A model generated the notes under the pieces. It ran no database searches. It was not told the origin of the DNA and saw nothing but the letters and a program-made list of their open reading frames with translations. From IMG/VR virus record IMGVR_UViG_3300045988_085840: a DNA stretch of 32,905 bases, one strand, 5' to 3'. A program made the translations under genes and the position numbers. Below, piece by piece: positions 1 through 32,905 of this stretch. Within the stretch, counting starts at the first letter, position 1; each line of letters opens with the position of its first letter. Origin of the DNA: a virus.

Positions 1-55
1 CATTACCACATTTATATTATACGCTGCATACGGCAAAAAGGCAAGGAAAAACAAC
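1..55. repeat. Terminal direct repeat, copy 1 (circular-closure overlap)
   Basis: Bases 1-55 (cattaccaca...ggaaaaacaac) are identical to 32851-32905, as read directly from the sequence. Confidence 0.95.
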
Positions 56-143
56 GGGGCTACGTCCCGTAAAAACACTTGATAAAAGTATTAGCTTACC
101 GACAGAGATACACAAAAAATATATATACGTGAGGTAAAGATAT

Positions 144-902
144 ATGCCGTATGTTAAGAGGACTACCAGGGCAGGCAAGACGATAGAGGTAGAATATTTC
201 TATACGTCAAGACTGAACAAAAAGGGAGCAAAGAGAAGAGACAAAGTAAAGCCTACACCAGAGGCGCAGAAAAAAGTAAACACTAAACAGGCAGAGAGAA
301 AGTTAAGGCTCTTAATGAACGCTAACTTTGCTTATGGAGATTACCACTTAGTACTAGACTACATAAGGCACAAGGGAGAGCCAGACAGAACACGCGAGGA
401 AATGAAAAAAGATATACAAGTATTCTTACGTGAGTGTAGAAAGCTATATAAAAAAGCTGGGTTAGAGTTTAAATACATACACGTTATAGAGATAGGCAAG
501 AAAGGCGCAAGACACCACCACCTAGTAGTAAATCGCATAGATACAAACTTGTTGCAGCAGGCTTGGTATAAAGCGTACGAGGGACACAACCGCGTTAAAG
601 TGTTCCCGCTGGACGATAGCGGACAATATGGAGACTTAGCAGCGTATTTTATTAAATATACAGATAGACACATACAGGACGCACCAGAGCAGAGGCTACA
701 GGGCAAGCGCTGGGCTGCAAGTAAAAATCTAGTACACCCAGAGCCAGAGTACGAGTATGTAACTGCCCGCTCGTGGTATCGCTGCGAAGCAAAAGCACCA
801 GCAGGCTACTACGTGGAAAAAGGCAGCGAAGAAAAGGGCATAGTAAGCCCCGAGTATTACGGCTACGGCTATTACCGCTATAGGCTGGTGCAGCTAGAGT
901 AA
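144..902 (+). CDS. Putative HUH-type rolling-circle replication initiator (Rep-like)
   Basis: 252-aa ORF with RBS gtgaggt upstream. It has the motif RHHHLVV (HUH-like), followed about 40 aa later by AAYFIKYTD (YxxK catalytic-Tyr-like). This is the motif order of pC194/Rep_1-type initiators. The call rests on motifs only. Confidence 0.5.
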   Translation: MPYVKRTTRAGKTIEVEYFYTSRLNKKGAKRRDKVKPTPEAQKKVNTKQAERKLRLLMNANFAYGDYHLVLDYIRHKGEPDRTREEMKKDIQVFLRECRKLYKKAGLEFKYIHVIEIGKKGARHHHLVVNRIDTNLLQQAWYKAYEGHNRVKVFPLDDSGQYGDLAAYFIKYTDRHIQDAPEQRLQGKRWAASKNLVHPEPEYEYVTARSWYRCEAKAPAGYYVEKGSEEKGIVSPEYYGYGYYRYRLVQLE

Positions 903-920
903 AGCAAGAAAGGCGAATAT

Positions 921-1358
921 ATGCGAAATGTGAGAATTGACAACGAGGCAGGAGCACAAGAAACACTATTTAACTGGGCGCAGTACCAGTATGCGAGATA
1001 CCCAGAGTTAGAGCTGCTATACCACATACCAAACGGCGGCAAGAGAGACGCACGTACAGCAGCCAACCTAAAGAGGCAGGGCGTAAAGGCTGGCGTACCA
1101 GACTTACACTTACCAGTAGCACGAGGCGGCTACAATGGGCTATACATAGAGCTTAAGGTAGGCAGCAATAAACCGACGCAGCTACAAAAGAAATGGCTAA
1201 GCAGCTTAAACGAGCAGGGCTATTTAGCGGTAGTGTGTTACGGCTGGCAAGAGGCAGCAGAGCAGTTAATAAACTACTTAGAGCTGGAAACAGCAGCAGG
1301 CGGCTTAAAGAGCGCAGACAATGAGACAGCGCAGAGCGGGTTAATGCCTGCGACATAA
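921..1358 (+). CDS. VRR-NUC domain nuclease
   Basis: 145 aa. The HIPNGGKR...GVPDL...LYIELK pattern matches the PD-(D/E)xK core of the VRR-NUC family common in phage replication modules. Confidence 0.75.
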   Translation: MRNVRIDNEAGAQETLFNWAQYQYARYPELELLYHIPNGGKRDARTAANLKRQGVKAGVPDLHLPVARGGYNGLYIELKVGSNKPTQLQKKWLSSLNEQGYLAVVCYGWQEAAEQLINYLELETAAGGLKSADNETAQSGLMPAT

Positions 1359-1372
1359 GAGAGGCGGCACGT

Positions 1373-1552
1373 ATGACAGAAAAAGAGGCGCTACAAGCAC
1401 TTACAGGAACACGAGACGACTATAACGACTACGCAAGAGCTTTAAATATCGCAATACGGGTATTAAGGGAACACGTAGCCGAGATAGATAAAAAGAGCCA
1501 GAACCAACGGAGAGAAAGAGAGGCAGACCATGAAAGTAATAAGCATTATTAA
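1373..1552 (+). CDS. Small hypothetical protein (59 aa)
   Basis: The ATG is preceded by RBS agagagg. The ORF fills the gap between the VRR-NUC gene and parA and overlaps the parA start by 23 nt. It is below the ORF-track length cutoff. Confidence 0.4.
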   Translation: MTEKEALQALTGTRDDYNDYARALNIAIRVLREHVAEIDKKSQNQRREREADHESNKHY

Positions 1553-2333
1553 CCTTAAGGGCGGCGTAGGGAAAACGTACACAGCGTATAACATAGCCTA
1601 CGAACTGCAAAAGAGAGGCAAGACAGTATTACTACTGGACAACGACAAGCAGGGCAATTTAAGCAAAGCAGCAGGGGCGTACAAGGCAGCGGGAGAGTGC
1701 GCAGCGGCTAAAGCGTTGTTAGGCGAATACAAGAACCCGTTAAAAGAATTGATTACAGAGCACCCACAGCACAACAACGTAGATATAATAACGGCTAATA
1801 TGTCGTTGATGTCGGCAGTATGGACAATGGCAGGCAGCAGCGGCAGCCAGATAGACGCATACGACAAATTAATACATACGCCTATTACTAACTTAGAGCT
1901 GCCATTTCCAGACACTATAAGCAGCTACTACGACTATATGATTATTGACAACCCGCCAGACATAGCCTTTAACGTAATAGCAGCACTAAAGATTACAGAC
2001 GAGGTTATAGTACCTGTAAAAATAGACGAGTGGGCGTTAGAGGGCTTAGACATTATAGCGGAGCAGATACAGGACGCTAAGCAGCTCAACCCAGACATAG
2101 AACTACTCGGAGCGCTAGTGACAATGTATAAAAACAATGACACGAACATAGCGGGGCTGGAATGGCTGCAACAGAAAAGCAAGGTTAAAATACTGGGGCA
2201 GATACGCTACACCGACAAAGCAGCAGAGAGCACGTTTTTTAATAAAGCGGCATACGAGTATAGCCCACGCTGCGGAGCTGCGCAGGACTACAAAAAACTG
2301 ATAACAAAGTATCTGAAAGAAAGCGAGGCGTAA
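1530..2333 (+). CDS. parA: ParA/Soj-family partition ATPase
   Basis: 267 aa. It has a deviant Walker A, NLKGGVGKT, at the N-terminus and an MIIDNPP Walker B-like segment. RBS is agagagg. Confidence 0.9.
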   Translation: MKVISIINLKGGVGKTYTAYNIAYELQKRGKTVLLLDNDKQGNLSKAAGAYKAAGECAAAKALLGEYKNPLKELITEHPQHNNVDIITANMSLMSAVWTMAGSSGSQIDAYDKLIHTPITNLELPFPDTISSYYDYMIIDNPPDIAFNVIAALKITDEVIVPVKIDEWALEGLDIIAEQIQDAKQLNPDIELLGALVTMYKNNDTNIAGLEWLQQKSKVKILGQIRYTDKAAESTFFNKAAYEYSPRCGAAQDYKKLITKYLKESEA

Positions 2334-2337
2334 AACT

Positions 2338-3624
2338 ATGGCAGCAGCAAATAAGTTTAGCTTTATGGATATATTAAACGCACAAAGCAAAGCGGACACA
2401 AAGGCAGCAGCGGTAACAGAGTACACGGAAATATACTTAAACCCGTACGACGTAGAGGAAACAGAAAGCAACTTTTACAGTCAAGAGAGCATAGAAGAGC
2501 TGGCAGACGCTATACTTGCCGTAGGACAGCAGCAGCCGACAGTATTAGGCAGGATAGACGGCAAATATAAAATTATAAGCGGGCACAGGCGCAACAAGGC
2601 TAACAGGCTGCTTATAGACAGGGGCTACGAGAAGTATAAAAGCGTGCGCTATCTCTACAAAGACATAACACCCGCAGGGCTAGAGCTTAGCTTGTTAGTC
2701 GGCAACGCATTTAACCGAGAGCTTACGCCGTACGAAAAGACAGAGCAGGCGGCAAGGTTAAAAAAAGCACTTATAAGAGCCAGAGACGAGGACGGCTTAG
2801 AGATACAAGGACGTATGCGCAACTTAATAGCCGACGTACTGGGCGAGAGTGCAACAAACGTAGGACGTATGGAGCAGATTAACAATAATCTTACGCCAGA
2901 GGCTAAAGAACAGTTTAAGGCGGGCAACTTAGGTATAACGGCAGCCTACGAGGCAAGTAAGCTAGACGAGGACGAGCAAAACGAAATAGCACAGCAGGCA
3001 GCAGCGGGCGAGGATATAAGAGCAAAAGAGATAGCCGCAAAGGTAGCAGAAAAGAAAGCGGGCGACGATTACAGGACGCCGCACCCAGAAAGCATTACGA
3101 GCCTATGCTATAGCTGCTTAAATTACAGCACTTGTAACGTAAAAACGGGAACGTGCGAAAAGTGCGACGAGTATATTAACAAAGCAGAGGCAGAAAAGAC
3201 GGACGAGCAGCGCTACGACGAGCAGCAGGCGGCAATAGATAAACAGACACAGAAAACACTACAGGCGAGAGAACGCGAGGCAGCATTAGACAAGGCACTA
3301 CAGCCAAAAGAGCAGAAAGTACACGAGCTTAAGTTAGCTGCTATGTATTTTAAGGACGTGGCAACAGGAAAAAAGAGCTTTGAACTGCGAAAGAACGACA
3401 GAGGCTTTAAGACTGGCGACGCGCTACGCCTTAATGAGTATGCCGACGGCAAAGAGACAGGCAGACACATAGAGGCAGATATAATATATATGCTGGAAGA
3501 TTACAGCGGCTTACAAGAGGGTTATTGTATACTCGGCATAAAGGTTACTAAGGTGCCCGAAACGGACACACAAATGGACGGGCAGACAGATATAAAAGAC
3601 TTCTTAAGCGAAAGCGGGGCGTAA
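2338..3624 (+). CDS. parB: ParB-like nuclease-domain protein fused to a C-terminal DUF3850/ASCH-like domain
   Basis: 428 aa. The N-terminus carries a ParB-box-like GHRRNKA motif. The centre has a Cys cluster, CYSCLNYSTCNVKTGTCEKC. The C-terminus, HELKLAAMYFKDVATGKKSFELRKNDRGFKTGD, resembles the DUF3850 (PUA/ASCH-like) signature. Confidence 0.75.
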   Translation: MAAANKFSFMDILNAQSKADTKAAAVTEYTEIYLNPYDVEETESNFYSQESIEELADAILAVGQQQPTVLGRIDGKYKIISGHRRNKANRLLIDRGYEKYKSVRYLYKDITPAGLELSLLVGNAFNRELTPYEKTEQAARLKKALIRARDEDGLEIQGRMRNLIADVLGESATNVGRMEQINNNLTPEAKEQFKAGNLGITAAYEASKLDEDEQNEIAQQAAAGEDIRAKEIAAKVAEKKAGDDYRTPHPESITSLCYSCLNYSTCNVKTGTCEKCDEYINKAEAEKTDEQRYDEQQAAIDKQTQKTLQAREREAALDKALQPKEQKVHELKLAAMYFKDVATGKKSFELRKNDRGFKTGDALRLNEYADGKETGRHIEADIIYMLEDYSGLQEGYCILGIKVTKVPETDTQMDGQTDIKDFLSESGA

Positions 3625-3625
3625 T

Positions 3626-3898
3626 ATGAATTACAGACAATGGAAAAAGAGTTATAAAAAGCGACACGGGTACAACCCGCCGCTTGAGGCTGATAAGCGG
3701 CAGCAGGCAAAGGCACTTAAAAAGGCTATGAGAAATACAAACACAACTATAAACGACATAACGGCAGCAGTACAGAATATGGGCGACGTAATAACAAGGG
3801 CTATTGCAAGGATATACAGAGGCATAAGCGACGGGTTTAGAGTGGCAGCAGACGCAGCGCAAAGCGTAGCGGAACGGATAGAAAGGGGCAGCGAATGA
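3626..3898 (+). CDS. Hypothetical protein (90 aa)
   Basis: ORF tightly packed after parB and ending in an ATGA overlap with the next gene. No recognisable motif. Confidence 0.6.
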   Translation: MNYRQWKKSYKKRHGYNPPLEADKRQQAKALKKAMRNTNTTINDITAAVQNMGDVITRAIARIYRGISDGFRVAADAAQSVAERIERGSE

Positions 3899-4263
3899 CA
3901 GCAATAGAGATATTTAAAACAATAGCGCTTGTAGCAGGCATATTAATAGCGCCGTTTATAATTGCAGCGTTGGTATGCGTATTAGTGGTTGCGCTGGGGC
4001 TTATTATAAGCCTGCTGCGTTTCCTGTTTACTATTGAGGTAGACGACGACGGCGGTATACGCGAGTGTATCGGCTGCCATTCTTACGACAACATACCATT
4101 AGCACTACGGGGCAAGACAACACAAGCAGACTACTGCGAAAACTGCAAGATTTACAAGAAAGCACAAAAGATTATAGCAAAGCGGCAACGGCGAGAAGAA
4201 AAGGAAACAGCAGCAAGACAAAAGAGCCAGACGTACGCTACGGCGGCGAAAATAACAGCGTAG
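3895..4263 (+). CDS. Membrane-anchored zinc-ribbon-like protein
   Basis: 122 aa. The N-terminal hydrophobic stretch IALVAGILIAPFIIAALVCVLVVALGLIISLL is followed by CIGC...CENC (CxxC x2) and a basic tail. Confidence 0.6.
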   Translation: MTAIEIFKTIALVAGILIAPFIIAALVCVLVVALGLIISLLRFLFTIEVDDDGGIRECIGCHSYDNIPLALRGKTTQADYCENCKIYKKAQKIIAKRQRREEKETAARQKSQTYATAAKITA

Positions 4264-4601
4264 CAATAGCACGCTTTGCGCTGGCGGTAGATGATTACAA
4301 AAGCACAGATTTTATTAATATACGCGCGCTCGGCAAAACGGCAGAGTGGGTAGAGAAATGGCTACAGAAAGGCAACAAAGTAGAGTTAGTCGGAAAGATT
4401 AAAACAGGGCACTATACAGGCAGGGACGGAAAAGAAATTTACTACACCGAAGTACTGGCAAGTAGCGTAAGTTTTGGAGAGACAAAAGCAGAGGCGCAGC
4501 AGAGGCAGCAGGCAGCAGGCGACAGACCACAGCCAACACCCAGCGACGGCGGCTTTATGGACATACCAGACGGCTACGACGACGGGTTACCATTCGACTA
4601 A
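4065..4601 (+). CDS. ssb: Single-stranded DNA-binding protein (the real start is uncertain)
   Basis: An OB-fold SSB-like sequence begins near KEPDVRYGG...FALAV...IRALGKTAEWVEKWLQKGNKVELVGKI...YTEV. It ends in the acidic tail DDGLPFD typical of bacterial and phage SSBs. The first ~55 codons of the ORF overlap the previous gene and look non-SSB-like. Confidence 0.65.
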   Translation: MYRLPFLRQHTISTTGQDNTSRLLRKLQDLQESTKDYSKAATARRKGNSSKTKEPDVRYGGENNSVAIARFALAVDDYKSTDFINIRALGKTAEWVEKWLQKGNKVELVGKIKTGHYTGRDGKEIYYTEVLASSVSFGETKAEAQQRQQAAGDRPQPTPSDGGFMDIPDGYDDGLPFD

Positions 4602-4639
4602 AAAGCAGCGCGGCAGCAGAAAGCGAGGAATAATTAAGA

Positions 4640-5155
4640 GTGAGCGAAATAAGGCTAAACGAGGACGAACTAGAGCAGATAATAACAACAGCCGCAAAAA
4701 AAGGCGTAGAGATTTACAAGCGAGAGGAACAGAAGAAACATAAAGCGGATAAATACCACGACACATTTAGCCTTATGAAGTGCTACAGAGACGCAGTTTT
4801 TCATAGAGACAACGCAGTAAGCGAAGCTGCGCAGCTACAGCAGCAGGGAGAATTAACAGAAGAGCAGCAGACTACATACTTGCGTAGCATACGACGCACA
4901 CGCTTTAAAACCATACTAATGCTAGACCACATAGACAAGGCAGTAGAAGAGATAGAGAGGCGCAGGCAGCAGCAGGGGCGCGAGGTAGAATATAAAGCAT
5001 TTGAGCTATACTTTATGCAAGGCTTAGACTATGTGGACATAGCCGAAGAATTGAACACGGGCAAGAACACACCGCGCCGCTGGATAAGCGGAATAATAAA
5101 CGAGCTAAGCGTATTACTCTGGGGGATAGACGAGGACGCTATAACGCAGAGGTAA
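4640..5155 (+). CDS. Putative late-gene transcriptional activator (sigma-70 region-4-like HTH, ArpU/RinA-type position)
   Basis: 171 aa with a GTG start. The C-terminal LDYVDIAEELNTGKNTPRRWISGIINEL resembles a sigma region-4 HTH. It lies immediately upstream of the packaging genes, as phage late activators do. Confidence 0.5.
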   Translation: MSEIRLNEDELEQIITTAAKKGVEIYKREEQKKHKADKYHDTFSLMKCYRDAVFHRDNAVSEAAQLQQQGELTEEQQTTYLRSIRRTRFKTILMLDHIDKAVEEIERRRQQQGREVEYKAFELYFMQGLDYVDIAEELNTGKNTPRRWISGIINELSVLLWGIDEDAITQR

Positions 5156-5218
5156 AAGCGTGGTAAAAAGCTGGGGTTTACGTGGGGTATTGCCTGCGGT
5201 AAAATGATAGCGTGAGAA

Positions 5219-5268
5219 AGAGCGGAAAGCTAAGCTACTTAAGCAGCATTAGTTAGCCGCTCTTTTTT
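5219..5268 (+). terminator. Rho-independent terminator after the early/replication operon
   Basis: agagcgg (5219-5225) pairs with ccgctct (5257-5263) and is followed by a T-run at 5263-5268. Confidence 0.6.
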
Positions 5269-5339
5269 ATTGCATTTTTCTAGCCTCCTAGCCTAGCGTA
5301 TGAAATCTAGGACGCTAGGCAAATAAAGAGAGGCAGGCT

Positions 5340-5630
5340 ATGAAAGAATGGGCTAAAGAGTTCTACCACAGCAAGGACTGGATAGACACACGGCGGGCTT
5401 ATCTCATATCGCAGCATTACTTATGTGAGCGCTGCGGCGAGCCTGCAAAGGTAGTACACCATAAGCACTACTTAACCAAGCAGAATATAAACAACGCAGA
5501 CATAGCACTTAACTGGGACAACCTCGAAGCGTTATGTCAAGACTGCCACAACAAGGAACACCACGCGGCAGCAGACACGCACCGCTACAAATTCGACGCA
5601 GACGGCAACGTAATACCAACGCAGCCGTGA
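5340..5630 (+). CDS. HNH endonuclease (packaging-associated)
   Basis: 96 aa. CERCG...VHHKH...NLEALCQDCHNKEH is a classic HNH/zinc-finger motif. It sits just upstream of the terminase genes. Confidence 0.9.
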   Translation: MKEWAKEFYHSKDWIDTRRAYLISQHYLCERCGEPAKVVHHKHYLTKQNINNADIALNWDNLEALCQDCHNKEHHAAADTHRYKFDADGNVIPTQP

Positions 5631-5758
5631 GCATATCCCCCCCTATTCAAAAATCTTGAATAGCCCAGCGGAGACCGAGGGGTGGAGCTTAAAAAAACTC
5701 TACAGGGGCGCGCGTACGTGGTGTAGGGGGTGTGGTGTGCGAGAAGTGAGGCGAAGAT
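5631..5758 (+). other. Candidate cos / packaging-initiation region
   Basis: 128-bp noncoding gap between HNH and terS with atypical G/T-rich composition (ggggtggag, gtggtgtagggggtgtggtgtgcg). It also holds a 7-bp inverted repeat, tattcaa-aaatc-ttgaata. The call rests on position and composition. Confidence 0.3.
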
Positions 5759-6112
5759 ATGGCAGGAAAGAAAGAGTACACAAAAGAAGAGAAAATTAAG
5801 AAAGAAAAAACCAGACTTAAAGGCATTTTTAAGAACCTCGACGAAAACAAAAAGAAACTTGTTACGCCGCTTATCGAAAAGGCTGCCTTTATGTCTGTCG
5901 AGCTCGATATATTGCAGGATAGTATACAGAAAAACGGCTGGACGTCGGAGTATCAGAACGGCGCGAACCAGTGGGGCGAAAAGCGCAGCGCAGAGGCAGA
6001 CACCTATATAGCGTTAAGCAAAAACTATACGGCAGTTATAAAGCAATTAACCGAGCTTGTACCAGCAGCAGAACGTAAGAAAAGCAAGTTAGCCCTGCTG
6101 CGAGAGGAATAG
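5759..6112 (+). CDS. terS: Terminase small subunit (P27-family-like)
   Basis: 117 aa, Lys-rich N-terminus, located directly upstream of terL. The size and sequence style fit the P27 small-terminase family. Confidence 0.7.
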   Translation: MAGKKEYTKEEKIKKEKTRLKGIFKNLDENKKKLVTPLIEKAAFMSVELDILQDSIQKNGWTSEYQNGANQWGEKRSAEADTYIALSKNYTAVIKQLTELVPAAERKKSKLALLREE

Positions 6113-6119
6113 CCCCAGA

Positions 6120-7772
6120 GTGCCGTATAAAAATTACATTTACGAGTATTACGCAAAGATTACAAGCGGCGAAATTGTAGCGGGTAAATGGATATTAGCA
6201 ATTTACAAAATACTTGTAGACGGACTGGAAAAACAAGAGTTTTTTTACAATGCAAAAAAGGCAAATAAGGCAATAAAGTTTATCGAAAATTTTTGCCACC
6301 ACAGCAAAGGCAGGAGCGATTTATTAAAGCTGGAATTATGGCAAAAAGCCATAGTATGCGCTATGTTTGGCATTGTAGACGACCAAAATATAAGAATTTT
6401 TCGAGAAATTTTTATAGTTATTGGACGAAAAAACGGCAAAAGTTTATTTGCAAGCGCCATTATTGCATATATGGCGTATCTCGAGCCAGAGTACGGGCAA
6501 GAGATTTATTGTTTAGCACCAAAGTTAGACCAAGCGGCGCTCGTTTACGACGCTTTTTACAAAATGGTAGAGGCAGAGGAAGAGTTAAAAGAGCTTGCTA
6601 AAAAGAGGCGCAGCGATATTTACCTAGAAGAGACGAACACGACTATTAAGCCTATTGCATTTAACGCAAAGAAAAGCGACGGCTTCAACCCGCAGCTAGT
6701 TATATGTGACGAAATGGCAGCGTGGAGCGGCGACGGCGGCTTAAAACAATATGAGGTTATGAAGTCGGCACTAGGTGCAAGGCGGCAGCCTATGATACTT
6801 AGCATATCTACAGCAGGCTATATTAACGACAGTATCTACGACGAATTAATGAAACGTGCCACCAGCTTTTTAAAAGGCAACAGTAAAGAGCGCAGGCTAT
6901 TGCCATTCTTATACATCATAGACGACGTAGAGAAATGGAACGATATAACAGAACTAAAGAAAGCCAACCCAAATATGGGCGTAAGCGTACAAGAGGGCTT
7001 TTTTAAAGACGAGATAGCAGTAGCAGAGGGCAGCTTAAGTAAAAAAGCAGAGTTTCTTACGAAATACTGCAATATTAAGCAAAACAGTAGCGTAGCGTGG
7101 TTAGAATACACGCTTGTAGACAAGGCAAGCGAAGAAAGCACGCTAGAGGACTTTAGAGACTGCTACGCCGTGGGCGGTATCGACTTAAGCCAAACAACAG
7201 ACTTAACAGCCGCAAGTATCGTAATCGAAAAAGACGGAATACTACACGCGTTTACACAGTTCTTTATGCCGCGTAACAGGCTGGAAAGCCTGCAAGCAAC
7301 CGACGGCGTACCATATGATGCATTTGTAAAAAAAGGCGTACTTACGCTATCTGGCGACAACTACGTAGACTACAAAGACGTATTTAACTGGTATGTAGAG
7401 CTGCTTAACACATACGGCATACGAGTATTACAGATAGGCTACGACAGATACAGCGCCCAGTACTTAATAGACGACCTTAAGGCGTACGGGTTCCATACCG
7501 ACGACGTATACCAGGGCGAGAACTTAACGCCAGTTATACGAGAATTTGAGGGAATTATTAAAGACGGCAACTTTAAAATTGCAAGTAACAACTTGCTTAA
7601 GTCGCATTTTCTAAACGTAGCGCTTAAGCAGAATTTAGAAACAAGAAAATTTAGACCTATAAAGATAGAACAGCGCGCGCATATAGACGGCTTTGTAAGC
7701 GTAATAGACGCTATGACAGTACGCCAGAAGTACAACGCGGAGCTAGGCGAGCTGCTTAAAAACGCAGCATAG
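6120..7772 (+). CDS. terL: Terminase large subunit
   Basis: 550 aa with a GTG start. It has Walker A-like VIGRKNGKS, a Walker B-like LVICDEMA and a C-terminal nuclease region. Gene order is conserved. Confidence 0.9.
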   Translation: MPYKNYIYEYYAKITSGEIVAGKWILAIYKILVDGLEKQEFFYNAKKANKAIKFIENFCHHSKGRSDLLKLELWQKAIVCAMFGIVDDQNIRIFREIFIVIGRKNGKSLFASAIIAYMAYLEPEYGQEIYCLAPKLDQAALVYDAFYKMVEAEEELKELAKKRRSDIYLEETNTTIKPIAFNAKKSDGFNPQLVICDEMAAWSGDGGLKQYEVMKSALGARRQPMILSISTAGYINDSIYDELMKRATSFLKGNSKERRLLPFLYIIDDVEKWNDITELKKANPNMGVSVQEGFFKDEIAVAEGSLSKKAEFLTKYCNIKQNSSVAWLEYTLVDKASEESTLEDFRDCYAVGGIDLSQTTDLTAASIVIEKDGILHAFTQFFMPRNRLESLQATDGVPYDAFVKKGVLTLSGDNYVDYKDVFNWYVELLNTYGIRVLQIGYDRYSAQYLIDDLKAYGFHTDDVYQGENLTPVIREFEGIIKDGNFKIASNNLLKSHFLNVALKQNLETRKFRPIKIEQRAHIDGFVSVIDAMTVRQKYNAELGELLKNAA

Positions 7773-7778
7773 AAAGGA

Positions 7779-9062
7779 GTGAGAAAAACGGGGCTTTTTG
7801 ATTACCTTTTCAAAGGACGAAAAAACAAAGAAATAATAGGCGAATACTTTAAGCTGCTTAACGGCTATAGTCCTGTATTCTCTACCTACGACGGCGGCGT
7901 TTATGAAATGGATTTAACCCGCACGGCTATTAATAGCTTTGCTACTCATTGCAGCAAGTTAAAGCCAGAGGTAGAGGGCAACGCGTTAAAGAACTTAGAG
8001 CGCACGCTACAGTTTAAGCCTAACGCGTTTATGGACACAACAAAGTTTATAGCGCGAGTGGCGACAATACTAGAGTGTGAGCATACAGCTTTTATTATAC
8101 CAATAGAGGACGCATACGGACAGCTTGCGGGCTGGTATCCTTTGCTGCCTCAAAACTGCGAAATTATAGAACACCAAGACCAAGTATATTTACGCTATAC
8201 ATTTGGGAATGGAGAGCGCGCAGCGATTGAATTTGAACGCGTCGGAATACTAACGACGCACCAATATAGAGACGACATTTTCGGCGAGGATAACAAGACA
8301 ATGCAGCCGACAATGCAGCTTATACAGACGAGTAACGAGGGAATTATTAACGCCGTGCAAAATTCGGCAAATATCCGCTTTTTAGCAAAAGTAGCAAATA
8401 TGCTTAAACCAGAGGACATAAAAAAAGAGCGCGACAGATTTACGCAGGACAATTTAAGCAGCGACAACAAAAGCGGAATGATTATATACGACAATAAATT
8501 TACAGACGTAAAAACAGTAGAGAGCAGACCATACACGCCGAACGCGTTACAAATGCAGCAAATACAAGAAAATGTATGTACGCACTTTAATACAAATATG
8601 GACATACTGCAAAACAAGTTTAACGAGGAAACGTGGAACGCCTACTACGAGGGAAAAATAGAGCCGTTTGCTATACAGTTATCGCTCGTAATGTCTAATA
8701 TGACCTTTACGCCGCGAGACCTTGCACGCGGCAACGCTATTACATTTAGCGCGAACAGGCTACAGTATGCGAGCAATAACACAAAGCTACAGGTAAGTAC
8801 GCAGCTATTCGACAGAGGCTTACTTAATCGTAACGGGGTTATGGACATATGGAATATGGCACACGTTGAGGACGGCGACAAATACTATATACGAAAAGAG
8901 TATACAGAGGTTAGCGAGCTGGACAAGCACAACAAAGAGCCGCAGCCAGTAATTATAACGCAGCAGCCACAGCAAACAGAACCAACGGCAGGGCAAGAGC
9001 CGGAACAGGAACCACAGCAGACAAACAGCGGGCAGCAGGCGGACGAGAAAGGAGAAGAGTAA
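7779..9062 (+). CDS. Portal protein (HK97 family-like)
   Basis: 427 aa directly after terL, with an acidic/Gln-Pro-rich C-terminal tail. The GTG start lies very close to the aaggag RBS, so the exact start is uncertain. Confidence 0.8.
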   Translation: MRKTGLFDYLFKGRKNKEIIGEYFKLLNGYSPVFSTYDGGVYEMDLTRTAINSFATHCSKLKPEVEGNALKNLERTLQFKPNAFMDTTKFIARVATILECEHTAFIIPIEDAYGQLAGWYPLLPQNCEIIEHQDQVYLRYTFGNGERAAIEFERVGILTTHQYRDDIFGEDNKTMQPTMQLIQTSNEGIINAVQNSANIRFLAKVANMLKPEDIKKERDRFTQDNLSSDNKSGMIIYDNKFTDVKTVESRPYTPNALQMQQIQENVCTHFNTNMDILQNKFNEETWNAYYEGKIEPFAIQLSLVMSNMTFTPRDLARGNAITFSANRLQYASNNTKLQVSTQLFDRGLLNRNGVMDIWNMAHVEDGDKYYIRKEYTEVSELDKHNKEPQPVIITQQPQQTEPTAGQEPEQEPQQTNSGQQADEKGEE

Positions 9063-9066
9063 ACAT

Positions 9067-9663
9067 ATGCCAATAGTAAAAGAAAGAGAATACAGGAACG
9101 TAGCGGCGCCTCTATCGGTCACGGCAGCTACGAACCAATTTAACAGCGACTACTACATAGAGGGCTACGCGACTACGTTTGATACGCCGTACGTGCTCTA
9201 TGAGTTTGAGGACGGCGACAAATATTACGAAAAAATAGACAGGCACGCGCTGGACGGCGCGGACTTAAGCGACGTTATTATGCAGTACGACCACAGCGGC
9301 AGGGTATACGCAAGAAATAGCAATAACACGCTTAAATTAACTGCCGACGATAAAGGGCTTCTTATTGCAGCAGACCTTAGTAAAACAGAGTTAGCAAGGG
9401 GGCTGTATGAAGATATTAACGCGGGAATGATTACTAAAATGTCGTGGGCGTTTACAGTTGCAGAGGATAGCTACGACAGGAACACGCACACCCGCACAAT
9501 TTTAAAAATTAAAAAAGTGTACGACGTTAGCGCGGTAAGCATACCAGCAAACGACGACACCAGTATAGCAGCACGTAGCTACGCAAGCGGGAGACGTGAA
9601 GCAGAGCAGCGGGAGACGTTAGAAAAGCGCGCGGCTATGTTAAGAATTTTAACAACAATTTAA
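9067..9663 (+). CDS. Prohead serine protease (HK97 family-like)
   Basis: 198 aa between portal and capsid. The sequence ...MSWAFTV...VYDVSAVSIPANDDT matches the style of the Peptidase_S78 family. Confidence 0.8.
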   Translation: MPIVKEREYRNVAAPLSVTAATNQFNSDYYIEGYATTFDTPYVLYEFEDGDKYYEKIDRHALDGADLSDVIMQYDHSGRVYARNSNNTLKLTADDKGLLIAADLSKTELARGLYEDINAGMITKMSWAFTVAEDSYDRNTHTRTILKIKKVYDVSAVSIPANDDTSIAARSYASGRREAEQRETLEKRAAMLRILTTI

Positions 9664-9685
9664 GGCAAAGAAAGGAACAAAAACA

Positions 9686-10933
9686 ATGAGATTAAAAGAG
9701 ATTGAATTAAGACTTGCGGCTATTAAGAAAGACGTAGAGGAAAGAGGCACACAGCTTACAGCCGAAGAACTGGCAAAGTACGAGAAAGAAGTAAAAGACT
9801 TACAGGAAGAGAGAGCGGCAATTATCCAGCAGCAGGAGCAGCGCACAAACTTACTTGCAGCTATCGCAGCGGGAGAAGTACCAGACGGAAACGGAAACGT
9901 AACAGTACCTACAGTAATTAGAAGTATCGCGCCAGCAGACGGCAGCGGAACGCAGCAGCGCACAGCGGCAGTAGATAAGTACGACACATTGGAGTATCGT
10001 AAAGCATTTATGAATTATGTGTGTAGAGGCGTAGCAATTCCAACAGAGTACAGAGCAGCCAGCACAACTACAACAGCAGAAAGCGGCGCGGTAATTCCAA
10101 CTACAATTATGAATGAAATTATTACAAAGCTGGAAAGTTACGGCAGCATTTACGCAAAGGTGCGCAAGATTAACGTACAGGGCGGCGTATCAATTCCAAT
10201 CGCAGACTTAAAGCCTACTGCGCACTGGATTACAGAGGGAAAGAGCAGCGACGACCAGAACGCAAGCGCTAAAAATTCGGTGACATTTAATTATTACGGC
10301 TTAGAGTGCAAAATTTCACAGAGCATTTTAGCAAACGTAGTAACACTTAAAATGTTTACAGATTTATTTGTGCCTATGGCGACCGAGGCTATGGTTAAAG
10401 CTATCGAGATTTCTATTTTTAACGGAACAGGCGAGGGGCAGCCATTAGGAGTATTAAAAGACAACCGAGTAACAACCGTTGTTACACTTACACCAGAAGA
10501 GTACGCAAGTTGGAGCGGCTGGCATAAAGTAAAAGCAAAAATGAAAAAGGCGTACAGAAATGGCAGCTTTATAATGAACCAGTCAACTTTTGACGTTGGC
10601 ATTGACGGAATGGAAGATAAAAACGGGCAGCCTATCGGGCGTACAAATTATGGCGTAAACGGCGAAGAGACATACCGCTTTATGGGTAAGAACGTAGAGA
10701 CTGTAGAGGACGATATTTTACCAAGCTGGGACGACGCAAACGAGGGCGACGTAATCGCGGTATTTATGAACTTTTCGGACTACGTTATTAATACAAATAT
10801 GGAAATGCAGGTAGTAAAGTGGACAGACCACGACAATAACAAGATTAAGAATAAATGCTTAATGGTAGCTGACGGAAAGGTAGCCGACGCTGCGGGCATT
10901 ATCTTAGTAAAAAAAGGCGTAAAGTCAGTTTAA
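9686..10933 (+). CDS. Major capsid protein (HK97 fold) with N-terminal coiled-coil delta/scaffold domain
   Basis: 415 aa. The N-terminal ~60 aa are charged coiled-coil (LKEIELRLAAIKKDVEERG...). Size and position after the protease are typical. Confidence 0.85.
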   Translation: MRLKEIELRLAAIKKDVEERGTQLTAEELAKYEKEVKDLQEERAAIIQQQEQRTNLLAAIAAGEVPDGNGNVTVPTVIRSIAPADGSGTQQRTAAVDKYDTLEYRKAFMNYVCRGVAIPTEYRAASTTTTAESGAVIPTTIMNEIITKLESYGSIYAKVRKINVQGGVSIPIADLKPTAHWITEGKSSDDQNASAKNSVTFNYYGLECKISQSILANVVTLKMFTDLFVPMATEAMVKAIEISIFNGTGEGQPLGVLKDNRVTTVVTLTPEEYASWSGWHKVKAKMKKAYRNGSFIMNQSTFDVGIDGMEDKNGQPIGRTNYGVNGEETYRFMGKNVETVEDDILPSWDDANEGDVIAVFMNFSDYVINTNMEMQVVKWTDHDNNKIKNKCLMVADGKVADAAGIILVKKGVKSV

Positions 10934-10983
10934 TAACAATAACGCAGGCGGCGTAAAGCTGCCTGCTAAAGAAAGGCGAAATA

Positions 10984-11358
10984 ATGAAAGGGCATTTAGA
11001 TAAAAAGCAGCTCGAGGACGAGTACAAGGTAGACGAGCTTAGAGAACTTGCTAAAAGTCTGGGATTAAGCCCAGACGGGAAAAAGGCAGAGCTTGTAGAA
11101 CGTATCGCGGCAGCAGAGGTAGACGTAACGGACGAGGACGACAGGCAGCAGGCAGCGACGAACACACCGACAGCAAACGACCAGCAGGCAGCAGCCGCTA
11201 ACGTGTCCGTTTCGGACACAACAATAAAAGTTATCGTAACAGAGACTTACAAAGACTTGCAGCGCGATATTACACAGCACGCGGGCGACACGTTCGAGGT
11301 AACAAAAGAACGCGCAGCGCAGCTTATAGAGGCAGGCGTAGCAAAAGCAGCAGAGTAG
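10984..11358 (+). CDS. SAP/Rho-N-like domain head-associated protein
   Basis: 124 aa. VDELRELAKSLGLSPDGKKAELVERIAAA matches the SAP / Rho_N helix-extended-helix motif often found just after phage capsid genes. Confidence 0.5.
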   Translation: MKGHLDKKQLEDEYKVDELRELAKSLGLSPDGKKAELVERIAAAEVDVTDEDDRQQAATNTPTANDQQAAAANVSVSDTTIKVIVTETYKDLQRDITQHAGDTFEVTKERAAQLIEAGVAKAAE

Positions 11359-11368
11359 GGGGACGACT

Positions 11369-11662
11369 ATGAGGACAGCACTAATAAAAGCAATTAAAGA
11401 CAGTATGCGTATGTCTACCGCCTCGGCTATTATCGAGGACGATATAAGCGGCTGTATAGAGGCTTGCTTTAAAGACTTGCAGCTTGCAGGCGTGAAAAAG
11501 ATAGACGACACAGACGCGCTTATTATTAGAGCTGCACAGCTCTTTACAAAAGCAGACTTTAACTATAACAACCTTGCAGACAAATACAGACAGAGCTACG
11601 ACGCGCTTAAGATGTCTTTAGCACTTTCTGGAGAGTATAACACGAAAGAAAGCGAGGGCTAA
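11369..11662 (+). CDS. Head-tail connector / DNA-packaging (gp6-like) protein
   Basis: 97 aa. Called from its position in the HK97/SPP1-type head-tail joining block and its size. Confidence 0.45.
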   Translation: MRTALIKAIKDSMRMSTASAIIEDDISGCIEACFKDLQLAGVKKIDDTDALIIRAAQLFTKADFNYNNLADKYRQSYDALKMSLALSGEYNTKESEG

Positions 11663-11664
11663 AA

Positions 11665-11943
11665 ATGTATGGAGAGATAACCTTAAAGACGCAGCTAAAC
11701 GCGACGGAAACAGAAAGCGTAACTATATGCTGCGAGGTAGACAGCATAACCCAGAGCGAATACGCGACAGCGGGCGTTAAGGACATTAAGCCAAGCTATA
11801 AATTTACTGTATGGGCGCACGAATACAACGACCAGACAGAGTTAGAGTACAACGGGCAGCGTTTAACTATTTACAGGACTTATAAAAAGCCAAACGAGGA
11901 AAAGTTAGAGCTGTACGCAGAAAAGAGGGCGGGCAAGCGTTGA
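11665..11943 (+). CDS. Head closure / head-tail adaptor protein
   Basis: 92 aa. Called from position and size. It is translationally coupled to its neighbours. Confidence 0.45.
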   Translation: MYGEITLKTQLNATETESVTICCEVDSITQSEYATAGVKDIKPSYKFTVWAHEYNDQTELEYNGQRLTIYRTYKKPNEEKLELYAEKRAGKR

Positions 11944-12317
11944 GCAACGAGAACATAAACACAGCAGGCGCAGCTATAGCCGAAGCGCTGGCAGAATATG
12001 ACCAAGAAATAGCAGACGCAACAAAGCGAATAACCGACGAAGTAGCAAAAGAGGCGGTAGACACTCTTAAGAAGAGCAGCCCCAAACTAACGGGAAGCTA
12101 CCGCAAGGGCTGGCGTAAAAAAGCAGCATACACAGACAAACGAACTAAGCGAAATACTGTATATAACGAGACAGACTACCAGCTAACCCACTTGCTGGAA
12201 TATGGGCACGCAAGTAGGAACGGCGGCAGAGTTAGAGCTATACAGCATATAGCGCCTGTAGAGCAGGCGGCTATAGAGGCACTACAGGAAAGGATAGAGG
12301 CAGCAGCGAGCAAATGA
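11940..12317 (+). CDS. HK97 gp10-family tail-completion-like protein
   Basis: 125 aa. The TTG start overlaps the previous stop (TTGA). TGSYRKGW...LTHLLEYGH resembles the HK97 gp10 family. Confidence 0.55.
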   Translation: MSNENINTAGAAIAEALAEYDQEIADATKRITDEVAKEAVDTLKKSSPKLTGSYRKGWRKKAAYTDKRTKRNTVYNETDYQLTHLLEYGHASRNGGRVRAIQHIAPVEQAAIEALQERIEAAASK

Positions 12318-12670
12318 GATTAGAGACAATTATAGAACGCGCCCGCACGCTGGGGCTACCTCTGGCAAAGGACGAGTTTAGAGAGACAAAAGAAACGCCA
12401 CTACCCGAGCTGCCGTATCTGGTATACATAACACCGCAGGACAACGTAAGCAAAAGCGACGACGGAGCAGTAGGAGTTAGGGCAATACAGGCGGCTATAG
12501 AGCTTTACACAGACAAAATAGCCGATAGCAGCTTAGAAAAAGAAATAGAACAAAAAGTATTATACGACGTAGGCTTTAACAAATTTCAAGAGACAATACA
12601 AAGCGAGGATATGGTACAGACGGCATACGAATTTACCATATACGAAAAAATAAGAAAGAGAGGACAGTAA
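12314..12670 (+). CDS. Tail terminator/completion-like protein
   Basis: 118 aa with an ATGA overlap to the upstream gene. It lies immediately before the major tail protein. Confidence 0.4.
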   Translation: MRLETIIERARTLGLPLAKDEFRETKETPLPELPYLVYITPQDNVSKSDDGAVGVRAIQAAIELYTDKIADSSLEKEIEQKVLYDVGFNKFQETIQSEDMVQTAYEFTIYEKIRKRGQ

Positions 12671-12674
12671 CAAT

Positions 12675-13214
12675 ATGGATAGCGAGAGAATTACACTCGG
12701 CAGCGGTAAGCTCTACTGCGTTAAATTTACGGGAACAATCCCAGCGGACGAAACAATAGAAACAGAGGATAACCAGCTTGCGCACATCAAGGGCGGCGCG
12801 TCACTCGAGTATACAGCAGAGAGCTACACAGCCAAGGACGATTTAGGTGTAGTACAGAAAACTAAAGTGACAAAGGAAGAGGCAACACTTAAAGCGGGCT
12901 TGCTTACTTGGTGCGGAGCTACATTAGATAAATTATGTGCAACAGCAAGAGTAACAACCTCTGGCAAAAAGCGTACTGTAAAAATCGGCGGCTTAAAGAA
13001 CCAGAAAAACGACAAATATTTAATTAGATTTTTGCACGAGGACGACGAGGACGGCGACGTTAGAGTAACAATCGTCGGAAAGAATGAGGCAGGCTTTAGC
13101 TTTACATTCGCAACAGACGCAGAGACAACATTAGAGCCAACCTTTACAGCTTACCCAATGGACAAAGAGGGCACACTTATTATTTTTGACGAGGAAATAG
13201 TACAGAACGTATAA
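12675..13214 (+). CDS. Major tail protein
   Basis: 179 aa with a strong RBS (agagagg). It is followed by the chaperone pair and the tape measure, which is the canonical siphovirus order. Confidence 0.6.
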   Translation: MDSERITLGSGKLYCVKFTGTIPADETIETEDNQLAHIKGGASLEYTAESYTAKDDLGVVQKTKVTKEEATLKAGLLTWCGATLDKLCATARVTTSGKKRTVKIGGLKNQKNDKYLIRFLHEDDEDGDVRVTIVGKNEAGFSFTFATDAETTLEPTFTAYPMDKEGTLIIFDEEIVQNV

Positions 13215-13265
13215 GAGATTAAAGCGGCTGCGCAAAAGCAGCCGCGATAGAAAAGAGGTTAGAAT

Positions 13266-13598
13266 ATGGCAAATAAAAGTTTTGATTTTGGAAAATTAAA
13301 GCGCAGCTTTTACCCTACTAAGTTAAAGGACGGCAAAACTCTTGTAGTTGAAATGCCTAAAAAGCGCACTTTTGAAAAAATGCAGATTATAAACGATATT
13401 GACACAGACGAGGCTAAGAGCGGCGAGGTATACGACGAAATGCTAGGGCTCTTGGCAGAAATCTTAAGCAATAACAGAGGCAAAGAGGTTATTACAGCGG
13501 AGTACTTAGAACAGGAAGAGTACGACATAGAGGAAATTATAGCGTACATTAACGACTACGCAGACTTTGTAAACAGCATTAAGAATAACCCAAACTAA
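13266..13598 (+). CDS. Tail assembly chaperone (gpG-like, zero-frame product)
   Basis: 110 aa, acidic, located directly upstream of the tape measure gene. It ends with the slippery heptamer C CCA AAC followed by TAA. Confidence 0.7.
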   Translation: MANKSFDFGKLKRSFYPTKLKDGKTLVVEMPKKRTFEKMQIINDIDTDEAKSGEVYDEMLGLLAEILSNNRGKEVITAEYLEQEEYDIEEIIAYINDYADFVNSIKNNPN

Positions 13599-13882
13599 AG
13601 CTGCCGCGCTACCCAAACGGGCAGACAGAGGCGGCAGAGTATACATACACAGCAGAAACACGAGCAGAGAAGCTAGTTATAGACTACTTAAATATAAGCA
13701 TATTCGACGTGCAAGAAATGCCGATAGACCTATACTTATACTTTATGCGAGAAAGTTATATATATACGCTTAGCCAGACAGAAAAGGGCAGAAAGTATTT
13801 AGAGGACTGCTACAGAATGACGCAGACCAAGCCAGACCGCAAAAAGATACGAGAAAAGATTAAGAACCAGAAAGGAGCGTAA
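13589..13882 (+). CDS. -1 frame extension of the tail assembly chaperone (gpGT-like frameshift product, 13266..13595 joined to 13595..13882)
   Basis: The -1 frame is open without stops from 13589 to the TAA at 13880-13882. It has no good start codon near its 5' end. The canonical X XXY YYZ heptamer CCCAAAC lies at 13589-13595. Confidence 0.6.
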   Translation, partial: PKLKLPRYPNGQTEAAEYTYTAETRAEKLVIDYLNISIFDVQEMPIDLYLYFMRESYIYTLSQTEKGRKYLEDCYRMTQTKPDRKKIREKIKNQKGA

Positions 13883-13885
13883 TAA

Positions 13886-16783
13886 GTGGCAGGCAGTATT
13901 AAAGGTATCACAATCGAAATAGGCGGAGATACTACTAAGCTATCTAAGGCGCTCTCTGGCGTTAATAGCTCGTGCAGCTCTTTACAGAAAGAGCTACGCG
14001 AAGTAGACAAGCTGCTTAAACTCGACCCGACAAATACGGAACTATTAGCCCAGAAACAGAAAATATTAAAAGAGGCTATAGGAAGTACAAAAGAGAAGTT
14101 AGAAACCTTAAAAGAGGCAGAAAAACAGGTACAGGAACAGTTTGAAAATGGCGAAGTATCAGAGGAACAATACAGAGCATTACAAAGAGAGATAGCCTCT
14201 ACAGAAATCAAACTCGGCAACTTGGAAAAGCAGGCAGAGGAAAGCAATAAAGAATTTGAAAACACAGGGAAAGCAGCCGAAGAGACAGCGAAGAATGTAA
14301 GCAAAATCGACACGGCGGCGAAAGCATTTGATACAGTAGAGGATAAAGCAGGCAAAGCAGCTAAAGCTATGGCGCCTTTATCGGCAGCAGCGGCAGCAGT
14401 AGGCGCAGGAGCCGTAGCGTCTGCTATGAATTTAGACGACGGCTACGACATAATTATAACTAAAACAGGCGCTACGGGCGAGGCGTTAGACGACCTCAAC
14501 AAGCGTATGAACAACATTTTTAAGGATATACCGACAGACGCGGAGACGGCAGGCACAGCAATAGGAGAGGTTAATACACGTTTCCAGCTTACAGGCGACG
14601 AGTTAGAGAGCTTATCAAAGCAGTTTATCGAATTTGCAGAGATAAACGGGACAGACTTAAATAGCAGTATTGACAATGTAGACACAATCTTAAACAAATT
14701 CAACGTAGACGCAGGACAGGCGGGCAATGTATTAGGACTGCTCACAAAAGTAGGACAAGATACAGGGCTGTCTATGGACACATTAGAGAACTCGTTAATG
14801 CAGAATGGCAGCACCTTAAAAGAAATGGGGCTAGGCATTACAGAAAGCGTAAATTTGCTTGCTATGTTTGAAAATAACGGCGTAGACGCTACTACAGCTA
14901 TGACAGGCTTAAAGAAAGCTGTAAAGAATTATACAGCAGAGGGCTTAAGTACAGACCAAGCGCTACAAAAGACAATAGACAGCATTAAAAACGCAAGTAC
15001 GGAGACAGAGGCGTTAAGTATTGCGCAAGAAACTTTCGGCTCTAAGGGCTTTGCAGAAATGGCGCAGGCAATAAGAGAGGGCAAGTTAAGCGTAGACGAC
15101 TTAGGCGGCTCACTCGAGGACTACGGCACTACTGTACAAGATACATATGAAAGCACTTTAGACCCGTGGGACAATGCTAAAGTAATGCTTAATAACTTAA
15201 AACTTGCAGGCAGCGACTTAGCGGGTACTGCGTTATCGGCATTACAGCCAGCGATAGAAAAAGTAACGAGCACAGTACAGAGCGCTACAGAATGGTTTAG
15301 AGGGCTAAGCGACAATCAAAAAGAAATGATAGCGACAATAGTAATGATAGTTGCAGCAATAGCCCCCGCGCTGCTAATTATAAGCAAAGTAGCGGGCGTT
15401 ATATCAACTATGATAAACGTAATTAAGACGCTACAGACTGCAATAACAGCAGTAAACGCCGTGCTTGCAGCAAACCCCATTATATTAGTTATAGCGGCGA
15501 TAGCGGCGTTAATAGCGATATTTATAACGCTATACAATAAGTGCGAATGGTTTAGAGACGCAGTAAACGAAATATTTGAGAATGTAAAAGAATTTATAGG
15601 CGGCGCTATCGAAGTAATAAAGGGCGTTATAGGCACTATCTGGGACAAGATACAAGAGATATGGGGCTTTATAGAGCCGTACCTACAGGCTGCCTTTGCT
15701 TTTTTGCAACAGTTAGGCGCAGACATAGCGCAGATATTTAGCGATTGCTGGGAAATTATTAAAGTAGTATGGGATTTAGTAGAGCCGTACTTTTCTATGT
15801 TATGGGAAAATATAAAAGTCATATTCTCGGTAGTTGGCGAAGTGCTGGGCGGTTTTTTCTCGGTTGCGTGGGAATACATTAAAGGCGTATGGGACGTAGC
15901 AGTACTTTACTTTACGCTTATCTGGGAAAACATAAAAGTAGTATTCTCGGCTGTAGGCGAAGTGCTGGGCTCATTCTTTCGTAATGCGTGGGAAATTATC
16001 AAAGCAGTATGGGACGTTGTAGCGGCTTACTTTGCTGCGGTATGGAACGCTATAAAAACAGTATTCAGCGTCGTAAAAGACGTGCTTACAGGAGACTTTA
16101 AAGGCGCGTGGGACGGAATAAAGAGCATATTCGAGGGTTTTGCAAACTTCTTTAGTACATTATGGGATAGCGTAAAGCGTATCTTTTCGGCTGTCGGCTC
16201 ATTTTTTAGAGACACATTCGGGGCAGCTTGGGACGCGGTAAAGGGTGTATTCTCTAATTTTAGCTCTTTTTTTAGCGGCTTGTGGGACACTATAAGAAAT
16301 ACGTTTTCGAATTTAGGCGCAAGCATAGCAGACGCAATAGGCGGCGCGGTAAAAGCAGGAATTAACGGCGTAATAAGCATTATAGAAAACACCATAAACG
16401 GAGCTATAGGGCTTATCAACGGAGCTATTAACCTTATAAACAAAATACCAGGGGTAAGCATTGGCAAAATGAGTAATTTAAGCCTGCCAAGGCTTGCACA
16501 CGGCGGCATTATCGGAAACGGCGGCGCTATGGTAGCAGAGGCGGGACCAGAGCTCGTACAAATGGTAAACGGCAAAGCTGTAGTAACGCCGCTTACGAAT
16601 ACGGCAAGAAACACAGCTATAGACACCGCAAAAGGCAGCAGGGCGCAGCAAATTACAAACGAGATTAACGTAAATATAGAACACTTTGAAAACAACAGAG
16701 ATACAGACATAAGAGAGCTTACAGAGGAAATGTTAGAGACTGCGGAAGAAATGAAAGAGAGGGACGACAGAGTATATGCTTAG
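13886..16783 (+). CDS. Tape measure protein
   Basis: 965 aa with a GTG start after RBS aaaggag. It has an N-terminal coiled coil, central hydrophobic TM-like segments and tandem 40-aa W-rich repeats. Confidence 0.9.
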   Translation: MAGSIKGITIEIGGDTTKLSKALSGVNSSCSSLQKELREVDKLLKLDPTNTELLAQKQKILKEAIGSTKEKLETLKEAEKQVQEQFENGEVSEEQYRALQREIASTEIKLGNLEKQAEESNKEFENTGKAAEETAKNVSKIDTAAKAFDTVEDKAGKAAKAMAPLSAAAAAVGAGAVASAMNLDDGYDIIITKTGATGEALDDLNKRMNNIFKDIPTDAETAGTAIGEVNTRFQLTGDELESLSKQFIEFAEINGTDLNSSIDNVDTILNKFNVDAGQAGNVLGLLTKVGQDTGLSMDTLENSLMQNGSTLKEMGLGITESVNLLAMFENNGVDATTAMTGLKKAVKNYTAEGLSTDQALQKTIDSIKNASTETEALSIAQETFGSKGFAEMAQAIREGKLSVDDLGGSLEDYGTTVQDTYESTLDPWDNAKVMLNNLKLAGSDLAGTALSALQPAIEKVTSTVQSATEWFRGLSDNQKEMIATIVMIVAAIAPALLIISKVAGVISTMINVIKTLQTAITAVNAVLAANPIILVIAAIAALIAIFITLYNKCEWFRDAVNEIFENVKEFIGGAIEVIKGVIGTIWDKIQEIWGFIEPYLQAAFAFLQQLGADIAQIFSDCWEIIKVVWDLVEPYFSMLWENIKVIFSVVGEVLGGFFSVAWEYIKGVWDVAVLYFTLIWENIKVVFSAVGEVLGSFFRNAWEIIKAVWDVVAAYFAAVWNAIKTVFSVVKDVLTGDFKGAWDGIKSIFEGFANFFSTLWDSVKRIFSAVGSFFRDTFGAAWDAVKGVFSNFSSFFSGLWDTIRNTFSNLGASIADAIGGAVKAGINGVISIIENTINGAIGLINGAINLINKIPGVSIGKMSNLSLPRLAHGGIIGNGGAMVAEAGPELVQMVNGKAVVTPLTNTARNTAIDTAKGSRAQQITNEINVNIEHFENNRDTDIRELTEEMLETAEEMKERDDRVYA
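15640..16300 (+). repeat. In-frame tandem 120-bp (40-aa) repeats inside the tape measure gene
   Basis: tgggaaaa(t/c)ataaaagt starts at 15803 and 15923, and the related tggaacgctataaaaac at 16043, giving a 120-bp period. At protein level the motif W(E/D)xIKxVFSxVGEVLGxFF recurs. The boundaries are approximate. Confidence 0.7.
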
Positions 16784-17543
16784 TAATTATTATAATGCAG
16801 CTAATAGCTTTACATATAACGGCGTTAATTCTCTCGATATGGGGCTTTTTATTATGGAGCAGAGCGGCGCGGACAACGCCGCCGAGCCTGTAATAGAGAC
16901 TATAAACGTACCAGCACGCGGCAATTTTGTAGTAGACAATCGCATAGACGAGCTGGACAACCAGCAATTTAACGATTATGTGCGTAAATACGTATGCTGC
17001 GTGGATATAGACGCCTTTAAGCTAGACTTAGAGGAACACGCCCGCAGGCTTTACGCTTGGCTCTACGGCAGCGGCATAGAGTATAAAAAACTCTATGATA
17101 CTTACGACAGAGACTATTACACACTTGCATACTTAAGCAGCGGGGCGAGCGTGTCAGAGCTTGCTAAGCGCCTGCTGGGACAAATAGAGATACAGTTTAC
17201 GTGCAAGGCATATAAAAGAGCACTAAAGGGAGACGAAACAATAACGATAACAAAAGCAGCCACGATTACAAACCCAGAGGGCTTTACAGCAACGCCATAT
17301 ATGAAGATATACGGCAGCGGTAACGTAACACTCTATATAAACAATCGCGCGCACGGCTTTAAAAATATAGACGGATATATAGAGGTAGACAGCGAAAATA
17401 TGAACGCGTACAAGGGCGATACATTACAGAATAATAAAATGCTTGTGGGGGCGTTTCCTAAGCTGGCAGCAGGAGACAATAACATAAGCTGGGCGGGTAA
17501 TGTAACAAAAATCGAAATAGTACCGCGCTGGTGCAAACTATGA
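16776..17543 (+). CDS. Distal tail protein (Dit / siphovirus tail component-like)
   Basis: 255 aa. The N-terminal FTYNGVNSLDMGLFI is typical of the Sipho_tail family. It lies after the tape measure gene. Confidence 0.6.
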   Translation: MLSNYYNAANSFTYNGVNSLDMGLFIMEQSGADNAAEPVIETINVPARGNFVVDNRIDELDNQQFNDYVRKYVCCVDIDAFKLDLEEHARRLYAWLYGSGIEYKKLYDTYDRDYYTLAYLSSGASVSELAKRLLGQIEIQFTCKAYKRALKGDETITITKAATITNPEGFTATPYMKIYGSGNVTLYINNRAHGFKNIDGYIEVDSENMNAYKGDTLQNNKMLVGAFPKLAAGDNNISWAGNVTKIEIVPRWCKL

Positions 17544-20245
17544 TACCAATTTTATACGCTGCCAGCGAAACAGACTTTACAACAAACGGCATAGGCTTAC
17601 TTACAGACGCGGTAAGCTGCACAGTAACAGAAGAGAGAAACGGGGCATATGAGGCGACGCTTATATACCCAGCAAAAGGACACTTAGCGGAATATATAGC
17701 AGAGGACGCTATCATTAAAGCAAAGGCGAACGACACGGACGAGCCGCAACTTTTTAGAATATACAAAAGCGGCAAACAGATAGGCAGTAATACGACGTGG
17801 AACGCAGAGCACATAAGCTACGAGCTCACGGGCAACCCTGTAGAGCGGTTTAGCATAAGCGGAGTAAATGCAGAGCAGGCGCTTAATAGGTTGCTGGCAG
17901 CAGCAGTATTTAAACACAAATACACAGCAGCAAGCGACATTACAACAGTAAACAAAACGAGCATAGCGGACGTGGTGAGCGTACGTAAGGCACTCGGCGG
18001 CGTAGAGGGCAGTATATTAGATACGTGGGGCGGCGAATATCACTTTAATAACTACAGAATAGAGCTATTAAAAGCGAGAGGCGCAGACAACGGCGTAACA
18101 ATCGAATACGGCAAAAACCTAACCGACGCAAAGCAAGAGCGTAACATAGCAAATATAGTAACGGCTATATTCCCATATGCAAAGTACACGCCAGAGGGCG
18201 AAGAAAGCGAGGTATACGTAAGCCTAAAAGAAAAGACACTAGTACACGCAGGCGCAGCAGATTACGCATATAAGCGCTGCGAGATAGTGGACTTTAGCAG
18301 CGAATGGGAAAGCGGCACGATTATAACCGAGGATATGTTAAGAGCGAAAGCAGAGGCGTACTTAGAAAAAATAAGCACCGAGCCAGATATTAATATTACA
18401 CTATCGTACGCACAACTTAAAAAAACAAAGGATTATAAAAACATACAGGTTATGGAAAGCGTCGCGCTATGCGATACAGTAACAGTACGCATAGATAAGC
18501 TGCAAATAGAAGCTACAGCAAAAATAGTAAAAGCGAAGTATGACAGCCTAAAAGAGCGCTACGACACTATGGAAATAGGCAGCGTACGCACAAACTTAAC
18601 TAAGCAGCTTACAGCGACGCAGCAGGAAGTAACAGAGAGCATAAAAAAGAACCAGACACGAGCCGAGCAGATAAAAAAGCAGATAGAGCAGACGATAGTA
18701 GACGTTACGGCAGCCATAACAGGAAACAGCGGCGGCTATGTGGTGCTTTATCCAGAGAAAAACCCGCAGGAGATTTATATATTAGACCAGCCAGAACTTA
18801 GCAAGGCTAAAAATGTCTGGCGCTGGAACCTTGCAGGGCTGGGGCATAGCAGCACAGGAGTAAACGGCAAATTTACTACAGCAATAACAGCAGACGGGCA
18901 AATAGTAGCAAACTTTATTACCGCGGGCGAGCTCACGGGCGCAATACTTAAAGCGGGCACAGTGTACGCAGAGGCGCTAGACGTGGAATACAGGAACGCG
19001 GTAACAAAGCACGCGGACGACGCCGCAAATAAGGCGTACGAGGACAGCTTAAGCAAGATACAAACGACAGCCGAAGAGATTACGCTATTGTGCAAGAAAA
19101 TAAGCGAAACGGCTATGCACAATTACGCAGCAGACTTTACGGACGATTTAAGCGCGCCGTGGTACGCAAGCTCGGCAAACAATGTAGTAGAAAGCAGTAC
19201 AACGCTTGGAAGATATGCGAAAATAGTAAAAGCAAGCGCAAATTATAGCAGTTACATACGCTGCGACACAAAGAAAACGCCCGCAGGCACTTACAGGGTA
19301 CGTTATAAAGCGGCGACCATAGCAGGGCAGGAGAATACAGCACGCGTACAATGCGGCTTTAAGACAACAGCAACAACGGCGGCAGGTGCGTTAAAATCGG
19401 ACGAGTGGACAACATTCGAGCGCGATATAGAGTTAAGCAGCGACTACGACGGCTATATATATTTTTATGCGACAGTATCGGGCACAACAGTATTAATTAA
19501 AGACGTGGAAGTGCTGGGGCTACTACGAGATTACGCAGAGGCGCAGCTTACAGTAAATGCAGATAATATTACAGCAGAGGTTAAAAGGGCGCAGGACGCA
19601 GAAAAAGAGCTAAAAGCGTCCATAAAGGTAAATGCAGACAATATTACGAGCTGCGTAACAAAAGATAACGTAGGCAGCTACATAACACAGTATTACAACA
19701 ACGTAATAGTAGCATTTAACAACAGCAGTAAATATGTACAGCTAAAAGCAGGCGAAATAAATATTTACAATGGCAAAGTGGACGCGGAGCACCTACGTAG
19801 CCGCTTTGATGAAGTCGGTAATAGATTTTGGCGAGATAATTATTACGTCGGCTGTATAGGTACGAACCGATGGAGCGGCAACAATGCGCATAAGGGCTTA
19901 GTATTTGATTTGGAGTATCAAGGTAAGTATATGGCGTGGGCTAGACAAGCAGAGGCACAAAGCGGCAGCTATTCTACTGTATTATGCTATTCCAGAGCAA
20001 ACAGTATATACACAGATGAGGGCTTACATTTAGGGGCTAAGTTGTACGCGCACGGGTTCGAGATAAACGGCGCAAATCATAAAAATAGTAGCGCAAACGG
20101 CTATACAGTAGCGGATAACAAAAGAGTAAGCATAATAACAGAGATACACGACAACGGCAACGGTACTATAGGCTGGACAACCTCGAGCATAACAGTACGA
20201 GACGGGGCAATAACAGGAGTACCAGAGGGCAGCAGCAGTATTTAG
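17540..20245 (+). CDS. Tail-associated protein (Tal; phage minor structural protein N-terminal / prophage tail endopeptidase-like)
   Basis: About 901 aa. The ATG at 17540 forms an ATGA overlap with the Dit stop. The N-terminus MIPILYAASETDFTTNGIGLLTDAVSCTVTEERNGAYE is characteristic of this family. Confidence 0.75.
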   Translation: MIPILYAASETDFTTNGIGLLTDAVSCTVTEERNGAYEATLIYPAKGHLAEYIAEDAIIKAKANDTDEPQLFRIYKSGKQIGSNTTWNAEHISYELTGNPVERFSISGVNAEQALNRLLAAAVFKHKYTAASDITTVNKTSIADVVSVRKALGGVEGSILDTWGGEYHFNNYRIELLKARGADNGVTIEYGKNLTDAKQERNIANIVTAIFPYAKYTPEGEESEVYVSLKEKTLVHAGAADYAYKRCEIVDFSSEWESGTIITEDMLRAKAEAYLEKISTEPDINITLSYAQLKKTKDYKNIQVMESVALCDTVTVRIDKLQIEATAKIVKAKYDSLKERYDTMEIGSVRTNLTKQLTATQQEVTESIKKNQTRAEQIKKQIEQTIVDVTAAITGNSGGYVVLYPEKNPQEIYILDQPELSKAKNVWRWNLAGLGHSSTGVNGKFTTAITADGQIVANFITAGELTGAILKAGTVYAEALDVEYRNAVTKHADDAANKAYEDSLSKIQTTAEEITLLCKKISETAMHNYAADFTDDLSAPWYASSANNVVESSTTLGRYAKIVKASANYSSYIRCDTKKTPAGTYRVRYKAATIAGQENTARVQCGFKTTATTAAGALKSDEWTTFERDIELSSDYDGYIYFYATVSGTTVLIKDVEVLGLLRDYAEAQLTVNADNITAEVKRAQDAEKELKASIKVNADNITSCVTKDNVGSYITQYYNNVIVAFNNSSKYVQLKAGEINIYNGKVDAEHLRSRFDEVGNRFWRDNYYVGCIGTNRWSGNNAHKGLVFDLEYQGKYMAWARQAEAQSGSYSTVLCYSRANSIYTDEGLHLGAKLYAHGFEINGANHKNSSANGYTVADNKRVSIITEIHDNGNGTIGWTTSSITVRDGAITGVPEGSSSI

Positions 20246-20260
20246 AAAGAGAGGCGTAAT

Positions 20261-20416
20261 ATGGCAACAGCAAAAGAAGAAAACAGGCGCGACAACTTAA
20301 TTATACCAACGGGCGACGAACCCAAAACAGAAGAGCAGCCGACAAACACTACAGAGAGTATGCAGTTATTAACAACAGAGGCACTAGCAGCTATGCAGAC
20401 GGCTATAAGGGGGTAA
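20261..20416 (+). CDS. Small hypothetical protein (51 aa)
   Basis: ATG with RBS agagagg. It fills the gap after the Tal gene and is below the ORF-track cutoff. Confidence 0.45.
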   Translation: MATAKEENRRDNLIIPTGDEPKTEEQPTNTTESMQLLTTEALAAMQTAIRG

Positions 20417-20422
20417 AAGAAA

Positions 20423-20659
20423 ATGCCACAGGAAGAAAAGCAGGAAACAAAAGAAACATTACAGGAAGAGCAACAGGCAGAACCAAAAGCGCCGACAATT
20501 AGCGCAGAGCTGCTTACAGCCGCCCGCGGAGATATGACACTTGCAATACTGGAAGTACAGAGAGCCTACGGGCTGCCAGCGTACATTACAGACGTAATAG
20601 TAAGCGCCTGCCTGTCCGATATAAGGGACTGCGCAAATAAGGAGCTTATAAGCAAATAA
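20423..20659 (+). CDS. Hypothetical protein (78 aa)
   Basis: ORF with RBS aaggggg, lying within the tail-fiber block. Confidence 0.55.
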   Translation: MPQEEKQETKETLQEEQQAEPKAPTISAELLTAARGDMTLAILEVQRAYGLPAYITDVIVSACLSDIRDCANKELISK

Positions 20660-20678
20660 GCGAAAGGAGTAATTAACA

Positions 20679-21521
20679 ATGGCTATTGTGAACACACAGA
20701 GCATAAAAGTACCGATAGACGGCGCGCCGCCGTTTGGGTACATCATAGCCAAGCAGGGCGAAATATCAAGCCGACAAGTAGAGGTAACACTACTACAGAA
20801 CGACGTAGTATATACTATACCGAGCGGAGTAAAAGCGCGTGTAAAATACTATAAGCCAGACGGCAACAAGGTAATAAACGACTGCACAATAAGCAATAAC
20901 AAAGTAATAGTAACATACACGCAGCAGATGTTAGCGGCAGCAGGCACAGGCTTTGCGGAAATACAGTTATACAACGGCTCTAGCGTACTGGTAAGTGCGA
21001 CATATTATACTAAAATCGCAGAGAGTGTATATACGGACGATATAGAGAGCACGGACGAGAGCACGAGCTTAACAAAATTAATTATAGAGACAGAACAGGC
21101 AAGGGACAGCGCACAGGCAGCAAGAACGGCAACCGAAAAAGCTACAGACAATGCCAACACAGCTACAAGCAACGCAAACGCGGCTACGAGCAACGCCACG
21201 AACGCAGCAAACGCAGCCAATAAAGCAGCAACAGCAGCAAATAACGCAGCAAGCGCAGCAGACACAGCGAAAAAAGCAGCCGACGAAGCAACCGCAAACA
21301 CAAAGAGAGAAACAGAAAACGCGAAAAACGCCACGAGCGCAGCAAACGGGGCAGCAGGAAACGCTAACACGGCAACCACAAACGCAAACAACGCAGCCAA
21401 CGCGGCGAAAGCAGCGGCAAAGACAGCACAGGACGCAGCAGCAGCAGTCTACACCGACAGGAACTACAATTTGCTTGTAAGCAGCGACGGCGCAGTAACA
21501 TTTATGTATAACGAGCAGTAA
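20679..21521 (+). CDS. BppU-like baseplate/tail fiber protein with Ala/Asn/Thr-rich shaft
   Basis: 280 aa. The N-terminal ~120 aa (IKVPIDG...RQVEVTLLQN...VKYYKPDGN...AEIQLYNG) resemble the BppU_N Ig-like domain. The C-terminal half is low complexity (ATDNANTATSNANAATSNATNAANAANKAATAANNAASAAD...). Confidence 0.55.
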   Translation: MAIVNTQSIKVPIDGAPPFGYIIAKQGEISSRQVEVTLLQNDVVYTIPSGVKARVKYYKPDGNKVINDCTISNNKVIVTYTQQMLAAAGTGFAEIQLYNGSSVLVSATYYTKIAESVYTDDIESTDESTSLTKLIIETEQARDSAQAARTATEKATDNANTATSNANAATSNATNAANAANKAATAANNAASAADTAKKAADEATANTKRETENAKNATSAANGAAGNANTATTNANNAANAAKAAAKTAQDAAAAVYTDRNYNLLVSSDGAVTFMYNEQ

Positions 21522-21536
21522 GAAAGAGAGGCAATA

Positions 21537-22598
21537 ATGGCAGTACAAAGCATTGATTTACCACGCGATACAACTATGAAAGACATAGCGGCGAGCCTGC
21601 GAGCGATTGCAGGCTTTACAGCAGCAGACCTCGTTACTATGAAACAGGTAAAGGCTATCGTAGAGGGTAAAAAAGAAAAAGAAGTATTTACAGTAGGCGA
21701 CCAGATTACAGTACCTTGGACGGATAAGGCAACAAATGTAACATACGCGGCAGTTATGGACGTCGTACATTTTGGAGACGTAGAGCTCAAGGACGGCGAA
21801 ACCACAAACGCTATGTTTTTACAATGGCATTACTGTACGCCGTTCGGGGTGCAGTATGACGCGCCAGAGGCAGAGGTAGCAACAGAGGCAACCTTTAGCG
21901 CAGATTACAATTATTACACAAAAAACAGCGACGGCAGCTTTAGCCTTGCGACTGTAACGACAGGCGGCGCTATCCCTGCGGGCACAACATATTACCACAG
22001 TGCTATTAAAGACACGAGCGGCAATATCTGTAGATATAGTTATAATCGTTGGAGCCATAGCGCTATGAGACAGTGGCTTAACAGCAAGGCGGGAGTAAAT
22101 GCTTGGTGGACGGCACAGCATAAGGGCGACGTTAAGCCCGCGGAGCTTACGACAAAGGCAGGCTTTTTAACAGGGTTCGACGACGACTTTTTAAGCTGCT
22201 TAACCCCTATCAAAATTGTAACAGTACCGAACACCATAAGCGAGCCAGACAAGAACACAGCAACAGAGATTACATACGATAAAATCTTTTTACCGAGTAT
22301 GGAACAAATGTATTGCGCGCCACAGGCAAGCGGCGAGGGCGACTACTGGGAATACTGGAAGAGAGCCAGCGGGCGCACAACACCTTGCGCACAATGGCAG
22401 ACATACCCAGAAATGATTACATATGCTATAGAAAATCACAATTCAGCGCAGTACGTCCGCTTGCGTAGCGCTTATCGTGGCAACTCGTGCGATACGTGGT
22501 ACGTTGACTCGAGCGGCAGCGTCAGCAACTACGGCGCGTACAACTCTATGCGCTGCGCGCCCGCTTGTGCAATTACGGGGGCACCCGTAGCAAAATAA
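21537..22598 (+). CDS. DGR target protein 1 (putative receptor-binding protein, C-type-lectin/DUF1566-like variable C-terminus)
   Basis: 353 aa directly after the fiber gene. The C-terminus ...RSAYRGNSCDTWYVDSSGSVSNYGAYNSMRCAPACAI corresponds to the TR-encoded RSANRGNSYNTWYVNSSGNVNNNNANNSMRCAPDC. This is the DUF1566/CLec-type VR style. Confidence 0.9.
   Translation: MAVQSIDLPRDTTMKDIAASLRAIAGFTAADLVTMKQVKAIVEGKKEKEVFTVGDQITVPWTDKATNVTYAAVMDVVHFGDVELKDGETTNAMFLQWHYCTPFGVQYDAPEAEVATEATFSADYNYYTKNSDGSFSLATVTTGGAIPAGTTYYHSAIKDTSGNICRYSYNRWSHSAMRQWLNSKAGVNAWWTAQHKGDVKPAELTTKAGFLTGFDDDFLSCLTPIKIVTVPNTISEPDKNTATEITYDKIFLPSMEQMYCAPQASGEGDYWEYWKRASGRTTPCAQWQTYPEMITYAIENHNSAQYVRLRSAYRGNSCDTWYVDSSGSVSNYGAYNSMRCAPACAITGAPVAK
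22443..22569 (+). repeat. DGR variable repeat 1 (VR1)
   Basis: Aligns base-for-base with TR 23133-23259 (offset 690). There are 14 mismatches at TR adenines (12 within the core 22447-22569) and one non-A mismatch, VR 22505 t versus TR 23195 g. Confidence 0.92.
22550..22590 (+). promoter_or_regulatory. IMH-like element plus adjacent hairpin at the 3' end of VR1
   Basis: gcgctgcgcgcccgcttgtgcaat (22550-22573) is identical to 32710-32733 in VR2, whereas TR has gcgctgcgcgcccgattgtgttat. It is followed by a hairpin, acggg-ggca-cccgt (22575-22588), extendable by t74-a89. Confidence 0.7.
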
Positions 22599-22605
22599 CG
22601 CTAAT

Positions 22606-22629
22606 GCCCTGCCGACGCCTCGGCGGGGC
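22606..22629 (+). terminator. GC-rich hairpin downstream of target gene 1 (terminator and/or DGR target-recognition structure)
   Basis: gccctgccga-cgcc-tcggcggggc forms a 10-bp stem (one G-U pair) with a 4-nt loop. No T-run follows. The hairpin after VR2 has a similar sequence. Confidence 0.5.
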
Positions 22630-22674
22630 TATCAAAGCGGAAAACGAAAATATAAAAGAAAGGACAAGCGCGAC

Positions 22675-23091
22675 GTGTCAGTAAACGAGAGCGAAAGAGG
22701 TAAAGGAAAATTTGACGTACTTATAAAGGCGAACGACTTAGCGGTATATACAATAAGAATTACAAAGAACCCTAAAATATTTCTGCCAGAGTATCAGACG
22801 GCATTAACAAATGACATCATACACACGGCAAAAGAAATATTTACGAAAGCGTGGACAGCAAACAATATAAGAGTAGGCGACGAGCCGCGTAACTGGCTCG
22901 AGCGTAAAAAGCTACAGCAAGAGGCAGCCAGAGAGTGCAATAACTTACTCGCATTTATACAAATGGCTAAGCCTCTATACCACTTAACAAGCAAAAGAGT
23001 TAAGTACTGGGGACAAAAGACAATAGAAGTACGCCAAGCATTGAGAGACTGGAACGCAGGAGACACAAAGAGATACGGAAAACTAGAATAG
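22675..23091 (+). CDS. avd: Accessory variability determinant (Avd-like four-helix-bundle protein)
   Basis: 138 aa, basic, predicted helical, with a GTG start. It sits between the target gene and TR, ending about 40 nt before TR, as bavd does in Bordetella phage BPP-1. Confidence 0.7.
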   Translation: MSVNESERGKGKFDVLIKANDLAVYTIRITKNPKIFLPEYQTALTNDIIHTAKEIFTKAWTANNIRVGDEPRNWLERKKLQQEAARECNNLLAFIQMAKPLYHLTSKRVKYWGQKTIEVRQALRDWNAGDTKRYGKLE

Positions 23092-23132
23092 ATAGCAGCG
23101 CCGCAAGGCGATACTATAAAAGGGTTGTAGGC

Positions 23133-23259
23133 TAAACGCAGAACGTCCGCTTGCGTAGCGCTAATCGTGGCAACTCGTACAATACGTGGTACGTGAACTC
23201 GAGCGGCAACGTCAACAACAACAACGCGAACAACTCTATGCGCTGCGCGCCCGATTGTG
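23133..23259 (+). repeat. DGR template repeat (TR)
   Basis: Noncoding copy of the VRs. Read in the VR frame it contains a TAA at 23133-23135 and 12 AAY codons, including (AAC)4. It holds about 32 adenines between 23137 and 23259. It lies upstream of the RT. Confidence 0.92.
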
Positions 23260-23411
23260 TTATACAATTAGTCACACGGCAGCCCCGTAGGAGCTGCGCA
23301 CTATATTTTAATTGCACAAGGAGCCGAACACCCAGCCGCAAGGCTAAACAACGCCGAGGCGATACAAACAGCTTGCGAGCTGCGCGTTATACACGTCGCG
23401 GGACTTATAAA

Positions 23412-24467
23412 ATGAATGACGATATTAAAGAGGATATCGAAGAGAATATTATAGGCTTTGACGCCCTCTATAGCTCAATGGAGAAATGCAGAAAAGGCGT
23501 TATCTGGAAAGATAGCGTAGCACATTACTACTTAAACGGGATAGAGGAAACACTTAAGCTAGAGGAGCAGCTTAAGACGGGCACATACAAAGAGAGAAAG
23601 CCCGTACAGTTTACAATAATGGCGCCAAAGAAAAGAGAAATAGTTAGCATAGCTTTTAGAGATAGAGTATATCAGAGAAGTTTAAACGATAATGCGATAT
23701 ATCCGCAAATGACAAAGGGTTTTATAAATACTAACGTAGCCTGTCAGAAAGGAAAAGGCACAGACTTAGCCAGAGAGACACTTAAAAAGTACTTAAGGGC
23801 TATGTATAGGAAGTACGGCAAGAATTTTAACGTATTGCAATGCGACATACACGGCTATTATCCAAATATGCAGCACGAGACAGCACGCCAGACCTTTAGA
23901 AAAGGATTAGAGCCGCATATATACCAAAGAGCCGACCGAGTACTTACAAACCAGTACGCGGGAGAGATTGGCTATAACCCTGGTTCGCAAATGATACAAA
24001 TAGCGGGAATATCAGTTTTAAGCCCGATAGACCATTTTATAAAAGAGCGATTGCACATAAAGTACTATATACGATATATGGACGACTTTATACTACTACA
24101 CGAAAGCGCGCAGTACTTAGAATACTGCAAGCAGGAGATAGACAAGCACTTACGCGTTATGGGCTTTGAGTTTAACCCGAAGAAAACACACGTATATAGC
24201 GTAGGTAAGTGTATACCATTTTTAGGCTTTAACTTTAAGCTGGACGACAAAGGCAAAGTAATAATGCTACTTAAATCGGACAACGTAAAAAGAGAGCGCA
24301 AAAAGCTACAAAGGCTTGTTAATAAATGCAAGCGCGGCGAGATAACAAAAGAGAAAGTAAACGTATGTTATGCAGGCTGGCGGGTGCACGCAGAAAAAGG
24401 CGACAGCACGCACTTACTCGACAGAATGGATAAATACTATAAAGACCTATGGAAAGGGGCGAAATAA
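23412..24467 (+). CDS. DGR reverse transcriptase
   Basis: 351 aa from the ATG at 23412. It has the RT motif C YIRYMDDFILL and IGYNPGSQMIQ, which resembles the DGR-clade (I/L)GxxxSQ motif. It is immediately downstream of TR. The ORF-track start at 23151 runs through TR and is rejected. Confidence 0.9.
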   Translation: MNDDIKEDIEENIIGFDALYSSMEKCRKGVIWKDSVAHYYLNGIEETLKLEEQLKTGTYKERKPVQFTIMAPKKREIVSIAFRDRVYQRSLNDNAIYPQMTKGFINTNVACQKGKGTDLARETLKKYLRAMYRKYGKNFNVLQCDIHGYYPNMQHETARQTFRKGLEPHIYQRADRVLTNQYAGEIGYNPGSQMIQIAGISVLSPIDHFIKERLHIKYYIRYMDDFILLHESAQYLEYCKQEIDKHLRVMGFEFNPKKTHVYSVGKCIPFLGFNFKLDDKGKVIMLLKSDNVKRERKKLQRLVNKCKRGEITKEKVNVCYAGWRVHAEKGDSTHLLDRMDKYYKDLWKGAK

Positions 24468-24649
24468 TGATTTTTGAGAAGTTAAAAACCAGCGTTAAAG
24501 AGCAGCGAGAAAATGAGCGCTTAAAAGCAACAGTACAGGAGCAGGCGGCACTACTCGAGTATGTAGCAACTATGGCAGATATTGACTTACCAACGCTGGC
24601 GGCAGAGGACACAGAGCATACGGAAAGCGAGGCGGCAGAGAATGAGTAA
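24467..24649 (+). CDS. Hypothetical protein (60 aa)
   Basis: The ATG overlaps the RT stop by 1 nt, with RBS aagggg 7 nt upstream. The C-terminus is acidic. Confidence 0.5.
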   Translation: MIFEKLKTSVKEQRENERLKATVQEQAALLEYVATMADIDLPTLAAEDTEHTESEAAENE

Positions 24650-24803
24650 AGCGGCAAAGAGATACAAGAGCTATTACGTAGCAGGCTGGTATAACGAGGA
24701 AATGCTTAAAAACCTCGTAGGCAAGGGGAAATTAACACCAGAAGAGTACAAGGAAATCACAGGCGACGACTACACAGAAAAAGAGGACGACGCCGAAGCA
24801 TAA
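24642..24803 (+). CDS. xkdX: XkdX-family phage protein
   Basis: 53 aa. YYVAGWYNEEMLKNLVGKGKLTPEEYKEITG matches the XkdX family pattern (W...V.KG.IT.EEY..IT). It typically lies just before the holin in Firmicutes phages. Confidence 0.7.
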   Translation: MSKAAKRYKSYYVAGWYNEEMLKNLVGKGKLTPEEYKEITGDDYTEKEDDAEA

Positions 24804-24868
24804 GAGATTAACAAAAGAGTTGCACGAAAGAAAAAATAAAAGGCGCGGCAGCGCGGAAAGGCGAAAAG

Positions 24869-25285
24869 ATGAAAGTAAAAATTTGTGCAACTATTGGAGC
24901 GCTCGGCGGGGCTATTGCTGCTTTGCTGGGCGGCTGGACTACATCACTTGCAACACTCGTAGCTTTTATGATTATTGATTATATTAGCGGGGTAATTGTA
25001 GCGGGAGTATTCCACAAGAGTAAAAAGACAGAAAGCGGCAGCTTAAAGAGCGTAGCAGGAGCAAAGGGACTCTGCAAAAAGGGTATGATTTTGTTATGCG
25101 TCTTAATTGCATACCGCTTAGACCTTGCGACAGGAGTAGATTACATACGCGAGGCTGTAATTATCGGCTTTATGTCCAACGAGCTTATAAGCATTGTAGA
25201 AAATGCGGGGCTTATGGGCGTGCCTATGCCAGCAGCTATTACTAAGGCTATCGACGTATTACAGAGCAAAGGTAAGAAAGAGTAA
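24869..25285 (+). CDS. Holin (phage_holin_4 / TcdE-like family)
   Basis: 138 aa with several hydrophobic TM segments (ATIGALGGAIAALLGGW, LATLVAFMIIDYISGVIVAGVF, MILLCVLIAY). The conserved NELISIVENA motif is present. It is upstream of the endolysin. Confidence 0.8.
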   Translation: MKVKICATIGALGGAIAALLGGWTTSLATLVAFMIIDYISGVIVAGVFHKSKKTESGSLKSVAGAKGLCKKGMILLCVLIAYRLDLATGVDYIREAVIIGFMSNELISIVENAGLMGVPMPAAITKAIDVLQSKGKKE

Positions 25286-25368
25286 AAGCGATTAACTAAA
25301 GAAATATACAAAAGAGTTTTACCCAAGAAAGCTATTAACACGGGCTTATAAAGAAAGGTAAAACCATT

Positions 25369-26343
25369 ATGAACAAACAGGAATTTTTACAGTTAATCGT
25401 ACCACTTGCACAGGCAGAGGCAAAAAGAAGAAAGGACGCAGGCACAGGCTTTGTACTTCCTAGTGTGTGTATCGGACAGGCAGCGTTAGAAACAGGCTGG
25501 GGCGGCTCTAGCCTTATGACTAAGGCTAATGCGTTTTTCGGCATTAAGGCTACTACGAGCTGGGGCGGCAAAGTGTTTAGCTCAAAAACGCAGGAGTGCT
25601 ACGACAATGTTAATTACACAACTATTACAGCAGCATTTAGAACGTACGACACACCAGCAGACAGCGTAAAGGACTATTACGACCTCATTACAGGCAGCGC
25701 ACGTTACGCAGCCGCAGTAAATGTAACAGACGCACGTACAGCTATTACAGCTATTAAAGAGGGCGGCTACGCCACAAGCCCTACATACATAGCTAATGTT
25801 ATGGCGGTCATTGACAGTAACGACTTAACACAGTACGATAATGTGGTAACAGGAAATGCAGAGCCACAGCCAGCGGCAGGAAAGAGCGCCGAAGAACTGG
25901 CAGACGAGATTATTAACGGAGTATGGGGAAATAACCCAGAACGCCGCGAGAATATCACAGCCAAGTACGGCGCAGCGGCATACGAAGCAGCGCAGGCTAT
26001 CGTAAATCAGAGAGCAGGAGCGACAGAACCAGCAAAGCCAAGCAAGAGCACCGAAGAGCTGGCGCAGGAAATTATTAACGGAGTATGGGGCAGCAATCCA
26101 GAACGCCGCGAGAATATCACAGCGCAGTACGGAGAGGCAGCGTATGAGGCAGCACAGGCGCGCGTAAACGAGATTATGGGCGCAGGCTCTACCATTAAGA
26201 GCAAAACAGCCGAAGAGCTGGCAGACGAGATTATTAGAGGCGAGTGGGGCAGCAATCCAGAACGCCGCGAGAATATCACAGCCAAGTACGGGGCAGACGC
26301 TTACAGAGCAGCGCAGGCTATTGTAAACGAGCGTATGGGGTAA
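25369..26343 (+). CDS. Endolysin: N-terminal glucosaminidase domain plus three Cpl-7-type cell-wall-binding repeats
   Basis: 324 aa. IGQAALETGWGGS...FFGIK...YATSPTYI resembles the mannosyl-glycoprotein endo-beta-N-acetylglucosaminidase family. It is followed by three copies of AEELAxEIIxGxWGxNPERRENITAxYG..AY.AAQ..VN (CW_7 style). Confidence 0.85.
   Translation: MNKQEFLQLIVPLAQAEAKRRKDAGTGFVLPSVCIGQAALETGWGGSSLMTKANAFFGIKATTSWGGKVFSSKTQECYDNVNYTTITAAFRTYDTPADSVKDYYDLITGSARYAAAVNVTDARTAITAIKEGGYATSPTYIANVMAVIDSNDLTQYDNVVTGNAEPQPAAGKSAEELADEIINGVWGNNPERRENITAKYGAAAYEAAQAIVNQRAGATEPAKPSKSTEELAQEIINGVWGSNPERRENITAQYGEAAYEAAQARVNEIMGAGSTIKSKTAEELADEIIRGEWGSNPERRENITAKYGADAYRAAQAIVNERMG
25885..26340 (+). 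repeat. Three in-frame tandem repeats (162 and 159 bp periods) encoding Cpl-7 repeats
   Basis: Repeat anchors (g/a)ccgaaga start at 25888, 26050 and 26209. All three copies share an identical 26-bp core, ccagaacgccgcgagaatatcacagc. Confidence 0.85.
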
Positions 26344-26347
26344 GCGT

Positions 26348-26554
26348 ATGGCAGCTACAGTTATGGGAGAAATTGAAGCGCAGCAGATTATAACAGCAAA
26401 TGCAGCTTGCCAGATTGTAGGCGGCTGCGATTTGTGCCCGTTCTTTAAAGAGGACGTAGAGCGCACGAGAGAACGCGGAAAGTGTCAAGAGGCTATTAAC
26501 GCAGAGAGCGTTAGAGAGGCACTTATAACGCTGCGAGGACAGCTTAGCGAGTAA
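26348..26554 (+). CDS. Hypothetical Cys-containing small protein (68 aa)
   Basis: ORF with an RBS-like atgggg, immediately after the endolysin. No recognisable family. Confidence 0.5.
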   Translation: MAATVMGEIEAQQIITANAACQIVGGCDLCPFFKEDVERTRERGKCQEAINAESVREALITLRGQLSE

Positions 26555-26689
26555 GTACAGAATAGCACCGCTGCGGCTGGGTAATAGTCACGTAACACGC
26601 AAAAGGGCTTGTAAACCCAGTAAATAGAGGGGCTACAGTTTATATTGAGGAAGCTGCGGACAAGGGTAAATTCTAGGAAATCCAGTATT

Positions 26690-26780
26690 TACGCGGATAT
26701 GCGGAAGTATGGAAACCTACGGAAAAGTACAGGTAACTTACACGTAACTAGCGCGTAACTTACACACGTAACTTGCAAAA
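26690..26780. promoter_or_regulatory. Candidate attP arm region with phased direct repeats
   Basis: GTAAC occurs at 26733, 26744, 26755 and 26768 (11/11/13-bp spacing). GTAACTTACAC is repeated at 26733 and 26755. Upstream are 10-bp phased GGAA(A/G)nnTAC units (26701-26730). The region is noncoding and lies between the lysis genes and the 3' end of int. Confidence 0.4.
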
Positions 26781-26783
26781 TAT

Positions 26784-26826
26784 AAGAGGGCAGCAGGCGT
26801 ATAAAAACACCTGTAGCCCTCTTTTT
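26784..26826. terminator. Bidirectional hairpin terminator between the lysis module and integrase
   Basis: aagagggc (26784-26791) pairs with gccctctt (26816-26823), with an inner cagg/cctg pairing. A T-run follows on the + strand, and a T-rich tail follows on the - strand. Confidence 0.55.
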
Positions 26827-26849
26827 AATTGCTGCATATTTGCGGCAAA

Positions 26850-27911
26850 TTAGTATACTATCTTTTCTATCTCGTCGGCGAGCTCTTGCATACTTCTATG
26901 TGTGTATACCTTTTCTGTAATGTCTAATATCTCGTGCCCTACAATCAGCTTAAGTATATACTCATTCATATTTGCAGACTTGGCAGCGCTTATAAAAGTA
27001 TGGCGCGTGTCGTGCGGCTTGTGCGACATATTAAAGCGTTTGTTTATTTTCTTGAAGCGCCCGCGGTATTTATCGTATGTTAGGTGTGTGCCCTGCTGCC
27101 CGTTCTCATCATTAAACAGATAATCGCTACCCATAGCGACAGCTTTATTATAATTGGCTACGACCAGCTCATATATAGCGGAGTGTATCGGCACAACTCT
27201 ATTACGTCCTGCGTCAGTCTTAAGACCGCCAAACATAGTACGAGCCTCTAAGTCTATGTCGGCAATCTTTAATATTGCCAGCTCTTGCGGACGCCAGCCG
27301 CTATAAATTCCTATAAGCACCATATCGACAAAAGGAAAGCTCACATTTTCCCAGAGCGTTTGTATTTCCTCGGAACTAAACGGAATACGTACAATTTTAG
27401 GCTTGCCGCGCTTTACGCTTTCACATAATGCCGCGTAGTCCTTTTCTACAATGTCGTATTTAAGGCAGTACTTATACATTAAGTTATACATACTTTTCAT
27501 ACGCTGCTTAGTGCTATCGCCTACCTTGGCGTCGTGTATGGCGCCCTCTAAGTGGTTCGGGCGTATGTCACGCATACGCATATTGTGTAGTGGTTTAGAG
27601 TGATTAAAGGCAGCAACCCAAGAACGGCAAGAGCTGGGCGTAACCTTTACAAAGTGCTCTTTACTCCAACGCTCGTACACCTCGGCAAAGGTTATAGTAT
27701 TCGTTTCTATGTCGTACGGGTTTTGGTTGTAATTCATAAGAGCAGTTAAAGCCTCTTGCCTCGTCGGATAATATCCGATAGTTAAATATCGTTGCTTAGT
27801 CCTGCCTGTCTTCTCGTCAATCTCCCAACCTTTAGTTTTTCGTGCTATCCAAGGGTTACGGCGCTTACCGCCTTGCTTATATACGCTACCCATTCCATTA
27901 GCAAGTTTCAT
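26850..27911 (-). CDS. int: Tyrosine recombinase (phage integrase)
   Basis: About 353 aa on the - strand. The C-terminal catalytic region contains ...HDTRHTFIS...GH...YTH, an R..HxxR..Y-type signature. The ATG at 27911 (MKLANG) has better RBS spacing (gagg plus 9 nt) than the ORF-track start at 27926. Confidence 0.88.
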   Translation of the reverse strand: MKLANGMGSVYKQGGKRRNPWIARKTKGWEIDEKTGRTKQRYLTIGYYPTRQEALTALMNYNQNPYDIETNTITFAEVYERWSKEHFVKVTPSSCRSWVAAFNHSKPLHNMRMRDIRPNHLEGAIHDAKVGDSTKQRMKSMYNLMYKYCLKYDIVEKDYAALCESVKRGKPKIVRIPFSSEEIQTLWENVSFPFVDMVLIGIYSGWRPQELAILKIADIDLEARTMFGGLKTDAGRNRVVPIHSAIYELVVANYNKAVAMGSDYLFNDENGQQGTHLTYDKYRGRFKKINKRFNMSHKPHDTRHTFISAAKSANMNEYILKLIVGHEILDITEKVYTHRSMQELADEIEKIVY

Positions 27912-27961
27912 ATAGCATAACCTCACTTTCTTATATGTCGGCTTATTTTCTAAAAAAGGGT

Positions 27962-27994
27962 ATAAAAAATAAGCCTATCGGAAACCCTAGGCTT
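27962..27994 (-). terminator. Minus-strand hairpin plus T-run immediately upstream of int
   Basis: aagccta (27971-27977) pairs with taggctt (27988-27994). The + strand A-run at 27964-27969 is a T-run after the hairpin on the - strand. Confidence 0.35.
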
Positions 27995-27995
27995 A

Positions 27996-28004
27996 TGCTA
28001 TAAT
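27996..28004 (+). promoter_or_regulatory. Extended -10 promoter (TGcTATAAT)
   Basis: tgctataat at 27996-28004 matches the TGnTATAAT extended -10 consensus. No good -35 is seen. Confidence 0.4.
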
Positions 28005-28010
28005 AGTACT

Positions 28011-28100
28011 TGCGGGGTACATAACAAGCGAGCAGCCTTTAAGGTTCGTTAGTTGTGTGTCTATGTAGCCGCTCCTGCGCCAACAGGGGCGGCTATTTTT
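28011..28100 (+). ncRNA. Candidate ~85-90 nt small RNA (promoter-to-terminator unit with no ORF)
   Basis: It is bounded by the extended -10 at 27996-28004 and a strong terminator at 28066-28100. There is no start codon or ORF of meaningful length. The internal composition is G/T-rich (ggttcgttagttgtgtgtctatg), unlike coding regions. Confidence 0.35.
28066..28100 (+). terminator. Rho-independent terminator
   Basis: The 12-bp stem tagccgctcctg / caggggcggcta (one G-U pair) has the loop cgccaa and is followed by ttttt (28096-28100). Confidence 0.7.
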
Positions 28101-28182
28101 ATGTATTGAATTTTACAGATATTACCATAAGACATATGCGCAGCCGTCCAGTATAATAGATACTAAAAGAGAGGCTTACATA

Positions 28183-28371
28183 ATGACATATAACTTATGG
28201 CAGATACGAACAGCCAAGGGCTACAGCCTGCGGGAGCTGGAAGAGTTAAGCGGGGTAAGCAAGACCACAATAAACAATATTGAGAACGGAAAAGCAAACC
28301 CGACTATAGAAACCCTGCGCTTACTTGCAGCAGCCCTAGAAGTAGAGCTATTCGATTTACTAGAATTATAA
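28183..28371 (+). CDS. XRE-family helix-turn-helix protein (62 aa)
   Basis: LRELEELSGVSKTTINNIENGKANPTIETLRLLAAAL is a classic HTH_3/XRE motif. RBS is agagagg. Confidence 0.8.
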   Translation: MTYNLWQIRTAKGYSLRELEELSGVSKTTINNIENGKANPTIETLRLLAAALEVELFDLLEL

Positions 28372-28501
28372 TATTGCAAGTTACCGCTGCCAAGAGCTAC
28401 GGGGCATACGTCCGACATAATGGACAAAACAGCCGAAAGCCTTACATATCTTACCGACTAGCGTTATAATTGCCACATCACACAAGAAAGAGGGCGAGCT
28501 A

Positions 28502-28606
28502 GTGGATAAGCTACGGCGGCAGATACGCGAACTACTCGACAGCATAAGCGACGAGCACGTACTTAGAATAATATTACAATTCATACGAGGAATTAAAGGC
28601 AGCTAG
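28502..28606 (+). CDS. Possible 34-aa peptide gene
   Basis: The GTG start is preceded by aagaggg. The product is VDKLRRQIRELLDSISDEHVLRIILQFIRGIKGS. The ORF ends inside the terminator stem. It is very short, so the call is weak. Confidence 0.3.
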   Translation: MDKLRRQIRELLDSISDEHVLRIILQFIRGIKGS

Positions 28607-28624
28607 GCGACTAGCTGCTTTTTT
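28599..28624. terminator. Bidirectional terminator between the convergent + strand genes and the repressor gene
   Basis: Perfect 8-bp stem gcagctag-gcga-ctagctgc followed by tttttt on the + strand. The stem overlaps the stop codon of the - strand repressor gene. Confidence 0.75.
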
Positions 28625-28985
28625 CGTCGTCGCCTTTTATCTTATCAACAAATTTTTTAATAAGTTCCCACTCGGCGGGGGATAACTGCCCCAGAGCAAT
28701 AAACGTATTAAGTATAAACTCGTCGCCGCTGCCAAGAGCTGCCCCGACTATCTGCGCCGCCTTTTCTGCGCGGCTCATTTCCTCGAACATATCGCCAGAG
28801 CCAGTACGTAGCCATTCCTCATTAACTCCGAACTCACGGCAGATAGCAGTAACATTTTGATTAGTTACATTTACTACGCCACTCTCTATACGGCTAATGG
28901 CAGAACGGGTAACGCCGATACGCCCGCCGAAAGTTTCCATACTTAAACCTAGCGCTTTACGTATCTCTTTAACTCTTTCGTTCAT
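28611..28985 (-). CDS. CI-like phage repressor (XRE HTH N-terminal domain)
   Basis: 124 aa on the - strand. It has the HTH LGLSMETFGGRIGVTRSAISRIESG. It is divergent from the early operon across a promoter/operator region. RBS is aaaggag. Confidence 0.8.
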   Translation of the reverse strand: MNERVKEIRKALGLSMETFGGRIGVTRSAISRIESGVVNVTNQNVTAICREFGVNEEWLRTGSGDMFEEMSRAEKAAQIVGAALGSGDEFILNTFIALGQLSPAEWELIKKFVDKIKGDDEKSS

Positions 28986-29019
28986 ATATTTTTTACTCCT
29001 TTCCTAGATTTTCAACATC

Positions 29020-29048
29020 ATCATAACACCATAACGTAACATAAGCAA
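29020..29048 (-). promoter_or_regulatory. Repressor-gene promoter (PRM-like)
   Basis: On the - strand: TTGCTT (+ strand 29043-29048), a 17-nt spacer, then TATGAT (+ strand 29020-29025). It overlaps the operator-like repeat at 29034-29050. Confidence 0.5.
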
Positions 29049-29050
29049 CA
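29034..29050. promoter_or_regulatory. Operator-like 17-bp repeat, copy 1
   Basis: acgtaacataagcaaca, compared with acgtaatgtaagcaaca at 29097-29113 (15 of 17 identical). A third CGTAAC lies at 29076-29081 inside the promoter spacer. Confidence 0.5.
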
Positions 29051-29067
29051 AATTTTTATAAAAACTG

Positions 29068-29096
29068 TTGACAAACGTAACCCACGCAACTATAAT
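29068..29096 (+). promoter_or_regulatory. Early promoter (PR-like), perfect sigma-70/sigma-A consensus
   Basis: TTGACA (29068-29073), exactly 17 nt, then TATAAT (29091-29096), upstream of the early operon starting at 29163. Confidence 0.8.
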
Positions 29097-29113
29097 ACGT
29101 AATGTAAGCAACA
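29097..29113. promoter_or_regulatory. Operator-like 17-bp repeat, copy 2
   Basis: acgtaatgtaagcaaca lies immediately after the -10 hexamer and would occlude the transcription start. Confidence 0.5.
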
Positions 29114-29162
29114 TTACAACATCAAAATAGTACAAGCGGGGTACACGAAAGCGAGGCGAACA

Positions 29163-29408
29163 ATGGCGAGCGTAAGAGACGCAGAGGAAACACTTAACCT
29201 ACTAAAAGAATTTAGCGACGAGATACTCACAGAAGCAGAAAGAAAGGGGCTTTGCGAGCTTGTAACAGAGATTAACTTAAAGAGCTTTGACGAGGGCAAA
29301 GTAGTAGAGATATACAGGGAACAGTACGCAGAGGACGGCGAGCAATACGAAAAGTACTACTACAGCGACGGCACAAGCGTAAAGTGTTGGTTAGGGCTTA
29401 ACGACTAG
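29163..29408 (+). CDS. Early hypothetical protein (81 aa)
   Basis: First ORF of the early operon. RBS gcgagg, acidic product. Confidence 0.6.
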   Translation: MASVRDAEETLNLLKEFSDEILTEAERKGLCELVTEINLKSFDEGKVVEIYREQYAEDGEQYEKYYYSDGTSVKCWLGLND

Positions 29409-29417
29409 GGGGCAAGT

Positions 29418-29660
29418 ATGGTAAAAGATAAAGACGGCGTAGTTAAATACTGGGTACGCCCGCACGAGGTTACGTGTAATTATACAGAATATGAGCACGA
29501 CGTAGAATACGACAGATACTACAGGCTTAGGGAAAGCAGAGAGTACAAGAAACACGGCAAGGCAGTACGCGAGCGAATTACTAAAAAAGAATACTTAGCG
29601 ATAAAGAAGATAACGCAGGAATATATAGCACGCTGCAACAAAAGCAGCGCAGAGGAATAG
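29418..29660 (+). CDS. Early hypothetical protein (80 aa)
   Basis: ORF with RBS aggggg. Confidence 0.6.
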   Translation: MVKDKDGVVKYWVRPHEVTCNYTEYEHDVEYDRYYRLRESREYKKHGKAVRERITKKEYLAIKKITQEYIARCNKSSAEE

Positions 29661-29666
29661 CAGCAT

Positions 29667-29999
29667 ATGTATATGACACAAAGCGAGATAGTAGACCGAT
29701 ACGTAAGGCGCGGCACAAGCATTACTATACTGGCAGAGCTTAACGCCACGAGAGTAGACCAGATTAGGGAAATACTTACAGACGCAGGCGTAGAGCTGCC
29801 AGAGGCAAAGAAAACAAAGCAGCAGCGTATAGAGTGCTGCTACGACGCGCTGGACAATATAGAGCAGCGCATAAAGGAACACGTACAGGAACACAAGGCA
29901 AAAGACCATAAGCAGGAAGTATTAGAGCTGGAATACACAGCAGTAGTAGAGCTTATGCGGCAGTTATCGGACGAAAGAAAGGCAGGCGGCAGAAAATGA
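29667..29999 (+). CDS. Early hypothetical protein (110 aa)
   Basis: ORF with RBS agagga. Possible HTH-like segment GTSITILAELNATRVDQIREIL. Confidence 0.55.
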   Translation: MYMTQSEIVDRYVRRGTSITILAELNATRVDQIREILTDAGVELPEAKKTKQQRIECCYDALDNIEQRIKEHVQEHKAKDHKQEVLELEYTAVVELMRQLSDERKAGGRK

Positions 30000-30373
30000 A
30001 CAAAATACATACAATACAGGACGTTAAGCAGCGCATACACGAGCTTATACAGAAAGAAATAGCAAAGTGCAACAAAGAAATAGAAGAGTTTGAACACAAA
30101 ATAAGAGACAACGCAATAGTATACGGCGGGGGCGGCTGGTGCACACAGTTTGAGAAAGCAAAGAAACGCAGAGAGGACTTTATAGAAGAGCTGCAAGGCT
30201 TAGAACGCGCACAGGGCACAGCAGTAATACTCGACGAAATAAGCATATACTCGTATTCCTGCCCGACTTGCCAAATTAAAGTAATGCTTAATGGCGGCTA
30301 CGGCGAGACTGTAACGTGTCCAGTATGCGAGAGAAGAATATACAGAGCGAACGAACTAGAAGTGATGAAATAG
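29996..30373 (+). CDS. Early protein with C-terminal zinc ribbon (125 aa)
   Basis: ATGA overlap with the upstream gene. The CPTCQ...CPVCE pair of CxxC motifs lies at the C-terminus. Confidence 0.6.
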   Translation: MNKIHTIQDVKQRIHELIQKEIAKCNKEIEEFEHKIRDNAIVYGGGGWCTQFEKAKKRREDFIEELQGLERAQGTAVILDEISIYSYSCPTCQIKVMLNGGYGETVTCPVCERRIYRANELEVMK

Positions 30374-30469
30374 CACGCGGCAGCAGACAGGCTAAAGTAA
30401 ATAATCACTATATACAGCTTGACAGCTACGGACGTTTTAAGGACTAAGAAGAAAGAGAGGTAAAACAGT

Positions 30470-30634
30470 ATGCAGCAGACATTAGAGAGAACGAAAGAAC
30501 AGCAGAGTTTAGAAAATTTTAGCGAGCTTATGCAGGAAGTAGCAAAGCTGCCAGAGGACAAGCGTAATATTGTTGCGATTTACTCGCAGGGTGTACTTGC
30601 TATGGCACAGGCGCAGCAGAATACAGCGAGGTAA
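30470..30634 (+). CDS. Small hypothetical protein (54 aa)
   Basis: ATG with RBS agagagg 9 nt upstream. It fills the gap and is below the ORF-track cutoff. Confidence 0.5.
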   Translation: MQQTLERTKEQQSLENFSELMQEVAKLPEDKRNIVAIYSQGVLAMAQAQQNTAR

Positions 30635-30640
30635 CAAGAT

Positions 30641-30859
30641 ATGCAGGCAGTAAAGATTAAACCAGCAGAGGCAGCCGTTATTATGGGTTGCAGCCCGCAA
30701 TTTGTCCGCATAGGACTACAGCAGGGTAAGTTAGACATAGGCGACGCTATTAAAATGTCGTCGATATGGACATATAACATAAGCGCGGCTGCACTTGCCA
30801 GACGGCAGGGCGTAACAGTAGAAGAGTTAGAGGAAAAAATAAGGGAGCTGCGGAAATGA
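30641..30859 (+). CDS. Excisionase/MerR-like HTH DNA-binding protein (72 aa)
   Basis: IKPAEAAVIMGCSPQFVRIGLQQGKL resembles the HTH_17 / excisionase-type winged helix. Confidence 0.45.
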   Translation: MQAVKIKPAEAAVIMGCSPQFVRIGLQQGKLDIGDAIKMSSIWTYNISAAALARRQGVTVEELEEKIRELRK

Positions 30860-31044
30860 ACAGGCGACAAAGAAAGAAGAAAGACGCAAAAGACTTAATA
30901 CTTATATTTAACTGCGAAATGGTATGTAAACAAGAAACATACGCGAATTTAAAGCAAACAATACAGGCGCAGCTAAACAAGGGCAATGTAATAGTATTGC
31001 CGCCGTATCTGCGATTAGAGGGAATAGCAGGGTTAAAAGAATAA
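30856..31044 (+). CDS. Hypothetical protein (62 aa)
   Basis: ATGA-coupled ORF with a basic N-terminus. Confidence 0.5.
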   Translation: MNRRQRKKKDAKDLILIFNCEMVCKQETYANLKQTIQAQLNKGNVIVLPPYLRLEGIAGLKE

Positions 31045-31068
31045 AGATAATGAAAGAGAGATAAGAAA

Positions 31069-31362
31069 ATGCAGCAAGTAACACTAAGCGCACTTGCGGC
31101 GCTTATAAGCTCGTCAGAACGCGCTAGGGTAATAAAAAACGGCGTCGTAGTGTTTGCAGACTGGGGCTATTACTTAAAAGAGCACTACCAAGAAAAAGGA
31201 TTTACAGGCGACGAGATAGTAACAGACTTTAGGGCGCACTTGGACGTAGCACATAAAGACTGGCACAAGCTGGGACTTATGCCACCACTCGACCAAGAGA
31301 GCGCGCCGCAGTACATAGCGGGCGATATGCGTATAGATATGTATTACGACATTTACATATAA
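31069..31362 (+). CDS. Hypothetical protein (97 aa)
   Basis: ORF with RBS agagag. Confidence 0.55.
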   Translation: MQQVTLSALAALISSSERARVIKNGVVVFADWGYYLKEHYQEKGFTGDEIVTDFRAHLDVAHKDWHKLGLMPPLDQESAPQYIAGDMRIDMYYDIYI

Positions 31363-31482
31363 ACGCCTCTAGCTTAAAGGTAAAGCAGCAGCCGCAAGGC
31401 TGTATATGCAACTTTCGAGGGTTGCGGGGCGTATCTGTCCAATAAAACGGACACTAAAAACAGAAGAAAGGAGAGCGGAAAC

Positions 31483-32088
31483 GTGGAGACAGACAACGCA
31501 GTAGCATTACAGGGCATATTAAAGGAGCTGCGCAAGGTAGATAACATTAACACGCTGCCATTTAACGGATACGAGCTTACAGTTGTTACCGAACGACGCA
31601 GCGGAGCACTTGACGAGGCTATAGTATACGTGCAGGGCGATAATGTAGACAGTATCGGAGTAAATACGCCAGTTATGATACTTGGCAGCTTACAGGCTTA
31701 TAAGAATTTTATAACAGGCAAGGTACTTGTATACGTACTGGCAGAGACAGCGCAGCAGATTACGGGCGAGCACTGGGACTACGAAAACGAGGTACAGTTA
31801 AGCGGAGCACTCGGCAGCGGCATTACATACCGCGAGACGCCACTAGGCAAACGCATAAGCGATATAAGCGTACTGGTAGAGAACAGACTAAAAGACCTAC
31901 ACGGCTGCTATATACCCTGTATCGCTTGGAACGATACAGCAGCTATGGTTAAAGAATGGCACGAGGGCGAGCGCGTAACCTTAAAAGGCAAGCTACAGAG
32001 CAGAGCTTACACTAAACGCGTAGGCGAGCAGCAGGAAGAGCAAAGAACAGCGTACGAGGTATCTATATACGCGATAGGAAAAGAGTAA
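31483..32088 (+). CDS. OB-fold ssDNA-binding-like protein (possibly tandem OB)
   Basis: 201 aa with a GTG start after aaaggag. The C-terminal half, NEVQLSGAL...YRETPLGKRISDISVLVEN...YIPCIAWNDTAAMVKEWHEGERVTLKGKLQSRAY...RTAYEVSIYAI, follows the SSB OB-fold pattern. It has no acidic tail. Confidence 0.45.
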   Translation: METDNAVALQGILKELRKVDNINTLPFNGYELTVVTERRSGALDEAIVYVQGDNVDSIGVNTPVMILGSLQAYKNFITGKVLVYVLAETAQQITGEHWDYENEVQLSGALGSGITYRETPLGKRISDISVLVENRLKDLHGCYIPCIAWNDTAAMVKEWHEGERVTLKGKLQSRAYTKRVGEQQEEQRTAYEVSIYAIGKE

Positions 32089-32107
32089 AAGAAAGGAAAG
32101 CGGAAAA

Positions 32108-32740
32108 ATGCAGATAAAAAAGACAATATTAACAGAGAGTGTTACGCTCGAAGAGCTTAGAAAGATTATAAGAGAGGGACGAGCTGCGGAAGTACTGGCA
32201 GTAGGCGACCAGATTTACATTGATTTTGACGGCGCAGCAGTATCATACGACGTAATAGGCATAGACGCAGACACACCAGCAGCCGAAGAGCTTAAGCATA
32301 CAGTTACCATACAGGCGCACGAACTAATAGAAGAACGCCCGTTTGATACAAAGGGACGTTACGGCTCTAACGACTGGGAAACAAGCGAGCTTAGAGAGTA
32401 CCTTAACAGCGAGATATACGCGGCACGCTGCGCAGAGCTGGCTAAGTATGCAATACCAGTTGCTAAAATGAACACAAACGGCAGAAAGACAGTAGATACG
32501 TTTTTCTTGTTATCTGTAGACGAATACGACGCCAAAGACACACTATACGAGTATTACAAAGACAAGCTATACAGAGCAGCCAAGCACGCAAAGGACGACT
32601 ACAACGACTGGCATAGAACGCGTAGCGCTCATCGTGGCACCTCGTACAATACGTGGTACGTGTACTCGAGCGGCAGCGTCTACAGCGGCTACGGCGCGGA
32701 CTACTCTGTGCGCTGCGCGCCCGCTTGTGCAATAGGATAA
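32108..32740 (+). CDS. DGR target protein 2 (shorter paralog of target 1 with variable C-terminus)
   Basis: 210 aa. It shares EV(F/L)xVGDQI, W..S.(M/L)R.(W/Y)LNS and (I/F)FL(P/L)S motifs with target 1. Its C-terminus, RSAHRGTSYNTWYVYSSGSVYSGYGADYSVRCAPACAIG, is encoded by VR2. Confidence 0.88.
   Translation: MQIKKTILTESVTLEELRKIIREGRAAEVLAVGDQIYIDFDGAAVSYDVIGIDADTPAAEELKHTVTIQAHELIEERPFDTKGRYGSNDWETSELREYLNSEIYAARCAELAKYAIPVAKMNTNGRKTVDTFFLLSVDEYDAKDTLYEYYKDKLYRAAKHAKDDYNDWHRTRSAHRGTSYNTWYVYSSGSVYSGYGADYSVRCAPACAIG
32621..32729 (+). repeat. DGR variable repeat 2 (VR2), remote from the cassette
   Basis: Aligns to TR 23154-23259. All 13 substitutions fall at TR adenines. One extra codon lies inside the region templated by the (AAC)4 run. 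It has the same IMH-like 3' end as VR1. Confidence 0.88.
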
Positions 32741-32752
32741 ATATAAATAATA

Positions 32753-32774
32753 CGCCCTGTACGCTTACAGGGCG
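32753..32774 (+). terminator. Hairpin downstream of VR2 (terminator and/or DGR target-recognition structure)
   Basis: cgccctgta-cgct-tacagggcg forms a perfect 9-bp stem with a 4-nt loop, 19 nt after the IMH-like element. It shares GCCCTG, a CGCY loop and a trailing CTAT with the hairpin at 22606-22629. Confidence 0.55.
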
Positions 32775-32797
32775 CTATATAAAAAGACATAATAAAA

Positions 32798-32827
32798 GCG
32801 CCTACGATACTGCAATATCATAGGCGC
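32798..32827 (+). other. Second inverted repeat in the target2-rep intergenic region
   Basis: gcgcctacgata-ctgcaa-tatcataggcgc forms a 12-bp stem with one mismatch. Its function is unknown; it could be a terminator or an origin-related structure. Confidence 0.35.
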
Positions 32828-32850
32828 TAAGCTATAGCCGAAGCGTATAG

Positions 32851-32905
32851 CATTACCACATTTATATTATACGCTGCATACGGCAAAAAGGCAAGGAAAA
32901 ACAAC
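32851..32905. repeat. Terminal direct repeat, copy 2 (circular-closure overlap)
   Basis: Identical to bases 1-55. The unique genome length is therefore about 32,850 bp. Confidence 0.95.

Follow-up and report, generated by a model that had tools for sequence, protein, structure and literature searches.

Does the tail-fibre module of this phage genome carry a complete diversity-generating retroelement (DGR), and is such an element still at work? A preliminary description of positions 21537–24467 had proposed a complete set of target with VR1, Avd, TR and reverse transcriptase (RT) there. We analysed the whole stretch of DNA (the window; 32,905 nt), the phage genome itself being a 32.85-kb circle. 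The proposal was borne out, each named component passing independent tests. We consider it very probable that the window holds a complete, currently active DGR of a temperate siphovirus-like phage with a probable host in Lachnospira (Lachnospiraceae). The features on which this rests are listed below.

20679–21521, + strand: BppU-like tail/baseplate fibre gene, just upstream of target 1 and its probable anchoring partner
21537–22598, + strand: target gene 1 (DUF6273, 353 aa), whose 3′ end carries VR1
22447–22573, + strand: VR1, 3′ end of target gene 1, homologous to TR 23137–23263; IMH is the last 24 nt (22550–22573)
22606–22629, + strand: inverted repeat after VR1, GC-rich, 10-bp stem, 4-nt loop CGCC, no T-run; predicted hairpin/cruciform target-recognition element
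22675–23091, + strand: avd (accessory variability determinant), 138 aa, pI 9.7
23137–23263, + strand: template repeat (TR), homologous to VR1; the last 24 nt (23240–23263) are IMH*
23264–23411, + strand: TR-RT spacer, predicted 3′ part of the DGR RNA, with a hairpin (23279–23297), conserved CAAGGAGCCGAA (23317–23328), a GNRA hairpin (23334–23345) and AAACAA at 23346
23412–24467, + strand: DGR reverse transcriptase, 351 aa, YMDD; Pfam RVT_1, PHROG 1423 at 7e-72
31483–32088: SSB-like gene, flanking target gene 2
32108–32740, + strand: target gene 2, a compact DUF6273 paralogue of target 1 (210 aa), located between the SSB-like gene and Rep
32620–32733, + strand: VR2, homologous to TR 23153–23263, its (AAC)4 run longer by one NNC codon; IMH at 32710–32733
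32753–32774, + strand: inverted repeat after VR2, GC-rich, 9-bp stem, loop CGCT, no T-run
144–902: Rep, flanking target gene 2 across the circular junction

TR and VR1 had been described as aligning without gaps, with nearly all mismatches at TR adenines, and we recovered both results. Over 127 nt (TR 23133–23259, VR1 22443–22569) 14 of the 15 mismatches fall at one of the 35 TR adenines (hypergeometric p = 1.9e-8), and each substitution that had been given as an example is present. The differences are adenine-specific rather than evenly distributed over the four bases: the adenine changes comprise eight A>G, four A>T and two A>C, and the sole mismatch at another base, G>T at 23195, is synonymous (GTG>GTT). 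Read in the VR frame, TR has the 12 AAY codons reported earlier, including the (AAC)4 run. All 32 adenines in 23136–23240 occupy codon positions 1 or 2, and a stop codon cannot arise from any of them; with about 20 variable codons, roughly 6e18 protein variants without stop codons are accessible. At positions 23134 and 23136 the same C and G occur in 7/7 related VR1 copies, and these two positions may not be part of the homing tract. The A>C at 23254, common to VR1, VR2 and every relative, is, judging from the aligned copies, better read together with TT>CA at 23260–61 as a difference between IMH and IMH* than as mutagenesis. The TR core alone (23137–23253) has 11 of 12 mismatches at A.

The same bias was found in VR2, located 9.4 kb from TR on the circular genome, where 12/12 mismatches to TR are at adenines (p = 2.6e-8), all of them at codon positions 1 or 2. 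This second target had been absent from the preliminary description of the element. Target 2 matches Pfam DUF6273 at 3.4e-12 (47 bits; gathering cut-off 23.5) and target 1 at 4e-14 by BLASTP, and the VR maps to the C-terminal end of the DUF6273 domain in both proteins. The order SSB-target 2-Rep recurs in integrated and circular relatives, and target 2 was also found in contigs bearing three related cassettes (L001, L004 and L007).

Comparison of related genomes showed which copy is the donor. TR is nearly invariant in eight relatives (98.5–100%) while the VRs differ, and is thus the donor copy. In seven related elements with TRs at least 98.5% identical, 81 of 84 mismatches between VR1 and its own TR are at A; among 18 distinct VR2 sequences from IMG/VR the corresponding count is 221 of 236. 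Variation is strong between otherwise near-identical genomes. The relatives L002 and L003 share 99.9% identity over the 900 nt upstream of VR1 and 82.9% within it. The window and L166 have identical TRs and 0/512 differences in the first 512 nt of target 2, and yet differ in VR2, where L166 is without the window's extra codon, and in VR1 too. The extra codon is also present in VR1 of L005 and in 6/18 distinct VR2 sequences. Non-adenine variants of TR are mirrored in the cognate VR1 (T>A in L005–7, C>T in L002/3 and T>C in L005), and the C>T of the L003 TR reappears in VR2 of L168, from the same sample on a different contig. These sequences indicate that transfer runs from TR to VR. Near-identical phages from metagenomes, with an almost constant TR and with VR1 and VR2 differing almost only at adenine sites show that the element is active in nature, ongoing mutagenic homing being seen here by comparison between genomes. 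Such variation between genomes records past activity in the lineage and is not proof for the window's own copy.

The RT aligns with Brt of BPP-1 over its full length (BLASTP, 27% identity, E = 1e-22). Its best PDB match was 8ub7_A (E = 1.6e-15), which has the length of Brt (328 aa) and aligns to the RT residue by residue as Brt does; a group II intron RT followed at 6e-9, and the search for solved relatives returned no retron. The matches among GenBank phages include RTs of Bordetella, Faecalibacterium, nd4/nd12 and Shimadzu phages, which bear DGRs according to the literature. The sequence comparisons place the RT adjoining TR in the DGR clade. The YMDD noted earlier is present. The reported IGxxxxSQ-type motif holds for its Q, the register having been wrong and SQ being IQ here: alignment to Brt and 138 relatives sets motif 4, GYNPGSQMIQ, opposite GIPIGSLTSQ of Brt. 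It departs from the canonical [LIV]GxxxSQ in a form common to the whole diversifying subclade.

Upstream of TR, the protein described as basic, helical and Avd-sized is indeed 138 aa long with a pI of 9.7, and its AF2 model (pLDDT 90.8) is a four-helix bundle. It matches PHROG 3206, 'Avd protein of DGR', at 2.5e-7. The top Foldseek matches were 2rld and 2gsc (TM 0.72/0.88), which we take to be PF05635 relatives; 2rld is deposited as a member of the S23 ribosomal protein family. BPP-1 Avd (8ub7_B-E and 4dwl_D) followed at TMt 0.75–0.83, overall TM values of 0.66–0.88 being accompanied by weak E-values (2.7e-3 to 0.8). Sequence and profile searches gave no significant match to BPP-1/PDB Avd. Among 34 family members, five match Pfam bAvd and three PF05635, and one homologue carries the name 'Avd-like protein'. 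On the predicted model, the Avd candidate is a small basic four-helix bundle.

The 3′ ends of the repeats have the organization of IMH and IMH*. GCGCTGCGCGCCCG is common to TR, VR1 and VR2 and is followed by 10 nt that read CTTGTGCAAT in both VRs and ATTGTGTTAT in TR. The IMH, GC-rich at its start, is thereby the same at the 3′ end of VR1 and VR2, and a non-identical IMH*, differing at three positions, ends TR; this pattern is fixed in all relatives. Both VRs are followed by the GC-rich inverted repeats listed above, with DNA folds of −13.6 kcal/mol (z = −4.0) after VR1 and −10.7 kcal/mol (z = −4.7) after VR2. Terminator prediction called no terminator at the post-VR1 repeat, whose hairpin is kept in relatives with family-wide CRCY loops and covarying stems; the post-VR2 repeat is identical in L166 and L162. 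DGR hairpins have a loop consensus of GRNA (PMC3240598), though the loops here are CGCC and CGCT. Over the 86 nt beyond the TR homology, DNA folding found no structure as stable; what comes after TR is a different and weaker hairpin with a 3-nt loop, part of the conserved spacer RNA. When 28 relatives were aligned, compensatory changes appeared in 8/8 pairs of the first spacer hairpin, and in the second the stem covaries and the loops are mostly GNRA. The spacer had no family match in Rfam, and by analogy it would have a role in priming.

RT, basic four-helix Avd, IMH/IMH*, GC-rich hairpins 3′ of the VRs and structured spacer RNA were thus all found, and the order target-Avd-TR-RT is kept in more than 60 IMG/VR loci. 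Could the repeats instead be ordinary paralogous or recombining segments beside an RT from a group II intron, a retron or a defence system? The top NCBIfam model for the RT is indeed a group II intron RT/maturase, followed by Drt3a, but both score far under their cut-offs (66 bits against 300 for the former). Moreover, 14/15 and 12/12 mismatches lie at one base of one copy (p ~1e-8 each), an asymmetry that is directional in more than 20 genomes; Brt is the best solved relative of the RT, aligned over its full length, and the RT does not cluster with group II intron or retron RTs; a Rfam search detected no intron RNA and no retron msr/msd family; and Avd, IMH and hairpins are all there. This explanation is already effectively refuted, and no result contradicts the assignment as a DGR. 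Another reading, very improbable, is that the cassette is a fossil in which TR and VRs are left from past homing and the window's copy no longer diversifies. In its favour, VR2 and TR differ in length, and motif 4 is non-canonical. On the other hand, every ORF and the YMDD are intact, and L166, with an otherwise identical segment, has different VR1 and VR2, which implies very recent homing. The mirroring of TR non-A variants in their own VRs also speaks against a fossil, as does the occurrence of the same motif 4 throughout the diversifying subclade, and active DGRs are known to generate indels at AAC runs (PMC5758913). We conclude from the sequences that the adenine-specific TR-to-VR differences, the natural diversification of both VRs and the identities of the parts are established.

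We infer the biological role of both targets from their genomic setting and domains. Target 1 follows tail genes and the BppU-like gene, with lysis genes downstream. It matches Pfam DUF6273 (PF19789) at 3.5e-12 (47 bits; cut-off 23.5), and Foldseek paired its AF2 model (pLDDT 90.9) with the DUF6273 domain of T. ramosa IgA protease (9qa6; E = 5e-9) and with phage DUF6273 proteins. No match to Mtd, TvpA, FGE or other C-type-lectin DGR targets was returned by Foldseek, and hhalign found nothing between target 1 and Mtd. The 90%-identity cluster of target 1 contains 1424 distinct sequences, varying at residues coded by TR adenines. The BppU-like gene belongs to PHROG tail-fibre families and to phrog_19280, a family that takes in the DUF6273 portion of target 1 as well. 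The N-terminal 156 aa of its product are 80% identical to the N-terminus of P0006, a protein with a Pfam BppU_N match (9.5e-9) that runs on in frame into a homologue of target 1; the window's BppU-like protein itself is below the Pfam threshold. Gene position and these natural BppU_N fusions make a receptor-binding role with programmable tropism plausible. Most probably the large target is a receptor-binding protein at the distal end of the tail, and its diversification would therefore alter host or receptor specificity.

The tail location of target 1 is not certain, because its best PHROG (phrog_10993, 4.9e-19) is labelled 'Hoc-like head decoration'. It might then be a capsid or virion decoration or an adhesin that binds mucus, immunoglobulin or other environmental ligands, and a genuine DGR would be tuning gut persistence, not host range. 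Only one solved structure has the fold, an N-terminal domain from the IgA protease of a gut bacterium (9qa6); the role of this domain within the protease is not established in PMC12402451, and non-host ligands for gut-phage DGR targets have been raised in the tentaclin paper (PMC10743442). We nevertheless consider this unlikely: target 1 lies directly 3′ of the tail endopeptidase and BppU-like baseplate genes, outside the head module; BppU_N and target 1 are naturally fused in frame (P0006, with phrog_19280 spanning both); and among its BFVD neighbours are proteins annotated as tail-collar fibre and as receptor-binding protein. For target 2 the setting is different, since it is closely linked to SSB within the early/replication module and, in the integrated prophage, distant from the structural genes. 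There is a small chance that it is no virion protein but an early-expressed intracellular or cell-surface binder (of a variable host factor or defence protein, or acting in exclusion), in which case the DGR would diversify a non-structural function in parallel with the receptor-binding protein.

By analogy with BPP-1 we infer how the element would work, including the priming site in the RNA and the role of the hairpins. A complex of RT and Avd would bind an RNA covering the 3′ end of avd, TR and the structured spacer. cDNA would be primed in the spacer and copy TR, with random nucleotides incorporated opposite template adenines and occasional slippage of the RT by one codon in the (AAC)4 run. 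The cDNA would then take the place of the matching tract in a target gene, the GC-rich IMH fixing the 3′ boundary and the hairpin or cruciform 3′ of each VR aiding recognition. One TR would in this way rewrite two paralogous DUF6273 proteins, the large one beside the BppU-like gene and the small one 9.4 kb off between SSB and Rep.

The prototype, the BPP-1 DGR (mtd-avd-TR-brt), has the same order of target, avd, TR and RT, the adenine-specific differences and an AAY-rich TR. It also shares a GC-rich IMH of 14 nt with, next to it, a segment that is different in IMH*, a GC-rich inverted repeat of 8–10 bp downstream of VR that encloses a 4-nt loop, a spacer of ~145 nt between TR and RT (148 nt in the window, 144 nt in BPP-1), an RT alignable over its full length and the four-helix Avd fold. 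In contrast to BPP-1, the window has a DUF6273 target with no detectable sequence similarity to Mtd and two targets, one of them non-adjacent. Its hairpin loop is CGCY instead of GAAA/GRNA, motif 4 is PGSQMIQ instead of IGSLTSQ, the spacer sequence is unrelated and the probable host is a Gram-positive gut anaerobe, Lachnospira (Lachnospiraceae).

Parallels are also found in temperate phages of gut Firmicutes, namely the Faecalibacterium prophages Lelie/Toutatis and CP11 (PMC11792537) and the gut phages nd4/nd12 (PMC10743442), in whose DGRs a single TR likewise serves to diversify two proteins. In Lelie and CP11 one target is large and the other small; both contain DUF6273 and have the VR at the C-terminal end of this domain, an arrangement identical to that in the window (PMC11792537). 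The tgt2 proteins of nd4/nd12 are DUF6273-only and were modelled by the authors as C-type-lectin-like (PMC10743442). However, RT identity between the window and nd4/nd12, Shimadzu and FP_Brigit is only ~29–34%, and no GenBank phage matched the window at the nucleotide level. Unlike the Faecalibacterium prophages and nd4/nd12, the window is without a tentaclin-type target (N-terminal VR + Ig), and its small target is encoded in the replication module, with SSB on one side and Rep on the other.

In phage-associated DGRs an adjacent target is often accompanied by a non-adjacent one in the same prophage (Wu et al. 2018, PMC5758913). In that survey ~7% of DGRs had length differences between TR and VR, 74% of which adjoin AAC repeats, and the authors proposed RT slippage; the additional codon in the window's VR2, L005 VR1 and 6/18 distinct VR2s fits this pattern. 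In contrast to the surveyed cases, the length discordance of the window can be dated, having arisen after the divergence of two otherwise identical genomes, the window and L166. As it postdates the split of genomes with identical TRs, slippage during homing explains it better than an altered length of TR.

DUF6273 targets, pairs of large and small targets, non-adjacent targets and AAC-run indels all have precedent in the DGR literature (PMC5758913, PMC3240598, PMC10743442, PMC11792537). The element type is already well described, and the window is a clean example of it rather than a new kind of system; it leaves knowledge of DGRs unchanged. What it offers is a complete DGR with two targets, carried by a phage of the Lachnospiraceae, an abundant lineage of human-gut commensals, with diversification of both targets documented by dozens of near-identical genomes. 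At 33 kb, with all its parts inside 3 kb apart from one remote VR, it could be used as a compact model to ask how a single TR supplies two targets, how loop length is altered when the RT slips at AAC runs and which ligands DUF6273 domains bind.

The complete diversity-generating retroelement (DGR) recognized in the preliminary description was supported by our analysis, in which all defining features of such an element were found, in the order target 1, avd, template repeat (TR) and reverse transcriptase (RT). The features are as follows.

Features of the DGR and its associated genes
17531-20245, tail endopeptidase gene (Pfam Prophage_tail)
21537-22598, target 1 (DUF6273; model pLDDT 90.9)
22606-22629, GC-rich inverted repeat after variable repeat 1 (VR1): 10 bp, 4-nt loop CGCC, z = -4.0, no T-run
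22675-23091, Avd (138 aa, pI 9.7)
23279-23297, spacer hairpin 1 (8 bp; compensatory changes in 8/8 pairs)
23317-23328, CAAGGAGCCGAA, SD-like and almost invariant, no start codon following
23334-23345, spacer hairpin 2 (GNRA loop, covarying stem)
23346, AAACAA, after the GNRA hairpin
23412-24467, RT (Pfam RVT_1; PHROG 1423 at 7e-72; YMDD intact)
32108-32740, target 2 (210 aa, DUF6273), with VR2 at its 3' end
32620-32733, VR2, third copy of the repeat
32753-32774, GC-rich inverted repeat after VR2: 9 bp, 4-nt loop CGCT, z = -4.7, no T-run

A repeat finder returned a two-copy direct repeat (22447-22569 and 23137-23259; 690-nt spacing, 89% identity). When TR and VR1 were aligned with the ends first proposed (23133-23259 and 22443-22569), the pair was gapless, as had been claimed, with 15 mismatches in 127 nt. 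Fourteen of them fell on TR adenines (A>G 8, A>T 4, A>C 2), a bias that is highly significant given 35 adenines in 127 nt (hypergeometric p = 1.9e-8), and all 14 affect the first or second base of a target-frame codon. The sole non-adenine mismatch, G>T at 23195, is synonymous. Codon reading also confirmed the 12 AAY codons of TR in the target frame, (AAC)4 among them. All 32 adenines of 23136-23240 occupy codon positions 1 or 2 and stop codons are reachable from none; the 20 variable codons correspond to ~6e18 protein variants. The 5'-most mismatches, 23134 and 23136, did not vary among the relatives and are possibly not part of the homing tract.

We defined the repeat ends from an alignment of TR and VR1 with a third copy, VR2, which was found with the TR 3' end; TR then spans 23137-23263 and VR1 22447-22573. 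All three copies share GCGCTGCGCGCCCG, which is followed by CTTGTGCAAT in both VRs and by ATTGTGTTAT in TR. The same arrangement of IMH (the 3' end of the VRs) versus IMH* (its non-identical counterpart ending TR) is found in the prototype DGR of Bordetella phage BPP-1 (PMC5758913). The A>C at 23254 was identical in every relative and, because the VRs and TR diverge there after GCGCTGCGCGCCCG, it belongs to the fixed IMH/IMH* difference. The mismatch counts of the preliminary description stand, with the correction that this position is more plausibly an IMH/IMH* difference than a product of mutagenesis.

Guo et al. described a hairpin/cruciform 4-34 bp from the VR, with a 7-10 bp stem and a 4-nt loop whose consensus in phage DGRs is GRNA (PMC3240598). 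The inverted repeats after VR1 and VR2 match this structure except that their loops are not GRNA. Among loci L001-L090 of this DGR family, the post-VR loops were CRCY (CACC 8, CGCC 6, CACT 2, CGCT 2) on stems unrelated in sequence, and an A.T pair closed 27 of the 32 hairpins listed from unique loci. The stretch of 86 nt that follows the TR homology folded no more stably than shuffled sequence. A promoter-like site at 23060-23089 was rejected as no better than chance.

Target 2 is paralogous to target 1 but more compact (BLASTP 4e-14); both have the N-terminal strand region and the domain that bears the VR. Its VR2 carried 12 substitutions relative to TR, all at adenines (p = 2.6e-8) and at codon positions 1 or 2. 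The gene is encoded among early genes, preceded by a single-strand binding protein gene (SSB) and followed, across the circular junction, by Rep (144-902). An exact 55-nt direct terminal repeat (1-55 and 32851-32905) shows that the window is a complete genome that is circular, 32,850 bp long and opened between target 2 and Rep. In integrated relatives, the order was host, integrase, repressor, early genes, SSB, target 2 and Rep, and onward terminase, head and tail genes, target 1, avd, TR, RT, lysis genes and attR; this places VR2 ~23 kb from TR in the prophage. The genome has two SSB-family genes: the one immediately preceding target 2 (31483-32088) is extended at its N terminus, and in relatives the counterpart of the second (4065-4601) lies near the ParB/HNH/terminase region. 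The endolysin (25369-26343) has an N-terminal glucosaminidase domain, then three near-identical ~50-aa CW_7-like repeats (AEELADEIINGVWGNNPERRENITAKYG...).

In IMG/VR, we found seven contigs with RTs 95-100% identical to that of the window. Their TRs were 98.5-100% identical to ours and their VR1s differed. Compared with their own TRs, these VR1s differed mainly at adenines (81/84 mismatches over the seven contigs), and TR-adenine columns made up 26 of the 31 polymorphic VR1 columns. Two of the contigs, L002 and L003, were 99.9% identical in the 900 nt upstream of VR1 and only 82.9% identical within it. Rare non-adenine changes in TR also recurred in the VR1 belonging to it (T>A in L005-7, C>T in L002/3, T>C in L005), the signature of TR-to-VR information flow. 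For target 2, VR2 sets were taken from the gene coordinates; in 18 distinct IMG/VR VR2 sequences, adenines accounted for 221 of the 236 differences from TR. At the protein level, the 90%-identity cluster of target 1 comprised 1424 members of 351-357 aa that varied exactly at the Asn-coded positions. Part of this length spread is a C-terminal QNG extension rather than VR length. Taken together, the variation in VR1, in VR2 and among the proteins indicates that both targets are being diversified in nature.

Some VRs were longer than their template. Opposite (AAC)4 of TR, five variable codons were present in the window's VR2 (32681-32695; all NNC) and in the L005 VR1 (L005:9070-9090), and six of the 18 distinct VR2 sequences had one additional codon. 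The related contig L166 matches the window exactly in TR and in the first 512 nt of target 2, yet its VR2 differs from ours at adenine sites and is without the additional codon. Since TR and gene body are identical in the two, the extra codon is most simply explained by RT slippage during homing. TR/VR length differences occur in 7% of DGRs, 74% of them beside AAC repeats (PMC5758913), and a slippage model has also been invoked for Brt, the BPP-1 RT (PMC12875486).

The best solved relative of the RT was 8ub7_A (328 aa; E 1.6e-15), and a group II intron RT scored less well (6e-9). We take 8ub7_A as Brt from its equal length and a residue-by-residue alignment identical to that of Brt from AY029185. 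By BLASTP, BPP-1 Brt covered residues 44-343 of the RT (27% identity, E 1e-22). NCBIfam, a collection with no DGR-specific model, gave only uninformative sub-threshold group II/DRT/retron RT matches. The YMDD motif had been recognized correctly, whereas the register given for an IGxxxxSQ-type motif has to be revised: a 139-RT family alignment and a HMMER alignment agreed in placing GYNPGSQMIQIAG opposite Brt GIPIGSLTSQLFA, and therefore the canonical [LIV]GxxxSQ reads PGSQMIQ in this RT subclade. The whole motif 4 (23946-23975, RT residues about 179-188) is GYNPGSQMIQ, and across the subclade G-Y-N-P-G-S-Q-[MLIV]-[IV]-Q, compared with G-I-P-I-G-S-L-T-S-Q in Brt. Proline stands opposite Brt I181, Ile/Val replaces the 'SQ' serine, and adenine mutagenesis is clearly retained. 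In Brt, I181 has been connected with adenine infidelity.

The basic, helical, Avd-sized protein noted upstream of TR was also borne out. It had no Pfam match, and neither PDB sequence or profile searches nor hhalign against BPP-1 Avd gave a result; we therefore assigned it from its fold, its match to the PHROG 'Avd protein of DGR' and transitive Pfam matches, some homologues matching Pfam bAvd or PF05635 and one being named Avd-like. The predicted fold is a four-helix bundle (pLDDT 90.8) whose best structural matches were 2rld, 2gsc and then the BPP-1 Avd chains 8ub7_B-E and 4dwl_D (TMt 0.75-0.88). The deposited description of 2rld is that of a member of the S23 ribosomal protein family; both it and 2gsc are related to PF05635.

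The spacer between TR and RT (23264-23411) measures 148 nt, compared with 144 nt in BPP-1, and is conserved in 28 relatives whose RTs are about 50-100% identical. RNAalifold recovered hairpin 1 only; hairpin 2 was found by an anchored script, owing to length variation. By eye, the spacer could not be aligned with that of BPP-1, and no Rfam family matched anywhere in the window. As the BPP-1 spacer carries the priming adenosine, we infer by analogy that this region would bind RT-Avd and prime cDNA synthesis. A 438-aa ORF (23151-24467) with a TTG start in TR runs in frame through the spacer into RT. We rejected it as a real extension, since RT homologues and gene calls begin with the ATG at position 23412; the part upstream is probably fortuitous. 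Chance alone would leave ~10% of equally long spacers open.

Target 1 is preceded by a BppU-like gene (20679-21521) and, further upstream, by two small ORFs and the tail endopeptidase gene. In some relatives, a BppU_N domain and target 1 form one polypeptide (e.g. P0006, in-frame, 509 aa), and phrog_19280 covers both the BppU-like part and target 1. Gene position, natural fusions and the shared PHROG argue that target 1 sits on the baseplate or fibre as a receptor-binding module. A less likely alternative is an adhesin or decoration protein, as suggested by the PHROG label of target 1 ('Hoc-like head decoration') and by its relative 9qa6, the N-terminal DUF6273 domain of a Thomasclavelia ramosa IgA protease. 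This was the only solved structure resembling target 1 (Foldseek E 5e-9 over 332 columns; profile E 9e-4), and the other structural neighbours were many phage DUF6273 proteins. Foldseek against PDB and BFVD did not find C-lectin DGR targets, and hhalign against Mtd, the BPP-1 target, was negative. Within the BppU-like protein is a long repeat region rich in Ala and Asn (21145-21448; direct-repeat families D1 and D3), and the corresponding Ala-rich stretch of P0006 weakly matched Pfam Alanine_zipper (E 0.067).

In integrated relatives, the flanking host DNA codes for a GGGtGRT protein with 96% identity to one of a Lachnospira sp. MAG, so that the probable host is Lachnospira (Lachnospiraceae). 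In species-representative genome contigs, RT relatives were at most 61% identical and came from MAGs labelled Saccharibacteria or Lachnospiraceae. These matches could not serve to assign the host, and the integrated relatives' flank was used in their place. The closest of these homologues (L082-L086, 56-61%) were on long contigs of mouse- and human-gut MAGs labelled 'Candidatus Saccharibacteria', whereas the flank of close integrated relatives points to Lachnospira.

Megablast gave no nucleotide match to the cassette among GenBank phages. The closest GenBank RT (59% identity) came from an unannotated human-faecal phage contig, and the RTs of the known DGR phages nd12, Shimadzu, FP_Brigit and nd4 were 29-34% identical to ours. 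In IMG/VR, the cassette type is common, with 192 related stretches and more than 60 loci in the order target-Avd-TR-RT. We know of no prior description of the CRCY hairpin loop, the PGSQxIQ motif 4 or the conserved spacer RNA architecture, which are minor, family-specific variations. There is precedent for DUF6273 targets and for large/small DUF6273 target pairs (PMC11792537, PMC10743442), for non-adjacent targets in one prophage and AAC-run indels (PMC5758913), and for hairpins after the VR (PMC3240598). We conclude that the element is a DGR of an already known type, in which each unusual-looking detail is precedented.

Follow-up and report, generated by a model that had tools for sequence, protein, structure and literature searches.

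One DGR cassette and two paralogous DUF6273 target genes in a circular phage genome from Lachnospira eligens

Results

Organisation of the locus

The window (the whole stretch of DNA that was analysed, 32,905 nucleotides) is a circular contig of 32,850 bp, as bases 1–55 are identical to bases 32851–32905. The phage is a small temperate siphovirus of Lachnospira eligens, an abundant gut commensal. Its genome carries a DGR cassette with a template repeat (TR), beside which both a DGR-type reverse transcriptase (RT) and an Avd protein are encoded (Table 1). Next to this cassette lies target gene 1, which comes after a tail-fibre gene. The listed open reading frame of the RT spans 23151–24467, with a probable ATG start at 23412, and its translation carries a YMDD and a GSQ motif. 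A search of NCBIfam, which holds no DGR-specific model, gave only sub-threshold group II and Drt matches for the RT, and no informative match for target 1, target 2 or Avd. Megablast of positions 20000–32850 against GenBank phages returned no match, and tblastn found just two records, both distant and unannotated.

Target gene 2 starts 19 nt past the stop codon of the SSB gene. A promoter scan showed no promoter-like site between the two genes, the sole perfect sigma-70 consensus in that scan being located at 29068–29096. On the 3′ side of target 2, past the circle junction, follow genes for Rep (144–902), VRR-NUC, ParA and ParB. The sequence-only reading of this DNA had placed target 2 outside the structural module, between the early genes and the Rep/Par module, and the neighbouring genes, with SSB upstream and Rep, VRR-NUC, ParA and ParB downstream, bear this out. 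A pattern search with the GC-rich 14-mer and the IMH found no third VR in the window.

Table 1 Features of the DGR cassette and of its two targets, with positions in the window.
Feature	Position	Strand	Description
Target gene 1	21537..22598	+	353 aa, DUF6273; VR1 at 22447–22573; in tail-fibre module
VR1 hairpin	22606–22629	+	10-bp stem, loop CGCC, 32 nt past VR1
Avd accessory protein	22675..23091	+	phrog_3206 'Avd protein of DGR', E = 2.5e-7
TR	23137..23263	+	Sole template repeat in genome; (AAC)4 at 23214–23225; IMH* at 23254–23263
DGR reverse transcriptase	23412..24467	+	PF00078 (RVT_1), E = 9e-12; phrog_1423, E = 8.5e-74
SSB gene	31483..32088	+	PF00436, E = 1e-11; directly upstream of target 2
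Target gene 2	32108..32740	+	ATG start, 210 aa; ORF confirmed; stand-alone DUF6273 / C-type-lectin-like
VR2	32620..32733	+	3′ end of target 2; homologous to TR 23153–23263
Five-codon NNC tract (TAC AGC GGC TAC GGC)	32681..32695	+	Opposite TR (AAC)4; one extra codon
GC-rich 14-mer GCGCTGCGCGCCCG, then IMH CTTGTGCAAT	32710–32723, then 32724–32733	+	Identical to VR1
Hairpin/cruciform CGCCCTGTA-CGCT-TACAGGGCG	32753..32774	+	Candidate DGR target-recognition element

The product of target gene 2

Comparison with Pfam assigned residues 72–202 of target 2 to DUF6273 (PF19789) with 47 bits (gathering cut-off 23.5) and E = 3.4e-12. When aligned with the target-1 family using hhalign, residues 12–208 of target 2 matched residues 33–346 at a probability of 99.8% (E = 1e-27). 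The motifs EVxxVGDQI, W..S..R..LNS and FL(P/L)S, on which target 2 had earlier been read as a shorter paralogue of target 1, were confirmed, and the homology extends from end to end. Outside the VR, the two proteins are ~31% identical, and target 2 does not have the conserved ~32-residue N-terminal extension of target 1. Judged by these alignments, target 2 is a full-length, minimal, single-domain paralogue of target 1. Its dN/dS is ~0.23 outside the VR.

Structure prediction with AF2 was unusable with a shallow orthologue alignment (pLDDT 42.6), and the addition of target-1 family sequences gave a model with a pLDDT of 77 and a pTM of 0.81, in which the pLDDT of the VR is just 60–70. The best PDB match of the predicted fold was 9qa6 (E = 6.7e-5), the T. 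ramosa IgA peptidase's N-terminal domain, which is annotated as DUF6273 (PMC12402451). The next matches in the PDB, to the Lcl C-domain and to C-type lectins, were weak and non-significant (E of 0.1 or more), and DUF6273 proteins in BFVD matched the fold with E down to 1e-15. The predicted fold of target 2 matches DUF6273 / C-type-lectin-like structures, with the VR located in the C-terminal beta-hairpin region. These relatives were found by fold search only, as a profile search of PDB sequences with the orthologue alignment returned nothing even at E = 10.

VR2 and the template repeat

The repeat is present in three copies (VR1, TR and VR2), and the distance from TR to VR2, start to start, is 9,467 nt. 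Relative to TR, all 13 substitutions in VR2 fall on TR adenines, which make up 29 of the 104 TR positions in the alignment (hypergeometric P = 5.5e-9), and 12 of the 13 mismatches between VR1 and TR are likewise at A. The sequence-only reading had described the same restriction of all 13 VR2 substitutions to adenines; this pattern persisted in our recomputed alignment, which also revealed that the (AAC)4 tract has gained one codon in VR2, overlooked in the earlier alignment. Compared to VR1, the homology of VR2 to TR sets in 16 nt later. The stretch of TR homology 5′ of the first variable adenine in VR2 is just 10 nt long.

Following the GC-rich 14-mer, both VR1 and VR2 have CTTGTGCAAT (IMH), and TR has ATTGTGTTAT (IMH*) at this place. 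The 14-mer and the IMH are invariant in DGR-positive orthologues (pi = 0). Further downstream, 20 nt past VR2, lies a hairpin with a 9-bp stem and a 4-nt loop, with a DNA folding energy of −10.7 kcal/mol (z = −3.3), which is kept in 17 relatives. VR1 has a comparable hairpin after it (Table 1), and in the divergent phage MT835491.1 both VRs are followed by an identical 22-nt hairpin.

We rejected a plain terminator as the explanation of the VR2 hairpin: there is no T-run after it on the + strand, and a terminator-like score is obtained on the minus strand only, where there is no gene. Given that a sense-strand T-run is missing, a role in DGR target recognition is therefore favoured, by analogy with the BPP-1 paradigm, in which a hairpin is required for DGR homing (PMC3240598). 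The BPP-1 hairpin has a GC-rich stem of 7–10 bp and a 4-nt loop and lies 4–34 bp past the VR, and both stems described here are in this range; however, their loops, CGCT for VR2 and CGCC for VR1, are outside the 4-nt GRNA consensus of phage DGR hairpin loops (PMC3240598).

Length variation in the AAC tract

Among 111 orthologue clusters, the VR2 tract opposite (AAC)4 is four codons long in 76, five in 31 and six in 4. Every related TR that was read out is (AAC)4, with no (AAC)5 TR found among them, so that length polymorphism is seen for both targets against a constant TR, and as insertions only. Five-codon tracts in VR1 occur beside (AAC)4 TRs in two related loci (L118 and L145), and also in a third (L110), the TR of which is lost. 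Because VR1 copies beside (AAC)4 TRs have the same extra codon, the one-codon insertion in VR2 is most simply read as a product of homing and not of decay, and we rejected it as a sign of a relic on these grounds. In ~7% of DGRs, TR and VR have been described to differ in length, mostly next to AAC and by a multiple of 3, for which RT slippage was invoked (PMC5758913). Taken alone, the extra codon in VR2 also fits copying from an older (AAC)5 TR.

Variation of VR2 among genomes

Across the 111 orthologue clusters, AAY-derived codons of VR2 had an entropy of 2.1–3.3 bits, compared to generally <1 bit for codons without a template adenine. Polymorphism in the five DGR-positive genomes affected 16 of the 21 A sites of VR2 and 2 of the 70 non-A sites (Fisher p = 1e-11). 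In the DGR-positive genomes, nucleotide diversity was 0.156 in VR2 versus 0.047 in the remainder of the gene, and the number of non-A mismatches between VR2 and TR in these genomes was 0–1. Hundreds of distinct VR2 alleles are found in proteins that are otherwise >90% identical, and in two 90% clusters, VR2 was different in every member among those listed. A monomorphic VR2, the outcome named in the sequence-only reading as pointing to a relic, is thus not what we observed, since VR2 is highly polymorphic across genomes, at adenine-derived codons. From this between-genome variation, we infer that diversification of VR2 is probably ongoing within a single population.

Three contigs carry a synonymous SNP of TR, GCGTAGTGCT, both in TR and in VR1. 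A contig that shares its sample with one of these three has the SNP in VR2, as do two more VR2s, which differ at A sites. Because L002 and L024, which come from one sample, do not overlap, the TR SNP is linked to VR2 at the level of the sample only. A metagenome scan with the pattern GCGTAGTGCTNNTCGTGGC was too unspecific, as only 3 of the 120 listed loci were related, and none of the loci joined a TR to a VR2 within a single contig.

The two-target layout recurs in a phage with an RT just 59% identical, whose VR2 also has 13 of 13 substitutions at A. Relatives lacking Avd–TR–RT show four different deletions; they have kept both targets, with VRs that are frozen or decaying.

Discussion

We conclude, with a probability of about 0.88, that target 2 is a genuine and currently serviced second target of the single DGR of this phage. 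That one TR/RT pair serves two loci, as the sequence-only reading had proposed, is supported by the paralogy of the targets, by the restriction of substitutions to adenines, by the IMH that they share, by the polymorphism of VR2 and by its fidelity to the cognate TR. The repeat relationship, the adenine specificity, the common IMH and hairpin, the hypervariability and the fidelity to TR are seen directly in the sequences, and the biochemical steps of homing, as well as the part played by the hairpin, would follow the BPP-1 paradigm. Action of DGRs in trans on non-adjacent targets has been described (PMC5758913).

In the mechanism that we propose, a complex of Avd and RT would reverse-transcribe TR RNA, placing random nucleotides opposite template adenines, and the resulting cDNA would replace the homologous stretch in either target, using cues common to both, namely the GC-rich element, the IMH and the GC-rich hairpin with a 4-nt loop downstream. 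The replaced tract in VR2 would reach from the IMH up to ~32620, where homology to TR stops, 16 nt short of the VR1 boundary. Slippage of the RT on (AAC)4 would occasionally add one or two NNC codons, and one such addition would be present in the VR2 of the window. The product would be a 210-residue single-domain C-type-lectin-like binding protein with ~11–13 randomisable residues; eleven AAY codons alone correspond to 15^11, or ~9e12, variants.

With regard to function, we lean towards ligand binding in the extracellular space, where target 2 would serve as an accessory or alternative adhesin or be set free by lysis, because it is a full-length homologue of the tail-associated target 1. Target 1 follows a tail-fibre gene, and homologues fuse DUF6273 to BppU_N or fibre domains, whereas target 2 is not in the tail module and does not carry a virion-attachment domain: it lies between SSB and Rep/ParAB and encodes a single domain without the N-terminal extension of target 1.

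These last features would also be expected of an early intracellular variable binder, with host defence proteins or competing phages as examples of its partners, in place of a virion protein or adhesin, a role that we consider unlikely. It would fit with the position of the gene, which follows SSB at 19 nt within a unidirectional early/replication block and has no promoter-like site to itself. A small target in the replication/partition module is found in three phage lineages, and the placement among primase, ParB and SSB genes recurs in two lineages with ~50% identical orthologues. Inspection of the translation by eye showed no signal peptide or transmembrane segment, and target 2 is intact in a relative whose distal tail module has been replaced, together with target 1 and the DGR. 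However, signal peptides are absent from virion proteins too, the position of a gene is no proof of the timing of its expression, and the homology of target 2 to a tail-module protein extends over its full length. In addition, those structural neighbours with a functional name carry tail-fibre or receptor-binding annotations, and receptor-binding or adhesin roles are preferred where second DUF6273 targets have been discussed in print (PMC10743442; 10.1101/2024.10.15.618418). That target 2 is an early, cytoplasmic, DGR-diversified binder and a stable member of the replication/partition module appears to us less likely still; if true, it would be a programmable binder with partners inside the cell, for instance defence proteins of the host or rival phages.

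It is improbable that VR2 is a relic, which was once diversified, perhaps from an older (AAC)5 TR, and in which homing has ceased, so that its variation is inherited. The VR2 of the window is indeed one codon longer than the present TR, and frozen VR2 variants can persist, as indicated by the cassette-less relatives, in which an identical VR2 occurs in three independent sources. However, the related TRs are all (AAC)4 and have five-codon VR1 tracts right beside them, and the non-A divergence of VR2 from TR is 0–1 in DGR-positive genomes, compared to 1 to 7 non-A changes in other cassette-less copies. In addition, the IMH and hairpin of VR2 are intact, the TR SNP is mirrored in VR2 at the sample level, and the hundreds of distinct alleles in otherwise closely similar proteins also argue against a relic and for a VR2 that is still serviced by the cassette. 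Ordinary duplication or gene conversion between the paralogous targets, as opposed to retrohoming, might account for two genes that are paralogous over their whole length with a near-identical 3′ end including the IMH, but is highly improbable, as the paralogues are only ~31% identical outside the VR whereas the VR is ~88% identical in DNA to TR, which is non-coding, and as VR1, VR2 and TR differ essentially only at TR adenines, a pattern that conversion or drift would not give and that recurs in MT835491.1.

Non-adjacent second DUF6273 targets, AAC-tract indels and loss of the cassette with retention of the targets have all been published before, and the current picture of DGRs is unchanged by the two-target arrangement of this phage. 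It represents a clean, well-populated natural case of one DGR that serves two lectin-like paralogues located in separate functional modules, with built-in controls in the form of DGR-positive genomes, four independent cassette deletions and one relative without target 1. This makes it a convenient system for studying the rate of VR decay after cassette loss, the frequency of AAC slippage and the purpose of a second, non-tail target.

Toutatisvirus, a Faecalibacterium phage (10.1101/2024.10.15.618418), similarly has one Avd–TR–RT and two DUF6273 targets in which the VR occupies the C-terminus of the DUF6273 domain. Of these targets, one lies by the cassette and the second is remote, at 17,480 nt from TR compared to 9,467 nt here, and some related phages without a DGR keep both targets, as is the case here. 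It differs from the L. eligens siphovirus in phage lineage and host, and its adjacent target is an Ig-domain 'tentaclin'/Hoc-like protein, whereas the adjacent target here is a 353-residue DUF6273 protein encoded after a tail-fibre gene. Compared to Toutatisvirus, the targets described here are full-length paralogues, and the remote one is located in the replication/partition module.

The nd4 and nd12 gut phages and the Faecalibacterium prophages Lelie and CP11 (PMC10743442; PMC11792537) also have a 'large' and a 'small' DUF6273 C-lectin-like target with one TR, the small target consisting of one globular domain and having a 3′-terminal VR. Both targets are described as belonging to the DGR cassette in nd4/nd12, where the large one combines Ig domains with a VR close to its 5′ end, whereas the small target here lies at a distance of 9.5 kb, within a different functional module.

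The BPP-1 DGR, mtd-avd-TR-brt (PMC3240598), shows the same adenine-specific transfer from TR to VR and the same arrangement of a GC-rich element and IMH at the 3′ end of the VR with IMH* in TR, and its cassette can act in trans; unlike the phage described here, it has a single adjacent target, Mtd, which belongs to a different family. In the phage DGRs surveyed by Wu et al. 2018 (PMC5758913), non-adjacent targets in the same prophage are common, at distances of up to 50 kb from the RT, and the AAC-adjacent length change reported there is the pattern that we observed at 32681–32695. That survey was of single genomes, whereas the length polymorphism described here extends over 111 alleles and is seen in both targets.

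Target 2 ends in a second variable repeat

Besides VR1 (22447–22573) and the template repeat (TR), the repeat occurs a third time in the final 114 nt of homology in target 2 (VR2, 32620–32733), with TR homology starting 16 nt later than that of VR1. Re-alignment in register placed 13/13 substitutions between VR2 and TR at TR adenines (P = 5.5e-9; 29 A in 104 positions), confirming the repeat and the adenine-only pattern of the sequence-only reading and adding a one-codon indel that it had omitted: the tract at 32681–32695 consists of five NNC codons (TAC AGC GGC TAC GGC), a clean one-codon insertion relative to AAC x4 in TR. Window VR1 shows a single non-A change, G23195T, beside a mutated A.

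VR1 and VR2 both have GCGCTGCGCGCCCG and then CTTGTGCAAT at the 3' end, in place of which TR has ATTGTGTTAT, which is the classical IMH/IMH* arrangement. A hairpin with a 9-bp GC-rich stem and a 4-nt loop, CGCT, lies 20 nt past VR2 (32753–32774); it folds significantly better than shuffled sequences (z = -3.3) and lacks a sense-strand T-run. Its VR1 counterpart (22606–22629) has the loop CGCC, and neither loop matches the published GRNA consensus (PMC3240598). In the divergent phage MT835491.1, VR1 and VR2 are each followed by an identical 22-nt inverted repeat, CCCGGCACCCACGGATGCCGGG (5775–5800 and 20625–20650), so VR, IMH and hairpin act together as a single portable target unit.

VR2 varies at template adenines among related phages

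Target 2 orthologues were found at 21 IMG/VR loci and in one bacterial genome (81–92% identity), and the protein database held >110 separate 90% clusters of the protein (209–211 aa). In a 111-sequence alignment, entropy was 2.1–3.3 bits at AAC/AAT-templated codons (residues 175, 178, 181, 186, 190, 192–196, 198 and 199), 0.8–1.6 bits at the TAC, ACG and ATG codons of VR2 and <1 bit at interspersed non-adenine VR2 codons, with 1.2–1.8 bits at only a few positions in the rest of the protein. The residue spectrum at variable sites (Y, S, N, G, D, T, H, C and others) is that expected of NNC codons, and in two single 90% clusters VR2 differed in each listed member. Ser173 and Ser188, with TR codons AGC, have entropies of 0.15 and 0.46 bits (111 alleles) next to AAY codons at ~3 bits, a near-invariance suggesting that, at structural positions, DGR output is strongly filtered by selection.

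Among five DGR-positive genomes (window, 053377, 097558, 017734 and sample 3300029740), 16/21 A sites were polymorphic versus 2/70 non-A sites (Fisher p = 1e-11), and nucleotide diversity was 0.156 for VR2, 0.047 for the remaining gene and 0 for the IMH. Of the two polymorphic non-A sites, one falls on the base at which homology begins; the second, a synonymous C-to-T, is also carried by TR and VR1 of a same-sample contig, a link made at sample level across two non-overlapping contigs. Two other contigs have this SNP in both TR and VR1, and it is found in two further VR2s whose A-site content is unrelated, as would be expected if TR periodically rewrites VR2. The proposal that one cassette services a second locus is thus upheld by A-restricted variation in orthologues, the mirrored TR SNP and the common IMH. 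A non-adenine change, G-to-A at the equivalent of TR 23167 (CGTGG to CATGG), was seen in VR1 of L025/L123 and in VR2 of L008 and L018; the cognate TR, where available, keeps G, and VR1 and VR2 copies have acquired the change independently, which may reflect a non-A error hotspot or ordinary C-to-T deamination.

Probable retrohoming onto two targets, and AAC-tract length

The best explanation, supported by sequence comparison, is standard mutagenic retrohoming in trans on two targets of one cassette, in which both targets would be recognised through the common IMH and downstream hairpin, and slippage on the AAC run would occasionally lengthen the VR. The relationships and population patterns behind this reading are directly observed in these genomes, and the biochemistry and the part played by the hairpin would follow BPP-1 work (PMC3240598; PMC5758913). 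The inserted VR2 codon is no argument for a relic, because every related TR read out is (AAC)4 (23214–23225 in the window) and 3300000286_000175 and MT835491.1 have five-codon VR1 tracts immediately next to such a TR; VR1 tracts longer than four codons occur in L118, L110 and L145 (MT835491.1). Of the 111 clusters, 76 have VR2 tracts of 4 codons, 31 of 5 and 4 of 6; none is shorter, which suggests that RT slippage is biased towards insertion or that shorter loops are selected against. TR/VR indels clustered next to AAC repeats have been reported, with RT slippage proposed (Wu et al., PMC5758913), and tract lengths in the DUF6273 targets of this phage family agree with it.

Cassette loss provides natural controls

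Avd-TR-RT is missing from four complete related prophages (L110, L111, L113 and L114, the last retaining RT scraps), all of which keep both VR-bearing targets. The four deletions have different breakpoints (see table), and the loss was therefore recurrent and independent. Their VR2s have 1 to 7 non-A changes, and three independent sources, the L. eligens isolate among them, share one and the same cassette-less allele, as expected for a frozen VR. Two more contigs, assigned to neither the cassette-positive nor the cassette-less group, have 8 and 14 non-A changes in VR2. A fifth relative, L008/L117 (IMGVR_UViG_3300029872_000337), has target 2 intact and lacks target 1 and the DGR; its final 7.1 kb, 3' of the tail protein, has zero nucleotide similarity to the window, with no fibre gene, holin or lysin of window type, and its distal tail and lysis module is swapped. 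Outside the VR, dN/dS is ~0.23, and target 2 is itself a functional gene.

Target 2 is a shorter DUF6273 protein

Both targets match Pfam DUF6273, and the motifs listed earlier for their paralogy proved real on comparison. Profile-profile alignment of target 2 residues 12–208 to target 1 residues 33–346 (probability 99.8%, E = 1e-27) shows target 2 as target 1 minus a conserved ~32-residue N-terminal extension and four internal insertions. An AF2 model on a mixed alignment (pLDDT 77, pTM 0.81) has as top PDB match the T. ramosa IgA peptidase (9qa6, E = 6.7e-5), with an N-terminal domain annotated as DUF6273 (PMC12402451); weaker, non-significant fold matches (E >=0.1) are to the Lcl C-domain of Legionella and to C-type lectins. 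Viral-model matches are gut-phage DUF6273 proteins, some small and stand-alone, others fused to fibre, RBP or Ig domains. Inspection of the translation showed no signal peptide or membrane segment.

We favour an extracellular binding role for target 2, because it is homologous over its full length to a tail-module protein and because many DUF6273 domains occur in a fibre/RBP context. Its position, the missing N-terminal extension and its retention where target 1 is gone leave room for a non-virion role.

Placement among replication genes is conserved

The window represents a circular contig from a temperate siphovirus-type phage, 32,850 bp long when its 55-nt terminal redundancy (1–55 = 32851–32905) is counted once.

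Features of the window and spans of the four cassette deletions
Feature	Position	Strand	Remark
Rep, RCR-type	144–902	+
VRR-NUC, ParA, ParB	3' of Rep, in that order	+
Late regulator, HNH gene	between ParB and terminase	+
Terminase	6120–7772	+
Portal, protease, major head protein	3' of terminase	+
Tape measure	13886–16783	+
904-aa tail protein	17531–20245	+
Tail-fibre-like gene	20679–21521	+	directly before target 1
Target 1	21537–22598	+	DUF6273
Avd	22675–23091	+
TR	23137–23263	+
DGR RT	ends 24467	+
Holin, endolysin	3' of RT	+
Integrase	26850–27926	minus
Repressor	28611–28985	minus
Sigma-70 consensus, perfect	29068–29096		early genes come after
SSB	31483–32088	+	precedes target 2
Target 2	32108–32740	+
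Cassette deletion 1	22700 to 24393
Cassette deletion 2	22595 to 24421
Cassette deletion 3	22829 to 24335
Cassette deletion 4	22619 to 24442		small RT scraps remain in between

As first read, target 2 lies outside the structural module, 19 nt 3' of SSB and 5' of Rep, VRR-NUC, ParA and ParB on the circular map; a scan between SSB and target 2 found no promoter-like site. MT835491.1 (RT 59% and target 2 49% identical to the window's) has the same layout, with large target, Avd, TR and RT grouped and the small target 14.2 kb off, flanked by primase and SSB genes, and 13/13 substitutions between its small-target VR and its own TR are at A. A third lineage (L021, 52% identical) has the small target flanked by primase and ParB genes, with SSB close by. 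Siting among replication and partition genes is therefore a conserved trait, not an accident of this genome.

Non-adjacent DGR targets within the same prophage are reported to be frequent (PMC5758913). Like the window, Toutatisvirus has a distant second DUF6273 target, 17.5 kb from TR, and DGR-less relatives that keep both targets (10.1101/2024.10.15.618418), and large-plus-small DUF6273 pairs are likewise found in gut phages nd4/nd12 and Faecalibacterium prophages Lelie/CP11 (PMC10743442; PMC11792537). The window is a well-supported case of a two-target DGR with useful natural controls, modestly new in its conserved replication-module placement and documented recurrent cassette loss, the arrangement being otherwise known.

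The gap between target 2 and Rep (32741–143, 260 nt) contains a second, longer inverted repeat (14 pairs, 32797–32828). This and hairpin 32753–32774 are terminator-like on the minus strand only, where no genes lie, and the RCR-type Rep may have its origin or nick site in this gap.

Relatives' contigs start with the integrase and end near 26554–26675, and therefore represent integrated forms, one being a prophage of Lachnospira eligens BIOML-A1; their breaks between 26554–26675 and 26850 put the attachment site immediately 3' of the integrase gene. The plasmid-like module at 144–3624, made up of Rep, VRR-NUC, ParA and a ParB fused to a DUF3850/ASCH domain, stands alongside the integrase, raising the question of whether episomal maintenance is also possible. 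Internal repeats occur in the tape-measure gene (120 nt x3, 15749–16108), the fibre-like gene (Ala/Asn-rich, 9-nt period, 21145–21438) and the endolysin C-terminus (~160-nt tandem repeats x3, 25879–26339), the last probably being wall-binding repeats.
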